From Candidatus Poribacteria bacterium (GTDB lineage: Bacteria > Poribacteria > WGA-4E > WGA-3G): DNA of 64,000 bases. The notes beneath the pieces were generated by a model. The model ran no database searches. It saw nothing but the letters and a program-made list of their open reading frames with translations, and was not told where the DNA came from. The DNA lies in contig CAXXLX010000001.1 of NCBI GenBank assembly GCA_963665235.2, positions 3,230,031 to 3,294,030 of the forward strand, in the 5' to 3' direction. Shown one piece after another: positions 1 to 64,000 of the stretch (within the stretch, counting starts at the first letter, position 1; every line of letters starts with the position of its first letter). The translations under genes were made by a program, and so were the position numbers.

Positions 1-756
1 ACCGAAGCCTTAGCGATTCGTCCAACAATTGAGCGTATTGCTTTTTGGGGAACGACCTGCGGCTTCACTTGCCTCACTGTCTTCATCGGGCTCTGGTGGC
101 TAGAGCAGGGGAATTTTCCGATAACATATTGGACGAACTCTACTGCCTTCTTTGCATGGGCAATCACATTAATCTATCTGATTATCGTTCGTTTAACACA
201 ACTTCGCGCCCTCGGCACCTTCGTTGTGCCTATCGCCTTCATTGCAATCTTGGTGTCTTACGGTTTCACCCGAAATAGTGTGACCCTCCCGGAACAGTTG
301 CGAACCTATTGGTTAGTCGCACACGTCACGCTCATCTATCTCAGCTATGCCGCGTTTACCGCAGCATTTGGATTTGGACTGATGTACCTGATAGCGGAAA
401 AACAGATTCGTGAAAAGACGCGAACGCTCTTTCACAATCTGCTCCCCTCCCTTGGGGTATCCGATGAACTTGGATACCGCTGCACTATCCTTGGTGTAAT
501 TCTGCTTACCATGGGAATTGTTGTAGGTGCGCTCTGGACGCAATATATCATCGAGGTCCCCTGGAATTGGTTTGATGTGAAGATTATCTCTACGCTGGCG
601 ACCTGGTTCATCTACGTTATACAAATCGGTATCCGTCAATTTTGGGGTTGGCGCGGTAGAAAGGCAGCTTATGCTGCAATCGTCGGGTTAGTCGCTGTTC
701 TTTATACCTACGTCGGCGTTGACATCTTTTTGGAAAGTGTGCACACCTTCAAATGA
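1..756 (+). CDS. Cytochrome c assembly (CcsA/HemX-like) integral membrane protein; the 5' end lies outside the window
   Basis: Frame 1 is open from base 1 to the stop at 754-756, so the listed ORF 226-756 is only the distal part. The protein is multi-pass and hydrophobic, with a Trp-rich stretch GALWTQYIIEVPWNWFDVKII that resembles the WxWD heme-handling motif. It lies upstream of hemA/hemC/hemD, as HemX does in Bacillus-type hem operons. Confidence 0.6.
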   Translation, partial: TEALAIRPTIERIAFWGTTCGFTCLTVFIGLWWLEQGNFPITYWTNSTAFFAWAITLIYLIIVRLTQLRALGTFVVPIAFIAILVSYGFTRNSVTLPEQLRTYWLVAHVTLIYLSYAAFTAAFGFGLMYLIAEKQIREKTRTLFHNLLPSLGVSDELGYRCTILGVILLTMGIVVGALWTQYIIEVPWNWFDVKIISTLATWFIYVIQIGIRQFWGWRGRKAAYAAIVGLVAVLYTYVGVDIFLESVHTFK

Positions 757-780
757 AATGTAAGCAGCACGTAGTCTCGT

Positions 781-1005
781 TTAGACTTTGGTGAGTGATA
801 GCATTTTTGCGTGGGCGGATTCTAAAATTGAATCCCGAATGAAGGTGGTGGCATTTAAAATCTCTATACCGATGAGTTCGCCGTTCCCGTTCAATTCGGC
901 GGTAATATTCGGGCTGAGTTCAAGACTATCGCTTTCTGGATCATCGGAAATCGCCAGGTGCAATATGTCTTCTTTCTCAAAGTATGTCATCTTTGTTTTA
1001 TTCAA
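781..1005 (-). CDS. DUF2283 (YuzE-like) small protein
   Basis: 74 aa. MTYFEKEDILHLAISDDPESDSLELSPNITAELNGNGELIGIEI matches the DUF2283 pattern (Y-D-x-E-x-D-x-L-x-I ... G-x-x-x-G-I-E-I). A TTGACT-17-TATACT promoter-like site lies upstream on the minus strand near 1107-1135. Confidence 0.55.
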   Translation of the reverse strand: MNKTKMTYFEKEDILHLAISDDPESDSLELSPNITAELNGNGELIGIEILNATTFIRDSILESAHAKMLSLTKV

Positions 1006-1165
1006 AAGTGTACCTCCGTATTCTAACTCGGAATCGAATCTGTTGACGAGTTGTGGCGTGAACCGTTATTGGAGTGACAATATCTTGATAGACCTATTCT
1101 GGGATGACTTCATTGTATATAGTATAGCGTGACAATCCTTTGTAGTCAAGTTTAATTTTTTGGGG

Positions 1166-1370
1166 GTGTGTAAAGTTTTTGTACAAAACCGGTGCATAAG
1201 TTACACTTTTTGACACAAAGTGTGTCTTTTGGTTTTCGGTTCTGAATGCCCGCAAACGCATGCCCCGTCTATGTTTGTAAGCGGTTTTGACCTATATTTT
1301 TCAAAACACATAAAGAACAAAGTGTGACATTTCGACCGCCGATTTTCAGGTATCATTCCTGCCTACTTTT
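1166..1370 (-). repeat. Solo arm (~205 bp) of the 19-bp-TIR element; homologous to 23937-24140
   Basis: It starts with GTGTGTAAAGTTTTTGTAC (1166-1184), identical to the terminal repeat at 23195-23213 and 24122-24140. Read in reverse complement it continues collinear with 23937-24140: ...GTGTAACTTATGCACCGGTTTTGTACAAAAACTTTACACAC. Confidence 0.65.
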
Positions 1371-1429
1371 CTTACCGTTCTGCATACTGGGGTTTAGTCC
1401 GACCGGGTTGCGGTGTTTTCTATAAATAA

Positions 1430-1582
1430 CGTAAGCTTGATAATAAATGTCCGTATGCTGTAGACACTTTTCATTGCGAAAAAAGCGGGGTAATTGTAGC
1501 ACAAACTTCCTAGTTTGGGTCTTCCATCTTCGCTAAAAATATCCGAGGACACCGCAGGTGAAAACTTTTTTCAAACTCACGT
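1430..1582. mobile_element. MITE-A copy 1 (153 bp, short form) flanked by a perfect 8-bp target-site duplication TATAAATA
   Basis: The ends ACGTAAGCTTGATAATAAATG... and ...CTTTTTTCAAACTCACGT form imperfect terminal inverted repeats. TATAAATA occurs at 1422-1429 and at 1583-1590. Removing the element plus one TSD copy restores an intact hairpin-repeat unit, TTCTATAAATATATCGCCCCGCTGGGGCTAG. Confidence 0.8.
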
Positions 1583-1712
1583 TATAAATATATCGCCCCG
1601 CTGGGGCTAGGTTGTGTGGTGTTCACGTCTTCTATAAACATTCCGCCCCGCTGGGGCTAGTTTGTGGGGCGGTTGTGTTTTCTATAAATATATCGCCCCG
1701 CTGGGGCTAGTT
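1583..1712 (-). repeat. Array of three ~31-nt hairpin units at ~50-bp period; the first unit is split by MITE-A
   Basis: Units TTCTATAAA(T/C)AT(A/T)(T/C)CGCCCCGCTGGGGCTAG lie at 1419-1429 plus 1583-1610, at 1630-1660 and at 1679-1710. The stem GCCCC/GGGGC encloses a 3-nt loop. The ~19-nt intervening segments are A/C-rich and resemble each other. Confidence 0.8.
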
Positions 1713-1747
1713 TAAAGAGGCGACACCCTTAATCGCAAAATTGTGAT

Positions 1748-1845
1748 GCGGACACCTCTTACAATCCGCGAAATCCGTGTAATCCGCGATAATCCGCGAT
1801 TTGTGGCGTACTCGCCCAAATGCGACGTGCATTCAGACAACACAC
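1748..1845. repeat. Dispersed ~98-bp repeat (family Y); an inverted second copy lies at 33267-33364
   Basis: The reverse complement reads GTGTGTTGTCTGAATGCACGTCGCATTTGGGCGAGTACGCCACAAATCGCGGATTATCGCGGA...TAAGAGGTGTCCGC. This is collinear with 33267-33364. It contains AATCCGCG micro-repeats. Confidence 0.7.
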
Positions 1846-2002
1846 CAAATCCACCAAAACCCACATTTCTTAAATCTTTTTTCTTGACAATATCTGTCAA
1901 AAGTGTTTAGCATAACGAGTTGTGCTAAATGACTTTTTGTCCAACATTATTTCACACAAACAGAACGTTTTGTCCGTGTTTCTCTTATGTTTGGACGCTC
2001 TT

Positions 2003-2080
2003 CAGTCCTGTATGGACGATATATTTATAGCGAAGCGTTCCCCCTTTCTCTTTAGTCCCATAGGGACGATATGTTTGTTC
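2003..2080 (+). repeat. Two further hairpin units, in the opposite orientation to 1583-1712
   Basis: The units are CAGTCCTGTATGGACGATATATTTATAGC and CTTTAGTCCCATAGGGACGATATGTTTGTTC, separated by ~18 nt. Confidence 0.7.
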
Positions 2081-2153
2081 GACACCATCCAAATCTGTGA
2101 GAAAAACAAAAACAATCAGTTAACTGACACAAGTCGTTAGCATAGAAAATGTT

Positions 2154-2182
2154 TTGACATTAATGGGGATATGTGATATAAT
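2154..2182 (+). promoter_or_regulatory. Consensus sigma-70 promoter upstream of hemA
   Basis: TTGACA (2154-2159), a 17-nt spacer, then TATAAT (2177-2182). Confidence 0.6.
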
Positions 2183-2566
2183 TTAATCGGTTATGATTTA
2201 CACGACGCGCGAGGAATTTTAACAACCTATTAGATTTTCTGTTGAAAAAACATGAATCATATTGTGTCCATTGGAACAAGCCACCATACAGCCCCGATTG
2301 AATTCAGGGAGAAGCTGGCGTTTTCCGAAGAACAACTTATTGAATCTCTTCAGCACCTACGCATTAATGGGGATATGTGATATAATTTAATCGGTTATGA
2401 TTTACACGACGCGCGAGGAATTTTAACAACCTATTAGATTTTCTGTTGAAAAAACATGAATCATATTGTGTCCATTGGAACAAGCCACCATACAGCCCCG
2501 ATTGAATTCAGGGAGAAGCTGGCGTTTTCCGAAGAACAACTTATTGAATCTCTTCAGCACCTACGC
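2159..2566 (+). repeat. Perfect 204-bp tandem duplication covering the hemA -10 region, 5'UTR and first 37 codons
   Basis: 2159-2362 is identical to 2363-2566 by eye. Copy 1 gives a 42-codon ORF (2252-2380) encoding HemA residues 1-37 followed by INGDM-stop. Copy 2 continues into full-length hemA. Confidence 0.9.
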
Positions 2567-3751
2567 GAATCTTATCAGGTTCAAGAGGCGGTAATCCTTT
2601 CGACCTGCAACCGGGTTGAGGTCTATGCCGTCGCGAATTCACGTAGCATTGCAGAAACTCCTACGAAGTCGCTGGTGCAATTCCTGTCGCGCTATCATCG
2701 CGTCGGCGTGGAGGTCCTTAAAAAATGGAGCTATCTCCATCACGACCTGGAGACTATCCGACACCTCTTTCGTGTCACGGCGAGTCTGGACTCCATGGTC
2801 GTTGGTGAATCGCAAATTTTGGGACAGGTTAAGGAGGCGTACGATATTTCGCGTTCTGCGGGAGGGGCGGGCACTATTCTCAACAGTCTCTTTCCGAAGG
2901 CGTTCAGCGTGGGGAAACGGGTTCGCTCCGAGACAACTATCGCTGCCGGGGCAGTCTCTATCAGTTATGCCGCCGTTGAATTGGCAAAAAAAATCTTCAA
3001 CACATTGGAAGGCAAAACAGTCGCAATTATCGGCGCAGGCGAAATGAGCGAACTGACCGCGAAGCATCTCGTTGCCAACGGAGTCTCCAAGGTTATCGTC
3101 GCCAACCGCACATATCAAAACGCTGTCAAAATCGCAGAGAAATTTAACGGTACCCCTTACGCTTACCAGGACGACCTCGGTTTTCTCATCGAGGCGGACA
3201 TTGTTATTAGCTCCACAAATGCCCCCACTTACCTCATCAAACGGAAACCGCTTGCAAACATCATGAAAAAGCGAAAACATCGCTATATGTTTCTCATAGA
3301 CATCGCTGTGCCTCGCGACATCGAACCGGATGTGGGCAAAGTTGACCACGCCTTCCTCTATAACATTGACGATTTAGAGGCTGTTGTCGCCGCGAACCTC
3401 AAAGAACGGCAACAGGAAGCATCCCGCGCTGAACTGATTGTCTCTGAAGAGGCAAGACGATTCCATGCCCAATTGCAAATCCTTGAAGTGAACCCAACTA
3501 TTAAGGCACTGCACCAGCAGTTCCAACAGATAGCCGAAACGGAATTGGAGGCATGCTTCGGAAAAACGGAACTCTCCGATAAGCAGGAAGCAGCCGTGGC
3601 ATCTATGACACAAGCAATCGTCAAAAAACTCCTCCACGACCCTATGAAGAATTTACGCCACGCTGTCAACGATAACGATGCGGACCACGGGCAATATGTC
3701 CAGGCACTACAGGAAATCTTTGCATTGAATACCGATGAGGAATCACAATGA
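2456..3751 (+). CDS. hemA: Glutamyl-tRNA reductase
   Basis: 431 aa with LSTCNRVEVYAV, GESQILGQVK and the NADPH-binding motif IGAGEMSELTAKHL. Its stop overlaps the hemC start. Confidence 0.95.
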   Translation: MNHIVSIGTSHHTAPIEFREKLAFSEEQLIESLQHLRESYQVQEAVILSTCNRVEVYAVANSRSIAETPTKSLVQFLSRYHRVGVEVLKKWSYLHHDLETIRHLFRVTASLDSMVVGESQILGQVKEAYDISRSAGGAGTILNSLFPKAFSVGKRVRSETTIAAGAVSISYAAVELAKKIFNTLEGKTVAIIGAGEMSELTAKHLVANGVSKVIVANRTYQNAVKIAEKFNGTPYAYQDDLGFLIEADIVISSTNAPTYLIKRKPLANIMKKRKHRYMFLIDIAVPRDIEPDVGKVDHAFLYNIDDLEAVVAANLKERQQEASRAELIVSEEARRFHAQLQILEVNPTIKALHQQFQQIAETELEACFGKTELSDKQEAAVASMTQAIVKKLLHDPMKNLRHAVNDNDADHGQYVQALQEIFALNTDEESQ

Positions 3752-4674
3752 ATCGTTCTGTCACAATCGGCACCCGTGGCAGTCAACTTGCACTCTGGCA
3801 GGCACACTTCGTTAAGGAACAATTGGCACGCCATTTTCCGGATGTTAAGGTTGACCTCAAGATTATCAAAACCACCGGCGACACTATTCAAAACCGTTCC
3901 CTGATCGGATTGGGCAAAGGGGTGTTTACCAAAGAGATAGAAATTGCACTCTTAAATAGGAGCATAGACCTCGCTGTCCACAGTCTGAAAGATTTGCCTA
4001 CAGCCCTGCCCGATGGACTTCACATCGCAGCGATACCTGCTCGCGAGGATGCCCGCGATGTGCTTATCACATGCACAGGCTTACCGCTATCAGAATTGCC
4101 AAGTGGTGCCAAAATTGGCACGACAAGCCCACGCCGAAAAGCACAACTCCTTTACGCGCGTCCAGATTTAAGCGTCGTTGATGTACGTGGCAACATTGAT
4201 ACACGGTTACGCAAACTTCACGAAACCGAACTGGATGGCATCATACTCGCTGCTGCTGGTATTAAACGGCTCCTCAGCCCGAAAATTATCACCCAATTTT
4301 TTGATACAGACCTGATGGTGCCGGCTGTCGGACAGGGGGCCCTCGCTATTGAAGCGCGAACCGAAGACGCAGCTGTAGCTACACTGCTTGCACCTCTAAA
4401 CGATTGCAAGGCAGAAGCCGAAATCACCGCTGAAAGAGCACTATTGGAAAAACTCGGTGGCGGATGTCAGGTGCCGATTGGTGCAAATGCCAAGCATGTC
4501 AACGGCACACTCTCAATTATCGCGGGGGTCTGCCATCCGGAAGGGACGCAGCGCATCGTGGAAAAATCTACTGCTTCCCCAAACAATGCACAGGAATTAG
4601 GCGAAATCGTCGCTGAAAAACTGAAAAACAGCGGCGCAACCGAACTGCTATCCGCGGAACAGGTAAAACACTGA
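3748..4674 (+). CDS. hemC: Hydroxymethylbilane synthase (porphobilinogen deaminase)
   Basis: 308 aa with GTRGSQLALWQA, IKTTGD and the cofactor Cys context GGGCQVPIG. Confidence 0.95.
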   Translation: MNRSVTIGTRGSQLALWQAHFVKEQLARHFPDVKVDLKIIKTTGDTIQNRSLIGLGKGVFTKEIEIALLNRSIDLAVHSLKDLPTALPDGLHIAAIPAREDARDVLITCTGLPLSELPSGAKIGTTSPRRKAQLLYARPDLSVVDVRGNIDTRLRKLHETELDGIILAAAGIKRLLSPKIITQFFDTDLMVPAVGQGALAIEARTEDAAVATLLAPLNDCKAEAEITAERALLEKLGGGCQVPIGANAKHVNGTLSIIAGVCHPEGTQRIVEKSTASPNNAQELGEIVAEKLKNSGATELLSAEQVKH

Positions 4675-6200
4675 TGAACGAGGCTACAAAAAAAACACAC
4701 CCCGGTATAGTTTACATCGTCGGTGCTGGGCCCGGTGATAAAAAACTCATCACACTCAAAGGCTTGGAATGCCTACAGCAAGCCGATGTTGTCATCTACG
4801 ACCTGCTGCTGAACGACACACTATTACAACACTGCCCCGCGCACACCGAGAAGATTCGAGCCCCCGACCCAAGAATCCGAACGACACGCCAAGCCGAACT
4901 GAATCAACTACTGATTCAGCAGGCAAAAGCGGGTAAAACCGTCGTTCGCCTCAAGGGGGGTGACCCCTATATCTTCGGACGCGGCGGCGAAGAGGCAATT
5001 GCACTCACCGAAGCGGGTATACCGTTCGAGATAGTCCCCGGCATCACTGCTGGCATCGCGGCATCGGCTTATGCGGGCATCCCCGTGACGCACCGAGACT
5101 ACGCCTCCTCGGTAGCATTTGTGACAGGACATTCCGCCGCGCTAGGTCAAGATTCAAACATTCATTGGGAACACCTCGCCACTGCGGTGGACACCCTCGT
5201 TGTCTATATGGGGGTTGCGCATCTGTCCCAGATTGTGGAGCGGCTGCTAACTCACGGCAGAAGTCCGCAAACGCCTGTCAGTTTGGTCCGAGTTGGAACA
5301 ACACCCCAGCAATATGTCGTCCAAGGCACACTTGCCGATATTGCAGAGAAAACCGCAGCAGTCCAACTGAAAAGCCCCGCTGTTATCGTCATCGGTGAAG
5401 TCAATCAGCTCCGAGCGCAGCTCCGATGGTTTGATACGAAACCGCTCTTCGGAAAACGAATCCTTGTCACGCGCGCCCGCGCACAGGCAAGCGAATTCGC
5501 TGACCTCCTGGAGGCAAACGGCGCAGAGGTTATCCAATTTCCTACCATAGAGATACACCCTATCGATATTGACCCCGCAGCTATACCCACCCCTAAGGAG
5601 TCCGATTGGGTTATCTTTACAAGTGTCAACGCTGTTGAGATTTTTTTTGAACGTCTACGGGAAATAGGACTGGATGCACGCGCGTTCGGCACAAGCAAAA
5701 TCTGTGCCGTCGGTCCGAAAACGGTTGACGCACTTAACCGCATCGGCATCTATCCTGACTTTGTTCCATCGCATGCCCGCGGGGGTGTCGTCGCCGCGGA
5801 AATAGGGGATGTGCAGGGAAAGACAATTCTCCTACCACGAGCGAAAATCGCTACGCCGGACCTCCCCAACGGTTTGCGTAAAAGAGGGGCGCGCGTGGAA
5901 GAAATTCCGATTTACGATACCGTCAAAGTCCAAAACGAGAGTAGTCAGATTATTGAGGCGGAGCTTTTAGAGGGCAGAATTGACTTCGTTACGTTTACCA
6001 GCTCTTCAACAGTGCTCAACTTTCTTGAGATGTTCCCAACACGTACGGCTAAAGAATTGTTGACGAATGTTCAGGTAGCTGTCATCGGCCCAACAACAGA
6101 GGCAACAGCGACCCAACACGGTGTGCGGGTTGATGTCGTAGCAAAAGAAGCCTCTATTGAGAGTCTTGTAGAGGCAATTTTAACGCTCCGCCTGCCGTGA
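4674..6200 (+). CDS. cobA/hemD: Fusion of uroporphyrinogen-III C-methyltransferase and uroporphyrinogen-III synthase
   Basis: 508 aa. The N-terminal half has the tetrapyrrole methylase motifs VYIVGAGPGD and LKGGDPYIFGRGGEE. The C-terminal half (from about residue 260, KRILVTRA...) is HemD-like. Confidence 0.9.
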   Translation: MNEATKKTHPGIVYIVGAGPGDKKLITLKGLECLQQADVVIYDLLLNDTLLQHCPAHTEKIRAPDPRIRTTRQAELNQLLIQQAKAGKTVVRLKGGDPYIFGRGGEEAIALTEAGIPFEIVPGITAGIAASAYAGIPVTHRDYASSVAFVTGHSAALGQDSNIHWEHLATAVDTLVVYMGVAHLSQIVERLLTHGRSPQTPVSLVRVGTTPQQYVVQGTLADIAEKTAAVQLKSPAVIVIGEVNQLRAQLRWFDTKPLFGKRILVTRARAQASEFADLLEANGAEVIQFPTIEIHPIDIDPAAIPTPKESDWVIFTSVNAVEIFFERLREIGLDARAFGTSKICAVGPKTVDALNRIGIYPDFVPSHARGGVVAAEIGDVQGKTILLPRAKIATPDLPNGLRKRGARVEEIPIYDTVKVQNESSQIIEAELLEGRIDFVTFTSSSTVLNFLEMFPTRTAKELLTNVQVAVIGPTTEATATQHGVRVDVVAKEASIESLVEAILTLRLP

Positions 6201-6299
6201 CAGAAGTGCCAATTTCTAACTGGACATACAATTGCAATTGTGGTAACCTAGAGATAATCACGAATTCAAAATCACGTCAAAGGGGAAAAAAGAGAGACC

Positions 6300-7742
6300 A
6301 TGGACAAAAAAGAGGAACTCATTGCGGAACTCTCCGCGCTACTTGGTCCCAAAAACGTTTTAACCGATGCAACCGCGCTATCGGTATACGAATGCGATGC
6401 CGCGCCCTCGTTTAAGGCACTACCAGATGTCGTCGTTTTTGCGGATACAACAGAGCAGGTATCAGATATTGTCAAGTTAGCGAACAAATACAGCACACCA
6501 TTTATCGCACGTGGCGGTGGGACCGGCTTGAGTGGCGGCATGCTTTCTGTTCAGGGGGGAATTATCATCGCACTCAATCGAATGAATCGCATCCTTGAGA
6601 TAGATATTGAAAACGAACGCGCCGTGGTTGAACCCGGTGTCGTCAATCTACTTTTGTCACAAGCCGTGCAGAACCAGGGGTACCATTACGCGCCGGACCC
6701 GTCAAGTCAGAAGGCTTGCACAATCGGGGGAAATATTGCAGAAAACTCTGGCGGCCCGCATACCTTAAAATACGGTGTCACCTCCGACCATGTGCTCGGC
6801 ATGGAGGTTGTAATGCCGGATGGTGAGATTATAGAGTTCGGCGGGGCAGTTGAAGAGGTGCCCGGCTACGACCTGCGTGGTCTTCTCATCGGCTCCGAAG
6901 GCACATTTGGCATCGTGACGAAAGCGACAGTCCGCCTCACACGGAATCCGCAAGCGTATCAGACCGCTTTGGCAGTCTTTGATAACATGGACGATGCATC
7001 TAATGCTGTCTCGACGATTATCGGTGCAGGCATTATCCCCGCTGCGTTGGAAATGATGGACAGCCTCGTCATTCGTGCGTTAGAGGAGGCGTTCCAATTC
7101 GGGTTTCCACTTGATGCCGAAGCGGTACTCATTGTGGAACTTGATGGAATTGAAGCGGGAATGCAGAACCAAGCCGCGCGAATTCTGGAAATCTTCAAAC
7201 AGCATGATGCCCGTGAGGTGAATTACGCCAAAGATGAGGCGGAACGTCAGCAGCTTTGGAAGGCACGGAAAAGCGCGTTCGGCTCATTTGGCCGGCTTGC
7301 ACCGAACTATATCACACAAGACGGTGTTGTACCCCGCACACGTTTACCGAAAGTCCTCCGCCGTATCTCCGAAATTTCCGAAAAATACCAAATCGCAATT
7401 GCAAACGTTTTTCATGCAGGCGATGGTAACATACACCCTATCGTCCTCTTTGATGAACGGGACCATGACCAATGTGAACGGGTGGAACATGTGAACAGAG
7501 AAATACTCACAGTATGTGCTGAAGTTGGCGGAACAATCACCGGTGAACACGGCATCGGCGTTGAAAAGATGGATTATATGCCGTTAATCTTCAGTCCTGC
7601 GGATTTGCAGGTGATGACAAATGTCAAAGCAATCTTCAATCCGACAGGCCTCTGCAATCCCGGTAAAATTTTCCCGACCGCTGAATCATACACAAAACTC
7701 GGGCTGCAACCGGTTCCCGAAGAGTCGGCATCTCCTCTGTAG
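6300..7742 (+). CDS. glcD: FAD-linked oxidase, glycolate oxidase subunit GlcD-like
   Basis: 480 aa with FAD-binding PCMH-type motifs ARGGGTGLSGG and GEHGIGVEK. The stop codon TAG sits inside the GTAG head of a REP element. Confidence 0.85.
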   Translation: MDKKEELIAELSALLGPKNVLTDATALSVYECDAAPSFKALPDVVVFADTTEQVSDIVKLANKYSTPFIARGGGTGLSGGMLSVQGGIIIALNRMNRILEIDIENERAVVEPGVVNLLLSQAVQNQGYHYAPDPSSQKACTIGGNIAENSGGPHTLKYGVTSDHVLGMEVVMPDGEIIEFGGAVEEVPGYDLRGLLIGSEGTFGIVTKATVRLTRNPQAYQTALAVFDNMDDASNAVSTIIGAGIIPAALEMMDSLVIRALEEAFQFGFPLDAEAVLIVELDGIEAGMQNQAARILEIFKQHDAREVNYAKDEAERQQLWKARKSAFGSFGRLAPNYITQDGVVPRTRLPKVLRRISEISEKYQIAIANVFHAGDGNIHPIVLFDERDHDQCERVEHVNREILTVCAEVGGTITGEHGIGVEKMDYMPLIFSPADLQVMTNVKAIFNPTGLCNPGKIFPTAESYTKLGLQPVPEESASPL

Positions 7743-7806
7743 GAGCGTGCTGTGCACGCGATACCGTTCTTATGTAGGAGCGTGCTGTGCACGCGATATT
7801 AAGGAG
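7738..7806 (+). repeat. Two GTAG-headed REP-like palindromes
   Basis: TGTAGGAGCGTGCTGTGCACGCGAT occurs twice, with stem GCGTGC/GCACGC. It ends ...CGCGATATTAAGGAG, exactly as the 12-copy array does at 61567-61930. Confidence 0.85.
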
Positions 7807-7889
7807 CGGGCTGTCTACTATTTCAGATATCTGATTATAATCACAACATCTGGTTTCCAATTGCTAATTGCCAATTATGAGATAAACAA

Positions 7890-8525
7890 ATGGCTGAATA
7901 TGTCACAGGGGTCAATCCCGATATCCTCAAATGGGCACGTACTAGTTCTAACTATACCGTTCAGGACATCGCTGCATCCCTCAAGAAGGATATTTCAATT
8001 ATCCAGGCTTGGGAATCCGGTGAACGTGCGCCCACTTATCGTCAACTTGAAAGGTTAGCCGACAAATACAAACGACCTCTCGCCATTTTCTTTTTCCCTG
8101 AACCGCCTGAAGAGCCAAATATTGCAGAGAATCTTGCGCTACGGAGTGCCGATATTGAAGGTTTGTCGCCACGTATCCATATACTGCTCCGGCAGGCTTA
8201 TGCGCGACAGCTCTCCTTAATGGAACTGAATGTAGGGAACAACCCAGCCGAAAATAAAATTTTTCGTGCTTTGCAAGCGCGACTTAACGATTCACCGCTC
8301 GAACTCGCCAAACAGACGCGCGCCTATCTGAACATCAGTGTTGACCAGCAGATAGGTTGGAATAGCCCGGCAGAAGGTTTCGACAATTGGCGGGACGCAA
8401 TTGAGGAGAAAGGCGTTTTCGTTTTCAAAGACGCGTTCAAAGATGGTGCTATTGAGCAACTCGCGGAGCACCTAAACGTAAAGGTCAAGCAGATTCCCCA
8501 GCTCTTTGATATTCATCAGCGATAA
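7890..8525 (+). CDS. XRE-family HTH protein resembling the N-terminal part of ImmA/IrrE-type regulators; no peptidase motif seen
   Basis: 211 aa. ILKWARTSSNYTVQDIAASLKKDISIIQAWESGERAPTYRQLERLADKYKRPLAIFFFPEPP is typical of HTH-ImmA/IrrE fusion proteins. No HExxH follows. Confidence 0.6.
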   Translation: MAEYVTGVNPDILKWARTSSNYTVQDIAASLKKDISIIQAWESGERAPTYRQLERLADKYKRPLAIFFFPEPPEEPNIAENLALRSADIEGLSPRIHILLRQAYARQLSLMELNVGNNPAENKIFRALQARLNDSPLELAKQTRAYLNISVDQQIGWNSPAEGFDNWRDAIEEKGVFVFKDAFKDGAIEQLAEHLNVKVKQIPQLFDIHQR

Positions 8526-8537
8526 AAGGAAACAGCA

Positions 8538-9452
8538 ATGCAATACAATAAAACCGAGCGAACTTTTGATTGTGAACCCACGCTCACCGATACACAGGTA
8601 CTACAGTTCTGTAGAGATGGCTACCTACACCTCCAAGGGGTCGTCCCTGATGAGATAAACCAACGCACCTACGATTATCTGAACGGCGACATCCCAATCA
8701 ATCCGAGTTATATCCCCGATGGAATGACACACGCCGATTTAGAACGAATTCGGGATACACACGAACCGAGCTCTATTTTACTTGAGGACTGGTACATTGC
8801 CCACGTCCTTCTCAACCCGGAGCTTGCCGGGGTATTGCGGTCTCTGCTAGGTAAGCACATCGGATTACCTGTGCTGGTGAGCAATCATCGGGTTGAATGT
8901 CCGATGCACGCCCAAGCGTGGCATTACGATGCCGATTGCCTTTTCGGTCCGGAGACCAATTTCTTAGAGGTCTTCTATTTTCCACAAGACACACCCATAG
9001 AAATGGGACCGACAGAACTACTTCCCGGTTCACATATTTCCCCAAAAAACCGAGACATAACAGAAAAAGGCACCGCAAGCGATGGGCCAGCGGGTTCATT
9101 CGTTATCCACTCACAGAGTATCATGCATCGGCGCGGGGAGTCTACCGCCACCGGATTACGACACATGCTCAAATACAGTTATTGGCGAACAGTCCCACCG
9201 ACACGCGACTGGATACAGGACCCAGATTTCGACTTTCAGCGGGCCCCTTATGGCGGACACGGTGTCGCCCAATATGTTGCTCACATGTTCTATTGGTTAT
9301 GCGGAAAAGGCGAGGAATTTCGCATCATCGGCGGACAGGCGTGGCCCTGGCGCAGCGAAAACCAGATCGGCCCCTCCTACGGATTTGGACATGCAACAGG
9401 ATATTTACCCAATTGGCGCAAAAATAATCCTGATGAGTATGCTGTTGGATAG
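8538..9452 (+). CDS. Phytanoyl-CoA dioxygenase (PhyH) family Fe(II)/2-oxoglutarate oxygenase
   Basis: 304 aa with FCRDGYLHLQGVVPDE, WHYDAD (HxD) and a distal His in SIMHRRGE. Confidence 0.7.
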   Translation: MQYNKTERTFDCEPTLTDTQVLQFCRDGYLHLQGVVPDEINQRTYDYLNGDIPINPSYIPDGMTHADLERIRDTHEPSSILLEDWYIAHVLLNPELAGVLRSLLGKHIGLPVLVSNHRVECPMHAQAWHYDADCLFGPETNFLEVFYFPQDTPIEMGPTELLPGSHISPKNRDITEKGTASDGPAGSFVIHSQSIMHRRGESTATGLRHMLKYSYWRTVPPTRDWIQDPDFDFQRAPYGGHGVAQYVAHMFYWLCGKGEEFRIIGGQAWPWRSENQIGPSYGFGHATGYLPNWRKNNPDEYAVG

Positions 9453-9479
9453 TCTATCGCTTTGATGTGAGGAGCTCTC

Positions 9480-10877
9480 ATGCGCCGGTATAGCATTCAG
9501 ACCAAAATTGTGCTCCCCTTTTTGCTTCTTTTCGCACTTGTGACCCTCGGTATACCGTTGATGACAGCGGAAATCTTCGCGTGGAAATATAACGAACAGT
9601 TCATACGCGAAACGCAAGAGTGGCTCAACATAATTCGCAAAACCGGGTTTATTCAAGATGCCGAAAAGGTCAAGCAGGCGTACAGCGTAGAGGTGATGGT
9701 ATTCGGCTCAGATTACACACTCAATGCAACTACCCTTACCATTCCATCTCGTACCGGAGAAAATTGGCAATCTCTCCCTGATAAAATGAAACTCCCGCAG
9801 GTAGCCGAACGGTTGAAGCAGGCGAATAAGACTCCTATCGTCCAAGATGTTACGCTCGGTGGCAAACCGTATAAAGCCTTTTATCTCTTACTACCGCTCG
9901 GACGGCTCTACTGTTTATTGCGTCCCATGGATGACATCGCTGCAGCAAAGCGGACCCTCACGTGGTATATGCTAGGCATCGCGCTGATTGTTAGCGGTTT
10001 AGTTGCCCTCATCAGTCATCTCATCGGGAAAAATTTAATAGGCCCAATAAAAACGTTAGTCCGTTTTACAACGAAGGTCGCAGCGGGAAACCTTGACGAG
10101 CAGTGTGAAATTACAACACAAGATGAAATACGGGATTTGGCGGTGGCGTTTAATCAGATGACGCTGGACCTGAAACAGTCAAGGGATAAACTGATTCAAG
10201 CCGAACGGCTTGCAACAGCAGGAAAAATGTCAGCCTCGTTCGCTCACGAAATCCGTAACCCCCTATCGTCTATGCGGATGCTAGCACAGATGTTAATGCA
10301 AAAACCGGAAATGTCCACCGAACAACATCAGCAATCGCTACAGTATATCCTCGAGGAGATTGAACAGATTGATGGTATCGTCAAAGGCTTGATGGATTTT
10401 GCTCGGCCCGCAACGCTTAACCTTGTGCAGCAACCCCTTGACCGGACACTAAAAGCCGTTTTAGCCTTGATGGAGGCAAACTTAGCACATCACAAAATTC
10501 AGCTAGTATTAGAACTGGCACCCGCCCCCTCTGAGATTCAGTTTGATTCTGATAAATTGAAACAAGCCGTTATGAATGTTGTGCTAAATGCAATGGAAGC
10601 GATGCCACAAGGCGGCACATTAACGCTGTCTACAGTCGAAGAAGGGGGGGAGATATGCATCAAAATTAAGGATACAGGTACCGGTATCCCCGACGCGGAT
10701 ATGGCACATCTGTTTGAACCGTTCTTTACTCGAAAAACGAAGGGAGTAGGGCTCGGGTTAGCAAACGTTAAACGTATTCTTGAAGAGCATGGTGGGGACG
10801 TGAAGATTGAAAGCACACTCGGTGAAGGCACTACGGTTTCAATGCAGTTGCCAATGAATACCCCCGGCCCCTCATAG
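9480..10877 (+). CDS. Sensor histidine kinase (two TM segments, HAMP, HisKA, HATPase_c)
   Basis: 465 aa with H-box SFAHEIRNPLSS, N-box VVLNAMEAM, G1 DTGTGI and G2 GVGLGLA. No adjacent response regulator is present. Confidence 0.9.
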   Translation: MRRYSIQTKIVLPFLLLFALVTLGIPLMTAEIFAWKYNEQFIRETQEWLNIIRKTGFIQDAEKVKQAYSVEVMVFGSDYTLNATTLTIPSRTGENWQSLPDKMKLPQVAERLKQANKTPIVQDVTLGGKPYKAFYLLLPLGRLYCLLRPMDDIAAAKRTLTWYMLGIALIVSGLVALISHLIGKNLIGPIKTLVRFTTKVAAGNLDEQCEITTQDEIRDLAVAFNQMTLDLKQSRDKLIQAERLATAGKMSASFAHEIRNPLSSMRMLAQMLMQKPEMSTEQHQQSLQYILEEIEQIDGIVKGLMDFARPATLNLVQQPLDRTLKAVLALMEANLAHHKIQLVLELAPAPSEIQFDSDKLKQAVMNVVLNAMEAMPQGGTLTLSTVEEGGEICIKIKDTGTGIPDADMAHLFEPFFTRKTKGVGLGLANVKRILEEHGGDVKIESTLGEGTTVSMQLPMNTPGPS

Positions 10878-11101
10878 ACGCGCTGACAGATTCGAAATAT
10901 CAGCGAACCTATGAAACAGACTCTAACCATTCAATAGCTACCTGTTCACCCTGCTCGATTGCGATTTCGACAGCGCGTTTGGCATGTTCCAAAAGGTCTT
11001 TTGTCTGATTGTGTCTGTTATGAGAAAAAAGGTAAATTACAACGTTTTTCTACGTCCCATTTTAATTTGCCATAGTGCAATTTTTCATGTTACAATTAGA
11101 A

Positions 11102-11367
11102 ACGTGAGTTTGAAAAAAGTTTTCCCCTAGTATGAGAAGCAGGCAACCGTTTGCCCGAATATTGGGCGAGAAGTTCGCTCCTTAGGGACGATATGTTTAT
11201 AGGCCTCTGGGTTTCTGCCCGTCTCTTAGTCCCGTAGGGACGATATGTTTATAGAAGGTCCGTTTCCACCCCAACTTAGTCCCAGTATTCGGGCAAGCAG
11301 CCCGCTCTTTAAGGACGATATGTTTATAGAGGTTACGGCAAGCGGACATTTATTATCAAGCTCACGT
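11102..11367. mobile_element. MITE-A copy 2 (266 bp, long form) with a perfect 8-bp TSD AATTAGAA, inserted directly against the TnpB element right end
   Basis: The ends are ACGTGAGTTTGAAAAAAGTTTTC... and ...GGACATTTATTATCAAGCTCACGT. AATTAGAA occurs at 11094-11101 and 11368-11375. Its interior carries three hairpin units (...GGGACGATATGTTTATAGA). Confidence 0.8.
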
Positions 11368-11560
11368 AATTAGAAGTTGACATACTCCCCCAGCTAAAGC
11401 AAGGGGGATTCTTTTGAAAGTGAATCCCATGCTCTCTGGTGCGGATTGTGGGGTATAGACTTCGGGTGAAGTCTGCGAGGGCTGCTCGCAATAGCAAGAC
11501 TGACATCCTCTAATCCAAAGGTTGATGCCCCAACCTTTAAAATATTTATGGCAGCGTTAA
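11356..11560 (-). ncRNA. Predicted TnpB omega-RNA (reRNA): a scaffold overlapping the tnpB 3' end and right end, plus ~20 nt of flanking guide
   Basis: The position follows established IS605 TnpB biology. Several hairpins are visible on the minus strand: GACTTC-ACCC-GAAGTC (11458-11473), GGGATTC...GAATCCC (11405-11428) and TCCCCC...GGGGGA (11386-11408). The last ~35 nt are conserved in the second, decayed element at 25096-25130. Confidence 0.4.
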
Positions 11561-12596
11561 CGTCCCGATGGTGTTTCTGCGCGCAAGTAGAACAACACCA
11601 TTGACGAACAGACAAGTCCAGCTGCTGTTTTCGCTGTCCACAGTGGCTACAAGTCTTAGAAGTCGGTTCAAAACGGTCAATATAGTGAACCTCTTTACCG
11701 TGTTTGACCGCTTGATGTTGCAACTTTTGATGAAACGAGTAGGGCGCAATATCAGAAACTTGACGACCCCAGATGCGTTTCATCCCCTCAAAAGTCAACG
11801 TCTCAAAACAGAGGTCATCGTGTTCATGCACAAAACGCTTCGCGAGTTTCCAATGATGATCCTCACGTTGTCTCTTGATTTTACGGTGTTTGCGTGCCAC
11901 ATCTAAGCGGGAACGCTCACAGTTGTTGCTACCCTTTACTTTCTTAGCATGGGCACGTTGTGCCACAGACAAATCCGCCATAGAGGTTTTATAGAACTCA
12001 GGAGACGCATATTCTGTGCCATCGGAACAGGTGAACATCGTTTTGATACCGAAATCATACCCTGCAGCACTACCCGTCTTAGGTAGGATTTCAGATACGG
12101 TGTCATCTGTTACAACACACATATAGAAGTCACCAACGCTATCTGCTTTGATAGTGACTGTCTTAATATTACCTACTATCTCGCGGCTTAGATTAAACCG
12201 ATATTGTTTTTCCATTATACGGACCCTATCACCATAGAAACTATAGCCAGAGGGGGACATTGTGAATGAATACGGTTTGCGCCATGAACGAAACTTAGGC
12301 GGACGCTTCGCAATACACTTAAAAAAACGCTGATACCCGGTGTCTAAACGCCGCAGTATATCACGCGCCGCCCAAGAGTCTAACTCACGCCAGTGCGAAA
12401 ACACTTCAGGATGTGAGTTCCTAAGGACGGTAAAGGCACGCGACATCTCAGGAAGCGACATATACGCAAGACCAAGAGAATAGCGCGTCCGCTGCCAACC
12501 TAAAAAATAGTTCCAAACATCATGGGCCACCCACGTTAAACGCTTGAGATTACGATTACGCGGGGCACGAAAAAGTTTGTATTTTGTGGTATACAT
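11394..12596 (-). CDS. tnpB: RNA-guided endonuclease TnpB (IS605 OrfB family), apparently intact
   Basis: 400 aa. The RuvC triad is visible: D in AAGYDFGIK, E in LCFETLTFEG and D in HHRDVNAAINIL. The zinc ribbon is CSHCG...CCSTC. Confidence 0.9.
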   Translation of the reverse strand: MYTTKYKLFRAPRNRNLKRLTWVAHDVWNYFLGWQRTRYSLGLAYMSLPEMSRAFTVLRNSHPEVFSHWRELDSWAARDILRRLDTGYQRFFKCIAKRPPKFRSWRKPYSFTMSPSGYSFYGDRVRIMEKQYRFNLSREIVGNIKTVTIKADSVGDFYMCVVTDDTVSEILPKTGSAAGYDFGIKTMFTCSDGTEYASPEFYKTSMADLSVAQRAHAKKVKGSNNCERSRLDVARKHRKIKRQREDHHWKLAKRFVHEHDDLCFETLTFEGMKRIWGRQVSDIAPYSFHQKLQHQAVKHGKEVHYIDRFEPTSKTCSHCGQRKQQLDLSVRQWCCSTCAQKHHRDVNAAINILKVGASTFGLEDVSLAIASSPRRLHPKSIPHNPHQRAWDSLSKESPLL

Positions 12597-12683
12597 CTAA
12601 GGGTATCCTGCCTTGAAAAGTTGCTACCTGCCTCTAAAAAGGGGCGGAGAAGTCTATAGATTCTCCGCTAAGGCATTAAATAG

Positions 12684-12712
12684 AGTATACCCCATTTTTC
12701 AGGAAAAGTCAA
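12684..12712 (-). promoter_or_regulatory. Sigma-70-type promoter for tnpB inside the left end
   Basis: The minus strand reads TTGACT, a 17-nt spacer, then TATACT. A near-identical TTGACTTTTGGTCTAAAATGTGGTATACT precedes the tnpB pseudogene near 24151-24180. Confidence 0.55.
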
Positions 12713-12963
12713 ATTAAAATTTCAACTCATGCGCCGCTACTACATCCCCCAGCTAAAGCATGGGGGTTTTGTAGCGGAAGATTTGATAAACAAAACCGAT
12801 ATTAAAATTTGAGATTATCAATTTAAAAATTTGCTATGCACTTGAACTATCCCGGAGACGAGGTGAGTCGTATTCTCACGAATTTCAGGTTCAATAATAA
12901 ACAGCCATTCGTTGGGGTATTTTTTAGACATTTTGAAATTCACTGCTCAGAGCAGGTCTGTCG

Positions 12964-13398
12964 CTAGAGCTCAACAACGATGTACTGCTGTTCAACTGTA
13001 ACCGGAAACGTATCTGCAACATAGGGCCCCTTTCCTGGTCCGGCATCGAACGTATCAATATCCTTCCCGCTTGCCACGTGTACGTCGTACTGACGCACCC
13101 GTTTCTGTGTAGGGTTCCACCAGGATTGCCCAGTTTTGATATCAAATTCCCAGCCGTGCCAGGGACATCGAAGAATTTCACCTCTGCGTGTATAGGTATA
13201 GGTGCCTGGAGCTGGTGACTCTAGCAACCCGGTGATAAGTCCTTTACATAGCGGGCCGCCTTGGTGTGGACAACTGTTGCGTATCGCGAAAAATTCACCC
13301 TTGATATTAAAAATGCCGATGGAACGTCCGCCAATGTCGACAACTTTACGTTCACCGGGGGGAATTTCATCTACAGTTGCAACCACGTATTTAGCCAT
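12964..13398 (-). CDS. Rieske [2Fe-2S] domain protein
   Basis: CPHQGGPL...CPWHGWEF. The start is taken at MAKYVVATVDE, because the longer listed ORF (to 13533) runs through a tRNA gene. Confidence 0.8.
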   Translation of the reverse strand: MAKYVVATVDEIPPGERKVVDIGGRSIGIFNIKGEFFAIRNSCPHQGGPLCKGLITGLLESPAPGTYTYTRRGEILRCPWHGWEFDIKTGQSWWNPTQKRVRQYDVHVASGKDIDTFDAGPGKGPYVADTFPVTVEQQYIVVEL

Positions 13399-13463
13399 AT
13401 CTCTCTTTTTTGGGAGGAAGTGTGTCCGATTACGTCCGCTTTCTATAAAACTGATGGGAACGA

Positions 13464-13536
13464 TGGGGTGTACTGGATTTGAACCAGTGACTTCTACCGT
13501 GTGAAGGTAGCGCTCGTACCCCTGAGCTAACACCCC
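13464..13536 (-). tRNA. tRNA-Val (anticodon CAC)
   Basis: The minus strand reads GGGGTGTTAGCTCAGGGGTACGAGCGCTACCTTCACACGGTAGAAGTCACTGGTTCAAATCCAGTACACCCCA. It folds into a cloverleaf with anticodon loop TTCACAC and a GGTTCAAATCC T-arm. CCA is not encoded. Confidence 0.85.
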
Positions 13537-13547
13537 GTCGTGAAAGA

Positions 13548-13620
13548 TGGGCCCACTAGGACTCGAACCTAGGACCAGCCGGTTATGAGCCGGCGGCTCT
13601 GACCACTGAGCTATGGGCCC
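13548..13620 (-). tRNA. tRNA with anticodon CAT: elongator tRNA-Met, or possibly tRNA-Ile2
   Basis: The minus strand reads GGGCCCATAGCTCAGTGGTCAGAGCCGCCGGCTCATAACCGGCTGGTCCTAGGTTCGAGTCCTAGTGGGCCCA. The 1:72 base pair is G:C, so it is not an initiator tRNA. Confidence 0.8.
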
Positions 13621-13635
13621 GTGTGCTTTTAATTA

Positions 13636-13664
13636 ATTATACCCTATTTTTGATTAAAAATCAA
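13636..13664 (-). promoter_or_regulatory. Promoter of the tRNA-Met/tRNA-Val pair
   Basis: The minus strand reads TTGATT, a 17-nt spacer, then TATAAT. It shares the block AAAAATAGGGTATAAT with the tRNA-Gly promoter. Confidence 0.6.
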
Positions 13665-13671
13665 GATTTTT

Positions 13672-15264
13672 TCAATCGACGAAACCGCGTAGGCGATGAC
13701 TGCGAACTGGGTGTCGAAGTTTTCGGAGGGCTTTCGCCTCAATTTGACGAATCCGTTCCCGGGTGACATCAAAGACAACCCCGACTTCTTCAAGGGTTTT
13801 CGGGTATCCTGTCGTAATACAAAGCGCAGCGATTCGTTGCCGCGTCGTTTCAGACAGCAACGGCCGCTTGGAGTCGTCTTCAATTCCGAATCGCAGAATA
13901 ATGACCTCGCGTTCCCGTTCAGATAGGTCGGCGAGAACATCTTGGATGCGCTCCTTGAGAATCGTTAGCTCCGCCTCCGTTGTTGGCGATGGTACAGTAG
14001 TATCTTCAATGAAATCGCCTAATTCGCTGTCGTCGTCATCGTCTCCAATGGGGGTTTCCAAAGAGACTGTCTCTGGCACGATACTCAAAACTTCTCTGAC
14101 TTTATCAGCAGAGATTTTCATATCCTCCCCGATTTCTTCAGGGGTCGGCCGCCGCCCTAATTCCTGAAGCAGAGAACGCTCCACGCGCTTGAGCTTATTT
14201 ACTCTTTCATGCATGTGCACAGGAATACGGATTGTACGCCCCTGGTCGGCTATGGCGCGCGTAATACCCTGACGAATCCACCAGGTGGCGTAAGTACTGA
14301 ACTTAAAACCGCGCTGATAATCGAATTTATCGACAGCTCTCATCAGTCCAATGCTGCCCTCCTGAATCAGATCGAGGAATTCAAGCCCAGGTGCTTGGTG
14401 CTTGTACTTTTTTGCAATGTTGACCACTAAACGAAGGTTTGCCTCGACGATGGCATTTTTGGCACCTTGGGCACTGGCTTCCCCACTGCTGATTTGGTCG
14501 GCAAGCTCCTGAAGCGTCTCTTTCGAAATGCCGACAGCGTTAATCCGTTGTTGGATTTCGCGCTGATACCGAACGATAGATATATACGCCTGCTTCGCAG
14601 CAACTGTCTCGAGCTTGTGCTTCCGGGTATCAAGCCGGCCGGTGCGCCAGACATCCGGAATATCATGTGTTTTCTGGAGTTCAGCGATTTTTGCTTCGCG
14701 CTCCCGGATATCCAGAGCCACCTCTTTGACCCGGCCCGAAATTTTACTAATCTCTTCAGGGTCAATCTTCAGCTGTTGTAGGAGTTTGACGAAATCGGCG
14801 CAACTCCCGACCGATTCAGGGTGCCCGTCATCCTTTGCAGCGGTGACGTATTTCAATTCTAAATTTTCGAGCCGCTGCATTGACTTCTTCACCTTTTCGC
14901 GAAGTTTCTTTTCTTTGTTCCGGGTGGAAGTGCTGGAAACAGCCATATCGATAATATCAGAGGCACGCTTTTTAGCTGTGATAATTTTGTAAAGAAGCTT
15001 CCGCACTTCCGCGACAGCAAAGCGTGCTCCAAAGGTCGCCACTTGTGCCTCATGTAACCCTACCTCGATCTGCTGCGATAATTTGACCTCCTCTTTTTTA
15101 TCAAGTAACGGAATTTTCCCAATATCGCGCAGATAAACCCTAATCAGGTCTTCGCGTTCATTCACTTCTCCTGGAGAAAATTCGGGCATCTTGTCAGCAT
15201 GTTCGAGGTCATCCGAACTATTATCTTCAGACAAATCAAGTGGAAACGTATTTCTGAAATTCAT
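13672..15264 (-). CDS. rpoD: Primary RNA polymerase sigma factor (sigma-70)
   Basis: 530 aa with region 2 [27 protein letters not shown] and region 4 [20 protein letters not shown]. It lies downstream of dnaG. About 22 extra residues sit between regions 4.1 and 4.2. Confidence 0.95.
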
Positions 15265-15365
15265 GCGTCAACCTCCTTTTCGAGTATAGTGTCCTGTCCA
15301 TCCTAAAATTGCGGAGAAGCTATTAACTGAAATTAGACAGCCCCGGCGTGTGCAGTACATATCGC

Positions 15366-17207
15366 TCATTCCGTCACGAGTTCCGAACCCGTTTTATGGA
15401 GCGGCTGAGCACCCAAAGTACGTCTTTGATTAGAGAGTTCCACGAGTGTTCTAAGTGTCTCAATCTCATCATTCCCTTCCGCAATGGCATTTGATCGGAC
15501 CCGTTTTTCAATATCTTGTAGTAGAAAGCCCCTTAGTTTTTTGAGGCAGCCCTGTATCCTCAAAGATAGGTTGGGAATCTGTTTATTGCTCAGGAGGGCA
15601 TTTGAAATCATTCCTTTGAGATTTTCATCCGCGCACGTATTAAGAACGTTTTGGATATCAACAATTTCTTCCTGCTCACTCGCTTCCCAGAGCAATTGTG
15701 CAATTTTTGCAAAATGCGGTTCTGTTAAATCTTGATAACGAAATTGTGTTTTGATGTCAGAGATAAGATGCGGAGCCTGAATTAAAGCCTGGACGAGCTG
15801 TGCCTCAATTTGCCCACGTGGGGACAACTTTTTTTCCACGGGCGCACGTCTCGATACCCGATAGGCAGAAGGAATTTCCTTTAACCCTGATGCACGCAAT
15901 TCCCGCCAAATCAACTCCTCTGCCACATCCAGCTCCCTGACAGTGTACTTAACGTATTCAGCGCGTTCCACCCGATTTTTAATATTAACGAGTGTCTCAC
16001 TAATTTCTTTGATGACTTCCGTTTTGACACCAGGATGCCGAATATTGCGTTGTTGAATTGCCGATTGAATTTGGAATTCAATCAGGTTTATCGATTTGCT
16101 GACCAATTCATTGAACGCTTCAGACCCGTGTGCCTTCACGAACGAATCCGGGTCATCACCTGGCGGCATTAACGCAACGCGTACGCGAAGATTCTCCTCA
16201 AGGAGCTTGTGCAACCCCCGATGCGCAGCTTGTAAACCCGAGGCATCCCCATCGTAAACAAGGATTACCTCAGGCGTGAAACGTTTTAGCAACGCCGCAT
16301 GTCCACCGCTTAACGCTGTCCCTGACGCAGCGATTACGTTTTCAATACCGTGTTGATAGAGCATCAAGGCATCCATGTACCCTTCTACGAGAAGGGCAGA
16401 GCGAGTTTTGGAAATAGATTGCCGCGCTTTGTCAAGATTGTAGAGAATATTACTTTTATTATATAGGACCGTTGCTGGAGAATTCAAGTACTTCGGCTGA
16501 TGTCCTTCGGAGATTGCCCTACCCCCAAACCCGACAGGTACACCGCGCTCATTGCAAATCGGAAAAAGGAGTCTATTCCAAAACCGGTCTTGCGGTCCCT
16601 CGGATTCGTCCTTAATCAACCCGGCATCAACCAATTGCTTAATTGACCACCCTTCATGGGTCGCTGCTTTGACGAGGTCGCGGCGTTCAGGCTTCGCGTA
16701 CCCGAGTTGAAAGAGGCGGAACGTTTGTGGTTGAACCCCCCGGTTTTTGAGATACGCCCGGGCATGCTGCCCAGACTGTCCGGTGCGAAGTTGCTCGTGG
16801 TAATATTTCACAGCAAACCTGTTAAGTTCGCTGAGGTCATTGAATCGCCTTTGCCGCATGGTGGCTTGAGCATCCCGGGTTGGCAGCGGAATATTCGCCC
16901 GGTCCGCAAGCCATTCCAACGCCTCTATGAAGGTTTTCGCTTCATGCTTCTGCAGAAAATTGATGACATTTCCACCTGTTTGACACCCAAAACAGTGGAA
17001 TATCTGCTTCTGGGGTGCCACCGTAAACGAAGGCGTTTTTTCATCGTGAAACGGACAAAGTGCTTTATACTCCGCACCGGCGGGCCGCAACGGAATACCG
17101 CACTCCGATATCACTTCAACGATATCATTCCCAACCCGAATCTGCTCAACAGTTTCAGGCGGAATATACTGTTTTTTTGCGGAAACATTCGCGTTGTGCA
17201 TCGCCAT
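15366..17207 (-). CDS. dnaG: DNA primase
   Basis: 613 aa with zinc finger CPFHDEKTPSFTV...FHCFGCQTGGNVINF and TOPRIM motifs LVEGYMDAL and VYDGDASG. Confidence 0.95.
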   Translation of the reverse strand: MAMHNANVSAKKQYIPPETVEQIRVGNDIVEVISECGIPLRPAGAEYKALCPFHDEKTPSFTVAPQKQIFHCFGCQTGGNVINFLQKHEAKTFIEALEWLADRANIPLPTRDAQATMRQRRFNDLSELNRFAVKYYHEQLRTGQSGQHARAYLKNRGVQPQTFRLFQLGYAKPERRDLVKAATHEGWSIKQLVDAGLIKDESEGPQDRFWNRLLFPICNERGVPVGFGGRAISEGHQPKYLNSPATVLYNKSNILYNLDKARQSISKTRSALLVEGYMDALMLYQHGIENVIAASGTALSGGHAALLKRFTPEVILVYDGDASGLQAAHRGLHKLLEENLRVRVALMPPGDDPDSFVKAHGSEAFNELVSKSINLIEFQIQSAIQQRNIRHPGVKTEVIKEISETLVNIKNRVERAEYVKYTVRELDVAEELIWRELRASGLKEIPSAYRVSRRAPVEKKLSPRGQIEAQLVQALIQAPHLISDIKTQFRYQDLTEPHFAKIAQLLWEASEQEEIVDIQNVLNTCADENLKGMISNALLSNKQIPNLSLRIQGCLKKLRGFLLQDIEKRVRSNAIAEGNDEIETLRTLVELSNQRRTLGAQPLHKTGSELVTE

Positions 17208-17290
17208 GGAAGCCTCTTAAATCAACAGGGTTGGGTCAGCAATGAGATGGACAGACGCATTGCCAACCGTTCACCTATATCGGTAATCTG

Positions 17291-19732
17291 TTAATCTTTG
17301 AACGTAATGACTGTTACTCCCTCCCCACCTTGGTCATGGGGAGCATATTGATATTTAGCTATATGCGGGTTGTCCTTTAGTGCGTCATGAACCGCACTCC
17401 GTAAGGTGCCCGTGCCTTTTCCATGAAGAATCCGGGCGGTTGGTAATCCAGCAAGGTAGGCATCATCTACATATTTATCGGTAATATCTAGGGCCTCACT
17501 TACCAGCATGCCTCGAATAGAGAGTTCATCTTTAACGGTGTTCGCTTTGCTGTACTGAATATCCAAAACAGAGGTTGAAAGTGCCTCGGTCTCTTTTTTC
17601 GGCAGAACGGTATCAATATCGTCATAGCTGACCTGTGTCTGCATGTTGCCAACCCGAATCTTCAACGGAGTTTTGCTCCGTTCGGCAATAGCGGTGACCT
17701 CGCCGAATCGGTTCAGTTGTATGATACGGACCTTATCGCCGATATCGACTTTCGGTTTAGGTTTTTTCGTGTGTTTTTTCGGAGCGGGAGGTTTGTGCTG
17801 TTTTTTAGCGGTATCAATTTTTGAGAAGGCATCACGAATGCTAGCTTTGGAGGCTTGTTCCCTGCGGATGTCTGCCACGATGCTATCTACCGTGCGTCGA
17901 GCATTCGAAACGATTTCAAGCGCGTCATTTTCTGCCTTTTGCCGGCGCGCATGCTCCTCCGCTTCAAAGGTTTGGATCAGGGCTCTATGTTTCTCATATT
18001 CTGCCTCAGCAGCACAAATCTTAATGTGAAGTTGCTGCCGCTCTCGCTCCAAGCCGTGTTGTGTCTTTTGTAACTGAATCAGCAAATCCTCTACAGCAAT
18101 ACTACTATTGCCAAGGTGGGTTTGTGCCTCCGTGAGAATGCGAGGCGGAATACCCAATTGTTCAGCGATTTTGATAGCATTACTACTCCCAGGAACGCCT
18201 ATCTGTAACCGATATGTCGGACGTAATGTACTCCAGTTAAACTCCATTGAAGCGTTTTCCATATTTTTCTGGGTGTGCGCGTAAGCCTTCAGCGCACCGT
18301 AATGCGTCGTGACAATCGTATTAACCTGTCGTTCCGCGAGCCACGCTAAAATTGCCATGCCGAGAGCTGTTCCCTCAGCAGGGTCAGTGCCAGCCCCAAG
18401 CTCATCCAGGAGCACTAATGAATATGTCTCCGTCGCGTCTTCAACTGCCTTCAGCATCTTAGCGATTTTCGTGATATGTGAAGAGAAGGTGCTGAGACTC
18501 TGCTCTATATTTTGGTCATCGCCGATATCAGCGAAAATCTGATGAAAAATAGGGAGCTGACTCCCAGATGCTGCCGGAATATGCAAACCAGATTGTGCCA
18601 TCAGACATAACAGGCCTACGGTTTTGAGGACAACAGTTTTACCCCCGGTATTTGGACCTGTAATAACAAGCGTCCTAAACGATTTGCCGATACGAACGTC
18701 AGTAGGAACAACCCGCTTTGGCAGCTGTTGAGGCGGTATTTCCTCAAGATTCTCGGTGTCCGCCTTCTTGGGTTGTCTATTGGCGCGCGTTTGGAATTCC
18801 AGCAGAGGGTGCCGCGCAGCAATAAGCTTGATAACGCCAGTCGTATTCAGGACCGGCTCAACGCTATTTAACGCTAAGCTAAAACGTGCCTTTGCATTCA
18901 GAAAATCGAGCTCCGCGAGCAGGTCAAGCGCGTCCACAAATTCGGGGAGACGTTCGCGGACCCGGTCTGTCAAATCTAGAAGAATCCGCCGTACTTCACG
19001 GTTCTCCGCTTCAGTAGTCTCATGCAGTGCGTTGTTCATTTCAACGACACTCAGCGGCTCCACAAAATAGGTCGCCCCACTTGTAGATTGCCCCTGAACG
19101 ACCCCGCCGAAAAATGATTTCGCGTCCTGTCTAATCGGTATCACATAACGGTTATTGCGGGAAGTGATAACCGGTTCTTGAATCGCTTTTTGGTGTTCCG
19201 GTGCTCGGAGAATAGTCTCTAGCTTCTGATGGATATTTTGACGGATACTGCCCAGCTGGCGGCGGATGACACGCAACTCCGGACTTGCCCGGTCAAGGAG
19301 TAAACCTTCAGAGCTAATGCAGTAGGAAATTGCTTCAACGAGTTCTTCAAAAAGAGGGACTGCCGTTACAATAGAGAGCAGTCTCGGGTAATCCTCCCGC
19401 TTCTGACCTGTGAACCGCTTTCTGATAGTGGAACAGAGCCGGCCTATCTTAACAATTTCCATAAATTCCTCAGGAGCTAAAATGGAACCGGTTTTTGCTG
19501 CATGGCGAAGGAGATGGGCGATATCCGTTAAGCCGCCTAACGGAATCTCACCGGAACGCTGCAAGAAAGTTTTCGCTTCAGAACACAATTTCAAAAGATT
19601 AAACACCGTGTCTTTTGTACTAGAGGGAGCGAGTTTGTCCACCCGTGCAGCTCCTAACTCAGAAGCGGTGTATCTTTTCAAAAGTGTTTTGAGTTTATCG
19701 TATTCTAAGGATTTTTCTACGCGAAACCCCAT
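17291..19732 (-). CDS. mutS2: Endonuclease MutS2 (MutS domain V plus C-terminal Smr)
   Basis: Walker A VITGPNTGGKTV and Smr motif LHGKGTGTLR. The start is taken at MGFRVEKSLEYDKL, because the longer listed ORF (to 19819) overlaps the upstream gene. Confidence 0.9.
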   Translation of the reverse strand: MGFRVEKSLEYDKLKTLLKRYTASELGAARVDKLAPSSTKDTVFNLLKLCSEAKTFLQRSGEIPLGGLTDIAHLLRHAAKTGSILAPEEFMEIVKIGRLCSTIRKRFTGQKREDYPRLLSIVTAVPLFEELVEAISYCISSEGLLLDRASPELRVIRRQLGSIRQNIHQKLETILRAPEHQKAIQEPVITSRNNRYVIPIRQDAKSFFGGVVQGQSTSGATYFVEPLSVVEMNNALHETTEAENREVRRILLDLTDRVRERLPEFVDALDLLAELDFLNAKARFSLALNSVEPVLNTTGVIKLIAARHPLLEFQTRANRQPKKADTENLEEIPPQQLPKRVVPTDVRIGKSFRTLVITGPNTGGKTVVLKTVGLLCLMAQSGLHIPAASGSQLPIFHQIFADIGDDQNIEQSLSTFSSHITKIAKMLKAVEDATETYSLVLLDELGAGTDPAEGTALGMAILAWLAERQVNTIVTTHYGALKAYAHTQKNMENASMEFNWSTLRPTYRLQIGVPGSSNAIKIAEQLGIPPRILTEAQTHLGNSSIAVEDLLIQLQKTQHGLERERQQLHIKICAAEAEYEKHRALIQTFEAEEHARRQKAENDALEIVSNARRTVDSIVADIRREQASKASIRDAFSKIDTAKKQHKPPAPKKHTKKPKPKVDIGDKVRIIQLNRFGEVTAIAERSKTPLKIRVGNMQTQVSYDDIDTVLPKKETEALSTSVLDIQYSKANTVKDELSIRGMLVSEALDITDKYVDDAYLAGLPTARILHGKGTGTLRSAVHDALKDNPHIAKYQYAPHDQGGEGVTVITFKD

Positions 19733-19737
19733 GGATT

Positions 19738-20763
19738 TTACCTCTTGAGATTCCCCCAGGTGGTTGTTAATTTTTGTTGCGGTTCGACAGGAAAAACCTC
19801 TTTTACCCCGCTCCACCATGAAATTATGAAAATACTACCGTCCGCTTCCAACAATTTTGCGGAAACTTCGGTATCTAGGTCGAAGAGGTAAAGCGTGTGC
19901 CACCAAGAATAGATAATGGATTGACTATCAGCGGCCCAGGCTGCCCAATATCCGGTCGCGTTATCTATGTCAAACAGTGCTTTGAGGGTTCGTGTTTCAA
20001 CATCAATTGTATAAAACGTCTCAAATTCTCTATCCCATCTCATGAACAGAATCTGCTTGCCGTCAGGGGACCATACTGGATAGTAATCTTTATTTAACTC
20101 GGTTAATATTTCTACGTCTTTCGTTTCTACATCTAGAATGTAGAGTTGTTCTAAACCGCCGGGTCTTTCAAGCGAAAAGACGATTTTTTTGCTGTCGGGG
20201 GACCAAGAGAGTCCCCAGAAGAAAAAGGTGCGTCCAAAATGCTGGACACCTGTCATCACCTCCATCTCCCCTGTAGCGATGTCGAGCGTCCAAACTTGGT
20301 TTTCTTGCTGGACGTGTCCTTGATACCCGTTGAAAGCAAGTTTTTTTCCATCCGGCGAGACGGATAAAAATCTATAAGTTCCACCCACCTGCGTGATTTG
20401 TGTCTTTTTTTTCGGTGTATCCAATTGAATTGAGTAGATATGGGATTGGCCGGCCTCTCTTTGAATAAAATAGAGGGTTTCACCATCTGGGCTCCACGAT
20501 GGATACATTCCCTTTTGGTGCAACGGAATCCCCCGAAAATCTTTATTGTCCCCGAACGCCGTCGTATAGAGGTTCCAATCATATCTACCTAACCTCTCGT
20601 CAAGTTTATAGACAGAATACACAAGGGTCCCTGTTGGTGCTGCTGCTGCGATATGCGCTAAGCAGAACAGGACGAGGCTAACCCCAATACCTAGAGATTT
20701 TAAGAGGGATGTGTTGCGAAAATGCCGAGTATCCGTTCTATTTTTCATCTGTTTTCCTTTCAC
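19738..20763 (-). CDS. Secreted TolB-like PD40 beta-propeller protein ending in the KLTTTWGNLKR tag
   Basis: It has a signal peptide and PD40 repeats SWSPDGETLYF, SVSPDGKKLAF, SWSPDSKKIVF and VWSPDGKQILF. The C-terminus is VEPQQKLTTTWGNLKR. The start may be the internal MKNRTD at 20748. Confidence 0.8.
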   Translation of the reverse strand: MKGKQMKNRTDTRHFRNTSLLKSLGIGVSLVLFCLAHIAAAAPTGTLVYSVYKLDERLGRYDWNLYTTAFGDNKDFRGIPLHQKGMYPSWSPDGETLYFIQREAGQSHIYSIQLDTPKKKTQITQVGGTYRFLSVSPDGKKLAFNGYQGHVQQENQVWTLDIATGEMEVMTGVQHFGRTFFFWGLSWSPDSKKIVFSLERPGGLEQLYILDVETKDVEILTELNKDYYPVWSPDGKQILFMRWDREFETFYTIDVETRTLKALFDIDNATGYWAAWAADSQSIIYSWWHTLYLFDLDTEVSAKLLEADGSIFIISWWSGVKEVFPVEPQQKLTTTWGNLKR

Positions 20764-21901
20764 CTATTGTGAGCCGGTCGTAGTGAAGCAGCGCGTTCTC
20801 ATAGAGATTACGATTTAATCCCAACGTTTCAAATTCCACGACTTGGTTGTAATTGCTTAACGCCAGACTTTGCTGCCCCTCCGCTTCGGCTTTGCGAGCG
20901 TTTTGCACGTTTTTGATGAATGAGGTCGCTACTTTTTCAAAATTGCGAATCTTTTTTCGGACCGCTGAATCAGGTGCCAACCCGCCTTTAATGTCTTTTT
21001 CCACCTTATAGGCAAGAATAGCATCGCTATAAGCAATGAAAGCTGGATAGGAACGATTTTCCTGCTCCATCTGCTTTGCTAACGTGAGCACTACAGGTTC
21101 CGCAATCGTAGCAACAACCGCTTTTGCCTGTTCAAGCATCTCAAGACTTTTCCGCTCAATTTCCGCTTCTACTGTTTTCTGGAATTCATCTATGATTTCT
21201 TTATAGGCGGTTTTAGCGTTCGCTATGTCATTCAATTTTTCATAACAGCGCGCTTGCCCCAATTTAGCATTGTCAATTACAAACCGGCGAATCTCTGGTG
21301 GAAGTTGCGGCGTGACCGGAAATTCCCGTGCCTGATAGGCAGCAATCGCCTTGGCATAATCGCCCGCCTGTTCATAACAATTGCCAATTGCCTTCTGGGC
21401 GTATAACGCGTAAATCTCATTTTCCGGTTGATGCTGCTCAATGACCTGCTTGAATTGTTCACGTGCCGCATCATAATTCCCCTTCCAATAGAGGGTTTTA
21501 GCGTAGTTATATCGTGCCTTATCCGCGACAGCCGTATTCGGATATTTCTCAAAAACAGATTGCAATTTTTCGCCAGCGTCCTGAAAATTAGTTTGCGACT
21601 CCTCCGCATCTTCTTCCTCGGATGGAGTCTCACTTTCGGGGGGCGCAGTAGTATCTAAAAAATTAGTTTCGGCTTCTTGATAGGTTTGCGCTGCCTCGTT
21701 AAATTTCGCAGCGGCTTCTGCGCGCTTGCTTTCAGAATTTTGATGGTAGGCCACATACCCAACTATGCCGACGATAATAACAGCTACGCTTATGCTAATG
21801 GCTATCACATTCTCCTTCAGGAAGGCGTAAGATTGCAAAACCAATTCAATAAACTTATCTTGTTGAATTTCTTCTTTCGTCAATCGTTTGTTTTGTGACA
21901 T
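20738..21901 (-). CDS. Membrane-anchored TPR-repeat protein (YfgM/CpoB-like architecture)
   Basis: 387 aa with one N-terminal TM helix (AISISVAVIIVGIVGYVAY) followed by TPR-like helical repeats. Confidence 0.6.
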   Translation of the reverse strand: MSQNKRLTKEEIQQDKFIELVLQSYAFLKENVIAISISVAVIIVGIVGYVAYHQNSESKRAEAAAKFNEAAQTYQEAETNFLDTTAPPESETPSEEEDAEESQTNFQDAGEKLQSVFEKYPNTAVADKARYNYAKTLYWKGNYDAAREQFKQVIEQHQPENEIYALYAQKAIGNCYEQAGDYAKAIAAYQAREFPVTPQLPPEIRRFVIDNAKLGQARCYEKLNDIANAKTAYKEIIDEFQKTVEAEIERKSLEMLEQAKAVVATIAEPVVLTLAKQMEQENRSYPAFIAYSDAILAYKVEKDIKGGLAPDSAVRKKIRNFEKVATSFIKNVQNARKAEAEGQQSLALSNYNQVVEFETLGLNRNLYENALLHYDRLTIGERKTDEK

Positions 21902-21929
21902 GATGTTCCTCGATAGCTTTTCGTATTCA

Positions 21930-22001
21930 AGCGGGTGACGGGATTTGAACCCGCGACCCTCAGCTTGGGAAGCTGATGCTCTACCTCTGAGCTACACCCG
22001 C
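21930..22001 (-). tRNA. tRNA-Gly (anticodon CCC)
   Basis: The minus strand reads GCGGGTGTAGCTCAGAGGTAGAGCATCAGCTTCCCAAGCTGAGGGTCGCGGGTTCAAATCCCGTCACCCGCT. The anticodon loop is TTCCCAA. Confidence 0.85.
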
Positions 22002-22010
22002 GTATTTAAA

Positions 22011-22040
22011 ATTATACCCTATTTTTAACGCCGTTGTCAA
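22011..22040 (-). promoter_or_regulatory. Promoter of tRNA-Gly
   Basis: The minus strand reads TTGACA, an 18-nt spacer, then TATAAT, ending about 10 nt before the mature tRNA 5' end. Confidence 0.6.
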
Positions 22041-22281
22041 GATGGGTGTGTAAATATTTTGTCCTTATGTGTCAATTTACCATGTATCTCTCTGCCGTTT
22101 GTAGGTGACGATGGGCTATTTGGGTTCGGAGCTTAGGTGGGACCTATAATGCGGCATACACCCGAAAAACGGACACGTCAAAAAGTAGTAGCAGGTCGTT
22201 AAAACAACGAAAAGCGGGCATTAACGAAAAGCGGGCATTACGGTTACCCGCCTTCGCAATTGTTGCATGCAAGAACGGTGC

Positions 22282-22746
22282 TTACAGTTTATCTAATTCG
22301 CTCAGCACCTGTTCCGCTGTCAACGTGTTGTCAGGGGGCGCATCTTCCACGTGTTTAAAGGCGATTTTGCCAGCTGCATCTATAATAAAAACACCGCGCG
22401 TGGTAATGCCAACCTCTTCAAGTGCCATGCCATACTGCTTTGAGACTTCAAGATTCATATCCGAAAGCAGCGGAAAACCGATACCGCCAAGTGACTCACT
22501 CCACGCCTTATGTGCAAACGTCGAATCTCGGTTGATGGCGATAACCTCGGCACCCTTCGCTTGAATAGCGTCTAAATTCTCATTAAAATCTGGAACTTGT
22601 TCAGAACACACGGGCGAAAAATCGAGCGGATAAAAAAGAATTACCAACTTTTTGCCCGCAAAATCTGCTAGGGTGACATCCGTATCTTCCTGATTTGTAG
22701 AGCCCGATAAACTGAAATCCGGGGCTGAATTGCCTATTTCTGCCAT
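22282..22746 (-). CDS. Peroxiredoxin (AhpC/TSA family)
   Basis: 154 aa with VILFYPLDFSPVCSEQ holding the peroxidatic Cys. An AGGAGG RBS lies 8 nt upstream. Confidence 0.85.
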   Translation of the reverse strand: MAEIGNSAPDFSLSGSTNQEDTDVTLADFAGKKLVILFYPLDFSPVCSEQVPDFNENLDAIQAKGAEVIAINRDSTFAHKAWSESLGGIGFPLLSDMNLEVSKQYGMALEEVGITTRGVFIIDAAGKIAFKHVEDAPPDNTLTAEQVLSELDKL

Positions 22747-22771
22747 TGAAAAAACCTCCTACTAATTGAAT

Positions 22772-23082
22772 CTATAGTTTGGACAATATCCGTGACCGTG
22801 AGCCCCGCTTTCAAAGCCTCTCTGATTTTTCTCTAAGTGCCTCACACAAGGACAAAGAAGAGAAAAATAGTTTCCGCCGATGGGTTTTCCAAAGCGCGGT
22901 TTACCCAGCGGGGCGGAATGTTTATAGAATGTTGGAAACCATTAGCAGTTAGCAAGAGGATTGTGATGCTAAGCCTATCTCTACTGCGCGTCAAAACCCG
23001 CTTCCACCCTTCCATTCTTCCACCCTTCCACCTATCCCTTTGACAAGAACGTTGTGCCTCCCTAAAATTGTCCAAACTTTAG
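22772..23082. mobile_element. MITE-B (311 bp) with a perfect 9-bp TSD TAATTGAAT, inserted between the prx promoter and its RBS
   Basis: The terminal inverted repeats are CTATAGTTTGGACAAT (22772-22787) and ATTGTCCAAACTTTAG (23067-23082), matching at 15 of 16 positions. TAATTGAAT occurs at 22763-22771 and 23083-23091. The interior holds one hairpin unit (22901-22929) and a GGAAGGGTGG-type module related to 33242-33262. Confidence 0.75.
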
Positions 23083-23122
23083 TAATTGAATTGGAAACCT
23101 GTTAAAATTTTCAGTCATGCAA

Positions 23123-23151
23123 ATTATACCATAAACACGAACAAAATGCAA
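23123..23151 (-). promoter_or_regulatory. Likely prx promoter, now ~370 nt from the start codon because of MITE-B
   Basis: The minus strand reads TTGCAT, a 17-nt spacer, then TATAAT with an extended-10 TG (TGGTATAAT). Confidence 0.4.
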
Positions 23152-23319
23152 AATATTTTTTCTGCTAAAATTCAGAATTTTTTCTAAAAAAGGGGTGTGT
23201 AAAGTTTTTGTACGTCTGCGATATTTTTTATGAAGAAAAATAGAACAGTTCGCAACTAATACCATTTTTATTAATTATTCTATCATTACCGGTTGTTAGA
23301 AATGAAACGGAGAACGGAA

Positions 23320-23486
23320 GACCCAAACTGGAAGTTTATGCTACAATAACACACAGCACAAACTGGAAGTTTATGCTACAATAACACACAGCACAAACTG
23401 GAAGTTTATGCTACAATAACACACAGCACAAACTGGAAGTTTATGCTACAATAACACACAGCACAAACTGGAAGTTTATGCTACAA
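23320..23486 (+). repeat. Tandem repeat, 35-bp unit, about 4.7 copies
   Basis: CAAACTGGAAGTTTATGCTACAATAACACACAGCA starts at 23324, 23359, 23394, 23429 and 23464 (the last copy is partial). The core GGAAGTTTATGCTACAAT is also present inside the short MITE-A copies. Confidence 0.9.
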
Positions 23487-23659
23487 GAAAGAGGCATTTT
23501 CAATTAGAAATGGTATAATATAACAGCACCCCAAAACATTTTTGGGAGGCAAGCGGTGCGTTTTGCAACTCACCGGATTGGACACCGATACCGTGTGTCA
23601 AAAAGTGTAACATTTACACACAAACCGCATCAAAAAGTAGGCGGCAGAACGCTAAAAAA

Positions 23660-23934
23660 ACGTGAGTTTGGAAAAAGTTTTCCCCTAGTAGTCGGTAGTA
23701 GTCGGTCAAACAGCCCGCTCCTTGTGGACGATATGTTTATGGGGGCGTGTGTTTCTGCCCTTCTCTTAGTCCCAGTATTCGGGCAAGCAGCCCGCTCTTT
23801 AAGGACGATATATTTATAGAAATAGGTGTCCTCCCCCCCGCCTTAGTCCCAGTATTCGGGCAAGCAGCCCGCTCTTTAAGGACGATATGTTTATAGGGGT
23901 TAGTGCAAACGGACATTTATTATCAAACTCACGT
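23660..23934. mobile_element. MITE-A copy 3 (275 bp, long form), TSD TAAAAAA(A)
   Basis: The ends are ACGTGAGTTTGGAAAAAGTTTTC... and ...GGACATTTATTATCAAACTCACGT, flanked by TAAAAAA on both sides. It is collinear with copy 2 and includes three hairpin units. Confidence 0.75.
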
Positions 23935-24264
23935 TAAAAAAAGTAGGCAGGACACACAACCGAAAACCGCAGACGAAATGGCACATTTTGTTTTTTTGTG
24001 TTGCGAAAAATATAGGACAAAACCGCTTACAAAGCTATGCGTGACGTGCGTTCACGCACATGCAACACCGAAAACCGAATGTTACACTTTGTGTCAAAAG
24101 TGTAACTTATGCACCGGTTTTGTACAAAAACTTTACACACTCAATAGAACTTTGACTTTTGGTCTAAAATGTGGTATACTATTTAGACTGACTCAGCGGT
24201 TAATGTTACAAACGTTAGCCGCCCCTTTTGTAGAGGGAGTCAGAAACCTTTCATGAGTTAGGAT

Positions 24265-25094
24265 ATGGAAACCTACAAAACACACAAAATCGCATTAGCC
24301 CCTAACAATGAGCAACGTAGTTGGTTTTTTCAACAAAGCGGCTACTTCCGTTTTGCCTATAATTCTGCTTTAGCAGACTTCAAGGCAGGCGACGTGCAGT
24401 GATGGGACGCGATATGAGAACCCGAGGCCTTTGAAACGGTATGAGCGAAAGTTAGCCCGTGCCCAACGGAAGTTGAGTCGCCAAGTTCCGCAGTCTAAAA
24501 ACTGGTTCAAGCAGAAGCGCATCATTGAACGTATCCACTATAAAGTCACCTCTATCCGCTGCGATGTGCACCATAAAGCAAGCACGGATATTGTTAATCG
24601 TGCAAGTGCTATCGGGATTGAGACGCTAAATGTGAGCAACCTGCTAAAGAACAAGAAACTGTCCAAAGCATTATCGGATAGTGCGTTAGGGGGGTTTCTA
24701 TTGTTGCTAAAGACGAAAGCCGAGGCTTGTGGTATCCCTGTAATCGAAGCCTCCCAGTTCTTTGCAAGCAGCAAGACGTGCGGCAGCTGCGGCCACAAGA
24801 AGACGGACTTGACACTCTCAGAACAGGATTCGGGCAAGCAGCCCGCTCTTCCATTGCTGTGAATGTGGGACCTCAATAGATAGAGACCTCAATGCTGCAA
24901 TAAATTTAAGAAATCTCGCGGCAGGGCATGCCGAGAGCCTAAACGCCTGTGGAGTCCAAATAAGACCCTCTAACTCTCATGCAACTTTTCCGAGAGGGGG
25001 GCACGAGAGACAGGCTTCAGGAAACCAACAGCCTGCTCTTAAGCAGGAAAAGCCGTTTGGAAATAACTCAGTTTGTTTCCAGTATAAGAGCTAA
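24265..25094 (+). pseudogene. tnpB: Decayed tnpB with an internal deletion and a frameshifting 25-nt insertion
   Basis: The N-terminal 45 codons (METYKTHKIALAPNNEQRSWFFQ...) run into a stop. ORF 24431-24862 then encodes only the C-terminal half: IETLNVSNL with the RuvC E, and CGSCGHKK. After LTLSEQ comes a 25-nt insert (24827-24851), then in another frame [19 protein letters not shown]. The right-end hairpin and GAGTATGTCAA lie at 25096-25130. Confidence 0.8.
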
Positions 25095-25221
25095 GAATCA
25101 CCCTTGCTTTAGCTGGGTGAGTATGTCAAACTAACGTGAGTTCGGAAACCTAAGCAATTTTGGAAACTGATGGATAGAGGACACACAGGCTATAGCAATT
25201 AAAAACGGAGAGGACACACAG

Positions 25222-28104
25222 ATGAAACGATTAGCACTTCTAGGATTTATTATAGCAATTGGACTTATCGGAAACCTAACACCCTATGCCCAGCAAACAC
25301 CAAACCAGGCGGTGCCGCCGAGTGCTTCGCAAGTAGAACCTTTACTCAAACGCATGACAGCGCGTCTCTCTGGAAAGGTTGTCTGGGAAGGACAGGACCT
25401 CTCACAGACAAACGTGTCGGTGTATCGGGATAAAAAACTACGTGCCCTTTACACAAGTGGCCTCTCCGATTTAAAAAACCCCGGCACCTTCACGCTCCGC
25501 GTAGAGCCGGGCAGGTATTATTTAGCCGCCTATGTTGATGTCGATGGGTCAGGCCAATTTGACGAGGGGGATGGCTACGGAGTCTTAGGCGTTAAGCAGT
25601 GGGAAAATACGGAACAAACCTATCAAGCAATTGATATTGGTGATAACGCACGATTGACGAATATAGAAATTTTTATAACGGCACGACTTCATAACACCAC
25701 GGAGGGCTCCATACTCGTCTCTACATCCCAATATCAACCGAGCAAAGTTCAGCAATTTAAAACGGAGTTAAACAAGATAACATCAGGGTGCCGAGGGACT
25801 CTAAAACTTAGGAAAGATACGAAACCGAACGGACAAGCTGCCCCCACCCTTGAAAAAAATCCGAAGTTAATCCTTGCTTACACAGATACATCGTGGAAGT
25901 ACCGTGCGGGTATCACACAGGTAGATGCAAAAACCGGACGATGGGAACTCCGATTGAAACCGGGCAAGTATTACCTCATGGGGATTGTGGATAAAAATTC
26001 TAGCAATAGACTGGATAGTGGGGATACCTTCGGATTTTACGGCGTTGCAAAAATTGGACAACCCGGTAGCTTTCCACAACCTATCCTCATCGAACCTAAT
26101 ACCTTCACCGAGGGGCTAGAGATACAAATTTCTGCAATCTATACGACAAAACGGCAGACAGAAAAAAGCAAAATCACCGCAGCTGTTACGGGGACCGTAA
26201 ACGCCACACCACAAGGCGAAGCAGTAATACGGATTGAGGCGTACCGCACCGCAGCGTTAGTTGTGCCTGTTGCCAGTACGCAAACAGACGCGGATGGAAA
26301 ATTTCGGCTCCAACTGCCCCCCGGAGAATACTACCTCCTCACAAACCATGATGCGGATGCGGATGGAAGGTACAGTGAAGGGGATAGCCTTGGCGGTTGG
26401 GGGACAAATGCTATTACATCACACCCCCCGGCGCGTTTAACCCTTGCTGATGGCGAAACACGCACGATTGCTATTCATCTGACCGCACGTTATGAAGCAG
26501 ATGGACAACTTCGTGCCATACCGATAACTAAACAGAACCCTGATACACTTCCAGGGTTAAAGGTTGCCGATGGGACATCCACAGATGAACCATCGGGTAG
26601 TTTGACTGGCAAAATAACCTCATATTTCTCACCGCTGCGGGAAAAAGGTGAGATGCTAAAGAAGCGACAACCCACTGATAGCCAAGACGGGATTGAACAG
26701 AAACGCACCCCGAACGGTATTTTGAGCCTTTCCCTCACACCCGATTTTGAGTCGCCGATGTGGATGCCGCTTTTCATCGAAGACGATGGCAGTTATCGTG
26801 TTGATGTCAAGCCCGGAAAATATTACATCATGGCGGTCCTTGACCAAAACGGAGATGGACGCTCAGGCCTCTCTGATGGTATCGGTATCTACGGGACACA
26901 TCTACCGGTCCGGGGTACGCCCGCCGCTGTCAACGTCCTCCCAAACGAGACAACGCCACACGTCGATATTGACATCCTCGCTTCCTATATTGATGAAAAA
27001 GGCACTATGGCGGAACTTAAAGATGGCGGACGATGGGATATTGCACGAATCCACGGACACCCTGAAGATATTTTCAAATATACACGCGCAGGAAAAACTA
27101 TCGAGGAATGGGTTTACTGGACAAAAGGTCTCGCTTTTCAATTCGTAGCGGATGGCGCAGGCTGGAAACTCAAAAAGCAGGATGAATTTCAAACGAAAGC
27201 ACAGGGGACAGAAGCAGACACACAAGACGCTGAAAATCCACAAACGGCTGAACACGCTAAGCAAACACAGCCTGAGACATCCCCTATCACAGGGCAGCCT
27301 GTGGCTATCTATTATAGTCATGACGGTATTTTATGGCGAATAACACCCGATGCAACCCTCTCACCTATTGGGGCAGGGTTTTATCCGAATGCCTCAGAAA
27401 ACGGGGCACTCGTTTATCAGGATATTGATGCCAATGTTATCATTCAAGATGTGGTAACAGGACAGGGGACCGTACTCCTTGACAACAGACACAGGGTGCA
27501 AGAAGCGGTCATCTCGCCGGATGGGGATTATCTCGCCTGGACGCATACCGAGCACACAGGACGAAAACGGATTACTGTTCAGCATTTACCGAGTCAGAAA
27601 CATTTCACAATTCCATCAACCGCCCGCGAAATCTCTATGCCCGCATGGCGTAGAGATGGCCAATTGCTCGCATATTGTGCCACAGGCACTATTGAAAACC
27701 GTGATGATACCGGACGAAATAGGAATATCTATGCTTTCGACTCTGTAACAAACAGCGTTGAACCTATCGTTGTTTCACCTACTGACGATGCCGACCCCGC
27801 ATGGAATCCATCGGACCTCAATACGCTTGCATTTTCTCGGAAAAACGGGGACGACTATCGCCAAATTTGGATTGTTACCTTTTCTACTACGGGACAGCGA
27901 ACTGAACAGCAGATAACTAAAATGGGCGGAAGTCGACCGGTCTGGATTCCCGCCGATGGACGCTGGATACTCTATGAAAACAATGGACAACTCTGGACTG
28001 TGGATACACGAACCCCCGACAGCGAAGCCCCATTACTGAACAATGGAAAGGTTATCTTCGGATACCACCCTTCTACTGTCCCGATAGAAGTAGATAGCAA
28101 ATAG
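25222..28104 (+). CDS. Large secreted protein with four DUF2141-like beta-sandwich repeats and a C-terminal PD40/TolB-like propeller
   Basis: 960 aa with a signal peptide. The internal repeat occurs four times: GRYYLAAYVDVDGSGQFDEGDGYGVLG, GKYYLMGIVDKNSSNRLDSGDTFGFYG, GEYYLLTNHDADADGRYSEGDSLGGWG and GKYYIMAVLDQNGDGRSGLSDGIGIYG. PD40-like motifs include ISPDGDYLAWT and PAWNPSD. Confidence 0.7.
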   Translation: MKRLALLGFIIAIGLIGNLTPYAQQTPNQAVPPSASQVEPLLKRMTARLSGKVVWEGQDLSQTNVSVYRDKKLRALYTSGLSDLKNPGTFTLRVEPGRYYLAAYVDVDGSGQFDEGDGYGVLGVKQWENTEQTYQAIDIGDNARLTNIEIFITARLHNTTEGSILVSTSQYQPSKVQQFKTELNKITSGCRGTLKLRKDTKPNGQAAPTLEKNPKLILAYTDTSWKYRAGITQVDAKTGRWELRLKPGKYYLMGIVDKNSSNRLDSGDTFGFYGVAKIGQPGSFPQPILIEPNTFTEGLEIQISAIYTTKRQTEKSKITAAVTGTVNATPQGEAVIRIEAYRTAALVVPVASTQTDADGKFRLQLPPGEYYLLTNHDADADGRYSEGDSLGGWGTNAITSHPPARLTLADGETRTIAIHLTARYEADGQLRAIPITKQNPDTLPGLKVADGTSTDEPSGSLTGKITSYFSPLREKGEMLKKRQPTDSQDGIEQKRTPNGILSLSLTPDFESPMWMPLFIEDDGSYRVDVKPGKYYIMAVLDQNGDGRSGLSDGIGIYGTHLPVRGTPAAVNVLPNETTPHVDIDILASYIDEKGTMAELKDGGRWDIARIHGHPEDIFKYTRAGKTIEEWVYWTKGLAFQFVADGAGWKLKKQDEFQTKAQGTEADTQDAENPQTAEHAKQTQPETSPITGQPVAIYYSHDGILWRITPDATLSPIGAGFYPNASENGALVYQDIDANVIIQDVVTGQGTVLLDNRHRVQEAVISPDGDYLAWTHTEHTGRKRITVQHLPSQKHFTIPSTAREISMPAWRRDGQLLAYCATGTIENRDDTGRNRNIYAFDSVTNSVEPIVVSPTDDADPAWNPSDLNTLAFSRKNGDDYRQIWIVTFSTTGQRTEQQITKMGGSRPVWIPADGRWILYENNGQLWTVDTRTPDSEAPLLNNGKVIFGYHPSTVPIEVDSK

Positions 28105-28192
28105 CAAATGGTAAGAACAGTTATGGCAGCCTTAACACAAAACAACTCTTACAATTACCAATGGTTAATTTCACAGTGAGGAAACCTCTTAA

Positions 28193-29485
28193 ATGCGAAA
28201 ATTGAACATACTTACACTCTTTCTGATTTTGATAACGTCTACTGCATCCGCACAATTTTTACTTGTGCCGATGGAAAAGACACAAACAAATCATCTCAAG
28301 GCTTATGGATTGACATATTGGGCATTAGAAGTGCCGCGTGAATATCAGTGTTATTGGTGGTTGAATTATCGCGGGGGGTCATTTGTTATTCCGGATTCTC
28401 CCGATGTTCGCGCACGCGCTGCACAGATGGGGGTCTCTTTTGAACCGATGAACGATGCCGAGTACAACGCAATCAAAGAGATTATTGAAACTAGTAATAT
28501 GGATGAAATCCTGTTGGAAAAAGCCCCCAAAATCGCTGTGTACGCCCCATCAGAGACATCCGCTTATCGTGACCCGTGGGACGATGCTGTAAAAATTGCT
28601 CTGGATTACGCTGAAATTCCTTATGACCAAATCTGGGATAAGGAGGTACAACGCGGGGCACTGCACACCGAAGGCTACGATTGGTTGCACCTACACCATG
28701 AAGATTTTACGGGCCAACACGGAAAATTCCACGCCTCTTTTTCACACCAGGTCTGGTATCAACACCGGATGGCACTTTTTGAAAAAGCTGCGGCAGAAGC
28801 TGGATTTAAACGTGTCGCCCGTCACAAAGGACAAACTGCCCTCGATATCGCCGATTATGTGGCCAAAGGCGGATTTATTTTTGCTATGTGTTCCGCCCCT
28901 GAAACGCTAGACATCGCCCTCGCTACAAAGGGTGGCACCATCGATATCGTTGACCCTGTCTTGGATGCAACCCCGCTTGCAGACGGTTTCCAAAATCAAT
29001 TAAACTTCGAGCGGACATTTGCGTTTAGGAATTTCACGCTCTACCCTAATCCAAACCGCTATGAATTCTCTGATGTTGATAATCCAAATCCGGACCTAAA
29101 CTTTCAAAGCGGCGTTGAAAATTTTCAACTCTTTGAGTTTTCCGCAAAACATGACCCGATTCCAACGATGCTCACACAAAACCACGTCTCAGTAGTACGA
29201 GGTTACCTGGGGCAGACAACCTCTTTCAATATGGATAAGATTCACAATGCTGTCACGATTTTAGGAAGGATTGAGGGCACGAACTATGCCAAATATATTC
29301 ATGGCGCGCTAGGTAAGGGTACTTTTACCTTCCTCGGCGGACACGACCCCGAGGACTATCGGCACCTCGTCGGCGAAGGCAAAATCCCGACAAACCTTGA
29401 CTTGCACAAGGATTCACCGGGCTATCGTTTGATACTAAACAATATTCTATTTCCAGCGGCTCGTAAAAAACCGCAGAAAACCTGA
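28193..29485 (+). CDS. Conserved secreted hypothetical protein
   Basis: 430 aa with signal peptide MRKLNILTLFLILITSTASA. The open frame is long and clean with coding-like composition. No catalytic motif was recognised with confidence. Confidence 0.6.
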   Translation: MRKLNILTLFLILITSTASAQFLLVPMEKTQTNHLKAYGLTYWALEVPREYQCYWWLNYRGGSFVIPDSPDVRARAAQMGVSFEPMNDAEYNAIKEIIETSNMDEILLEKAPKIAVYAPSETSAYRDPWDDAVKIALDYAEIPYDQIWDKEVQRGALHTEGYDWLHLHHEDFTGQHGKFHASFSHQVWYQHRMALFEKAAAEAGFKRVARHKGQTALDIADYVAKGGFIFAMCSAPETLDIALATKGGTIDIVDPVLDATPLADGFQNQLNFERTFAFRNFTLYPNPNRYEFSDVDNPNPDLNFQSGVENFQLFEFSAKHDPIPTMLTQNHVSVVRGYLGQTTSFNMDKIHNAVTILGRIEGTNYAKYIHGALGKGTFTFLGGHDPEDYRHLVGEGKIPTNLDLHKDSPGYRLILNNILFPAARKKPQKT

Positions 29486-29499
29486 AACTGATAACCACT

Positions 29500-31602
29500 A
29501 TGATAGCAACAATCGCAACCTGCAATTTGAATCAATGGGCACTTGACTTTGAAGGAAATTGTCAACGGACCATTGAATCCATTGAAATAGCAAAAGCGGC
29601 GGGGGCGCGGTTTCGCCTCGGCCCCGAACTTGAAATCACGGGGTATTCCTGCGAAGATCATTTCCTCGAGGAGGATACACTGCGCCACAGCTGGGAAGCA
29701 TTGGCGCACATCTTAAAGGGAGACCATACACACGGCATCCTGTGCGACATCGGCATGCCTGTGATGCACAAAAATGTCCGCTATAACTGCCGTGTCTTCA
29801 TTTTAGATGGCAAAATTCTCCTAATCCGTCCGAAGTTGGTGCTCGCCGCGGAGGGAAATTATCGAGAACCGCGCTGGTTTACTGCATGGAATAAGGGGTG
29901 GACAACTGAAGATTTTCAGGTCCCGCCCGATATCCGAAAAATCACAGGCGATACCACCGTGCCGATTGGGTGTGCCGCAATTGCCACGTACGATACCGTT
30001 TTAGCCTCAGAAACTTGTGAAGAGCTGTTCACGCCTTTCTCGCCACACATTCAGTTAGCGCAGAACGGTGTTGAGATAATCGCCAACGGTTCCGGGTCGC
30101 ATCACGAGCTCCGAAAACTTGACACCCGGCTGTCACTTATTCGAAACGCAACTGCCAAAAGCGGCGGGATTTACCTCTACGCTAACCAGCAGGGATGTGA
30201 TGGCAGCAGACTCTATTTCGACGGTTGTGCCGCAATTGCACAAAACGGGGGTATCCTTGCACTCGGCACACAATTTTCTCTCAACGAGGTTGAAGTGGTC
30301 ACCGCCACCGTTAACCTCGCGGATGTCCGTTCCTATCGAGGGTCCAGAATGAGCAGTGCCGTTCAGGCGAGTCGGAGTACCGCTATTCCGCAAATCCGCA
30401 TCGATTTCGATATCGCGCATCCGGAAGCGCGGCCTGTCACTATGCCGAAAGTTAAGCTCAAAATTCACATCCCGGAAGAGGAAATCGCCCTCGGGCCAGC
30501 CTGCTGGTTATGGGATTATCTGAGACGTTCCGGTGCAGCCGGGTTTTTCGTTCCACTTTCAGGCGGGTCGGATAGCGGAGCTGTTGCCACCCTTGTCGGC
30601 TCAATGTGTCAGCTCGTCGCCAAAGCGATTCTTGACGATGTGCCTCACGTCATTCGAGACAGTGAACACCTACTCGGGACAGAGTGTGTCGAAAAGATAA
30701 AAACCGATTTTAACGAACCGCAGCGAGCAGCGCAATATCTTGCAAATCAATTGCTATATACCTGCTATATGGGAACAGCGAACAGTTCACGGGAGACGCG
30801 AAAGCGCGCCAAAAAGCTAGCACAGGAGATAGGCAGTTATCACCTCAATGTCAACATAGAAACCCTCGTTCGTGCCTTGCGGAAACTGTTCACAAAGGTA
30901 ACCGGAAAAACCCCGCAATTCAAAACCGAAGGCGGCACCCACATTGAAAACCAGGCACTCCAAAACATACAGGCACGGCTCCGTATGGTCACAAGTTATC
31001 TCCTTGCCCAAACGTTACCGTGGATTCGCAAGCGGCGTGGCACCTTACTCATCTTAGGCACCGGCAATGTTGATGAAGCCTTGCGCGGCTATCTTACCAA
31101 ATACGATTGCAGCAGTGCTGACATCAATCCAATCGGTAGTATTAGCAAAACCGATTTGCGTAGTTTTCTCCGTTGGGCAGAAGAACACCTCGGTTATACC
31201 AGCCTCGCCCAAATCTTGGCGGCACCGCCTACCGCAGAATTGGAACCGATTACCGAAACTTATACACAAACCGATGAGGAAGACATGGGCATGACTTATG
31301 CGGAACTCAGCCGATTCGGACAACTCCGAAAAATTCACCGCTGCGGCCCGGTCAGTATGTTTGAGAAACTGCTACAGGAATGGCATCACCTACCTCCTGA
31401 AGAGGTGGCAGAAAAGGTTAAGCGGTTTTTCCGATACTACGCTATCAATCGCCACAAGATGACAACGTTAACACCGGCATATCACGCCGAATCCTACTCG
31501 CCGGATGACAATAGGTTTGACCTGCGCCAGTTTTTATACAACACACGTTGGACATGGCAATTCCGACAAATTGACGCAATGCTGAAGGAGTTGGAAAAGT
31601 GA
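29500..31602 (+). CDS. nadE: Glutamine-dependent NAD+ synthetase, long form (N-terminal CN-hydrolase domain)
   Basis: 700 aa. The nitrilase-like N-domain has PELEITGY and a Cys in ASETCEELF. The synthetase domain has PLSGGSDSGA (SGGxDS). Confidence 0.9.
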   Translation: MIATIATCNLNQWALDFEGNCQRTIESIEIAKAAGARFRLGPELEITGYSCEDHFLEEDTLRHSWEALAHILKGDHTHGILCDIGMPVMHKNVRYNCRVFILDGKILLIRPKLVLAAEGNYREPRWFTAWNKGWTTEDFQVPPDIRKITGDTTVPIGCAAIATYDTVLASETCEELFTPFSPHIQLAQNGVEIIANGSGSHHELRKLDTRLSLIRNATAKSGGIYLYANQQGCDGSRLYFDGCAAIAQNGGILALGTQFSLNEVEVVTATVNLADVRSYRGSRMSSAVQASRSTAIPQIRIDFDIAHPEARPVTMPKVKLKIHIPEEEIALGPACWLWDYLRRSGAAGFFVPLSGGSDSGAVATLVGSMCQLVAKAILDDVPHVIRDSEHLLGTECVEKIKTDFNEPQRAAQYLANQLLYTCYMGTANSSRETRKRAKKLAQEIGSYHLNVNIETLVRALRKLFTKVTGKTPQFKTEGGTHIENQALQNIQARLRMVTSYLLAQTLPWIRKRRGTLLILGTGNVDEALRGYLTKYDCSSADINPIGSISKTDLRSFLRWAEEHLGYTSLAQILAAPPTAELEPITETYTQTDEEDMGMTYAELSRFGQLRKIHRCGPVSMFEKLLQEWHHLPPEEVAEKVKRFFRYYAINRHKMTTLTPAYHAESYSPDDNRFDLRQFLYNTRWTWQFRQIDAMLKELEK

Positions 31603-33239
31603 AGCCGCTGCACCTAAAATCGAGTGTCAAATTTTTTCTCCTGCCCTGTTTCATATCCCTGCTGTTTTTTTTCATCCCGTGCTTACTTCACGGTGCCCCG
31701 GGGGTCCCGCTGAACTTCGATGGATGGGTCATCGAGACGCTCGCGAAACTAGAGGTTGCTGGTATCACGGGCGGTTTTCATCGACACACGTTACCGCTAT
31801 CCCGCCACGATGTAGCAAAAATTATCCACCGTGCTGAAGCGCGTATCCGCACAGAGATTGTCATTGCATCCCCAATGGATAAAAAACTTCTCCAGAAGCT
31901 CAAACGTGAATTTCAATTTGAATTATCACAAATCACCCCTCAAAACGAACTACAAACTTCGAAGCAGAAGGTTCGCCTAGAAATTCAGCCTCAACTTCGG
32001 GGCGCGAATGACGATATTGCACCAGCTCTTGAAACCGGATTTCATTACACTATCGGCACCGAAAAAAATCGACTGATTGTATATACCGAATTAGAATTCT
32101 CTAATTTTGAACAGGGGACAGATTTTGTCGAGAGCTTTTTTTTACCGAAGCCGCCGCCACTGCTGAAGTCGGCTGACCAACGATTTGAAAGATGGCGTGG
32201 CGATTATGTCGTGGACTTTAAAAGAAGTTATCTACAATACCGTTTCATGCCTTTCGGAGATGCTGAATTGGACATCTTAGTCGGAAGGGATTTTATATTC
32301 TGGGGAGCGAGTCCTAATAAATCTGTCGGAATCTCCGACAACTCACCCCCGTTTGAGCTTATTCGCCTCACCGGCACTTTTCCATTCAAATTTGGTACGC
32401 TCAAAGCTACCGCGGTCTCCGCACAACTTAACGCGACGTGGCATGACGATGGTACAACCCGATACCTTGCGAAACGTTACCTCAGCGCGCATCGGCTCGA
32501 CTATCAATTTAGCGATTGGCTCGAAATTAGTGCAGCCGAATCGGTACTCTACGGCGGGGATGTGCAATCCGTACAATGGAACTATCTCAATCCTGTTATC
32601 CCCTATTATGCTGTGCAATACAATGCCAAGAATGACGATAATATCATGTTCAGTTTCGGTGGGTCGATTCGTCCGCTGGATGGGGTCCGGCTCTACGCAG
32701 AGTGGGGCGCGGACGATTTTCAGTACAATCCGAAAACGCTCGACCCGCACGCTGTTACGTGGTTGACCGGCATAGAATGGTATCCGATGCAAACCGACCG
32801 TCAACTCGGAATACAGACAGAGTACGTTCGCGTCAATCGATGGGCATATACGCACCTCGTGCCTGATAATCAGTTCACCCACTTCGGTACTATGATTGGA
32901 CACCCGATTGGCACCGATGCGGATATAGTGACGTTACGTGTTTCATATCAGGCTACCCCCTCAGCTGTCCTTGAGACCCGTTTTAGTCATCAGCGAAATG
33001 GGGAGGCAGATGTTACCGACCGTTTCTACGGTGAGGACTATCAAAATATTCCATTTCCTTCAGGAACAGTTGAAAGGCTTTCTGAGATGCGATTTGGTTG
33101 GAAATATCGCCCGAACTCGGCTTTGAAAAGTTCCATCAATTATGCCTGGCGTTACGTCCAAAATACAGCACATAGTGAAGGTGAAACCGACTATCAGCAC
33201 CGTTTCGTTTTTTTAGTTGCTTACGCATGGCGGAATTAG
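31599..33239 (+). CDS. Outer-membrane protein, capsule assembly Wzi-like
   Basis: 546 aa. It has a GTG start overlapping the nadE stop, a signal peptide, an N-terminal helical LETLAKLEVAGITGGFHRHTLPLSRHDVAKII, and a beta-barrel-like alternating C-terminus ending in an aromatic-rich strand. Confidence 0.5.
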   Translation: MKPLHLKSSVKFFLLPCFISLLFFFIPCLLHGAPGVPLNFDGWVIETLAKLEVAGITGGFHRHTLPLSRHDVAKIIHRAEARIRTEIVIASPMDKKLLQKLKREFQFELSQITPQNELQTSKQKVRLEIQPQLRGANDDIAPALETGFHYTIGTEKNRLIVYTELEFSNFEQGTDFVESFFLPKPPPLLKSADQRFERWRGDYVVDFKRSYLQYRFMPFGDAELDILVGRDFIFWGASPNKSVGISDNSPPFELIRLTGTFPFKFGTLKATAVSAQLNATWHDDGTTRYLAKRYLSAHRLDYQFSDWLEISAAESVLYGGDVQSVQWNYLNPVIPYYAVQYNAKNDDNIMFSFGGSIRPLDGVRLYAEWGADDFQYNPKTLDPHAVTWLTGIEWYPMQTDRQLGIQTEYVRVNRWAYTHLVPDNQFTHFGTMIGHPIGTDADIVTLRVSYQATPSAVLETRFSHQRNGEADVTDRFYGEDYQNIPFPSGTVERLSEMRFGWKYRPNSALKSSINYAWRYVQNTAHSEGETDYQHRFVFLVAYAWRN

Positions 33240-33266
33240 AGGGAAGGATGGAAGATTGGATTTGAC

Positions 33267-33364
33267 GTGTGTTGTCTGAATGCACATCGCATTTGGGCGA
33301 GTCCGCCGCAAATTGCGAATTATCGCGGAGAACGCGGAAGACGCGGAGTTTAAGAGGTGTCCGC
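33267..33364. repeat. Family Y dispersed repeat, copy 2
   Basis: GTGTGTTGTCTGAATGCACATCGCATTTGGGCGAGTCCGCCGCAAATTGCGAATTATCGCGGAG...TAAGAGGTGTCCGC is collinear with the reverse complement of 1748-1845. Confidence 0.7.
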
Positions 33365-33461
33365 CTATCTAGAAAGGTATCGCAAGCATAGCTCGCTCGG
33401 ACAGAGGAGAGAGGGGCGCGTGCACAGCTCGCTCGGACATAACCCGTTAAGTTTTCAAATC

Positions 33462-33484
33462 GGGCGGGGAAACCCCGCCCCTAC
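33462..33484 (-). repeat. GTAG-headed REP-like palindrome
   Basis: The minus strand reads GTAGGGGCGGGGTTTCCCCGCCC. A half copy, CCCCGCCCCTA, follows at 33514-33524. Confidence 0.7.
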
Positions 33485-33534
33485 GGACGCAGAAAGGAAA
33501 AAGGAGCCGGGTGACCCCGCCCCTATGCAGATTG

Positions 33535-34218
33535 ATGAAAAAACGTACGCTTGTAATAATTGGCCTCTGTGCGTTGCTGATAATCGTCGGATTCATCCTA
33601 TTTGTCCGCGATTGGAACGGTGTCCGTCTTCTCGCTGTTTCCCCGAAGATTCTAAAGTATCGTCCGGTTATCCAAAAACATGCCGTTATCCATCGCTTGG
33701 ATTGGCGGCTCATTGCAGCATTGATTGTCCAAGAATCTGGATTTGATGAACATGCTGAAAGTGCTGCCGGGGCGCAAGGATTGATGCAGCTTATGCCAGA
33801 GACAGCGAAGGAGCTTGGCGTTTCTAACCCCTTTGCATCTGATGAAAGCATCGCTGGCGCGACCCGTTACTTCCGAAACCTATATGACCTCTATCCAGAG
33901 AGCACCCCTCCAAATCGTATCCGGCTTGCCTTAGCCAGCTATAATGGCGGACGCGGACGTATCAGAGACGCTCAAGCAATTGCCATACATCGCGGCGAGG
34001 AACCCCATCGGTGGGAGACCCTCAGCATAAATCTCGCCTTACTCACAGAAAAAGATACAGCCTTGCACGCTGAAATATGGGAGTCGAACGTGCCGCCTCA
34101 CGGGTATTTTAGAGGATATAAAGAGACCCGCGAGTATGTGAAGCGGGTTATGCTTTACTATGCCCGGCTCTGCCATTTTTCTCAAATTCTCGGTAAGGTG
34201 AAATCGTTTGTAAAATAG
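33535..34218 (+). CDS. Lytic transglycosylase (SLT domain), membrane-anchored
   Basis: ESGFDEHAESAAGAQGLMQLMPETA carries the catalytic Glu and the GLMQ motif. The start is taken at MKKRTLVIIGL; the listed ORF starts at 33511. Confidence 0.85.
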   Translation: MKKRTLVIIGLCALLIIVGFILFVRDWNGVRLLAVSPKILKYRPVIQKHAVIHRLDWRLIAALIVQESGFDEHAESAAGAQGLMQLMPETAKELGVSNPFASDESIAGATRYFRNLYDLYPESTPPNRIRLALASYNGGRGRIRDAQAIAIHRGEEPHRWETLSINLALLTEKDTALHAEIWESNVPPHGYFRGYKETREYVKRVMLYYARLCHFSQILGKVKSFVK

Positions 34219-34403
34219 AATTCCTTGCCAGTAATGCTACATATATGATACAATAATTATAGGAAGCAACGTTTAGATGTGACGTGACGCTCCGGTAGGT
34301 TATGCTAAAAAACACAGGCAGCGTCTAAACAGAGCGGGCTAAAAAGGTAACGTCACTATAGTAGATTATGCTACAAAGGGGGCAACTTAGGATAGGAGAA
34401 GAT

Positions 34404-35111
34404 ATGGCAGTAAAAAATTTAAAGCAGCGGATTCGCGCCGGTGAATGTATCTATGGCGTTTCAGTTTCAATGATGACCCCTCGTGACAGTCTTGCAACAA
34501 GGATTGAAGAGGGGAAGTACGATTTTGTCGCTGTGGATAGTCAACACGCAGCATTCAGTGAGGAGCGGCTCGTCGCCTTTTGTAATATGGCAGATGAATT
34601 AAACATTCCGGTGAATTTTCGGATTAAACATACCCGAAACGCCTATCTCATCGGGAATTACCTTGACCTCGGCCCTTCGGGCATTGAGGTGCCGCAGGTA
34701 GAATTAGAGGAAACAGTTAATGAGGCGGTCGATGCTTTCTACTATCCACAGCGGGGTATTCGAAGTTGGGGCGGGGCAGCAAGAAAAAACGCAGCTGGCA
34801 CAGAACGGCTTGAATATGCCGAGTGGTGGAACAATTACGGCATGCTCTGGATGCAAATTGAATCGATAGAGGCAGTGACACATGCCCGCCGGCTCGCGAA
34901 AGCAGGAGTGGATTGCCTCTCCTTTGGCCCAACCGATTTGACCTTCAGTATGGAGGGACACCCGAATCATGCACTCCAAACAGTAGACGCTTGTGTAGAA
35001 TACGTCGCTAAAGAATTGCAGGGGTGCCCAACTGCTGTTTGCTTTAGAAACGGCAATCCGAGCACACGCAAAAAGTACGCGGATATGGGGGTTACCGTTT
35101 TTTTGGAATAG
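34404..35111 (+). CDS. HpcH/HpaI family aldolase
   Basis: FVAVDSQHAAFSEERL, WMQIESIEAV and DCLSFGPTDL. The start is taken at MAVKNL, which is preceded by GGAGAAG; the listed ORF starts at 34368. Confidence 0.7.
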   Translation: MAVKNLKQRIRAGECIYGVSVSMMTPRDSLATRIEEGKYDFVAVDSQHAAFSEERLVAFCNMADELNIPVNFRIKHTRNAYLIGNYLDLGPSGIEVPQVELEETVNEAVDAFYYPQRGIRSWGGAARKNAAGTERLEYAEWWNNYGMLWMQIESIEAVTHARRLAKAGVDCLSFGPTDLTFSMEGHPNHALQTVDACVEYVAKELQGCPTAVCFRNGNPSTRKKYADMGVTVFLE

Positions 35112-35210
35112 TCGAAGCTAAAGCACATTGTATTTAGCATATCAACGCCGATATTTTTAAGAAAATTAGAAAAACCAACAATTAGGACTCATGTTTAATA
35201 CCATCTAAAA

Positions 35211-36578
35211 ATGTTAAACTATGGACTCGTAAGCACAGCTAGTGCTGATGACCGGCAGAAACTGCAAAATGGGATACGCTGCTTAGGCACAATGGCACAC
35301 AAATACGGTATTCCGGTAACGTGGGCAATGGATGCTGCTTCAGCACAATTTCTAGCGAAGGATGTGACTGAATGGCACGCCGAATATGGCGATGAGCCGC
35401 TACTGATGCTAGATATCAAACCGTTGTGGGAGACAAACTGGGCAACCCTCACAGAGGAGGACGACTCCCATAACACCTCGCGGGTATCCGCATCGCCAGA
35501 AATTGTCGCAGAGCACCTCGTCAAAATGCGGGAGATGTTACCGCAATACGTGACTACCGAATGTAATCGGCTCAAAAAGGCGATGACCTGGGCAGCCCCA
35601 AGTGTTGCTGGGGCAGTTTGGAAAAACGGTGTCCTCCTTCATGCCCTAGAGCAAACAGGTTTCCGAGGATTATGGGGGTATCGCTGGAACGAACGCAACT
35701 CGGAGGCGGAGGCAGACCGCGGCTGTCCGTTTGGCTACTTTTATCCATCTATAGAACAGCATAACTTCAGTGCCCCGACAGCGGGGAGCATCGCTGGCAT
35801 CCCCTATCTTACCGCTGCCCATTTAGAAAACGATGCGAATAATCTTCGCGCCTCGCTTCTAAACGGCACGGCACAGCGAAGCTACGATGTTTACGTAGAG
35901 AATCGACAGTGGAATCGATGGCTCGGTTATGTGCAACATATCAATGCAGTTGAGGTAACACAATTTGGACAAGAGACGTTGGAACGGCTAGAGGCATATT
36001 TCGACTATGTGGCTAGCGATGAAAACACAAAGCTTTTGCCCCTGTCTGAAATGGTTGACGATTATTGGACAACTTGCCAGCAGACGGAGCCGACCTATAT
36101 TATCGCGAGTGCCCTTGAATGTCAAACTACGCAGGAGTCCGCGAATTCAGATTCAGCTACGGAATCAAAAACGGATGAGCAAAAGATGTGTTTCTATTAT
36201 GATGCCGAATGCCAACTTACCTTTGTTGAGGGAACAGCGGAACCGGTTGAAATGAAAAACTATATTTCACCGCCAGTTTTGGAGACACCTGGGGGACAGA
36301 TTTCGGAGCTCAGCGCGCCTGCCCCTGGGATTGAATACCATTTACCCAAGATCACGCGATTTCTGCCGAGTCGACAACGTTCAAAATTGCACATCACCTT
36401 CGCAATTGAATCGACAAAGGCGATGCCCTACGGTATAGCGATATGGGGCAATCACAGCGGCTTGCAACTCGCTACATCTAACGTCGACGCTGTCACCTGG
36501 ATAGATAAATACATGCTGTTTGTACGGTTCAGTTTGCAACCGGGAAACAACGAATTTGAAGTGATATTGACAATTTGA
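35211..36578 (+). CDS. Hypothetical protein
   Basis: It is a 455-aa uninterrupted ORF with coding-like composition. No motif was recognised. Confidence 0.55.
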   Translation: MLNYGLVSTASADDRQKLQNGIRCLGTMAHKYGIPVTWAMDAASAQFLAKDVTEWHAEYGDEPLLMLDIKPLWETNWATLTEEDDSHNTSRVSASPEIVAEHLVKMREMLPQYVTTECNRLKKAMTWAAPSVAGAVWKNGVLLHALEQTGFRGLWGYRWNERNSEAEADRGCPFGYFYPSIEQHNFSAPTAGSIAGIPYLTAAHLENDANNLRASLLNGTAQRSYDVYVENRQWNRWLGYVQHINAVEVTQFGQETLERLEAYFDYVASDENTKLLPLSEMVDDYWTTCQQTEPTYIIASALECQTTQESANSDSATESKTDEQKMCFYYDAECQLTFVEGTAEPVEMKNYISPPVLETPGGQISELSAPAPGIEYHLPKITRFLPSRQRSKLHITFAIESTKAMPYGIAIWGNHSGLQLATSNVDAVTWIDKYMLFVRFSLQPGNNEFEVILTI

Positions 36579-36611
36579 AGAGCCTTCAGCTCTTCTCAAC
36601 TTGGAGAGAAT

Positions 36612-37844
36612 ATGGAAAAAGTTTTAGGCTTAAAATGTCGTGAATGTGAACGGAAATATCCGAAGGAACCGCTTCACGTTTGCGAGTTCTGTTTCGGTCC
36701 GCTTGAGGTAGACTATAACTACGAAGCTATTCAAAAGTCCATCTCAAGACGCTCAATTGAGCAGGGACCGCAAAGCTTGTGGCGATACGTCGACCTGCTA
36801 CCGATTGATGAGGCACCAACAGATGGGCTCAACTCCGGTTTTACGCCCTTAATCCATGCGAAAAATTTAGGCGATACCCTCGGCGTTAAGCATCTCTATA
36901 TTAAAGACGATTCGGTATGTCACCCGACACTCTCTTTCAAAGACCGCGTTGTATCGATTGCCTTGAGCAAGGCAAAAGAATTCGATTTTGACACAGTGTC
37001 ATGTGCATCAACCGGCAATTTAGCGAACGCAGTCGCTGCGCATGCTGCTATCGCTAATCTGAACTGTTTCATTTTCATTCCTGCAGACCTCGAACTTGGC
37101 AAAGTGGTGGCTTCGCTCGTTTATGCCCCTACGGTAGTAGGCATCACGGGTACCTACGACGAAGTGAACCGACTATGCAGTGAAATTGCTGGGGTTTATC
37201 CGTGGGCATTTGTGAACATTAACATCCGTCCCTTCTATGCCGAAGGTTCAAAAACGCTCTGCTTTGAATTGATTGAACAACTCGGTTGGGAGGCACCGGA
37301 CCACATCATCGCGCCTGCTGCTGGTGGGTCGCTAATTACAAAAATCGGCAAAGCACTTAAGGAGTTTTACCACCTCGACCTCATAGAAAAACCAAATACT
37401 AAAATTCATGTTGCACAAGCAGCGGGGTGCGGACCGATTGTCAATACCTACAAGGAAAATGGGGATTTTGTCAAACCGGTGAAACCGGACACTATCGCCA
37501 AATCGCTTGCTATTGGGAATCCAGCAGACGGTATTTATGCCGTGAACACTGTCCGGAAATCCGGGGGCATCGGCGAACATGCCACCGATGACGAAATCAT
37601 TGAAGCCATTAAACTGCTCGCCGCTACCGAAGGGATTTTTACCGAGACTGCCGGGGGAGTCACGCTTGCGGTCGCTAAAAAACTCATCGAAAACGGACAT
37701 ATCACACCCGATGAACGCACTGTGCTCGCTATTACAGGCAACGGTCTCAAAACCATAGAAGCTCTTGAAAAGAAAACGGATGAACCGCATATCATCGCAC
37801 CACAACTGAACGCTTTTCGGAAACTGATGGCAAGCATCGAATAA
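36612..37844 (+). CDS. thrC: Threonine synthase
   Basis: 410 aa with an N-terminal zinc ribbon KCRECERKYPKEPLHVCEFCFGPLEV and PLP-lysine motif HPTLSFKDR. Confidence 0.9.
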   Translation: MEKVLGLKCRECERKYPKEPLHVCEFCFGPLEVDYNYEAIQKSISRRSIEQGPQSLWRYVDLLPIDEAPTDGLNSGFTPLIHAKNLGDTLGVKHLYIKDDSVCHPTLSFKDRVVSIALSKAKEFDFDTVSCASTGNLANAVAAHAAIANLNCFIFIPADLELGKVVASLVYAPTVVGITGTYDEVNRLCSEIAGVYPWAFVNINIRPFYAEGSKTLCFELIEQLGWEAPDHIIAPAAGGSLITKIGKALKEFYHLDLIEKPNTKIHVAQAAGCGPIVNTYKENGDFVKPVKPDTIAKSLAIGNPADGIYAVNTVRKSGGIGEHATDDEIIEAIKLLAATEGIFTETAGGVTLAVAKKLIENGHITPDERTVLAITGNGLKTIEALEKKTDEPHIIAPQLNAFRKLMASIE

Positions 37845-37896
37845 CCGGTTTCTGTTGAAAGTTTTCGTTCAGACGCGCCTTTTGGAGGATGAAAGT

Positions 37897-38472
37897 ATGA
37901 CGCATTTAGAAGCACACGAACACTCACAGGATATACCCACACCCGAACATGGCACCATGACATTAGAGGAATTCCTTGCAACGGATGTCGATGGATATGA
38001 ATACGTCAAAGGAGAACTTGTCCCAATGCCCGGAACATCAATCACACATGGTATAATCAGTATCAACATCATTCGCTGTTTAGACTCGCCTGTTCATGAG
38101 AATAAGTTAGGACGCTTGTTGCCATCAGAGACCGCCTTTAAAGTCGGTGAACGGGTGCTGAAACCGGATATCGCTTTTCTATCAGCAGCTCGCTTAGCAG
38201 AAATAGAAGACAGAGCCAAGGGCTCTCCGATACCGCCCGATCTTGCCATAGAGGTGATTTCTCCATCGGATACCCTATCGCGTATTGTTGGAAAAGTATT
38301 TGCGTATTTGGACGCTGGCACCCGCGTTGTCTGGATTATTGAACCTGATTCAAAAACTGTGCTCGTCTATCAATCCGAAACAGACATCAAAATATTAACC
38401 CGCGAAGACACCCTCACTGGGGGGGATGTCGTGCCGGGGTTCTCCTGTCCTGTTGCACAACTATTTGCGTAG
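37897..38472 (+). CDS. Uma2-family (DUF820) PD-(D/E)xK endonuclease
   Basis: YEYVKGELVPMP, KPDIAF and PDLAIEVISPSD. The start is taken at MTHLEAHE, which follows a GGAGGA RBS; the listed ORF starts at 37855. Confidence 0.75.
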   Translation: MTHLEAHEHSQDIPTPEHGTMTLEEFLATDVDGYEYVKGELVPMPGTSITHGIISINIIRCLDSPVHENKLGRLLPSETAFKVGERVLKPDIAFLSAARLAEIEDRAKGSPIPPDLAIEVISPSDTLSRIVGKVFAYLDAGTRVVWIIEPDSKTVLVYQSETDIKILTREDTLTGGDVVPGFSCPVAQLFA

Positions 38473-38499
38473 CTATACCACACAAGAAGAGTCTAAAAA

Positions 38500-40764
38500 A
38501 TGGAAACGCTTCACGGAATCCTTGAACGGGTTGTTTTTGAAAACCCCGACAACGGGTATACCGTCGGCAGATTTTCTGCCCGTGGCTACCCAGAACTCGT
38601 CACCATCGTAGGCAATCTTGCATCTGTCAACGCTGGCGAAAGCTTGCTGCTTAACGGCGAATGGGTTAACAATCCAAAATACGGGAGGCAGTTCAATATT
38701 AACAGGTATGAAACTATCCTCCCAGCAAACGTCGTCGGATTGCGAAAATACCTCGGCTCCGGCCTCATTAAAGGTATCGGCCCGAAGATGGCGACCCGTA
38801 TCGTCAAACAATTCGGGATGGATACGATGGATGTGATTGAGCAGACACCTGAAAAATTGGAACGCGTACCGGGGATTGGGCGGAAACGCATTAAACTTAT
38901 CAAGCAAGCGTGGGAAGCACAACGTGAGATTAAAAACGTGATGATTTTCTTGCAATCGCACGATGTAAGCACCGCACATGCAGCGAAAATCTACAAGATA
39001 TACAAAAATGAAGCTATACCCATTGTCACTGAAAATCCTTACCGGCTCGCCGATGAAATTTACGGCATCGGATTTGTAACAGCTGACACGATTGCACAAA
39101 AATTGGGCGTGGCTAAAGATGCACCACACAGAGTAGAAGCCGGTATCAAATATGTACTCAGTCAAAAGGCAAACGATGGACACGTCTTTCAGCACCACCT
39201 CGAACTTATTGAGGCGTGTCAAAACATGCTTGAGCAGACACCAGAGACAATTCAGAAGGGTATCCGCTCCCTCACTGAAAAAGAGGAGATTATCCTTTCA
39301 CCAGAAGACGAACTGGTAGAAACCTTAGCGGAAATCGGGGTGCAGCTGGTAGAGCCTGTCCTCGAAGTACAAGATGAGGACAGCGGAGAAAATGCTGACG
39401 TTGATGAACCGATTGACGAGCAAAGTGCTATCTATCTGGCACCCTTCTACTATGCTGAATTAGGAGTTGCCAATCAGTTCAGGCGACTGTTGTCAAGTCG
39501 GAAACCGGACTCAAATCATATCCACATTGAGACAGCGTTGGCGCAGCTGGAAAGGGTGATGAACATCCGATTTGCCCCACAACAGCAGGAAGCAATTCAC
39601 GCAGCACTCACTGAACGCGCGATGATTCTGACAGGCGGCCCAGGCACAGGCAAAACCACAACCACAGTCGGTATGATTCGGTTATTTGAGGCAGCTGGAA
39701 AGCAGATTGCACTGGCTGCACCGACCGGGCGCGCAGCAAAACGCCTCAGCGAAATGACGAACAGGGAAGCCAAAACGATACACCGCCTCCTCGAATTTTC
39801 ACCGAGAGAAAACGGGTTCAAACGCAATCGGCAAAATCCCCTGGAAGCAGATGTTGTCATTGTCGACGAAATGTCAATGGTAGACCTCATCTTGATGAAC
39901 CGACTCATGCAGGCAATCCCCCCGGATGCCACCGTGATACTCATCGGCGATATCGACCAGCTACCCTCTGTCGGTGCAGGCAATGTGCTTAAGGCACTCA
40001 TCGATTCTCGACAGATACCGGTAGTCACACTCACAGAAATCTTCCGACAGGCAAGAGAGAGTATGATTGTGACAAACGCACATCGGATTAACATTGGTGA
40101 ATTTCCAAAACTCACCGGGGACGCTGAACGGAATTTCTTCTTCCTAGAAGAATCGGACCCAGAGACAGCAGCAAAACTCATCTCCTCCCTCATTGCCGAA
40201 CGTTTACCTCGACACTACGGCTATCATCCGCTAGATGACATCCAACTGTTATGCCCGATGCGGCGCGGCATTCTCGGCTCCGAAAACCTCAACAAAAGAC
40301 TCCAAGACGTGCTTAATCCGAGCACTACAGAAGCTGTCAGAGGATGGCAAGCCTTTCGCAACGGCGATAAGGTGATGCAAGTACGCAACAACTACGACTA
40401 CGAGGTCTTCAACGGTGATATCGGAAGAATTGTCGATATTGACCCGGTCGAAAAGAGAGTAAAAGTTCAGTTCCCCGATAAAAATGTGGCTTATGATATG
40501 GCGGACCTGAATGAGCTCACCTTGGCTTATGCCACAACTATCCACAAAGCACAAGGCAGCGAATACCCCGCGGTTATCATCCCTTTGCACACACAACACT
40601 ATCTTATGTTACAACGGAATTTACTTTACACAGGCATCACCCGCGCTAAAGAACGGGTGGTAATTGTTGGGACCAGGAAAGCACTCGCTATCTGTATCAA
40701 TAACACACAGGTGACAGAACGTAACAGCTACCTTGCAGAACGTCTTCAAGATGGGTTTGCATAG
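38500..40764 (+). CDS. recD2: RecD2-type ATP-dependent DNA helicase (RecD/TraA family)
   Basis: 754 aa with Walker A LTGGPGTGKTT, Walker B VVIVDEMSMV, and C-terminal motifs ATTIHKAQGSEY and YTGITRAK. Confidence 0.9.
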   Translation: METLHGILERVVFENPDNGYTVGRFSARGYPELVTIVGNLASVNAGESLLLNGEWVNNPKYGRQFNINRYETILPANVVGLRKYLGSGLIKGIGPKMATRIVKQFGMDTMDVIEQTPEKLERVPGIGRKRIKLIKQAWEAQREIKNVMIFLQSHDVSTAHAAKIYKIYKNEAIPIVTENPYRLADEIYGIGFVTADTIAQKLGVAKDAPHRVEAGIKYVLSQKANDGHVFQHHLELIEACQNMLEQTPETIQKGIRSLTEKEEIILSPEDELVETLAEIGVQLVEPVLEVQDEDSGENADVDEPIDEQSAIYLAPFYYAELGVANQFRRLLSSRKPDSNHIHIETALAQLERVMNIRFAPQQQEAIHAALTERAMILTGGPGTGKTTTTVGMIRLFEAAGKQIALAAPTGRAAKRLSEMTNREAKTIHRLLEFSPRENGFKRNRQNPLEADVVIVDEMSMVDLILMNRLMQAIPPDATVILIGDIDQLPSVGAGNVLKALIDSRQIPVVTLTEIFRQARESMIVTNAHRINIGEFPKLTGDAERNFFFLEESDPETAAKLISSLIAERLPRHYGYHPLDDIQLLCPMRRGILGSENLNKRLQDVLNPSTTEAVRGWQAFRNGDKVMQVRNNYDYEVFNGDIGRIVDIDPVEKRVKVQFPDKNVAYDMADLNELTLAYATTIHKAQGSEYPAVIIPLHTQHYLMLQRNLLYTGITRAKERVVIVGTRKALAICINNTQVTERNSYLAERLQDGFA

Positions 40765-40873
40765 TTTGTAGTAGAACAATTCATCGCCCGTCGTGTGTGC
40801 TTGCGATTGAAATTGACACATTTTCCTTGACTTCACAATTTTTTAATGATACACTGCACGCACATTGGGATCC

Positions 40874-40905
40874 CCTCCTGTTTTAAAGTCATTTAAAACA
40901 GGAGG
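40874..40905 (+). promoter_or_regulatory. Perfect 14-bp stem-loop in the predicted 5'UTR of the esterase gene
   Basis: CCTCCTGTTTTAAA-GTCA-TTTAAAACAGGAGG. A TTGACT-17-TACACT promoter-like site lies at 40827-40855. No U-tract follows the hairpin. Confidence 0.5.
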
Positions 40906-40959
40906 CTCTCTCATCACAAACCGACTAATTACCGTTAACCCTCAACCGAAGGAGTTTGA

Positions 40960-42504
40960 ATGAAAATCCTTATTATGATTCTTCTCGGCTCTGCGTTCTT
41001 CTTCGCGCAAACGTTTGCGTACTCTGAGATTAAACTGCCACGCGTTATCAGCAACGACATGGTGCTGCAACGCGATATGCCCGCACCGATTTGGGGATGG
41101 GCAGATGCAGGCGAAGATATTTCTGTTACCCTCAGCAAACAGGACGTAGAAACTGGCACTGTTCATACAACAACTACAACCGCTGACGCGAACGGCAATT
41201 GGCAAACGACACTCCCAGCTATGCAGGCAGGCGGCCCGTATACGCTTAACATCAGCGGCAGCAGCACCGTTGAACTTACAAATATACTTTTTGGCGAAGT
41301 GTGGTTATGCTCAGGACAGTCTAATATGGAGTGGCCCGTCAACGCTTCAATGAACAAAGACGCTGAAATAGCCGCTGCAAATTACCCGCTGATTCGATTA
41401 TTTCACGTACCGCGGGAAGCCTCCGGGTTGCCTGTCCGTGACGTACATACACAGTGGCGGCCGACTACACCGGATAACATCAGACATTTTTCCGCTGTCG
41501 CCTACGCTTTTGGTAGGCATATTCACAAGGAACTAGATGAGGTGCCGATTGGGTTAATTAACGCCTCATGGGGGGGCACCCGTATTGAACCGTGGACCCC
41601 GCAGGTCGGATTCACATCGGTATCAGCACTCACCGCAATCGCTGAAGAAATTCAGGATGTTGACAAAAACTATCGAGCGCAGCTCCCACAGAAGCTGAAC
41701 GATATTGAGGAGTGGATAGCAAAGACAAGAAAGGCATTGGAAAACGAAGGTGTTATTTTTCAGATGCCCGAAAATGTACACCCCTTAACCCCCCATCAGA
41801 GACCGACAGCACTTTACAACAATATGGTCTATCCAATTGTGCCTTTTGCCATACGTGGTGCCCTTTGGTATCAAGGCGAATCAAACATGGGGGAAGGTAT
41901 GATGTACCATGAAAAGATGAAGGCACTTATTAACGGATGGCGACAGGTCTGGGGACAAGGGGATTTTCCGTTCTATTTTGTCCAACTCGCGCCATGGGGC
42001 GGCTACGATAAAAATGATCCGACTCGACTTCCAAGGTTTTGGGAGGCGCAAACTGCCACGCTAGCCGTACCAAATACCGGTATGGTGGTAATAACAGACG
42101 TGGGCAACATTCGGGATATTCACCCGCGAAATAAACAGGATGTTGGATTGCGGCTTGCCTTATGGGCACTTGCCAAAACTTACGGTAAAGAGGAGCTGGT
42201 GCATTCCGGACCGCTTTACAAATCTATGGCCGCTGAAGGCAACACAATCCGTATCAGTTTTGACCATGTGGGCAGTGGGTTGATAGCGCGAGATGGCGAA
42301 CCGTTGACATGGTTTCAAATTGCAGGAGAGGATAAGGAGTTCGTTGAGGCAACTGCGGTCGTTGATGGCGATACGGTGGTTGTATCAAGCGATTCGGTTC
42401 AGGCACCTGTTGCCGTGCGATTCGGTTGGGATCAGATTGCGGAGCCGAACCTTATGAATAAGGAGGGACTACCCACCTCACCTTTCCGGACCGATTCATG
42501 GTAA
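40960..42504 (+). CDS. Sialate O-acetylesterase family (SGNH/SASA domain) secreted protein
   Basis: 514 aa with a signal peptide and GEVWLCSGQSNMEWPV (GQSNM). Confidence 0.8.
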   Translation: MKILIMILLGSAFFFAQTFAYSEIKLPRVISNDMVLQRDMPAPIWGWADAGEDISVTLSKQDVETGTVHTTTTTADANGNWQTTLPAMQAGGPYTLNISGSSTVELTNILFGEVWLCSGQSNMEWPVNASMNKDAEIAAANYPLIRLFHVPREASGLPVRDVHTQWRPTTPDNIRHFSAVAYAFGRHIHKELDEVPIGLINASWGGTRIEPWTPQVGFTSVSALTAIAEEIQDVDKNYRAQLPQKLNDIEEWIAKTRKALENEGVIFQMPENVHPLTPHQRPTALYNNMVYPIVPFAIRGALWYQGESNMGEGMMYHEKMKALINGWRQVWGQGDFPFYFVQLAPWGGYDKNDPTRLPRFWEAQTATLAVPNTGMVVITDVGNIRDIHPRNKQDVGLRLALWALAKTYGKEELVHSGPLYKSMAAEGNTIRISFDHVGSGLIARDGEPLTWFQIAGEDKEFVEATAVVDGDTVVVSSDSVQAPVAVRFGWDQIAEPNLMNKEGLPTSPFRTDSW

Positions 42505-42512
42505 AAAACGGA

Positions 42513-42571
42513 TGGGCAATGAATTGCCCTACTACCAACAAGAACGTTTGTAGTAGGGTGATTTATCACCC
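42513..42571. terminator. Cluster of three hairpins between convergent genes, including one GTAG-headed palindrome
   Basis: The hairpins are GGGCAA-TGA-TTGCCC, CCCTACTAC...GTAGTAGGG (9-bp stem) and GTAGTAGGGTGATTTATCACCC. Confidence 0.5.
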
Positions 42572-42586
42572 GTTCCGATTTTGTGA

Positions 42587-43525
42587 CTACGCTGCCAACG
42601 CGGCAAATAACGCCTTGATATAACCCACTGAATATGCTAATCCGACATTGCCTTCCAACCTCGGAATATGGTCGGCATTGATACACCCATCGAACCCAAC
42701 CTTTTGGAGTTCCCGTACAATTTTGAACATATTCATATCGCCATCGTCTAAGAGTGTTTCCTCGAATGCTCCGGCTGTTGCAAGGCTACCGCGCACATTC
42801 CGTAGGTGAATCATGAAGATGCGTCCCTTGCGTCCGTAATTGTTAATCTCATCGAGCACAATAGCACTGCCACCCGCTTCAGCACGGGTGCCGCAGCAGT
42901 AAAGATAACCGACATTTTTGCTCGGAAACGCGTCAATAACGCGGTGAAATCCGAGACCGCCGAGGGGCGTATCCGGATTCGGCACATCCGATGGGTGAAT
43001 AGCAAGTTTGATATCGTGTTCATCGGCAATTGGGACCAACGCGCCGTAGACTTCACAGAAACGTTTCCACCATTCGTCGAGCTCTTCCATCGTCGGGGTA
43101 GGCGGCGGATTCTGTGTTGCCGCACGACTTTCCCCACGCGAGGTATATCCCCCACGATGTACAGCAGAATAACGTGTCATCAGATAGTCAAACGTATCTC
43201 CCCAAAACCGTTGACGCGCAATAGGCACCCCAGCTTCCGCGAACACCTTAAGCGCGTTGCACGTATTCTCTAATTCCTTTTCGCCATCGGGTTGCCCCTT
43301 CATGAACCGCTCAGTGATGTTCGGCAGCGTCACCCGGTTGATGTCCAAGCCGTAAGAGCGAATCTGTTTTTTCATTTTCAACAGTCCATCTAAATCGGGA
43401 TAGCCTTGCTCTCTAACACCGGGAAAAGAGCCACCGTTACCGAAATCGATGCAGTTGGCACCGAGTTGTGTGACCTGTTTGAGGTAGGTGTCTGAAAGTC
43501 CACCGTCCCAGACTGAAATTTTCAT
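42587..43525 (-). CDS. Xylose-isomerase-like TIM-barrel protein (mannonate dehydratase-like)
   Basis: 312 aa. It is the last gene of a tightly spaced LamG / Gfo-Idh-MocA / TIM-barrel trio. The fold assignment rests on overall sequence resemblance only. Confidence 0.55.
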   Translation of the reverse strand: MKISVWDGGLSDTYLKQVTQLGANCIDFGNGGSFPGVREQGYPDLDGLLKMKKQIRSYGLDINRVTLPNITERFMKGQPDGEKELENTCNALKVFAEAGVPIARQRFWGDTFDYLMTRYSAVHRGGYTSRGESRAATQNPPPTPTMEELDEWWKRFCEVYGALVPIADEHDIKLAIHPSDVPNPDTPLGGLGFHRVIDAFPSKNVGYLYCCGTRAEAGGSAIVLDEINNYGRKGRIFMIHLRNVRGSLATAGAFEETLLDDGDMNMFKIVRELQKVGFDGCINADHIPRLEGNVGLAYSVGYIKALFAALAA

Positions 43526-43537
43526 TTTTTTTCTCCT

Positions 43538-44542
43538 CTATAGGGGTAATGCGACAGGCTGCCCAGTTTCAACAGATTGGTATGCAGCTAACGCAATTTC
43601 CACAGCGGCACGTCCATCAAGTCCTGTAATCAGTGGGGGTGTATCGTTCCGAATTGCCTCTGCAAAAACACGAATTTCTTGTTGCACAGGCGGCCGCACC
43701 TGAATATCACCTATCCTGATACTTCTGCCTTCCCCTTCAAAAGGTTTAATCTGAATAGATGCATCTCCGCCCCAGATTTGCGGAAAATAGATAGAGCCTT
43801 TTTCGCAGTCAACGCGTCCTCCGTAACCGCCAACAGCGGCGGCATGGCTGGAATGCAGCAATCCGACAGCCCCGTTTTTAAAATTTAATGATGCAAGCAC
43901 AACATCCGGGTAGTCTGTATGTTCATGGACGTATTGTCCGCCAACCCCGTATACTCTTGAGACATCCCCACATGTCCATCGCATGAAGTCAATCTCATGT
44001 GCATTTATTTCCATGAGACTGCCACCAGATTTCGAACGTTCCAAACGCCAACGGACACGATTTCCACCTGACCAAGGGCCGCCGATGCGATGCACCATCA
44101 TATTAACGGGTGCGCCTAATTCACCGCTATGAACAATTTCGCGAACCTTTGAATGTGTGGCATGATAACGACAGACCAACCCAATTGTGAGTTTGACACC
44201 GTTTTCCGCAGCAGCCCCAATCATTGCGTCACAATCGGTTAGTGTCGGTGCCATCGGTTTTTCAGAAAAAACATGCTTTCCTGCATTTGCCGCATCAACC
44301 GCCATCTGTGCATGTAGAAACGGGGGGGAAGCGATGAGCACTGCATGGATATTGTCATCAGAAAGCAGGGCATGGTAATCGGTTGTGTAATTTGTGCCGA
44401 GGTTATCTGATAACGTTTTTGCCAATTCCTCTTGTAGGTCACTGACACAGATAACCTCTATGCCTTCAACAGCGTTTGCACTATTTGCGAGACTTCTGCC
44501 CATGCCGCCACATCCGATAACGCCAATCCCGACGGTTTCCAT
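43538..44542 (-). CDS. Gfo/Idh/MocA family oxidoreductase
   Basis: 334 aa with N-terminal Rossmann motif IGVIGCGGMG and EKPMA. Confidence 0.85.
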   Translation of the reverse strand: METVGIGVIGCGGMGRSLANSANAVEGIEVICVSDLQEELAKTLSDNLGTNYTTDYHALLSDDNIHAVLIASPPFLHAQMAVDAANAGKHVFSEKPMAPTLTDCDAMIGAAAENGVKLTIGLVCRYHATHSKVREIVHSGELGAPVNMMVHRIGGPWSGGNRVRWRLERSKSGGSLMEINAHEIDFMRWTCGDVSRVYGVGGQYVHEHTDYPDVVLASLNFKNGAVGLLHSSHAAAVGGYGGRVDCEKGSIYFPQIWGGDASIQIKPFEGEGRSIRIGDIQVRPPVQQEIRVFAEAIRNDTPPLITGLDGRAAVEIALAAYQSVETGQPVALPL

Positions 44543-44553
44543 AATCTTCTCCT

Positions 44554-45393
44554 TTATCTCCGCCGTGCTTTAATGTGGCCCCACGTGACGCTCAGCTGGT
44601 TTGCAGAAGGACTGACATCAAGCCCCGTAGCGGTCATATTTTTTCGGACTTCCGCCGCCGTGAGTGCGCGTTCATAAATACGGAATTCGTCGACATATCC
44701 CTGAATCGCATCGCAATTGCAGCCATCTGAGCGGTCTCCGATGGCTAACTTGAGCCCGCCTTTAGGGATTTTGCCCCCTGGCACTGCGTATTTTTTCTCC
44801 TGTTTACCATTCACATAGTAGTGAACTGTCGTGCCATCGTAGGTGCCAACGAGATGAATCCACTGTTCAAGCGGGATATCCTCCAGCACATTATGCTGTG
44901 CTGCCTTGGTTTCCTGCCCACCTGCTCTTATGAAAAAGCCGTGCTGATTGTCATCATCGTCGTAATAGAGGCTGGCAACTGCTTTGTTTGTGGGCATATC
45001 GTCAAGCGAGATAATCCGATTCCAACTATCATCTAAGGCAGTAATATAGACCCAACACTCCAACGTGATTTCATCCCAATCTCGGTTAATTTTCGGGGGG
45101 TCTGAATCCTCCACGAGGAGATAGTCGACAGTCCCATCAAACAAGATACACTCTCCGACTTTACAATCGGCAGTGGGTGCAAGCTCAGGGTCACCTTTGA
45201 CTACGGCAGTCAGCCCGGAGAAGATATCCTCTGCCTGTTTTTGGATTTGTACCGTATCCTTGTCAAATGACCAATATGCGACTAAACCGTCCTCAACTGC
45301 GCCGACAATTGCATCGGCGGGCTGTGTTGTTAGGGCAATTAGGAGCGCGAAAAGCGTCCAAATCGCGTAGGTTAATGGTGTGCTCTTGTGCAT
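44554..45393 (-). CDS. Secreted LamG (concanavalin-like) domain protein with a C-terminal QLSVTWGHIKARRR tag
   Basis: The start is taken at MHKSTPL after an AAAGGAGG RBS. It has a signal peptide ending PADA. The LamG_3-like core has LVAYWSFD and IDEFRIYERALTAAEV. Confidence 0.8.
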   Translation of the reverse strand: MHKSTPLTYAIWTLFALLIALTTQPADAIVGAVEDGLVAYWSFDKDTVQIQKQAEDIFSGLTAVVKGDPELAPTADCKVGECILFDGTVDYLLVEDSDPPKINRDWDEITLECWVYITALDDSWNRIISLDDMPTNKAVASLYYDDDDNQHGFFIRAGGQETKAAQHNVLEDIPLEQWIHLVGTYDGTTVHYYVNGKQEKKYAVPGGKIPKGGLKLAIGDRSDGCNCDAIQGYVDEFRIYERALTAAEVRKNMTATGLDVSPSANQLSVTWGHIKARRR

Positions 45394-45469
45394 AATGCCT
45401 CCTTTAATTGCTTGATAGCATATAGGTTTCAACGGTTTTCAGCGGAGCGGATTATCGGCTTAGGCTATT

Positions 45470-46861
45470 TTAGGTAACATCCCGCATAGCGCGTCTGCGC
45501 TGATCGGCGACTTGGCGTTCGCGTTCTTCGTCAGTCAGCTGGTCAACTTTTTCTGCGATTGCGGGCCGATATTCTGCAGCTTCACTTCTTCGCTTAAAGA
45601 TTCGGAAATAATCGAACCGTGTTAGGGTAGGTGGTATATTCCCTGGGCAGAGCGCGTGCAAACCGACCTGCACCTGTGGGCCCATACCGACACGGGCAAT
45701 ACCACACCCTCTCCACGTAATTCCATCCGGACTGGCGAAGCCGGAGAACTGATTGCCACGGCGTTCTATCCGTAGAAAAAGTTCACGTACCCGGCGCATC
45801 CCGCCTCTACCTACAATACCGAACTGTCGATTAACGTGTCGTTCAAATCGGACATCGCCACGGAAGGCGTGAGGGCCGGAGGTTTTCTCCAAGCGCAGGA
45901 ATTGGTTAGCGTGTTTCCAAATGATTAGGCCGCCATGTTCTCGGAGTTGGTTTGAAATCCGCATCCGGGTCTCAATAGCGAAGTCGCCTGTGACCTCCAT
46001 GAGGAGCCGTGGTGCGCTCATATCCCCGCCTCTACCGTTCGGGCCGTGCCATAAGTCTTGCCCGGGTTCAGTTCGCATTTCCAGATAGCCTTGGCGTTCT
46101 GCCCAGGAGCCTCCGCCTTGTGGGTCTTCCCAACGCCATTCGGGTCGCATATCGTTCCCGATAAATTCATCATCAAATACCATCTCTGTAAATTCACCGG
46201 AGGATGCCCACCCCTCAATTTTAATGGAGGAGATAGAATCGCCAAAACTCTGCGATAACAGGTGGAGGTTCGGGAGCTCTTTTTTGTATTCCATGGGCTC
46301 CATGCGGATAGGTAGACTCACGCCCTCAAAATCGGGGTGTTCATAGAACACAACCTCCGCACCGTCCGGAGGAAAGTCGGGACCTTTAAAAATGCGTATA
46401 GACGAAATCCTATCTTCGAACCACGACCGGCCCTGTTTATCCCGTAAGTTTGCAATGTCCCGCAAGATAGTAATCTTTCTACCCTCAAATTCCGCGTGCT
46501 CATAACAATCCACAATCATCGGAATAGTCCCCCACTCTGGTCCTACTACGTCTAAGGCTGAACCGAAGTTAATAGAGGAAATTCTATCTCCGAAATTGTA
46601 GGCTGTGTCGTGCAAATTTGGATAAAATCCGGGACCGAGTGCTAACTTTTTTCCTTTATAGTCTACATGTTGATAAAGCAGCACTTTGTAATTCGGGCTC
46701 CCTGAAAAATTCGGGCCTTTGTAAACCCGCAGCGAGGAAATATTGTCTTGAAACCCGATGAGCCGCGTATGCGGCACCGGTTCTAAGACATATCCCATTC
46801 TGCCGCGGAAGTTTGCATGTTGAAATACCTCAACGATGAGGCGTGGAATTACTATTGGCAT
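45470..46861 (-). CDS. Three beta/gamma-crystallin-like domains fused to a DUF1349/concanavalin-like domain
   Basis: 463 aa. The Greek-key pattern repeats: FQHANFRGR...ISSLRV, YQHVDYKGK...ISSINF, YEHAEFEGR...ISSIRI and YEHPDFEGV...ISSIKI. The C-terminal half has RPEWRWEDPQGGGSW...DFAIETRM. Confidence 0.65.
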   Translation of the reverse strand: MPIVIPRLIVEVFQHANFRGRMGYVLEPVPHTRLIGFQDNISSLRVYKGPNFSGSPNYKVLLYQHVDYKGKKLALGPGFYPNLHDTAYNFGDRISSINFGSALDVVGPEWGTIPMIVDCYEHAEFEGRKITILRDIANLRDKQGRSWFEDRISSIRIFKGPDFPPDGAEVVFYEHPDFEGVSLPIRMEPMEYKKELPNLHLLSQSFGDSISSIKIEGWASSGEFTEMVFDDEFIGNDMRPEWRWEDPQGGGSWAERQGYLEMRTEPGQDLWHGPNGRGGDMSAPRLLMEVTGDFAIETRMRISNQLREHGGLIIWKHANQFLRLEKTSGPHAFRGDVRFERHVNRQFGIVGRGGMRRVRELFLRIERRGNQFSGFASPDGITWRGCGIARVGMGPQVQVGLHALCPGNIPPTLTRFDYFRIFKRRSEAAEYRPAIAEKVDQLTDEERERQVADQRRRAMRDVT

Positions 46862-46942
46862 GTGTTTCTCCTATTTGTTGGATTATGTTTCAATTTAGAT
46901 TTTTATAGTGTTCTGTCCATCTCAAAAATGACTACTCGCTAT

Positions 46943-48040
46943 TTACGCTGTCCCGAGTCTCGCTTCATAGATTTGGGCGTACCCGCTCCTATCTGACGTA
47001 AACACAACGTACTGTCCATCGGGACTAAAAGAGGGATGTGGATGTGTATGCTGCGGCGCGTACACCTTAATTGGGCCATCCGCATAAGGAAATGGGCTGT
47101 TCCAATGCTCACCGATAGAGGACGCTGCAGGGTGACATAACAGCTTCGGTTCGCCAATGCCGTCGCGTGCGTCAAACGTTTGAATGCCGATATCCGGAAA
47201 GTTCGTATCGGCCACCATGACCGTTCCTGCCGGGTTGCATATCGCGTGCCATGCGTTGAACCTCGTAACCTGTCGCTCAGTGCCGGTGTCCACGTTAATA
47301 CACCGTACCCCGTTTGGCCAGTCAACAAAGGCGAGTTCTCGTGTCCCCGGAATCCACGTTTCATGCGTAATCCACTCGTTCCTTTCGACATTGCGTGCAT
47401 AAAGCCTGCGGTTCCCAGTGCCATCCCGATGAATTATCCACACGCGGTCGGTTAAGGGGCCCGCGTAATAGAGCAGGTTCGGGTCGTCAGGGCAAAATTG
47501 GAGGTGCCCGATGCTGTCCCGGCGCAGGATAATGTCGTAATCGCCGGTATCGGTATCCACAATAGCGAGTGCGGCTTCCTCACCGACGTTGAAACGGATT
47601 GCCCACCATCGGTCATCGTGGCTGACTGCTGTCGTGCCCATCGCTGCGGCAATCATCCCTTTTTCACGCATTGCAGAGGCATTGAAGTTAACCAATTCAC
47701 GCTCCGCTAACGTTTCCAAATCGAGCTGCCATCCGCTGGTACCAGCAGTGAAGAATACGGCCGCTCCGTTCCGAGCAGGGTGCACTGACCATTCACTGAT
47801 ATCGTCTCTGTCTGTCAACTGGCGGAGTTCACTTGTGCTCCGTTCCTCGGCGAAAATCTGCGGTGTGCCGGTGCGGTGCGATACAAAAATTAACCGTTGC
47901 ATCGCGTTATCATACGCTGGAATGATAAAGAACGGATGGTGATGCACAGCTGAAGCCATCGTTACCTGCCGGATGTGTGTCCCGGTACATCTATCGTAGA
48001 ATGTTCGAGATTCAGATGGATAAATCGTGCCTTTTGCCAT
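46943..48040 (-). CDS. Oligogalacturonate lyase-like beta-propeller protein
   Basis: 365 aa. The N-terminal FYDRCTGTHIRQVT...HHHPFFIIPAYDNAMQRLIFVSHRTGTPQIF resembles the PL22 family. Confidence 0.5.
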   Translation of the reverse strand: MAKGTIYPSESRTFYDRCTGTHIRQVTMASAVHHHPFFIIPAYDNAMQRLIFVSHRTGTPQIFAEERSTSELRQLTDRDDISEWSVHPARNGAAVFFTAGTSGWQLDLETLAERELVNFNASAMREKGMIAAAMGTTAVSHDDRWWAIRFNVGEEAALAIVDTDTGDYDIILRRDSIGHLQFCPDDPNLLYYAGPLTDRVWIIHRDGTGNRRLYARNVERNEWITHETWIPGTRELAFVDWPNGVRCINVDTGTERQVTRFNAWHAICNPAGTVMVADTNFPDIGIQTFDARDGIGEPKLLCHPAASSIGEHWNSPFPYADGPIKVYAPQHTHPHPSFSPDGQYVVFTSDRSGYAQIYEARLGTA

Positions 48041-48061
48041 CTATCTGTTCCTTATCACACC

Positions 48062-49150
48062 TTACCACTCTATATCCTCTATGGATTGTGCCTCTAATGC
48101 TTGTGTGAATATGGCATCGAGGCGTTTGAGGCTGCGCATCCTCCCGATTTTACGGGTAAGTTCATCAGGAACATCGTCAAAACGTGTGTGTATGGTTTTC
48201 AGGGTATCCTCACGTTTCGCACGAACCACACCGATTTCTATACCGCGTTTTTCACCGGCTTCCATACCTTCTTCAAAAAGAGATTGGGCTATCGTTTGCA
48301 CCTTCGATTCCTCCTTCGCTCTAAGCGATTTATCTTCTATCAAATCGTGAATCGTATGAACTAAACCTTCACGCTCTTCACGCTCCCTACGACCGTATAT
48401 CAACATATAAATATACGACAAAACTTTGTCACGCTGACCTACTTCATCAGGACCAAGCGATAGCAGGCGCTCCACTACAGAAACTATTGCCGAACGCAAC
48501 GCCGCCTCACTTCCATGTTCTTGTTGTAATACCGTCAACGCCCACCCAAACAGATGATCTGGCTGAGTTAATGTCGCCGCCTCGGTGTGCTTCACATCTA
48601 AAAGCAGAAAACGACACTCCGGAACATATACCCTGAAAGGATTAAACGGATTTGCCAACTCACGCAACGACAACGGAACTGACCATTTCCGGTCTCCTGT
48701 GTAAAATACTATACCAATCACTGCCGGCAAACCCCACTCATCCTGAGGGTGCTCCTGCAATCCATAATCCTGTAGATGCACAGACCATACCTGCATCATA
48801 TACGCGTGTAGACGATACGCCATTTTCCGATCAACCGTCGATTGATGTTCTACCAGCACATAAACAGGCAACGTCTCACGTTCTGAAGCTGATACGCTAT
48901 CCTTCTGAATTGGGATACTATACAGCAAATCCGACACATGTTTTCGCAGATTCTCCGGGATGAAAGTTGTATCCTGCCGAACAGCATTCTTAAAATCGAG
49001 ATGCGGCACAACGGCACTGTCAAGGATTTCAAGTAACCCTCTCACATTCTGCGAATTGTCAACAAACCAAAGCGAGCTCAGCTCCGGAAATTGCCGTAAG
49101 GCTGAATAATCAAGCGCATTGAACATACTGATTATTTTATTTTTATTCAT
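48062..49150 (-). CDS. Rpn/YhgA-like recombination-promoting nuclease (PD-(D/E)xK putative transposase)
   Basis: 362 aa. DLLYSIPI...LPVYVLVEHQSTVDRKMAYRLHAYMMQVW matches the family core. Confidence 0.7.
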   Translation of the reverse strand: MNKNKIISMFNALDYSALRQFPELSSLWFVDNSQNVRGLLEILDSAVVPHLDFKNAVRQDTTFIPENLRKHVSDLLYSIPIQKDSVSASERETLPVYVLVEHQSTVDRKMAYRLHAYMMQVWSVHLQDYGLQEHPQDEWGLPAVIGIVFYTGDRKWSVPLSLRELANPFNPFRVYVPECRFLLLDVKHTEAATLTQPDHLFGWALTVLQQEHGSEAALRSAIVSVVERLLSLGPDEVGQRDKVLSYIYMLIYGRREREEREGLVHTIHDLIEDKSLRAKEESKVQTIAQSLFEEGMEAGEKRGIEIGVVRAKREDTLKTIHTRFDDVPDELTRKIGRMRSLKRLDAIFTQALEAQSIEDIEW

Positions 49151-49218
49151 AAAGTCCTTCTTGCTCTAATGAAGGGATATGCCATCAGGCAACACATGCT
49201 ACGCGTCAACCCTTCCTA

Positions 49219-49369
49219 ACGCTAGTTTGAAAAAAGTTTTGACCTAGAGCGTTCTCTGGTAGTTTTAGCAAAAAACTGCACAAACTAGGAAGTATGTGCT
49301 ACAATTATGCTGCTTTTTTCTCGGTGAAACAGGTTTAGAGCAAACGGATATTTATTATCAAGCTCACGT
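49219..49369. mobile_element. MITE-A copy 4 (151 bp, short form, degraded)
   Basis: The ends are ACGCTAGTTTGAAAAAAGTTTTG... and ...GGATATTTATTATCAAGCTCACGT. The interior is collinear with copy 1 (CAAACTAGGAAGT(A/T)TGTGCTACAATTA). The flanks share only TTCCTA, 6 of 8. Confidence 0.65.
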
Positions 49370-49554
49370 TTCCTAGCTAACCGATTATAGAATAACATAC
49401 TTTGCAGAAAACGTCAAATGGATTCTTTATATTGCAGAGACGTTTAGGCGTGATTTCCCGATGGCGATGCGCGTGTAAAGTTCTTGATACAAGGTTAGGC
49501 AGCTTTTGTTTGTGGGTAACAGTAAGCACAAGCGGGGGGGTAAACCTTATATAT

Positions 49555-49583
49555 GTAGGGGCGGATGTTAGTCGTATCCGCCC
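49555..49583 (+). repeat. GTAG-headed REP-like palindrome
   Basis: GTAGGGGCGGATGTTAGTCGTATCCGCCC lies directly downstream of the minus-strand gene that ends at 49594. Confidence 0.7.
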
Positions 49584-49593
49584 ATCTCTGCGT

Positions 49594-50598
49594 CTATTCC
49601 TCAAAAGCGGCATCGAACGCAACAGCCGAAGGCTCAAAATCGTACCCCTTCACCGCGCCGCATGCCTCCCGGGCACCATGCTCCCGGTCCATGCCGCTGT
49701 CTTCCCACTCAATTGAGAGCGGTCCGTCGTAGTTGATATTGTTAAGTGCGCGGATAATCTCTTCAAAATTGATATTCCCGCGTCCAATAGAACGAAAATC
49801 CCAGTAACGCTTTGCATCTCCGAACCCGAGGTGCCCCCCGAACACACCCGACAACCGTGGCGTGTTAGACCACCATACATCTTTCATGTGCACGTGATAA
49901 ATACGGTCGCCTAAACGTTCAATGAATGCCACATAATCAACCCCTTGGTAGCCGAGGTGGCTGGGGTCATAGTTGAAACCGAACGTTTCTCTACCGTCAA
50001 GTGCCTCAATGGCGCGTTCAGCAGTGACAATGTCAAAAGCGATTTCGGTCGGATGGACTTCAAGCCCGAACTTAACACCGACTTCATCGAAGACATCAAA
50101 GATTGGATTCCAGCGGTTCGCGAAATCTTCGAAACCTGCATCAATCTGTGCGGCATCGACCGGTGGGAAAGAGTAGAGCAGGTGCCAGATGGAGCTGCCT
50201 GTAAAACCGTTGACGACATTCACGCCAAGTCTCGCGGCGGCACGTGCGGTGTTTTTCATCTCCTCCGCAGCGCGTTCCTGAACGCCCGCGGGGTCGCCAT
50301 CCCCCCAAATCTGCTCTGAGACAATCGCTGCGTGTCGACCGTCAATGTTGTCACAAACGGCTTGTCCAACGAGGTGATTGCTTATGGACCAGACTTTCAA
50401 CCCGTATTTTGCGAGGAGGTCGTGCCTGCCTTGGCAGTAGTCGTCGTCTGTGAGTGCTTTATCCACTTCAAAATGGTCCCCCCAGCAAGCGAGTTCTAGT
50501 CCATCATATCCCCACTCACTGGCTTTCTGTGCAAGTTCTTCCAACGTTAAGTCTGCCCATTGTCCTGTAAACAGTGTAACAGGTCTTGCCATTTTCAA
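49594..50598 (-). CDS. Sugar phosphate isomerase/epimerase (xylose-isomerase-like TIM barrel)
   Basis: 334 aa with [20 protein letters not shown], paired with an upstream Gfo/Idh/MocA gene. Confidence 0.75.
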
Positions 50599-50655
50599 TC
50601 TCCTTTATCTTTTTTCTTATAGCGGGGTCTGTACCCCGATTTAAAATTTTGCTGC

Positions 50656-51828
50656 TTATACCGGGGGGGTATATCGTGCGTCGACCCAGCCGCGCTGTTT
50701 TCCGCTTTCAACAGCCGTATTGATGAAATGCACGCCGCGTGCACCGTCCTGCACCGTGGGAAAATCGGTGTCATATTCATTAGGTGATTCCCCGGCAATC
50801 TTCGCCGCCATAGTACGCGCAGCATTGACATAAATATTCGCGAACGCTTCAATAAACGCTTCGGGATGTCCAAACGGAATTCGGGAGTTGTGCTGGACAA
50901 TTTCTGAGAGGTAATCATTCCCGCGTTTGTATACCTGCTCAGGCCCATCAGGAAATCGAACGGAGAGATAATTCGGGTTTTCCTGATGCCATTCTAACGA
51001 GGCATCTGTCCCATAAACACGGATGCGTAGATTGTTCTCTTCACCCACCGAAATTTGGGAAGCAAACAGTACGCCCCGCACCCCCTCTTCGTAATGAACT
51101 AAGAGATTTCCATCATCCTCTAGCAAGCGTCCCTCTACAAAAGTCGTCATATCCGCGCAGATTTCTTCCATTTCAAGCCCGGTAATATAGTGCGCCAAAT
51201 TTTCTGCATGAGAACCGATATCTCCGATACACGACGATGCCCCCGCCTGTTTCGGGTCAGTCCGCCAGACAGCTTGCTTCGCGCCTTCGTTTTCCAGAAA
51301 CGTGGATAACCACCCCTGCGGGTATTCAACCACTATTTTTCGAAGTGTGCCCAATTTTCCCGATTTTACAAGCTCACGTGCCTGCTTTACCATCGGATAA
51401 CCTGTGTAATTATGCGTCAGTGCGAAGATAACATCGTGTGAACTGACGAGACGACAGAGGGTTTCAGCATCTTCGACCGTTGTTGTCATCGGTTTATCAC
51501 AAACAACGTGAAATCCCGCTTCAATAAAGGTTTTGGCAACATCAAAATGCACATGATTCGGGGTGACAATTGAGACAAAGTCGATCCGGTCGCCTTCGGG
51601 GAGTTGGCTCTCTTTTTCTGCCATCTCCTTATACGAACCGTAGACCCGGTCTGCGTCGAGAAAAAGTTCTGCCCCCTGCTGCCGTGATTTCTCTGGCGAG
51701 GATGAGAATGCCCCTGCAATCAGGTCTATTTCACCATCAAGTGCTGCGGCTTTCCGATGAACCGCCCCGATGAAGGCATCCGGTCCGCCGCCTACCATTC
51801 CGTAACGTATTTTCCTACCAAGTGGCAT
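50656..51828 (-). CDS. Gfo/Idh/MocA family oxidoreductase
   Basis: 390 aa with YGMVGGGPDAFIG and DKPMT. Confidence 0.85.
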   Translation of the reverse strand: MPLGRKIRYGMVGGGPDAFIGAVHRKAAALDGEIDLIAGAFSSSPEKSRQQGAELFLDADRVYGSYKEMAEKESQLPEGDRIDFVSIVTPNHVHFDVAKTFIEAGFHVVCDKPMTTTVEDAETLCRLVSSHDVIFALTHNYTGYPMVKQARELVKSGKLGTLRKIVVEYPQGWLSTFLENEGAKQAVWRTDPKQAGASSCIGDIGSHAENLAHYITGLEMEEICADMTTFVEGRLLEDDGNLLVHYEEGVRGVLFASQISVGEENNLRIRVYGTDASLEWHQENPNYLSVRFPDGPEQVYKRGNDYLSEIVQHNSRIPFGHPEAFIEAFANIYVNAARTMAAKIAGESPNEYDTDFPTVQDGARGVHFINTAVESGKQRGWVDARYTPPV

Positions 51829-52037
51829 AGTATGTAATCCCTTCCTTATTTATTTCGGTGTGTGCTGGCATTTGCAAATATATCAACACACGGGACAAAT
51901 TAATTTCACTATTTTAAGAATTATGCCATATTTCTCTATTTTTTTCAAGGTATTTTTGTTTTGGAAAAAAACTTGACGAAACTTCAAAAGATATAGTATA
52001 CTATGTAACACAGAAATTCACTAGCGGAGGAAATTTT

Positions 52038-52835
52038 ATGAATTTAATGCGAATTGGTATAGTGATCCTTGTCGCTGTCTGTTGGCTGAGCTCCCCCACT
52101 CACGCCGCTATAGATGGCAAGAATATCAGGGGGATGTGGCTCTTTGACGGGGCAGGTGACACCGCAAAAGATTCCACAAAAAACGGCAACGACGGTAAAA
52201 TCCACGGCGGAACCAAACGGGTCGATGGAAAGTTCGGAAAGGCACTTGAATTTGATGGCACAGACGGTTGGGTCGAAGTGCCACATTCGGATAGTGTCGC
52301 GTTCAAAAAAGGCACCTCTTTCACGATTACGCTCCATTTTAAAGGCACTAAAATTGGTGGTTCGCTCGTTGGCAAAAACTATGAAGATCAATCACAAGCT
52401 TTACCTTGGTACCTGCTTTGGAACGGCGGTAACAATAACATTCTATCCCTCTACCTACGCAATTCTCAAAGTCAGAACTTTAGAATTGATGGCACGTCCG
52501 ATATAGGTGATGACAAATGGCATTTTATCGCCGCCAGAGCGGATGCCGCTGCGCAAAAAATCTCTTTGTGGATAGATGGGAAACAGGAAGCCGAAGGTAA
52601 TTTTGATACCAACGATGGATACGGCACAAGTGACGGTGTGTTTCATATCGCACGACACTTTGACCGATATACCGCCGGTATCATCGACGACGTGGCACTC
52701 TTCAATATCGCCTTGAGTGAAGCCGACATGAAGACCATCATGGATAACGGCGTTGAAGAAGCTGCCGCAGTGGAACCTGTAGACAAATTAACAACCACGT
52801 GGGGCAAACTCAAACGCCACACACAAGCACAATAA
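52038..52835 (+). CDS. Secreted LamG domain protein with a KLTTTWGKLKR C-terminal tag
   Basis: 265 aa with a signal peptide. The core has MWLFDGAGDTAKDSTKNGNDGKIHGG...GKFGKALEFDG and IIDDVALFNIALSEADM. The C-terminus is AVEPVDKLTTTWGKLKRHTQAQ. Confidence 0.85.
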   Translation: MNLMRIGIVILVAVCWLSSPTHAAIDGKNIRGMWLFDGAGDTAKDSTKNGNDGKIHGGTKRVDGKFGKALEFDGTDGWVEVPHSDSVAFKKGTSFTITLHFKGTKIGGSLVGKNYEDQSQALPWYLLWNGGNNNILSLYLRNSQSQNFRIDGTSDIGDDKWHFIAARADAAAQKISLWIDGKQEAEGNFDTNDGYGTSDGVFHIARHFDRYTAGIIDDVALFNIALSEADMKTIMDNGVEEAAAVEPVDKLTTTWGKLKRHTQAQ

Positions 52836-52850
52836 GGAGAAATTTAATTT

Positions 52851-53657
52851 ATGTATCTAGCTAAAAATATGGGTGTCGCTTTAGCGATGCTGCTCGGGCT
52901 CTGTTTGCTAATACCCGCTCCTAGCTCAGCAAGCTTTGACTTCGATAACATCATGGGGATGTGGCTCTTTGACGAAGGGGAAGGGACGGTCGCAAGCGAT
53001 TCTTCAGAAAACGGAAATGATGGCACTATCCACGGCGCGACCTGGGTAAATGGCAAATTCGGAAAAGCACTCCAATTCGATGGAGCCGCGAACTGGGTTG
53101 AAGTCCCACACTCTGACACTGTCGGGTTTGAAGCCGGAACTTCGTTCACGCTCACACTGCATTTCAAAGGCACCAAGGTCGGCGGCTCACTCGCTGGCAA
53201 AAACTATGAGGATAAATCGCAAGTTTTACCGTGGTATATGCTCTGGAACGGCGGTGGCGATAACAAGGTAACCTTCTTCTTACGGAATACTGCCTCAGTC
53301 AGCTATAGACCCCAGAGCGCAACCGAAATCGGGGATGACGAATGGCACTTCGTCGCTGGCAGAGCGGACGCTGAAACAGGTAAGGTAACCTTGTGGATAG
53401 ATGGGAAACAGGAAGCCGAACTCGATTTTGACACAAACAGCGGATACGGCAACAGCGAAGGCGTATTTCACATCGGACGACACTTCGACCGATATACCGC
53501 TGGCATCATCGACGAAGTCCTCCTTTTCAATGTCGCCCTCGATGAAGCGGATATGAACGCAATTATGGAAGACGGTATCCAAACAGTTGCTGCTGTTGAA
53601 GCCTCTGGCAAACTTACAACAACCTGGGGCACACTGAAGCAACGGGTAACACGATAA
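52851..53657 (+). CDS. Secreted LamG domain protein, tandem paralog, with a KLTTTWGTLKQ C-terminal tag
   Basis: 268 aa and collinear with the preceding gene. The C-terminus is AVEASGKLTTTWGTLKQRVTR. Confidence 0.85.
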   Translation: MYLAKNMGVALAMLLGLCLLIPAPSSASFDFDNIMGMWLFDEGEGTVASDSSENGNDGTIHGATWVNGKFGKALQFDGAANWVEVPHSDTVGFEAGTSFTLTLHFKGTKVGGSLAGKNYEDKSQVLPWYMLWNGGGDNKVTFFLRNTASVSYRPQSATEIGDDEWHFVAGRADAETGKVTLWIDGKQEAELDFDTNSGYGNSEGVFHIGRHFDRYTAGIIDEVLLFNVALDEADMNAIMEDGIQTVAAVEASGKLTTTWGTLKQRVTR

Positions 53658-53666
53658 ATTGCACTG

Positions 53667-53693
53667 AGGGTGGGGTTTCAAATCCCACCCTAC
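53667..53693 (-). repeat. GTAG-headed REP-like palindrome, a possible terminator
   Basis: The minus strand reads GTAGGGTGGGATTTGAAACCCCACCCTC. Confidence 0.65.
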
Positions 53694-53751
53694 AACCGAA
53701 CGTCACAACAAAAATAGCGAAACAGAGCACTAGTTAAAGGACAGACACATC

Positions 53752-54855
53752 GTGAAGCAATTACAGACACTCTTCATATTAGCATTATTGCTACTGGCGG
53801 GCTTGAACTGTGGAACAACAGACAATCCTGTCAATCAACCCGAAGACATTGAAACGCCAACCGGCAGCCTCCAAGGCGAAGTGGCACCAATTGAGGGCAT
53901 CCCAGTCCAGGTACGTCTAATAAAAGCGGGACAACTCATCGCGCAAACTGAAATAGATAGCAGCTACGAATTTAGCGGCATTGAAGAGGGCAATTATACA
54001 ATCCAGCTCACCGCCAAAGGGTATGAAACAGTTGAAATAGACGTGACAGTCGTCGCGGAACAGACTGTACCCGTCGATAAAGTGACACTTGTGGCGTTGA
54101 CAGCCCCCGTATCACATCTACGAGGCGTTCTAACCGACGCGGAAACAGAAGCACTCCTCTCCGAAGTTAGAATTCAACTTACGGATGAAGCCGGTGAAAA
54201 ACAGGAAACGCTCACAACGAAAGATGGGGTATTCACCTTTGAGAATCTCCCGATTAATCAGACGTTTACCTTGACTGTTAAACACACCGGTTATGAAGAT
54301 AACGAAGTCAACGTAAAACCGATTCCTGCCGATGAAACCTTTGAACTGGATATAGAACTTACGCCGGTCCCCGAGCAGGAGGAGTTGGGCCCAGGGGAAG
54401 GGTTAAGTATTGGCAGTGATGCCCCAGGATTTAAACTGCCCGATGCCAATAATAAGCAGCACGCGCTTGCGGACTACATCGGCAAAAAAAATGTTGTCCT
54501 TGTGTTCTTTCGCGGCCGTTTCTGACCGTTTTGCCGAACGCAACTCGGTGAGTTGCAAGAAAATTACGGTAAAATTCAAGCCGAAGGTGCCGAACTTATC
54601 GCCATCAGCTCCGATGACGTAGCTGAGACAAAACGGACAGTTCAAAACCAAGGTATTCAATACATCATCCTTGCTGATAGCGACAAACAGGCTATTACTG
54701 CTTACAACGTCGTCGATCCGCAAAACAATCGGCTAGCACGTCCAGCAAGTTATATCCTAAAAGCAGATGGCACTATCGCTTGGAAATTTCTTGATGTCCG
54801 AGTAGATAATCGGGTGCCGACTGCACAAATTTTGAACGAATTAGGAAAACTCTGA
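53752..54855 (+). CDS. Candidate selenoprotein: lipoprotein with two CarboxypepD_reg-like domains and a peroxiredoxin/thioredoxin-fold domain carrying U-P-F-C (in-frame TGA at 54523-54525)
   Basis: ORFs 53752-54525 and 54553-54855 are in the same frame and are separated by a single TGA, with no other stop. The read-through product reads VVLVFFRGRF-U-PFCRTQLGELQENYGKIQAEGAELIAISSDD. That is the canonical VVLVFFRGxWCPxCxxQL...GAxLxAIS redoxin motif, with the TGA at the first Cys. A hairpin lies downstream of the TGA. Confidence 0.7.
54528..54575 (+). promoter_or_regulatory. Putative bacterial SECIS element
   Basis: The upper stem is GCAACT (54540-54545) paired with AGTTGC (54551-54556), with apical loop CGGTG. 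Its first G is 22 nt after the TGA. A lower stem, 54528-54536 paired with 54567-54575, has 9 pairs including 2 G-U. Confidence 0.5.
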
Positions 54856-55970
54856 TGAAACCTTACGATGCGGTAACAGCAAACATTGTGGCGGACTGCG
54901 AAGAGGCAGTAAACACCCGGAATAGACTCCATCGAAGGGAATTCTTGGGCCAACTCGGCATTATTGGTGGGGCTTCTGCGCTTAGCACACTCCCCGCATT
55001 CGCACAAAGCAGCGGACAAGTTCCACCTGACACCCAAAAAAAGACGCTGCCTACGCCAGTTGTTGAAGTACTCGGTAAACAGGTGTGGGAGAACGAACAG
55101 CTGAACGAAGCAGCAGCAGGCGAAATGCTCGAACAAGGGTTAATCAAACTTACCGGACGCGATTCCCTAAAAGAAGCTTGGCGCGACTTTGTACTGCCAG
55201 ACGATATTGTCGGCATAAAAATCAATCCGCTCAGCGGGCCCGGGCTAAGCACACATTCTGTTATCGTTGACAAAATTATTGAGGGATTATTCAGCGCAGG
55301 TGTTCTTCGGAAACAGATTATCATCTGGGATCGGTTTAAAGAACACCTCCTTAACGCTGGTTACCCGATTAAAACCGATGAAGGCGATGTCCGAACGCTT
55401 GCCTCCGATATGGAGACTATCGGCTACGATGACGAGGTCTTTTATGAAACCGAGAAGGACAGTAGCACCCGACGCGAAAATGAGAGCATCCGTTCCCGAT
55501 ATTCACGGATTGTCACACAACAGGTGGATGTCATTATTAATGTGCCGGTCCTAAAACATCACGATATAGCAGGCGTGAGCGGATGCTTAAAAAACCTCGC
55601 CTTCGGAAGTGTTGATAATACCCGCAGATTCCATGGGAGACCCATCTACTGCAATCCCGCCATCGGTGAAATTTGTGCACATAAGGTGCTGAAGGAAAAA
55701 TTAACCCTAAATATCGTTGACGGCCTCGTTGCCTCCTATGACCGAGGGCCGACCTATCACGCCGAAAATACATGGAAATATGGCGGAATGTTTATCAGCA
55801 CCGATCCGGTTATTCTTGACGTGCTTATCCTCCAAACTGTCAACCAGAAACGCGAAGAATTAGGGTTGAGTTCTATGTCTAGATACGCTAACTATATCAA
55901 CAACGCAAGTAGCCTCGGCTTAGGTCAGTCTTCGATTGCCCAGGTCGATTTTCAGAAAATTGAGGTTTAA
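54855..55970 (+). CDS. TAT-signal DUF362 domain protein
   Basis: 371 aa. The start overlaps the preceding stop (TGATG). It has the twin-arginine motif HRREFLGQLGIIGGASALSTLPAFA and a DUF362-like core, VGIKINPLSGPGLSTHSVIVDKIIEGL. Confidence 0.65.
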   Translation: MKPYDAVTANIVADCEEAVNTRNRLHRREFLGQLGIIGGASALSTLPAFAQSSGQVPPDTQKKTLPTPVVEVLGKQVWENEQLNEAAAGEMLEQGLIKLTGRDSLKEAWRDFVLPDDIVGIKINPLSGPGLSTHSVIVDKIIEGLFSAGVLRKQIIIWDRFKEHLLNAGYPIKTDEGDVRTLASDMETIGYDDEVFYETEKDSSTRRENESIRSRYSRIVTQQVDVIINVPVLKHHDIAGVSGCLKNLAFGSVDNTRRFHGRPIYCNPAIGEICAHKVLKEKLTLNIVDGLVASYDRGPTYHAENTWKYGGMFISTDPVILDVLILQTVNQKREELGLSSMSRYANYINNASSLGLGQSSIAQVDFQKIEV

Positions 55971-55974
55971 TTTC

Positions 55975-56217
55975 ATGAAATCTGCATGTATCTCTATACT
56001 TATGCTAGCGTGTGTGCTCGCCATCACAGCGACATTTTCAGGCTGCACAGTGACCTTCACATCAAGCGACACGTTACAGCTCAGCCTATCGGAGTCCACA
56101 GAAGAGGTAAAACAGCTAATAGCGGAGTTTGAATCTGATGAGGGAGATAACGTCGCTGGGGATGTGACGCAAAAGGCTGGAAGTGCTTGTGCTGGCGGGG
56201 CATGCATCATCTATTAG
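55975..56217 (+). CDS. Small lipoprotein with a C-terminal Cys pair (GSACAGGACIIY)
   Basis: 80 aa starting at MKSACISILMLACVLAITATFSGC, with a lipobox-like FSGC. It begins 4 nt after the DUF362 stop. The listed ORF 55936-56217 overlaps the upstream gene. Confidence 0.5.
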   Translation: MKSACISILMLACVLAITATFSGCTVTFTSSDTLQLSLSESTEEVKQLIAEFESDEGDNVAGDVTQKAGSACAGGACIIY

Positions 56218-56251
56218 CGAATATCGTGTGTTATATTGCGCGACACTATCA

Positions 56252-58240
56252 TCAATCCTCTATATTCTCTCTTGCCTTAGAGATAATTTTGTGCCAATCC
56301 CAGAGAAGCACTGTCCCATCCCAACTTCCGCTGGCGAGCGTTTGACCGTCGTGTGAAAACACTAACGTCTCTACCGGTTCTGTATGTCCAGACACGGTTG
56401 CCAGAACTTTACCTGTTTCTACATCCCGTAACTGAATTGGATTGTCCCCATCACCCATTCCGGAACAGATGAGCGTTTTACCATCGGGTGAGAACGTCAA
56501 TGCTCCGCCAAATATGCTCATATCTCCGGGGATTACGGTAAGTTTGGTATTCGTTTCATCAAATTTCCACAAATAGATACCATCCCTACCTCTCAGGACA
56601 AGCAAAGAGCTGTCGGGTGAGAAAGCCAAAGCGGTCCCCTCCATAGGGGCTACTTTCGGAGGCGTGTCCGGTGTTTCCACATTCCATACCTGTAGTGGGC
56701 CGTGAGATAGTCCTACTGCAAGCCATTTTCCGTTAGGTGAGAACATCGGTTTGTTTCCAAACGTTGGTCCTTTCACTTCAAAGTGGAACAATTCAACGCC
56801 GGTGTAAACGTGAAATCCTCTAATCTCTTGAAAACCGCTCAACGCAATTATAGTGTGGTTCGGGGCGAATACGGCTGCGTCTACAGTGGAATCCCCCTGT
56901 TTTTTCCACTGTTTAGAGATCTCTTCACCGGTTGCTATCCGCCATAATCGCAGATGGCTGCCCCCGCTGGTACGGCTCTGGAATCCGAAGCTATCTGGAG
57001 AAAATGCTATTAAACCGCTTTTGCCCTGCGTTGCAAAAAGGGTCGCATCCAATGAAAGCACTGCTACATCTGTCACGTCGCTCTGCCCCGCAGTGAAGGT
57101 CTTCTGTCTCTGCCCGGTCTCCAGGCTCCATACGTCCACAATCCCGTTAAACGCTGCAGTTACAAGTGTTGCATCGTTTTCAGAAAACGCAACCGCTTTC
57201 ACCAATTCCGTATGTCCGGTAGCAAGGGTTGTGAGCTCTGTGCCGTTCTGTGGATTCCATAGGCGGATTGTTCCATCCGCGCTACTACTGGCAAGACACC
57301 TGCCGTAAAGTGGCGTTTCCGTAGCTGCGAAGGTTAGAGCACTAATGGTATTTTTATGACCGGTGAGGATTACTTGTTCTTTTTGTGTCTCTACATCCCA
57401 AAGTTTAATGACCTTCCCCGTGTCACCACTCGCAACGGTTTTTCCATCCGGTGAGAATGCAATAGCGGTAATCCAGCCTTCAGGTGTACTGAGCGTCCCA
57501 AGCTTGGCGTGTTTCTGTGTATCCCACAATATCACCTTTTTATTCTCACCGCCACTCGCGAGAATTTTTCCATCCGGTGAGAATGCCAATGCCAGGATTC
57601 CCGAGTCTGTGTCATTTCCATGTCCCTCAAAAATCGCCTGATCGCTGCTCGTCGTTGTGTTCCATAGATGAATTTTCCCATCTCGGTTCGCAATAGCAAG
57701 TTTACTACCATCTTGTGAGAAGGCAACCCTCTCGTATAGATAAGGTATATTTGCCATCGATAATTTGCGCCCGGTATCTACATGCCAATAACTGATTTCA
57801 CGAAGCCCATTTATGCTGATAAGCGTTCTACCGTAAAATGTCAATGCCTCCGACGAAGAGTCTTCGTACGTTAGTGTGATTGATGAAAGTTTGCTTTTAG
57901 TTTTCACATCCCAAATTTGAATAATGGAGGTATTAAATCCACTGCTTGCCAGCATTTTTCCATCCGATGAAAAAGCAAGCGCGTTGACATGTCCAATACG
58001 TTCTGTAAATAGGGCAGTCTCTTTCCCATCCGCCACATCATAGAGCCACAAGCCAACATCTGTCCCGACAGCGAGCTGCGTGCCATCCGGTGAAAAGCGA
58101 ATGATATTAATCCCACCTTTGCCGAGCCGTACGATTGCGCCTTCTGGTAAACCTGCTTCCCTGTTGTCTTGTGCAAAACTGTTTGAGAACGTTATGGCTA
58201 TCAACAACAAAATGATTAGGAATCTATATTTTGATGTCAT
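56252..58240 (-). CDS. Secreted WD40-repeat protein (about 14 repeats)
   Basis: 662 aa with a signal peptide and many SPDG..LASG...I.LWD repeat units. Confidence 0.85.
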   Translation of the reverse strand: MTSKYRFLIILLLIAITFSNSFAQDNREAGLPEGAIVRLGKGGINIIRFSPDGTQLAVGTDVGLWLYDVADGKETALFTERIGHVNALAFSSDGKMLASSGFNTSIIQIWDVKTKSKLSSITLTYEDSSSEALTFYGRTLISINGLREISYWHVDTGRKLSMANIPYLYERVAFSQDGSKLAIANRDGKIHLWNTTTSSDQAIFEGHGNDTDSGILALAFSPDGKILASGGENKKVILWDTQKHAKLGTLSTPEGWITAIAFSPDGKTVASGDTGKVIKLWDVETQKEQVILTGHKNTISALTFAATETPLYGRCLASSSADGTIRLWNPQNGTELTTLATGHTELVKAVAFSENDATLVTAAFNGIVDVWSLETGQRQKTFTAGQSDVTDVAVLSLDATLFATQGKSGLIAFSPDSFGFQSRTSGGSHLRLWRIATGEEISKQWKKQGDSTVDAAVFAPNHTIIALSGFQEIRGFHVYTGVELFHFEVKGPTFGNKPMFSPNGKWLAVGLSHGPLQVWNVETPDTPPKVAPMEGTALAFSPDSSLLVLRGRDGIYLWKFDETNTKLTVIPGDMSIFGGALTFSPDGKTLICSGMGDGDNPIQLRDVETGKVLATVSGHTEPVETLVFSHDGQTLASGSWDGTVLLWDWHKIISKARENIED

Positions 58241-58371
58241 GATGCACTCCTTGGTAATGTGAAAAAAAAGCTTGAGAAAAAATAGGATTTGTGTGATACT
58301 TTAAGAGAATTATACAACAAGTTTTGACAATTTACCATACAAATTTTCAGGACTTAAGAAAGGAAAACGCT

Positions 58372-58671
58372 ATGGTTGAACATATCGTCTTGCTCAAATT
58401 GAAGCCGGACGTTACCGAAGCGCAAGTGGCAGCTTTGCCTGATGCGTTATTAGAAATGGTTGATGAAATTCCGGGAATTGAATCCATAACCGCTGGCACA
58501 AACAACAGCCCCGAAGGCAAAAGCCATGGATACACCTACGGTTTTATCGTACGCTTCACGGACGAAGCCGCTCGAGATGCATATCTACCGCATCCTTTTC
58601 ACCAAAAAGTAGCAGGTGAACAGATTCGTCCGCTCGTTGAGGACGTTTTGGTTTTTGATTACTCCGTTTAA
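58372..58671 (+). CDS. Dabb (stress-responsive A/B barrel) family protein
   Basis: MVEHIVLLKLKPDVTEAQ...GYTYGFIVRFTDEAARDAYLPHPFHQ. The start is taken at MVEH, which follows an AAGGAAA RBS. Confidence 0.75.
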   Translation: MVEHIVLLKLKPDVTEAQVAALPDALLEMVDEIPGIESITAGTNNSPEGKSHGYTYGFIVRFTDEAARDAYLPHPFHQKVAGEQIRPLVEDVLVFDYSV

Positions 58672-58726
58672 TTCAAAATTGCCAAAAAAATCACACATTC
58701 TATAATTTTTTGAGAGGTAATAATAT

Positions 58727-60115
58727 ATGAGTTGGAATATTGTCGTCGTCGTTTCAGATACACTTCGGACAGCCTATTTGAGTCCTTACGGTAACGACTG
58801 GGTTCGGACACCGAATTTAGCCAAGTTTGCTGAGTCGGGGGTCCGATTCACCAATGCACACCCGGAATGTTTACCTACCATTCCGACGCGCCGCACACTT
58901 CATACAGGCAGACGTGTCTATCCATTTAGCTCTTATAACCCGGTGCCGTGGGATAACGTCTATACGCCCGGCTGGCAACCGATGTCTTCGGACGAGCCTG
59001 CAATCGCTGAATCGCTTGCTCGAAACGGGTATCATACTGGCTTCTTCGCGGATGTACCGCACTACTTCGTGCCGGGGATGAACTTCACACGCGGTTTTCG
59101 GCAGTGGCAGTTCGTCAGAGGTCAGGCAGAAGACAGATATCGGGGTGCCGCACACGCCGACCCGAGTCAAGTCGCCCGATACCGTGGCAATCCGGGCCGT
59201 ATCCGTTCGCATATTGTGAACGTCCAACCTGAACAACCTGAGGAGACCTGGCCGACCGCGCGGTTATTCCGTGCCGCCATCGAATTTGTAGAACATAATC
59301 ATAACAACACCCCGTTTTACCTTTATGTTGATGGATTCACACCCCACGAAACATGGGAAGCCCCCATCCATTACTACGACCTTTATGGTAGTCGAGAGGA
59401 TAGAGAACCGATCTGTCTCAACCTTCCCTACGGTTCGCTCAACGATGCGGAGCTTGAGGATAGACTTCCGAGTGTCAAAGCCAACTATGCAGGGTTGGTC
59501 ACGCTTGTGGATACGTGGTTCGGTAGGTTAGTGGATACCATCGACCGGCTCGGATTGCGTGACAACACGTTGATTATTTTTCTTAGCGACCACGGCACTA
59601 ACTTCGCGGAAAATCCTGATAAAGCCACTGGAAAACCGGCTAACTTCATGTACCCCGGCACGATGGACATTCCGTTAATTGTGAGTCATCCATCTGGGGC
59701 AAACGCCGGAACAACGTGTGACGAATTCGTCTATACGCTTGATGTGCCCGCTACCGTCATCGCAGCGAGCCAAGTTGAACCCACTGGCGAAATTGAGGGA
59801 CAAAGTCTACTTCCGCTTGTGGAGGGTAAAGATGGATTCACCTCGCGCGAATACCTAACCTGCCGTTATGTCAACTCTGTCTGGTATAAAGACGCGAAGA
59901 GCTGGTATTTTTCCAGCGTCGACCTCAACAGCGCTACACGCCTCTTTGACCTTGAGGCGGACATAGACTGTCAAAACAACATCGCTGACAGGGGTGCCGA
60001 CCGCATCGCCCTTGCGAAAGAGCGTATCTTAGCCGATGCTGGTGGCCATCTGCCCCATTATAAACGTCAAGGCAGAACAGATGCCCTCGGCAGACCACAG
60101 TTCGCTGAGGAATAG
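58727..60115 (+). CDS. Sulfatase-family (alkaline-phosphatase superfamily) hydrolase with Thr at the formylglycine position
   Basis: 462 aa with VVVVSDTLR and FLSDHG. Aligning PTRRTLHTGR with the PSRxSLLTGR consensus puts T-I-P-T-R where C/S-x-P-x-R is expected. Confidence 0.7.
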   Translation: MSWNIVVVVSDTLRTAYLSPYGNDWVRTPNLAKFAESGVRFTNAHPECLPTIPTRRTLHTGRRVYPFSSYNPVPWDNVYTPGWQPMSSDEPAIAESLARNGYHTGFFADVPHYFVPGMNFTRGFRQWQFVRGQAEDRYRGAAHADPSQVARYRGNPGRIRSHIVNVQPEQPEETWPTARLFRAAIEFVEHNHNNTPFYLYVDGFTPHETWEAPIHYYDLYGSREDREPICLNLPYGSLNDAELEDRLPSVKANYAGLVTLVDTWFGRLVDTIDRLGLRDNTLIIFLSDHGTNFAENPDKATGKPANFMYPGTMDIPLIVSHPSGANAGTTCDEFVYTLDVPATVIAASQVEPTGEIEGQSLLPLVEGKDGFTSREYLTCRYVNSVWYKDAKSWYFSSVDLNSATRLFDLEADIDCQNNIADRGADRIALAKERILADAGGHLPHYKRQGRTDALGRPQFAEE

Positions 60116-60155
60116 CTTCATGTAGAGAGAACGGTTGCACAACAGGATAGAAAAC

Positions 60156-60260
60156 ATGAACCCTGATTTGAAAGAAATTCAGACCCATTGGCGCGTTGTT
60201 CAACCGCTCCTCTCAATTCGCAACGAGGCGGAATATGATAAAGCCATTTTAGCCCCGTAG
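60156..60260 (+). pseudogene. N-terminal remnant of a HigA-like HTH antitoxin, terminated inside a hairpin repeat unit
   Basis: MNPDLKEIQTHWRVVQPLLSIRNEAEYDKAILAP-stop. The stop TAG belongs to the repeat unit TTAGCCCCGTAGGGGCGGTATATTTATAGAA (60249-60279). The call rests on weak similarity only. Confidence 0.3.
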
Positions 60261-60324
60261 GGGCGGTATATTTATAGAATGGATTGTGCCAGCACATTAC
60301 TTCGAAAAATAAGGAGCCTCCGTT

Positions 60325-61560
60325 ATGGCGCATTTTCATTTCAGACAATCTTCAATTGCAATCGTCCTTGTGCTCATAGCACTTACCTTCGTGATGTGTC
60401 AAGAAAGCCCCGCGGATAAAATAGTGTCAAGTCTTCACGGACAGGTTATAGATGTGGAAGGTAAACCGGTTGCAGGTCTCAAACTCGCTATGAAACCTGT
60501 TAAATTTGTAGGGTTTAATGCTGGTTTAGTGCCACGTACACCTTTCTCTTCGTGGGCAAGGGTAGTGACAGATAAGGAGGGGAAATTCTATTTCCATAAT
60601 ATAGGTCGTGTTTCATCACAATTCGTAATGTTCCCGGAACACGGCTCGGATTATGAAATCGTATCAATGGCATTTGGAGATTTAACCTTCTATTCCACTG
60701 CCTACATTCGAAATTTACCATCCTATTTTGGAAAACTCACCTTTACTGTTGGACCGCGCAATCATCTTAAAAATGTGATAGTCAAGGTGAGACCGCCTCG
60801 GATGCGAATTCGGGGACGAATTCTCTTGAAGGATGGCACTCCACTTGCGAATGCAGAAATTGGTCTTACCGTCCGGCATCGCCAGCGGAAGACCCAATTT
60901 CTCTTCTTCTCCGATATCCGTGGTGGTGGCGCGTCAGGAATGGTTAGTACGACCGATGCCGAAGGCTATTTCGTATCATATTATCCACAGGAAGCTGGAG
61001 AATACTCAGTAGCCGTGAAATATGAGGGCGCGTCCGCAAAGTCAAAATGGTTTCGTATTAAAGAGGGACAGCGGTACGATAAGCTCGTTTTGAGACTTAA
61101 AGACTTGGAAAAACATCGTGCTGAACGCAATAAAAGGTTGAAAGCGCGACAAGCGATGTGGACAGTAAATCCTGACAATCACCACGCTTACAAGAAAATT
61201 GTGTGTGACAGCTGGGAAGATGCAAAAGCGAAAGCGGAAGCCGAAGATGCCTATATAGTCGCCATTAATGACGAAGCGGAGCAGCAATGGTTGGCCGCAG
61301 TTTATCCGAAGAAAACGTTCTCTTGGATTGGGCTCCGTGTTCCCAAAAAAGAGGCAGCCTGGCTGTGGGACAGCGGCGAGCCTTTCACCTATGCAAATTG
61401 GATAGCCCCCAAGGCACCCGAGCTTGCGCCTACTATCAATAACGAAGTGCCAGTCGCTATGGAACCCTTTTCAAAGAAATGGATAGCAATTGAGCCTGGA
61501 AGCCCATTCTTATCTGCGATTAAGTACGCAATTCTCGAAAAAGAGGATATGCCTAATTAG
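60325..61560 (+). CDS. Secreted protein with CarboxypepD_reg-like domains and a C-terminal C-type lectin-like domain
   Basis: 411 aa with a signal peptide. It has LHGQVIDVEGKPVAGLKL and IRGRILLKDGTPLANAEI. The CTLD reads HHAYKKIVCDSWEDAKAKAEAEDAYIVAINDEAEQQWL...WIGL...AAWLWDSGEPFTYANW. Confidence 0.75.
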   Translation: MAHFHFRQSSIAIVLVLIALTFVMCQESPADKIVSSLHGQVIDVEGKPVAGLKLAMKPVKFVGFNAGLVPRTPFSSWARVVTDKEGKFYFHNIGRVSSQFVMFPEHGSDYEIVSMAFGDLTFYSTAYIRNLPSYFGKLTFTVGPRNHLKNVIVKVRPPRMRIRGRILLKDGTPLANAEIGLTVRHRQRKTQFLFFSDIRGGGASGMVSTTDAEGYFVSYYPQEAGEYSVAVKYEGASAKSKWFRIKEGQRYDKLVLRLKDLEKHRAERNKRLKARQAMWTVNPDNHHAYKKIVCDSWEDAKAKAEAEDAYIVAINDEAEQQWLAAVYPKKTFSWIGLRVPKKEAAWLWDSGEPFTYANWIAPKAPELAPTINNEVPVAMEPFSKKWIAIEPGSPFLSAIKYAILEKEDMPN

Positions 61561-61566
61561 GGCGCG

Positions 61567-61930
61567 TTCTGTAGGAGCGTGCTTCGCACGCGACCCTTCT
61601 GTAGGAGTGTGCTTCGCACGCGACCCTTCTGTAGGAGTGTGCTTCGCACGCGACCTCTTCTGTAGGAGCGTGCTTCGCACGCGACTCTTCCGTAGGAGCG
61701 TGCTTCGCACGCGACCTCTTCTGTAGGAGCGTGCTTCGCACGCGACTCTTCTGTAGGAGCGTGCTTCGCACGCGACCTCTTCTGTAGGAGCGTGCTTCGC
61801 ACGCGATGCTTTCTGTAGGGGCGTGCTTCGCACGCGACCTCTTCTGTAGGAGCGTGCTTCGCACGCGATGCTTTCTGTAGGGGCGTGCTTCGCACGCGAC
61901 CTCTTCTGTAGGAGCGTGCTTCGCACGCGA
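61567..61930 (+). repeat. Tandem array of 12 GTAG-headed REP-like palindromes, ~30-31 bp period
   Basis: The unit TTCTGTAGGAGCGTGCTTCGCACGCGAC(C/T)(C)(T)C has stem GCGTGC/GCACGC and loop TTC. Variants GGAGTGTGC and GGGGCGTGC, together with linker variants, give ~61-bp higher-order repeats. The array fills the whole spacer between two paralogous genes. Confidence 0.9.
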
Positions 61931-61951
61931 TATTAAGGAGAATTAATTGTC

Positions 61952-63436
61952 ATGACCCGTCTTCCTTTCACCAAACAGATTTTTGTATGGTTAACAATAG
62001 GTATTGTGTGGGGACTCGCTGCAGCGGATTGGGAAGCTGCCGCCGAGCAATCGTCAACGTTATCCGGACGCGTTATCAATGCCGAAGGTAAACCACTTGT
62101 CGAAACCCCCATCGTCCTGCTATACGTCAAAATTGCCGAAAATGGCACAGTAGACACCCTATTTGACAGGGTGCTGTATCCTTTTCTCCGCCAGATGCCG
62201 GCCGCCGATACGCCATCCCATCTTAACAGGAGAAGGCAAGCACTTAATCAGAAGCTGCCGCATCCCCCCTTTTTGGAAACCGAAACCGATTCAGCCGGAC
62301 AATTCACCTTCACCGACATCGTTACGGGCCCTGTACAATTAATGGTCCTGCCGATGGAAAATGAGCAGTCACCGCCTCCCGCGGACCCGCACTTCATTAA
62401 GCCGCTACCCGAAATTCAGACCATTACGTTCGGAAAAATGAAATTTCACCCGACTTTATCCATTTTTTTCCCACTGCTCGACACAGTCACCTTTGCTATT
62501 AAGCCGGGCGTAAACCTCCAAAACGTAGAAGTCAAAATGGCAGTCCCCAGAGAAATTCGGGGCAGAATTGTTTTCAAAAATGGTGAACCGCTCGCCGACA
62601 CAACCTTTAAGATTAACCTCAGTCTGCTTGACGTTGACCCCGACATGCTGCTAGGTATGGGCCAGATAGATGAATTCGGCATCTGGTACCCATTAAATAC
62701 GGATGCCGATGGAAATTTCGTCCTTCCTTTCCATGCATCTATGAATTGTGTACTATCCGTTAACCATCGTGGACTTTCCACAGCACTAAAACCGTTTATC
62801 ATCGAAGAGGGAAAAATCCCCGAAACTGTTGTTCTAATGCTCAACGGCAATCCCGAAGACCTTGCCGAACTGCCACCTGAAATTCCCGAAGAGCATCAAT
62901 ACCTCCTACCGAACGTCCCAGGTACCTGGATAGTGAACCCCGCAAATGGACACGCCTACAAATGGATTGCCTGTAAGAATCGTGAGGATGCACAAGTCAA
63001 GGCGGAGGCCGAAGGCGCGCATCTGCTTACAATTAATAGTGAAACTGAACAGATATGGATTGAAGCTGTCTTTGAATACGGCCCCTATTGGATTGGATTG
63101 ACCGACATGCTAAAAGAGGGGGAATGGCTGTGGGAAACTGGAGAGCCTGTCACATACACCAATTGGAAAAAGCCCGATGTAATTGAAGAGAATTCCGATG
63201 AACCCCCGGCTCTTCTCAAGTTCTTCGGGGTCAAAAGTGAGGAGCAACGCCAGAAGGATGAAGAGGCGGACTACGCCATTATACCCGCACGCTGGTGGGG
63301 CGCAATCGGGCAATGGGTAGCAGTTGACGAAGAAGGCAGATTTCACGGAGAAATCCTGATGGCAATTATTGAGCGGGATGGAATGCGCTCAAAACTACTC
63401 AACTTGCCACCTGACATGAAACCAAACAGAAAGTGA
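61952..63436 (+). CDS. Secreted protein with CarboxypepD_reg-like domains and a C-terminal C-type lectin-like domain; paralog of 60325-61560
   Basis: 494 aa with LSGRVINAEGKPLVETPI and IRGRIVFKNGEPLADTTF. The CTLD reads GHAYKWIACKNREDAQVKAEAEGAHLLTINSETEQIWI...WIGLTDMLKEGEWLWETGEPVTYTNW. Confidence 0.75.
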   Translation: MTRLPFTKQIFVWLTIGIVWGLAAADWEAAAEQSSTLSGRVINAEGKPLVETPIVLLYVKIAENGTVDTLFDRVLYPFLRQMPAADTPSHLNRRRQALNQKLPHPPFLETETDSAGQFTFTDIVTGPVQLMVLPMENEQSPPPADPHFIKPLPEIQTITFGKMKFHPTLSIFFPLLDTVTFAIKPGVNLQNVEVKMAVPREIRGRIVFKNGEPLADTTFKINLSLLDVDPDMLLGMGQIDEFGIWYPLNTDADGNFVLPFHASMNCVLSVNHRGLSTALKPFIIEEGKIPETVVLMLNGNPEDLAELPPEIPEEHQYLLPNVPGTWIVNPANGHAYKWIACKNREDAQVKAEAEGAHLLTINSETEQIWIEAVFEYGPYWIGLTDMLKEGEWLWETGEPVTYTNWKKPDVIEENSDEPPALLKFFGVKSEEQRQKDEEADYAIIPARWWGAIGQWVAVDEEGRFHGEILMAIIERDGMRSKLLNLPPDMKPNRK

Positions 63437-63478
63437 TGACCGCCAGCTTTACAAAACATACCGAAAAAGGAAAATCAG

Positions 63479-64000
63479 ATGGAAACCCAATTCTCTCAAC
63501 TCAGTCAGCATCTATACGTCCATCACGGGCATATCAACACAGGCATCCTTCGCGATGGCAACCGGGCCCTACTCATAGATGGTAGTGGGACATCCCTTCA
63601 AACCACCCTCACCGAACTCGGTATTGATAGCGTCGAGCAGATTCTATTTACACACCATCATCGTGACAGCACAGCGGGATTTCCGTATCCAGCGGATGTT
63701 CGTATCGGCGTGCCAGCCGCTGAGATAGAGTGGTTTACTGAGGTTGAAACCTTTTGGAACGACCCCAAATATCGATGGCATCTCTACAATTCCCACCCGC
63801 ACAATCTTATGCTTGCAAGTGCTATGCCCGTAACAGACAGATACGTTGAAGGCGCGATTATCGAGTGGGGGCCGGCATCCATAAAAGTCCTTGAAACCCC
63901 CGGACATACCGATGGGAGCGTCACCTATCTCGTCAATGTTGATGAAAAATGTTTCGCTTTTTCAGGCGACCTTATCTACGACGAGGGGAAAATATGGGAG
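63479..64000 (+). CDS. MBL-fold metallo-hydrolase; the 3' end lies outside the window
   Basis: The frame is open from the ATG at 63479 to the window end. It has ILFTHHHRDS (HxHxD) and ETPGHTDGS. It is absent from the ORF track because no stop lies within the window. Confidence 0.75.
   Translation, partial: METQFSQLSQHLYVHHGHINTGILRDGNRALLIDGSGTSLQTTLTELGIDSVEQILFTHHHRDSTAGFPYPADVRIGVPAAEIEWFTEVETFWNDPKYRWHLYNSHPHNLMLASAMPVTDRYVEGAIIEWGPASIKVLETPGHTDGSVTYLVNVDEKCFAFSGDLIYDEGKIWE

Follow-up and report, generated by a model that had tools for sequence, protein, structure and literature searches.

Do exported proteins of Candidatus Poribacteria, an uncultivated phylum of sponge symbionts that is dominant in many sponge microbiomes, share a sorting signal at their C-termini? 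The question is raised by a 64-kb stretch of DNA (the window, meaning the whole stretch that was analysed) in which four open reading frames (ORFs) share a C-terminal motif, with the stop codon 1 to 6 residues beyond it. We re-read each of the four C-termini to its stop codon, and all were as stated in the original prediction. Here, we use tag for the shared tail and carrier for a protein that bears it.

A short tag on four exported proteins

The carriers in the window and their features are as follows.

52038..52835, + strand: carrier 1, an exported LamG protein of 265 aa (PF13385, E 7.7e-16)
52038..52106, + strand: signal peptide of carrier 1, approximately residues 1-23
Residues 73-230 of carrier 1: LamG domain
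52767..52832, + strand: tag of carrier 1, AVEPVDKLTTTWGKLKRHTQAQ (ORF end, regex, DNA pattern count)
52851..53657, + strand: carrier 2, an exported LamG protein of 268 aa, tandem paralogue of carrier 1 (Pfam PF13385)
Approximately residues 1-27 of carrier 2: signal peptide
53592..53654, + strand: tag of carrier 2, AVEASGKLTTTWGTLKQRVTR (ORF end, regex, DNA pattern count)
44554..45393, - strand: carrier 3, a divergent exported LamG protein (PF13385, E 2.5e-28)
44557..44619, - strand: variant tag of carrier 3, DVSPSANQLSVTWGHIKARRR (ORF end, regex)
19738..20748, - strand: carrier 4, an exported PD40 (TolB-like) beta-propeller of 336 aa (Pfam; P0004)
19741..19791, - strand: tag of carrier 4, PVEPQQKLTTTWGNLKR (ORF end, regex, DNA pattern count)

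The ORF of carrier 3 spans 44554-45432 on the minus strand, with its likely start at the ATG at 45393 (MHKSTPL...). The ORF of carrier 4 spans 19738-20763 on the same strand, and its 336 aa are counted from the ATG at 20748. Pfam upheld the assignment of three carriers to LamG (PF13385) and one to the PD40 beta-propellers. In all four, a Sec signal peptide with an AxA-type cleavage site can plausibly be read from the sequence. The tag is absent from the window's signal-peptide proteins at 25222-28104, 28193-29485, 40960-42504, 53752-54525, 56252-58240, 60325-61560, and 61952-63436; its presence on only some of the exported proteins is what a sorting class would predict.

When a six-frame regular expression (WG.[LIVM]K) was run over the window, the only matches in long ORFs were these four, each 1 to 6 residues from the stop. 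For the DNA pattern ACNTGGGGNNNNNTNAAR, we counted 4 occurrences in the window, compared to an expectation of 0.09 +/- 0.29 from shuffles, and a count of 4 was reached by 0 of 100 shuffles.

The consensus of the tag is [LF]-A-V-[ED]-[PA]-x-x-K-L-[TA]-T-T-W-[GA]-x-[LIV]-K, and its conserved block covers approximately 18 to 22 aa. In short form, the tail reads AVEPxxKLTTTWGxLK with a few polar or basic residues behind it, roughly 20 residues in all. Within the tag, the T-T-T, the W, and the flanking K are invariant. The consensus K is followed by 1 to 10 polar or basic residues (mode 3) that vary in sequence and length, and the terminal residues differ among the tag proteins, with R, S, Q, N, and T common among them. 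The tag has no hydrophobic helix, as the original prediction had claimed: over the C-terminal 30 residues, taken from 159 tagged proteins, the Kyte-Doolittle hydropathy of the best 16-aa stretch averaged 0.23 and reached a maximum of 1.35. There is almost no linker between tag and carrier body. The spacer or linker usual for wall- or surface-anchored proteins is missing, an observation that speaks against reading the tag as an address or docking peptide.

Distribution, carrier folds, and selection

We scanned 185,579 species genomes with a strict back-translated tag pattern and recovered at least 120 loci. Among the matches listed for this pattern, 110 of 120 loci carry the label Candidatus Poribacteria, and the strict motif lies 1 to 8 residues from the stop in 136 of 137 instances; enrichment at C-termini, a check that the original prediction had suggested, is therefore borne out among these matches. 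Two clearly foreign loci were rejected as true carriers, being short ORFs with chance matches. With a relaxed core, we counted 177 terminal and 10 internal occurrences. Carrier 1 has 386 homologues, and all those with an organism name belong to Candidatus Poribacteria.

For the census, we compared the tail profile with a representative protein library. The census returned 436 clusters at 50% identity, with the match almost always C-terminal, and the tag thus defines a large, easily recognised protein class. Among core-containing profile matches, 133 of 141 end no more than 6 aa from the C-terminus. One tail-profile match (P0270) bears a near-identical version of the variant tag of carrier 3. 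The top two census matches (P0153 and P0160) were rejected as tag proteins: they have 6 to 9 internal "repeats" (QQKLTTTLQNLG) without W-G, and these repeats are not the tag because they are spurious translations of repetitive DNA. A 45-aa tail profile run against a set of 5.8 billion proteins yielded nothing but short gene fragments (60 candidates) and could not serve as a census.

A signal-peptide-like N-terminus was scored in 126 of 131 carriers and in 233 of 734 control ORFs by the same heuristic (odds ratio 54, p 6e-48, among the matches listed), which agrees with the second enrichment that the original prediction had suggested checking. The heuristic is permissive and is not SignalP; 32 to 41% of controls score positive. 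The 131 carrier bodies (among the matches listed) fall into at least 19 clusters that are unrelated by BLAST and differ in Pfam fold, so the tag is modular, as had been proposed. These folds include LamG, PD40, Kelch, ankyrin with a metallopeptidase-like part, F5/8C (discoidin), CBM9, DUF1080, and the He_PIG/LTD giants; most carriers are non-enzymatic binding modules.

Could the tag be functionless? It might simply close the fold of the carrier domain as its final strand, or recombination might have carried the segment from paralog to paralog. One LamG cluster does hold 79 of the 131 carriers (among the matches listed), as such a reading would have it. However, the identical type of tail is found on propellers, ankyrin, CBM9, discoidin, and Ig/LTD giants, with at least 18 clusters beyond LamG. 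In the tandem LamG pair, moreover, the PF13385 match stops at residues 230 to 234 of 265 to 268, approximately 30 residues before the C-terminus. The peptide is also invariant despite scrambled synonymous sites: all degenerate codon positions of the tag vary, with synonymous changes occurring freely. In a single set of LamG orthologues, three tail residues are invariant and six nearly so, comparable to the domain core. The tag is under selection at the protein level. The scrambled synonymous codons also led us to reject a DNA repeat or mobile 3' cassette as the source of the tag.

Structure predictions bear on the same question. In the AlphaFold2 model of carrier 1, mean pLDDT is 86, whereas residues 246-265 fall below 50 (tail approximately 41); in that of carrier 4, the propeller is at 70 to 90 and the tail (303-336) is below 50 (approximately 30). 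On two different folds, then, the tail is predicted not to pack onto its carrier, contrary to what a last structural strand of LamG or PD40 would do. Taken with the observations on carrier range, domain boundary, and codon usage, this leaves the functionless reading contradicted, and we give it next to no chance. The three objections that the original prediction had raised against itself were each put to the test, and none held up: the tag extends beyond paralogs, is neither internal nor cytoplasmic, and is no final strand of a single domain.

Comparison with known signals

Neither Pfam nor NCBIfam has a family that covers any tail of the four window carriers. With the threshold at E up to 1, TIGR04183 and the other NCBIfam sorting models left the window carriers unmatched; for eight isolated tails, the threshold was E up to 10, again with no match. 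The same library detected a positive control, a genuine type IX secretion system (T9SS) type A domain from Poribacteria (L111:701-2386), which matches TIGR04183 at 30.9 bits (curated cut-off 23) as well as regions of the PorU/PorZ C-terminal domains. Searching PDB sequences with this profile of the tail brought up chance matches only (E >=0.33), and no PEP-CTERM-like tails (a shared motif, then a C-terminal transmembrane helix and basic residues) were seen in the loci. At the level of sequence profiles, the tag matches no curated sorting signal, and the proposed distinction from PEP-CTERM, LPXTG, GlyGly-CTERM, and T9SS signals stands. A literature search found neither the tag motif nor work on Poribacteria sorting or DUF6785, save for a remark on TIGR04183 in PMC3909097.

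The T9SS type A domain (TIGR04183 / PF18962, known from Bacteroidota and the FCB group) resembles the tag in being C-terminal on unrelated, Sec-exported proteins, in marking a subset of the secretome, and in having no transmembrane helix, and both occur within the same Poribacteria genomes. The tag might accordingly be a reduced second signal for a T9SS-like pathway, read by the same or derived PorV/PorU-like machinery, perhaps with cleavage and glycolipid attachment. The control domain lies two genes from a LamG-tag gene, and single-cell genomes of Poribacteria were reported to contain TIGR04183 matches in the absence of recognisable T9SS structural genes (Kamke et al. 2014, PMC3909097). That finding leaves one pathway without an assignment, but it also counts against this reading, given that the machinery itself was not found. 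Furthermore, the type A domain is a folded Ig-like sandwich of 70 to 100 aa, whereas the tag has approximately 20 aa, is predicted to be unstructured alone, shares no sequence or profile similarity with that domain, and has a variable extreme C-terminus that is not of the K-x-x-x-K type. Given also that the sorting models match no tagged protein or isolated tail, we see a small chance that this reading is correct.

We also compared the tag with sortase-type tripartite signals, namely LPXTG/sortase, PEP-CTERM/exosortase, GlyGly-CTERM/rhombosortase, PGF-CTERM/archaeosortase, and MYXO-CTERM. Like these, it is short, modular, and lineage-restricted, lies close to the C-terminal end in many exported proteins, and is followed by basic residues; its V-E-P superficially resembles the P-E-P of PEP-CTERM. 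Unlike these, it lacks the hydrophobic transmembrane helix of approximately 20 aa that is required between motif and basic cluster. The beta-signal of outer membrane proteins (BamA/BamD) is likewise a short amphipathic C-terminal segment with an aromatic residue and Gly that could pair with a beta-strand of a partner. That signal, however, is the last strand of a barrel with the aromatic residue at the very C-terminus, whereas the tag is carried by soluble domains and has 1 to 10 variable polar or basic residues beyond its motif. Peptides for encapsulin cargo loading or microcompartment encapsulation are similar in size (10 to 20 aa) and are also modular, terminal, and found on unrelated proteins. 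Encapsulin peptides likewise have G-x-L-K/R-like ends. Such cargo is cytoplasmic, in contrast to the carriers, whose domains are typically extracytoplasmic and 126 of 131 of which have signal-peptide-like N-termini (by the heuristic, among the matches listed). Microcompartments have been reported from Poribacteria (PMC3909097).

Candidate partners and proposed function

We searched the window and the 120 loci (among the matches listed) for a dedicated sorting enzyme and found none, nor any partner gene. The neighbours of the carriers in these regions encode PhyH, GFO/IDH/MocA, TPR, FG-GAP/ASPIC, WD40, and sulfatase proteins, families that are generally expanded in Poribacteria. In the window, a TPR gene of the exported or lipoprotein kind (20738-21901) overlaps the PD40 carrier. 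Genes of this kind adjoin carriers in several distinct contexts (loci of L039, L050, L070, and L111 types), and DUF6785/6784 polytopic membrane proteins lie no more than 8 kb from carriers in 7 loci, directly downstream in two of them (L026 and L104).

One reading of these neighbourhoods is that the tag is a miniature dockerin, by which binding modules are plugged into a scaffold in the periplasm or outer membrane (the exported TPR or DUF6785/DUF6784 proteins being candidates) with no transport step. Dockerin-cohesin pairs in the cellulosome and the peroxisomal pair PTS1-PEX5, in which the receptor is a TPR protein as often encoded beside the tag carriers, are functional analogies, each with one C-terminal module or peptide and a single receptor; dockerin (a Ca-binding module of approximately 60 to 70 aa) and PTS1 (a cytosolic tripeptide with a free C-terminus) have no sequence relation to the tag. 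The domain types of the carriers, which bind rather than catalyse, suit a scaffold. So do two fusion proteins (P0184 and P0275) with the order sigma70-TM-DUF1080-tag, which point to a periplasmic action of the tag. The enrichment of TPR and DUF6785/6784 adjacency, however, is weak (only approximately 2-fold for the TPR genes) and is inflated by synteny, the TPR family is massively expanded in Poribacteria, and the adjoining TPR proteins do not form one orthologous group, yet the tag is nearly invariant. We consider docking without transport fairly unlikely.

The ECF sigma part of the same fusions, together with ECF sigma and zf-HC2 anti-sigma genes in three CBM9-tag loci (L019, L037, and L110), could instead suggest a periplasmic signalling or turnover tag, recognised by a PDZ protease, an anti-sigma system (compare YxF-COOH and DegS/RseA), or a tail-specific protease. 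Ligands of PDZ domains and tail-specific proteases are conserved in their last 3 to 5 residues and have a free carboxylate, whereas in the tag the last 1 to 10 residues vary and the conserved block is internal. A degradation tag common to hundreds of binding modules would also be hard to explain, and this reading has little chance of being right. A supposed sigma/anti-sigma pair beside LamG carriers was rejected, the genes being FMN reductase and RNase HII.

Conserved short motifs can indicate modification sites, and the invariant T-T-T, W, and flanking K might be a target for modification, for example by O-glycosylation or a Lys-Trp type cross-link, in which case the tag would not signal localisation. 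Against this, no modifying enzyme was found in any neighbourhood (the window and the 120 loci, among the matches listed), and glycosylation does not require a strictly C-terminal position on exported proteins. We assign modification very little chance.

The descriptive claims of the original prediction, and these alone, were upheld; the dedicated sorting, anchoring, or secretion pathway that it suggested is putative. The tag has a C-terminal position, is modular, is borne by signal-peptide proteins, is under selection at the protein level, and does not pack on its carrier. That it is a modular peptide serving Candidatus Poribacteria throughout the phylum as an address or for docking is, in our estimate, an even proposition. 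Under this address or docking reading, the carrier would first be exported by Sec, leaving the tail free. One conserved component of the envelope (a putative receptor, translocon, or transpeptidase) would then bind the free tail in trans and fix the destination of the carrier; most plausibly, it would keep the carrier at the outer membrane or cell surface or display it there. Binding may occur by augmentation of a beta-strand or hairpin (LAVEP, a turn, then KLTTTW) or through a short amphipathic turn, which is possible given L, W, and L at i, i+4, and i+7. In the P0184/P0275 fusions the tag would stay on a protein anchored in the inner membrane, so periplasmic docking fits better than outer-membrane secretion.

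Somewhat short of an even chance, and put forward tentatively, is the fuller proposal of a new Poribacteria system for sorting and surface display. Its non-hydrophobic signal of approximately 20 residues, (L)AVEPxxKL(T/A)TTWGx(L/I)K, would be read by a putative envelope receptor, translocon, or transpeptidase, and lectin-like and eukaryote-like binding proteins would be displayed towards the sponge host. The tagged lectin-like, propeller, ankyrin, and Ig-type modules are those usually proposed for symbiont-host contact. On repeated occasions, lineage-specific C-terminal tags shared by many exported proteins have opened the way to envelope machineries not known before (sortases, exosortases, rhombosortase, and T9SS), and this one offers a handle for finding the machinery and for predicting which proteins Poribacteria display on their surface. 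Should it prove to be a sorting signal, the range of such signals known in diderm bacteria would widen to one with neither a transmembrane helix nor a folded domain. The tag could also improve annotation of carriers that are now named just "LamG domain-containing" or "hypothetical". There is also in situ transcription of related genes, and metatranscriptome contigs cover the tandem LamG genes of carriers 1 and 2, 3' ends included.

Tagged and untagged exported proteins in the window

The tag is a C-terminal motif of about 20 residues, AVEPxxKLTTTWGxLK followed by a few polar or basic residues. The original prediction had placed it at the ends of four window proteins, and all four C-termini are exactly as read. 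In a six-frame search, WG.[LIVM]K occurred among the long window ORFs in these four carriers alone, with the tag 1 to 6 residues upstream of the stop, and the back-translated core ACNTGGGGNNNNNTNAAR is present in 4 copies versus 0.09 expected from dinucleotide shuffles. By Pfam, three carriers are Laminin_G_3 proteins and the remaining one has PD40 repeats; NCBIfam gave weak TolB-propeller matches for the PD40 carrier and a TafC match, below cut-off, for one LamG protein. The Pfam domain match in the tandem LamG pair stops approximately 30 residues short of the C-terminus, and no Pfam or NCBIfam family covers the tail of any of the four. Each of the four proteins begins with a typical Sec signal peptide, as read directly from its sequence. 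At least seven further signal-peptide proteins of the window lack the tag, which thus marks a subset of exported proteins, and the presence of untagged exported repeat and lectin proteins close to the tagged LamG pair shows that the tag is selective.

Tagged ORFs, and untagged exported ORFs near the tagged LamG pair
52038-52835, plus strand, tagged, LamG (Laminin_G_3)
52851-53657, plus strand, tagged, LamG (Laminin_G_3)
44554-45432, minus strand, tagged, LamG (Laminin_G_3)
19738-20763, minus strand, tagged, PD40 repeats
53752-54525, plus strand, untagged, CarboxypepD_reg, lipobox
60325-61560, plus strand, untagged, CarboxypepD_reg and C-type lectin
61952-63436, plus strand, untagged, CarboxypepD_reg and C-type lectin
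56252-58240, minus strand, untagged, WD40 protein, 662 aa

Metatranscriptome contigs from three RNA runs span both tandem LamG genes, tag-coding ends included, and end within the flanks. This coverage indicates that related copies are expressed in situ.

Distribution, position and conservation of the tag

All named-organism homologues of the first carrier (52038-52835) come from Candidatus Poribacteria. We scanned one genome per species (185,579 species) with the pattern AARYTNACNACNACNTGGGGNNNNNTNAAR (K-L-T-T-T-W-G-x-[LIVMF]-K), for which approximately 4 to 8 chance matches are expected from information content, and matched at least 120 loci. Among the 120 loci listed, 110 are labelled Poribacteria, 7 lie in unlabelled "uncultured bacterium" MAGs, and 1 lies in a Pseudomonadota-labelled bin from a study that also gave Poribacteria bins in the list. 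The remaining two, in Synechococcus and Clostridia, fall in very short ORFs and are obvious chance matches.

A scan for enrichment at C-termini had been proposed, and in the 120 listed loci the strict motif lies 1 to 8 residues from the stop in 136 of 137 instances (mode 3). Within ORFs of 150 aa or more at the listed loci, the relaxed core W[GAS]x[LIVM]K is terminal 177 times versus 10 internal occurrences, which lack the remaining motif. As an independent test, we compared a profile of the tail alignment with 1.84 billion cluster representatives, using a full HMMER read, and matched 436 clusters at E ≤0.001. Among the core-containing matches listed, 133 of 141 stop no more than 6 residues short of the C-terminus; those elsewhere are spurious repeat translations (cluster representatives P0153 and P0160) or gene calls that appear to be read-through.

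The consensus is [LF]-A-V-[ED]-[PA]-x-x-K-L-[TA]-T-T-W-G-x-[LIV]-K, in which the selection regex itself fixed W, G and the final K. Across 159 tails, V, the first K and L, and both T of the T-T pair before W exceed 90% each; the position directly after L holds T in approximately 80% of tails and A in most others. Some paralogs replace G by A or S. Between 1 and 10 residues follow the motif, with R, S, Q, N and T common among them. As had been claimed, there is no hydrophobic helix: maximal hydropathy over 16 residues averages 0.23 and never exceeds 1.35. Every degenerate codon position uses all synonymous codons, so the tag is conserved at the protein level rather than as a DNA element. In a LamG orthologue set (62 to 90% identity), three tail residues are invariant and six nearly so, like the domain core.

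At one locus of uncultured bacterium SRP200020_co5_420 (L052, 366 to 7999), several tandem Kelch-propeller paralogs end in a more divergent form of the tail, ...V(D/N)xRxxxxxx(L/V)MWGWLKQLxxGxRxx, and adjoin genes with the canonical tag, which suggests lineage- or family-specific signal variants.

Carriers and comparison with known signals

A permissive heuristic scored a signal-peptide-like N-terminus in 126 of 131 complete carriers and, at the same loci, in 233 of 734 control ORFs (Fisher odds ratio 54, p 6e-48), an enrichment for which the original prediction had proposed a test; a lipobox-like motif occurs in only 5 carriers. Its claim of modularity is borne out by 19 carrier clusters that are mutually unrelated at BLAST E 1e-5 once signal peptide and tag are removed. 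By Pfam, LamG proteins form the largest group (79 members), alongside PD40 and Kelch propellers, ankyrin proteins whose reprolysin-like metallopeptidase match is weak and sub-threshold, F5/8 type C, CBM9, 3-keto-disaccharide hydrolase (DUF1080), He_PIG and lamin-tail-domain giants of up to approximately 1,900 aa, and several families without a match. Nearly all carriers are binding or repeat modules, not enzymes. AlphaFold2 gave a window LamG carrier a confident fold (mean pLDDT 86), with residues 246-265 at pLDDT approximately 41 and unpacked on the domain. For the PD40 carrier, with a shallow alignment (mean pLDDT 67), the propeller scored 70 to 90 and the tail approximately 30. The C-terminal position, carrier diversity, signal peptides and unpacked tails together exclude all three outcomes by which the original prediction said it would be refuted: confinement to a few paralogs, equal occurrence at internal positions or in cytoplasmic proteins, and a tag that is simply the final strand of some known domain.

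The giants, secreted proteins with He_PIG Ig repeats as well as lamin-tail domains (L059:2593-7635, minus strand; L101:2251-7998, minus strand; L010:4279-7182, plus strand; and others at L021, L032 and L067), share a conserved end domain of approximately 100 aa, LPVxLxxFRPxRD...WxTESELNNAGFNILRS...YYYQIEDVSLDG..., which has no NCBIfam match and is followed directly by the tag.

Isolated tail peptides had no Pfam or NCBIfam match at E ≤10 (NCBIfam release 20.0, June 2026), no model in either database matched the tail within whole carriers, and PDB sequences gave chance matches only. LPXTG, PEP-CTERM, GlyGly-CTERM and related signals are defined by a transmembrane helix, the outer-membrane protein beta-signal has a terminal aromatic residue, and PDZ recognition needs a conserved free terminus, none of which the tag has; encapsulin and microcompartment cargo, unlike the carriers, is not exported. 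The tag differs from every curated sorting signal, and its architecture, with neither a transmembrane helix nor a folded domain, is unusual among C-terminal sorting signals.

One main alternative is that the tag is a reduced T9SS-type signal. Kamke et al. 2014 (PMC3909097) reported that Poribacteria carry T9SS type A domains, yet T9SS genes were not found. Their remark on these domains is confirmed by a propeller protein encoded at a distance of two genes from a gene for a tagged LamG protein (L111:701-2386, plus strand, contig CATQHZ020000001.1), which matches TIGR04183 at 30.9 bits (cut-off 23), with weak matches to PorU and PorZ family models, and serves as a positive control for the negative searches with the tag. 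With a genuine TIGR04183 domain alongside the short tag, Poribacteria have two distinct C-terminal signal classes in the same genomes.

Possible function and gene neighbourhoods

The tag is strictly C-terminal, modular, confined to one phylum, conserved at the protein level, carried by exported proteins and outside the carrier fold. This Candidatus Poribacteria tag class is real and robust, and apparently undescribed: in the literature searched we found neither the motif nor any Poribacteria sorting signal, and homologues of the first carrier are named in the sources no more specifically than "LamG domain-containing protein" or "hypothetical protein". A non-functional or structural tag is essentially excluded. 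That about 10 residues hardly vary between unrelated carriers or across the whole phylum suggests recognition by one conserved envelope component. Since the carriers are lectin-like or eukaryote-like binding modules, recognition would most plausibly lead to their retention or display at the outer membrane or cell surface. We give a sorting or anchoring signal roughly even chances. Its main rivals, besides a T9SS-type signal, are that the tag only docks carriers to a scaffold in the periplasm or outer membrane, that it serves signalling or turnover, or that it is a site of modification.

Read by eye, two cluster representatives, P0184 (445 aa) and P0275 (341 aa, N-terminally truncated), combine a sigma-70/ECF-type N-terminal region, a signal-peptide-like TM segment, a C-terminal part similar to the DUF1080-type carriers and, at the end, the tag. 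Each is either a fusion of an unusual sigma factor with a periplasmic module or a pair of adjacent genes read together; as fusions, they suggest a tag able to work at the periplasmic face of the inner membrane.

In the window, carriers neighbour housekeeping, sugar-metabolism, sulfatase, WD40 and lectin genes. ORF clustering over the 120 listed loci gave PhyH, GFO/IDH/MocA, FG-GAP/ASPIC, WD40, PBP1, FGE-sulfatase, TPR and DUF6785/DUF6784 as recurrent neighbours. TPR proteins (exported, lipoprotein or TM-anchored) directly adjoin carriers in several different gene contexts, an excess of only about 2-fold over non-adjacent ORFs that is inflated by synteny and family expansion and is not significant. 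Proteins with DUF6785 and DUF6784 (Pfam; polytopic, at least 9 predicted TM segments, approximately 640 to 670 aa) recur no farther than 8 kb from carriers in 7 listed loci, directly downstream in L026 and L104. Their excess, put at about 3-fold by a rough calculation that assumes a copy number, is not significant, and a literature search on the family found nothing.

TPR and DUF6785/6784 genes near carriers (L numbers, loci of the motif scan)
Window 20738-21901, minus strand, YfgM/YbgF-like TPR gene overlapping the start of the PD40-tag gene
TPR genes beside carriers: L039:5788-7113, L040:4396-5706, L050:4672-6018, L078:1257-2633, L070:4401-5201, L111:2923-4380, L116:4515-5885
DUF6785/6784 genes: L026:2623-4548 and 6552-8000, L104:1413-3329, L068:4043-6061, L090:2-1867, L098:560-2503, L063:3002-4936, L115:7001-7999

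Elsewhere, the window encodes a Wzi-like outer-membrane capsule-assembly protein (31599-33239, plus strand). Upstream of it (25222-29485, plus strand) are two exported proteins of no clear family: one of 430 aa without a family match and one of 960 aa, in which carboxypeptidase-regulatory-like segments accompany TolB-like propeller segments. Two mobile-element genes (11394-12596 and 48062-49150, both minus strand) comprise a TnpB/IS605 OrfB-type gene (OrfB_IS605 and a Cas12f1-like TNB domain) and a YhgA-like gene (Transposase_31).

Follow-up and report, generated by a model that had tools for sequence, protein, structure and literature searches.

A redoxin gene interrupted by an in-frame UGA very probably encodes a secreted selenoprotein conserved across Poribacteria

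Analysis of a 64-kb stretch of Candidatus Poribacteria DNA (64,000 nucleotides, hereafter the window) indicated that positions 53752-54855 very probably form one gene for a secreted selenoprotein of 367 residues, in which the UGA at codon 258 would be read as selenocysteine (Sec). The two parts flanking the UGA belong to a single gene, the UGA occupies a column that holds Sec or Cys in homologs, the hairpin behind it is constrained at the RNA level, and the gene order around it is conserved. The original prediction described two ORFs in one frame separated by a single TGA at 54523-54525. This proved correct: on the forward strand, the frame opened by GTG 53752 contains that TGA as its sole internal one and is otherwise open up to the TGA at 54853-54855. 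The sequence AAAGGA lies upstream of the GTG start, and the N-termini of the orthologs start with MKQ. The features of the gene are as follows.

53752-54855, forward strand: complete predicted selenoprotein coding sequence (367 codons, GTG start, Sec codon 258, terminator TGA 54853-54855)
53752-53811, forward strand: predicted signal peptide with a lipobox-like end (MKQLQTLFILALLLLAGLN-C20; Cys20 codon 53809-53811), N-termini compared
53878-54363, forward strand: two carboxypeptidase-regulatory-like / PEGA-type beta-sandwich domains (approximately residues 43-110 and 123-204)
54409-54783, forward strand: AhpC/TSA (thioredoxin-fold) redoxin domain with the TGA inside it (residues 220-344, Pfam PF00578)
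54523-54534, forward strand: U-P-F-C redox motif (Sec codon TGA 54523-54525; resolving Cys261 codon 54532-54534)

Domain searches were performed with the read-through product, in which Cys was put at the TGA position. Pfam PF00578 was matched with a score of 106.6 bits (cutoff 26, E=1e-30) over model positions 1-123 of 124, and the TGA, residue 258, falls within this match (residues 220-344). Each piece is consequently an incomplete thioredoxin fold, which agrees with the proposal that neither half would be a functional domain alone. Reading through the TGA gives VVLVFFRGRF-[TGA]-PFCRTQLGELQ, and the TGA takes the place of the first Cys of the CxxC in the AhpC/TSA signature, as had been predicted. 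The motif is U-P-F-C in the window and U-[PNG]-x-C in every Sec homolog. The two carboxypeptidase-regulatory-like domains announced ahead of the redoxin were also recovered (PF13620 in two stretches, E=1e-20; PF13715 and PEGA match too). Concerning the lipoprotein signal, for which the criterion was [LVI][ASTVI][GAS]-C plus an invariant Cys, Cys20 is invariant across 34 aligned homologs and most orthologs carry the canonical F-G-C, L-G-C or L-S-C. The lipobox of the window itself, however, is non-canonical (L-N-C, with an unusual Asn at position -1). The protein is probably processed and lipidated at Cys20.

The TGA was compared with the corresponding codon in species-representative genomes. 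Full-length matches across the stop were present at 38 loci (36 labelled Poribacteria and two labelled 'uncultured bacterium'), which together with the window make up the 39 Poribacteria genomes considered here. The codon at the Sec column is TGA in all 39. Outside Poribacteria, TGA was found in two Acidobacteriota homologs and one Anaerolineae homolog, while the corresponding codon of approximately 37 loci in other phyla is TGT or TGC, with FYRGGW-C-P[YF]C as the surrounding sequence. These Cys homologs come from Paenibacillus, Planctomycetota, Opitutales, Lysobacterales, Bacteroidota, Actinomycetes and others; they either stand alone, at a length of 200-220 aa, or are fused to an epimerase, and they lack the lipoprotein/Ig-like architecture. 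Among the homologs compared, no Cys ortholog with the same architecture was found. Such pairing of Sec with Cys homologs is a standard signature in selenoprotein identification (PMC9312934), and it effectively excludes a sequencing error, a pseudogene or two separate genes. The test in homologs that the original prediction called for, Cys or TGA in one column, thus came out in its favour.

Beyond the TGA, the frame stays open for 108-109 codons in 39 of 39 genomes and encodes the conserved sequence PFC[R/L/V/K]xQL[G/V]ELQxNY...AELIAISSD. In four orthologs as long as the window protein, pN downstream of the TGA was 0.16-0.27 and pS was 0.53-0.73, indicating purifying selection on this segment; close homologs are accordingly neither truncated nor two genuinely separate genes. 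The terminal stop codon varies over the 39 genomes (TGA in 23, TAA in 13 and TAG in 3), whereas the internal codon is invariably TGA. In several Poribacteria there is also a paralog of this gene that likewise contains the TGA and the hairpin (FYRTGG-U-G[L/A]C). The pattern of in-frame TGA codons is far above chance, and it recurs in 38 other genomes.

The gene appears in public annotation as two separate entries throughout, as judged from the best 120 matches of each part. The read-through protein retrieved 197 homologs; the best 120 of these are approximately 255-285 aa long and end in F[YF]RG[GV][WF], their C-terminus being one residue short of the CxxC. The 109 residues behind the TGA, used as a separate query, gave 231 matches, of which the best 120 are fragments of 99-101 aa from Candidatus Poribacteria. 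The database names of these C-terminal fragments are "redoxin domain-containing protein", "peroxiredoxin family protein" and "hypothetical protein". Altogether, a stop at the Sec column was seen in more than 100 protein clusters.

A short hairpin follows the UGA.

54540-54556, forward strand: SECIS-like hairpin GCAACUC-GGU-GAGUUGC, beginning 14 nt 3' of the UGA (stem 54540-54546 / 54550-54556, loop GGU 54547-54549)

Counted from the A of the UGA, the first G of the loop is 22 nt further 3'. A loop G at this 22-nt spacing fits the features used in bacterial SECIS prediction. None of the 41 main-type Sec forms and none of the six paralogs lacks the hairpin. Because the hairpin sequence also codes for the conserved peptide QLGELQ, constraint on the RNA and constraint on the protein need to be separated, and the synonymous sites do so. 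The stem codons CAA, CTC, GAG and TTG are each present in 38 of 38 Poribacteria sequences, a set whose chance probability, given the codon usage of the genome, is 0.007 (0.52 x 0.28 x 0.36 x 0.14). By contrast, synonymous entropy is 1.51 bits at the loop codon GGN and 0.6-1.9 bits at the flanking codons. Both stem Leu codons are six-fold degenerate; neighbouring Leu positions use four different codons. 

Base pairing was counted in 47 Sec-type sequences (45 of them distinct), including the six paralogs and three sequences from other phyla. In the upper hairpin, 95.6% of cells are paired. The six core pairs are intact in all 45 distinct sequences, except that the closing C-G pair is broken once (L040). 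At least 90% of the sequences have G as the first base of the loop. One pair shows a compensatory change (A-U to G-C) in two Acidobacteriota sequences. Covariation is limited to this one pair in two related sequences, and the frozen synonymous sites are the main evidence; taken together, these comparisons indicate that the hairpin is under RNA-level constraint, and a conserved structure 3' of the UGA in orthologs, which the prediction had made a point to check, was thereby found. The mean fold energy at the hairpin site was -8.1 kcal/mol in the Sec forms vs. -4.4 kcal/mol in the Cys homologs. Among the Cys homologs, some that have QLSEL also form a partial hairpin; the codons of QLGELQ are intrinsically self-complementary.

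Taken by itself, the window sequence did not have a significant fold energy (z = -1.43), and its hairpin ranked at the 4th-7th percentile among 55,296 synonymous recodings. Single-sequence fold statistics are weak, and the case consequently rests on the comparative data. No match to an Rfam SECIS family was obtained in a gathering scan of the whole window or in a permissive scan of 54400-54700. The SECIS-like structure originally proposed stood in part: the hairpin and its loop G at 22 nt are conserved, but the suggested 9-bp lower stem (54528-54536 with 54567-54575), although it does form in the window sequence's own fold, is 63.7% paired across homologs, equal to shuffled controls. Pairing of the UGA itself as a conserved feature was rejected along with this lower stem. 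The E. coli fdhF-type SECIS is likewise a hairpin in the coding sequence soon after the UGA with a GGU/G apical loop, but the Poribacteria element has a short stem (6-7 bp) and a 3-nt (or 5-nt) loop, lacks the bulged U, and is spaced 14 nt from the UGA; the spacing in fdhF is 11 nt.

Gene callers and public annotation read the locus differently, with the TGA as a genuine stop that ends a 257-aa Ig-domain lipoprotein and is followed by a small redoxin fragment or by the remnant of a decaying pseudogene. A truncated product of 257 aa is probably made as well, because bacterial Sec decoding is usually inefficient. Nevertheless, a genuine stop is highly improbable as an account of the gene: selection (pN well below pS) has preserved the open frame of the 3' part in 39 diverged genomes, and a real stop would drift between TAA, TAG and TGA as the terminal codon does, while the internal codon has stayed TGA in every one of them. 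Moreover, the Pfam domain runs across the stop, leaving an incomplete thioredoxin fold on either side, and the start of the 'second ORF' (TTG 54553) is located inside the hairpin, past the active site. One base change, TGC or TGT misread as TGA, would be enough for an assembly or sequencing error to create the stop, but this has a negligible probability given that many independent projects contributed the 38 other species-level genomes in which the same TGA is present and a stop recurs in the protein clusters mentioned above; the concern about an error in the reads is settled by these 39 independent assemblies.

The UGA might instead be read through without Sec, by a near-cognate Trp or Cys tRNA, by a lineage-specific suppressor or because the codon is reassigned. 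Sequence does not reveal the chemistry of such read-through, and Sec machinery was not seen in the window, which covers 64 kb of a 4.36-Mb contig: ARAGORN found no tRNA-Sec in the window or in 41 Sec-bearing loci, and neither Pfam searches of 41 window ORFs nor tblastn searches of the window and 79 loci with E. coli SelA, SelB and SelD revealed selA, selB or selD. This null result at the window and the 79 loci is uninformative, because sel genes normally lie elsewhere in the genome. Read-through without Sec is nonetheless very unlikely, since the UGA coincides exactly with the column where the homologs have their catalytic Cys and a position-fixed, RNA-selected hairpin with a loop G is a hallmark of SelB-dependent decoding. 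TGA is also an ordinary terminator here, ending 12 of the 42 long window ORFs (TAG 16, TAA 14) as well as the gene itself, and a reassigned TGA was rejected on this stop usage. No other credible in-frame-TGA gene was found within the 64-kb window; the same-frame pair 35211-36578 / 36612-37844 was considered and looks like two adjacent genes. Finally, Ca. Poribacteria WGA-3G, which carries a TGA ortholog (locus L012), has COG hits to SelA (2), SelB (1) and SelD (1) in Table S4 of Slaby et al. 2017 (PMC5649159). Sec-containing group 4 hydrogenases have been reported in Poribacteria (PMC13582414). These published data and the second TGA paralogs give indirect support to Sec use in the phylum, and decoding of UGA258 as Sec remains the strongly favoured reading.

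AhpC/TSA proteins with a thioredoxin-like UxxC have been listed as a computationally predicted selenoprotein family since 2004-2005 (PMC1088965, PMC2398784, PMC13188914). The names in use are "Prx-like protein" and "Prx-like thiol:disulfide oxidoreductase", and 'Prx-like 1' in the GOS and Sargasso Sea selenoproteomes; the motif given for the class is UxxC or UxxU. By domain and motif (PF00578 and UxxC), the predicted Poribacteria selenoprotein belongs to this known class, whose reference sequence is WP_010940744.1. They have in common the AhpC/TSA fold, Sec in the first position of UxxC (true Sec-Prx have TxxU), abundant Cys homologs, and a SECIS hairpin that comes directly after the UGA and whose small apical loop contains a G (PMC1088965, PMC2398784, PMC13188914). 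In the sources consulted, however, the described members are listed as redoxin proteins, with no lipoprotein signal, CarboxypepD_reg domains or Poribacteria mentioned, whereas in the Poribacteria gene Sec is fixed throughout the phylum, and the homologs compared included no Cys ortholog with this architecture. Domain fusions as such have already been reported for Prx-like selenoproteins (PMC2398784). The novelty suggested originally therefore holds only for the architecture: a Sec-containing AhpC/TSA protein with UxxC is a long-listed family, but the fusion to Ig-like domains looks undescribed, and the lipoprotein/Ig-like/Sec-redoxin arrangement is not mentioned in the reviews and the selenoprotein database paper that were searched. 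The phylum-wide fixation of Sec and the conserved cluster with LamG and Tat-signal DUF362 proteins also look undescribed.

No curated NCBIfam family matched the redoxin at cutoff. The best relative of solved structure is B. subtilis ResA (3c71, E=2e-14), in which WGTW-CPHC-K aligns with RGRF-UPFC-R. Like ResA (PDB 3c71, 1st9), TlpA and DsbE, the protein is predicted to hold a membrane-tethered thioredoxin-fold domain outside the cytoplasm, and it likely performs the same thiol-disulfide exchange chemistry. The NCBIfam scores are below cutoff for ResA (57 vs. 170 bits), DsbE (20.9 vs. 123 bits) and TlpA (15.8 vs. 230 bits), indicating that the redoxin is not an ortholog of these proteins. In contrast to ResA, which has a TM helix, it has Sec in place of the nucleophilic Cys, a predicted lipid anchor and two Ig-like domains, and its gene is not part of a cluster for cytochrome c maturation. 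When the redoxin is aligned with Bcp, the peroxidatic Cys pairs with Cys261 and Sec falls at the Prx Thr position. The ResA and Bcp alignments lead us to expect a thioredoxin/ResA-type oxidoreductase and not a classical peroxiredoxin. The F-Y-R-G-x-W-[C/U]-P-x-C context is shared with the Peroxiredoxin-like 2 / SelL-related proteins; the score against the SelL-related NF040769 (SelL_rel_redox) was 49 bits (cutoff 120). In cd02970 of CDD ('peroxiredoxin-like family protein'), to which this group would belong, the listed selenoprotein is UxxS, while the Poribacteria redoxin is UxxC. Sec variants of the Peroxiredoxin-like 2 / SelL-related group have been listed (PMC13188914).

The gene is part of a cluster with the following further features.

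51973-52002, forward strand: promoter-like site TTGACG-18-TATACT ahead of the cluster (consensus match only)
52038-52835 and 52851-53657, forward strand: two secreted Laminin_G_3 (concanavalin-like) proteins, Pfam PF13385, the upstream neighbours
54855-55970, forward strand: DUF362 protein with a Tat-type RRxFL signal, Pfam PF04015; its ATG at 54855 overlaps the stop TGA 54853-54855

Searched by consensus matches only, the forward strand shows no terminator-like site from the promoter-like site to the end of the DUF362 gene. The order LamG (one or two copies), Sec-redoxin, a paralog in some genomes, and DUF362 was observed in 38 of 38 loci, with LamG proteins always upstream and DUF362 always downstream. 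In 24 of these loci the DUF362 start is located exactly 330 nt from the TGA, meaning that this gene abuts or overlaps the stop of the selenoprotein gene. Both LamG proteins have a signal peptide. In the DUF362 protein, RRxFL is conserved and C244, C266 and four His are invariant. All four products of the cluster thus appear to be extracytoplasmic. NCBIfam gave no match for the DUF362 protein. DUF362 belongs to the same Pfam clan as the N-terminal domain of LarA, and it occurs fused to carbohydrate-binding modules (PMC11770544, PMC5742341).

We propose that during translation UGA258 would be decoded as Sec, SelB carrying Sec-tRNA(Sec) binding the mRNA hairpin 14 nt downstream and delivering the tRNA to the UGA ahead of release factor 2. 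The product would be exported by means of its N-terminal signal peptide and probably lipid-anchored at the invariant Cys. The two Ig-like beta-sandwich domains would form a stalk, and the C-terminal thioredoxin-fold domain would bear the Sec258-Pro-Phe-Cys261 centre, with Sec in the position of the exposed nucleophile in a CxxC of the ResA/thioredoxin type. This position makes an extracytoplasmic selenol/thiol-disulfide oxidoreductase the most likely function of the domain. Sec would attack a substrate disulfide, or possibly an oxidised sulfur or a peroxide, and Cys261 would then resolve the selenenyl-sulfide. The best candidate for a client is the co-encoded Tat-signal DUF362 protein with its two invariant Cys.

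A broader reading, which we regard as unlikely, is that the cluster is a Poribacteria-wide four-gene extracytoplasmic module, of which the Sec-redoxin on its Ig stalk would be the redox component, maintaining the two invariant Cys, or a cofactor, of the DUF362 protein in the reduced state. Its partners would be the two LamG lectin-like proteins and the Tat-exported DUF362 protein of the LarA clan, and its membrane-anchored selenol/thiol centre would work in the oxygenated environment of Poribacteria. If this were true, the module would serve periplasmic maintenance in a selenium-dependent manner and be linked to glycan processing, and Sec would be indispensable enough that the phylum retains no Cys ortholog.

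The understanding of Sec decoding or of Prx-like selenoproteins is unchanged by these results, which will not surprise specialists. They do correct a systematic annotation error, in which hundreds of entries are split into a "carboxypeptidase regulatory-like domain protein" and a 99-aa "redoxin/peroxiredoxin". The locus offers a clean natural case of a minimal SECIS in which RNA constraint is visible in frozen synonymous sites, and it highlights a conserved secreted cluster of LamG, Sec-redoxin and Tat-DUF362 proteins. Poribacteria are uncultured and include sponge symbionts; their poorly charted selenoproteome would gain a phylum-wide and apparently obligate selenoprotein.

The gene following the selenoprotein gene encodes a DUF362 protein with a conserved Tat-type RRxFL signal. 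The two genes are translationally abutted, and the DUF362 gene is kept in all 38 Poribacteria ortholog loci. Two cysteines (C244 and C266) and four histidines of the DUF362 protein are invariant, and a comparison with NCBIfam returned no family matches.

54855-55970, DUF362 protein
53668-53690, perfect 7-bp hairpin (GGGTGGG-GTTTCAAAT-CCCACCC)

This hairpin lies upstream of the selenoprotein gene, in the 94-nt spacer separating it from the second Laminin_G_3 gene (LamG2), and is not a typical intrinsic terminator since it lacks a T-run.

Several Poribacteria harbour a second TGA-containing gene, a paralog of the selenoprotein gene that shares its architecture and SECIS-like hairpin and has the motif FYRTGG-U-G[L/A]-C. 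It is located between the main gene and the DUF362 gene in several Poribacteria (homologous loci L001:12125, L014:12186, L024:11579, L027:4642, L034:13070, L035:6218 and L036, frame 1). The window contains no such paralog.

Another pair of ORFs in the window (35211-36578 and 36612-37844) shares one frame and is separated by a TGA plus 33 nt. One is a 455-aa ORF with no Pfam matches and its partner is a PALP-domain ORF; these are probably two neighbouring genes that share a frame by chance.

Many Poribacteria orthologs of the selenoprotein harbour an in-frame 39-nt tandem repeat within the n-region of the signal peptide (unit CGGTGCAGCTTGCCAACCGAAAACTTGCTATACCAAGGG at L038:9843-9953, one of the ortholog loci), encoding a peptide unit of approximately VQLANRKLAIQRA. 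Orthologs carry 0-3 copies, resulting in forms of 257, 272, 285 and 299 aa, and the window selenoprotein carries none. The repeat was also present at the N-termini of the database protein homologs P0033, P0042, P0066, P0116 and P0120.

Window positions 40960-63436 are densely packed with genes for secreted and glycan-related proteins and for proteins with eukaryote-like domains. Among the products are a SASA esterase, an oligogalacturonate-lyase-like protein, a sulfatase, LamG proteins, a 662-aa WD40 protein, a beta/gamma-crystallin-DUF1349 protein and two proteins combining CarboxypepD_reg with a C-type lectin domain:

60325-61560, CarboxypepD_reg plus C-type lectin protein
61952-63436, CarboxypepD_reg plus C-type lectin protein

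Elsewhere in the window, the following features were found:

11394-12596, minus strand, IS605 OrfB/TnpB gene (Cas12f-like TNB domain), adjoining tRNA-Val and tRNA-Met
24431-24862, plus strand, degenerate TnpB-like fragment
22282-22746, minus strand, Cys-based peroxiredoxin, Bcp/PrxQ-like (FYPLDFSPVC)

Apart from the degenerate fragment, the stretch 22746-25222 is ORF-poor. The peroxiredoxin is an ordinary Cys enzyme, indicating that the organism is also equipped with conventional Cys peroxiredoxins.
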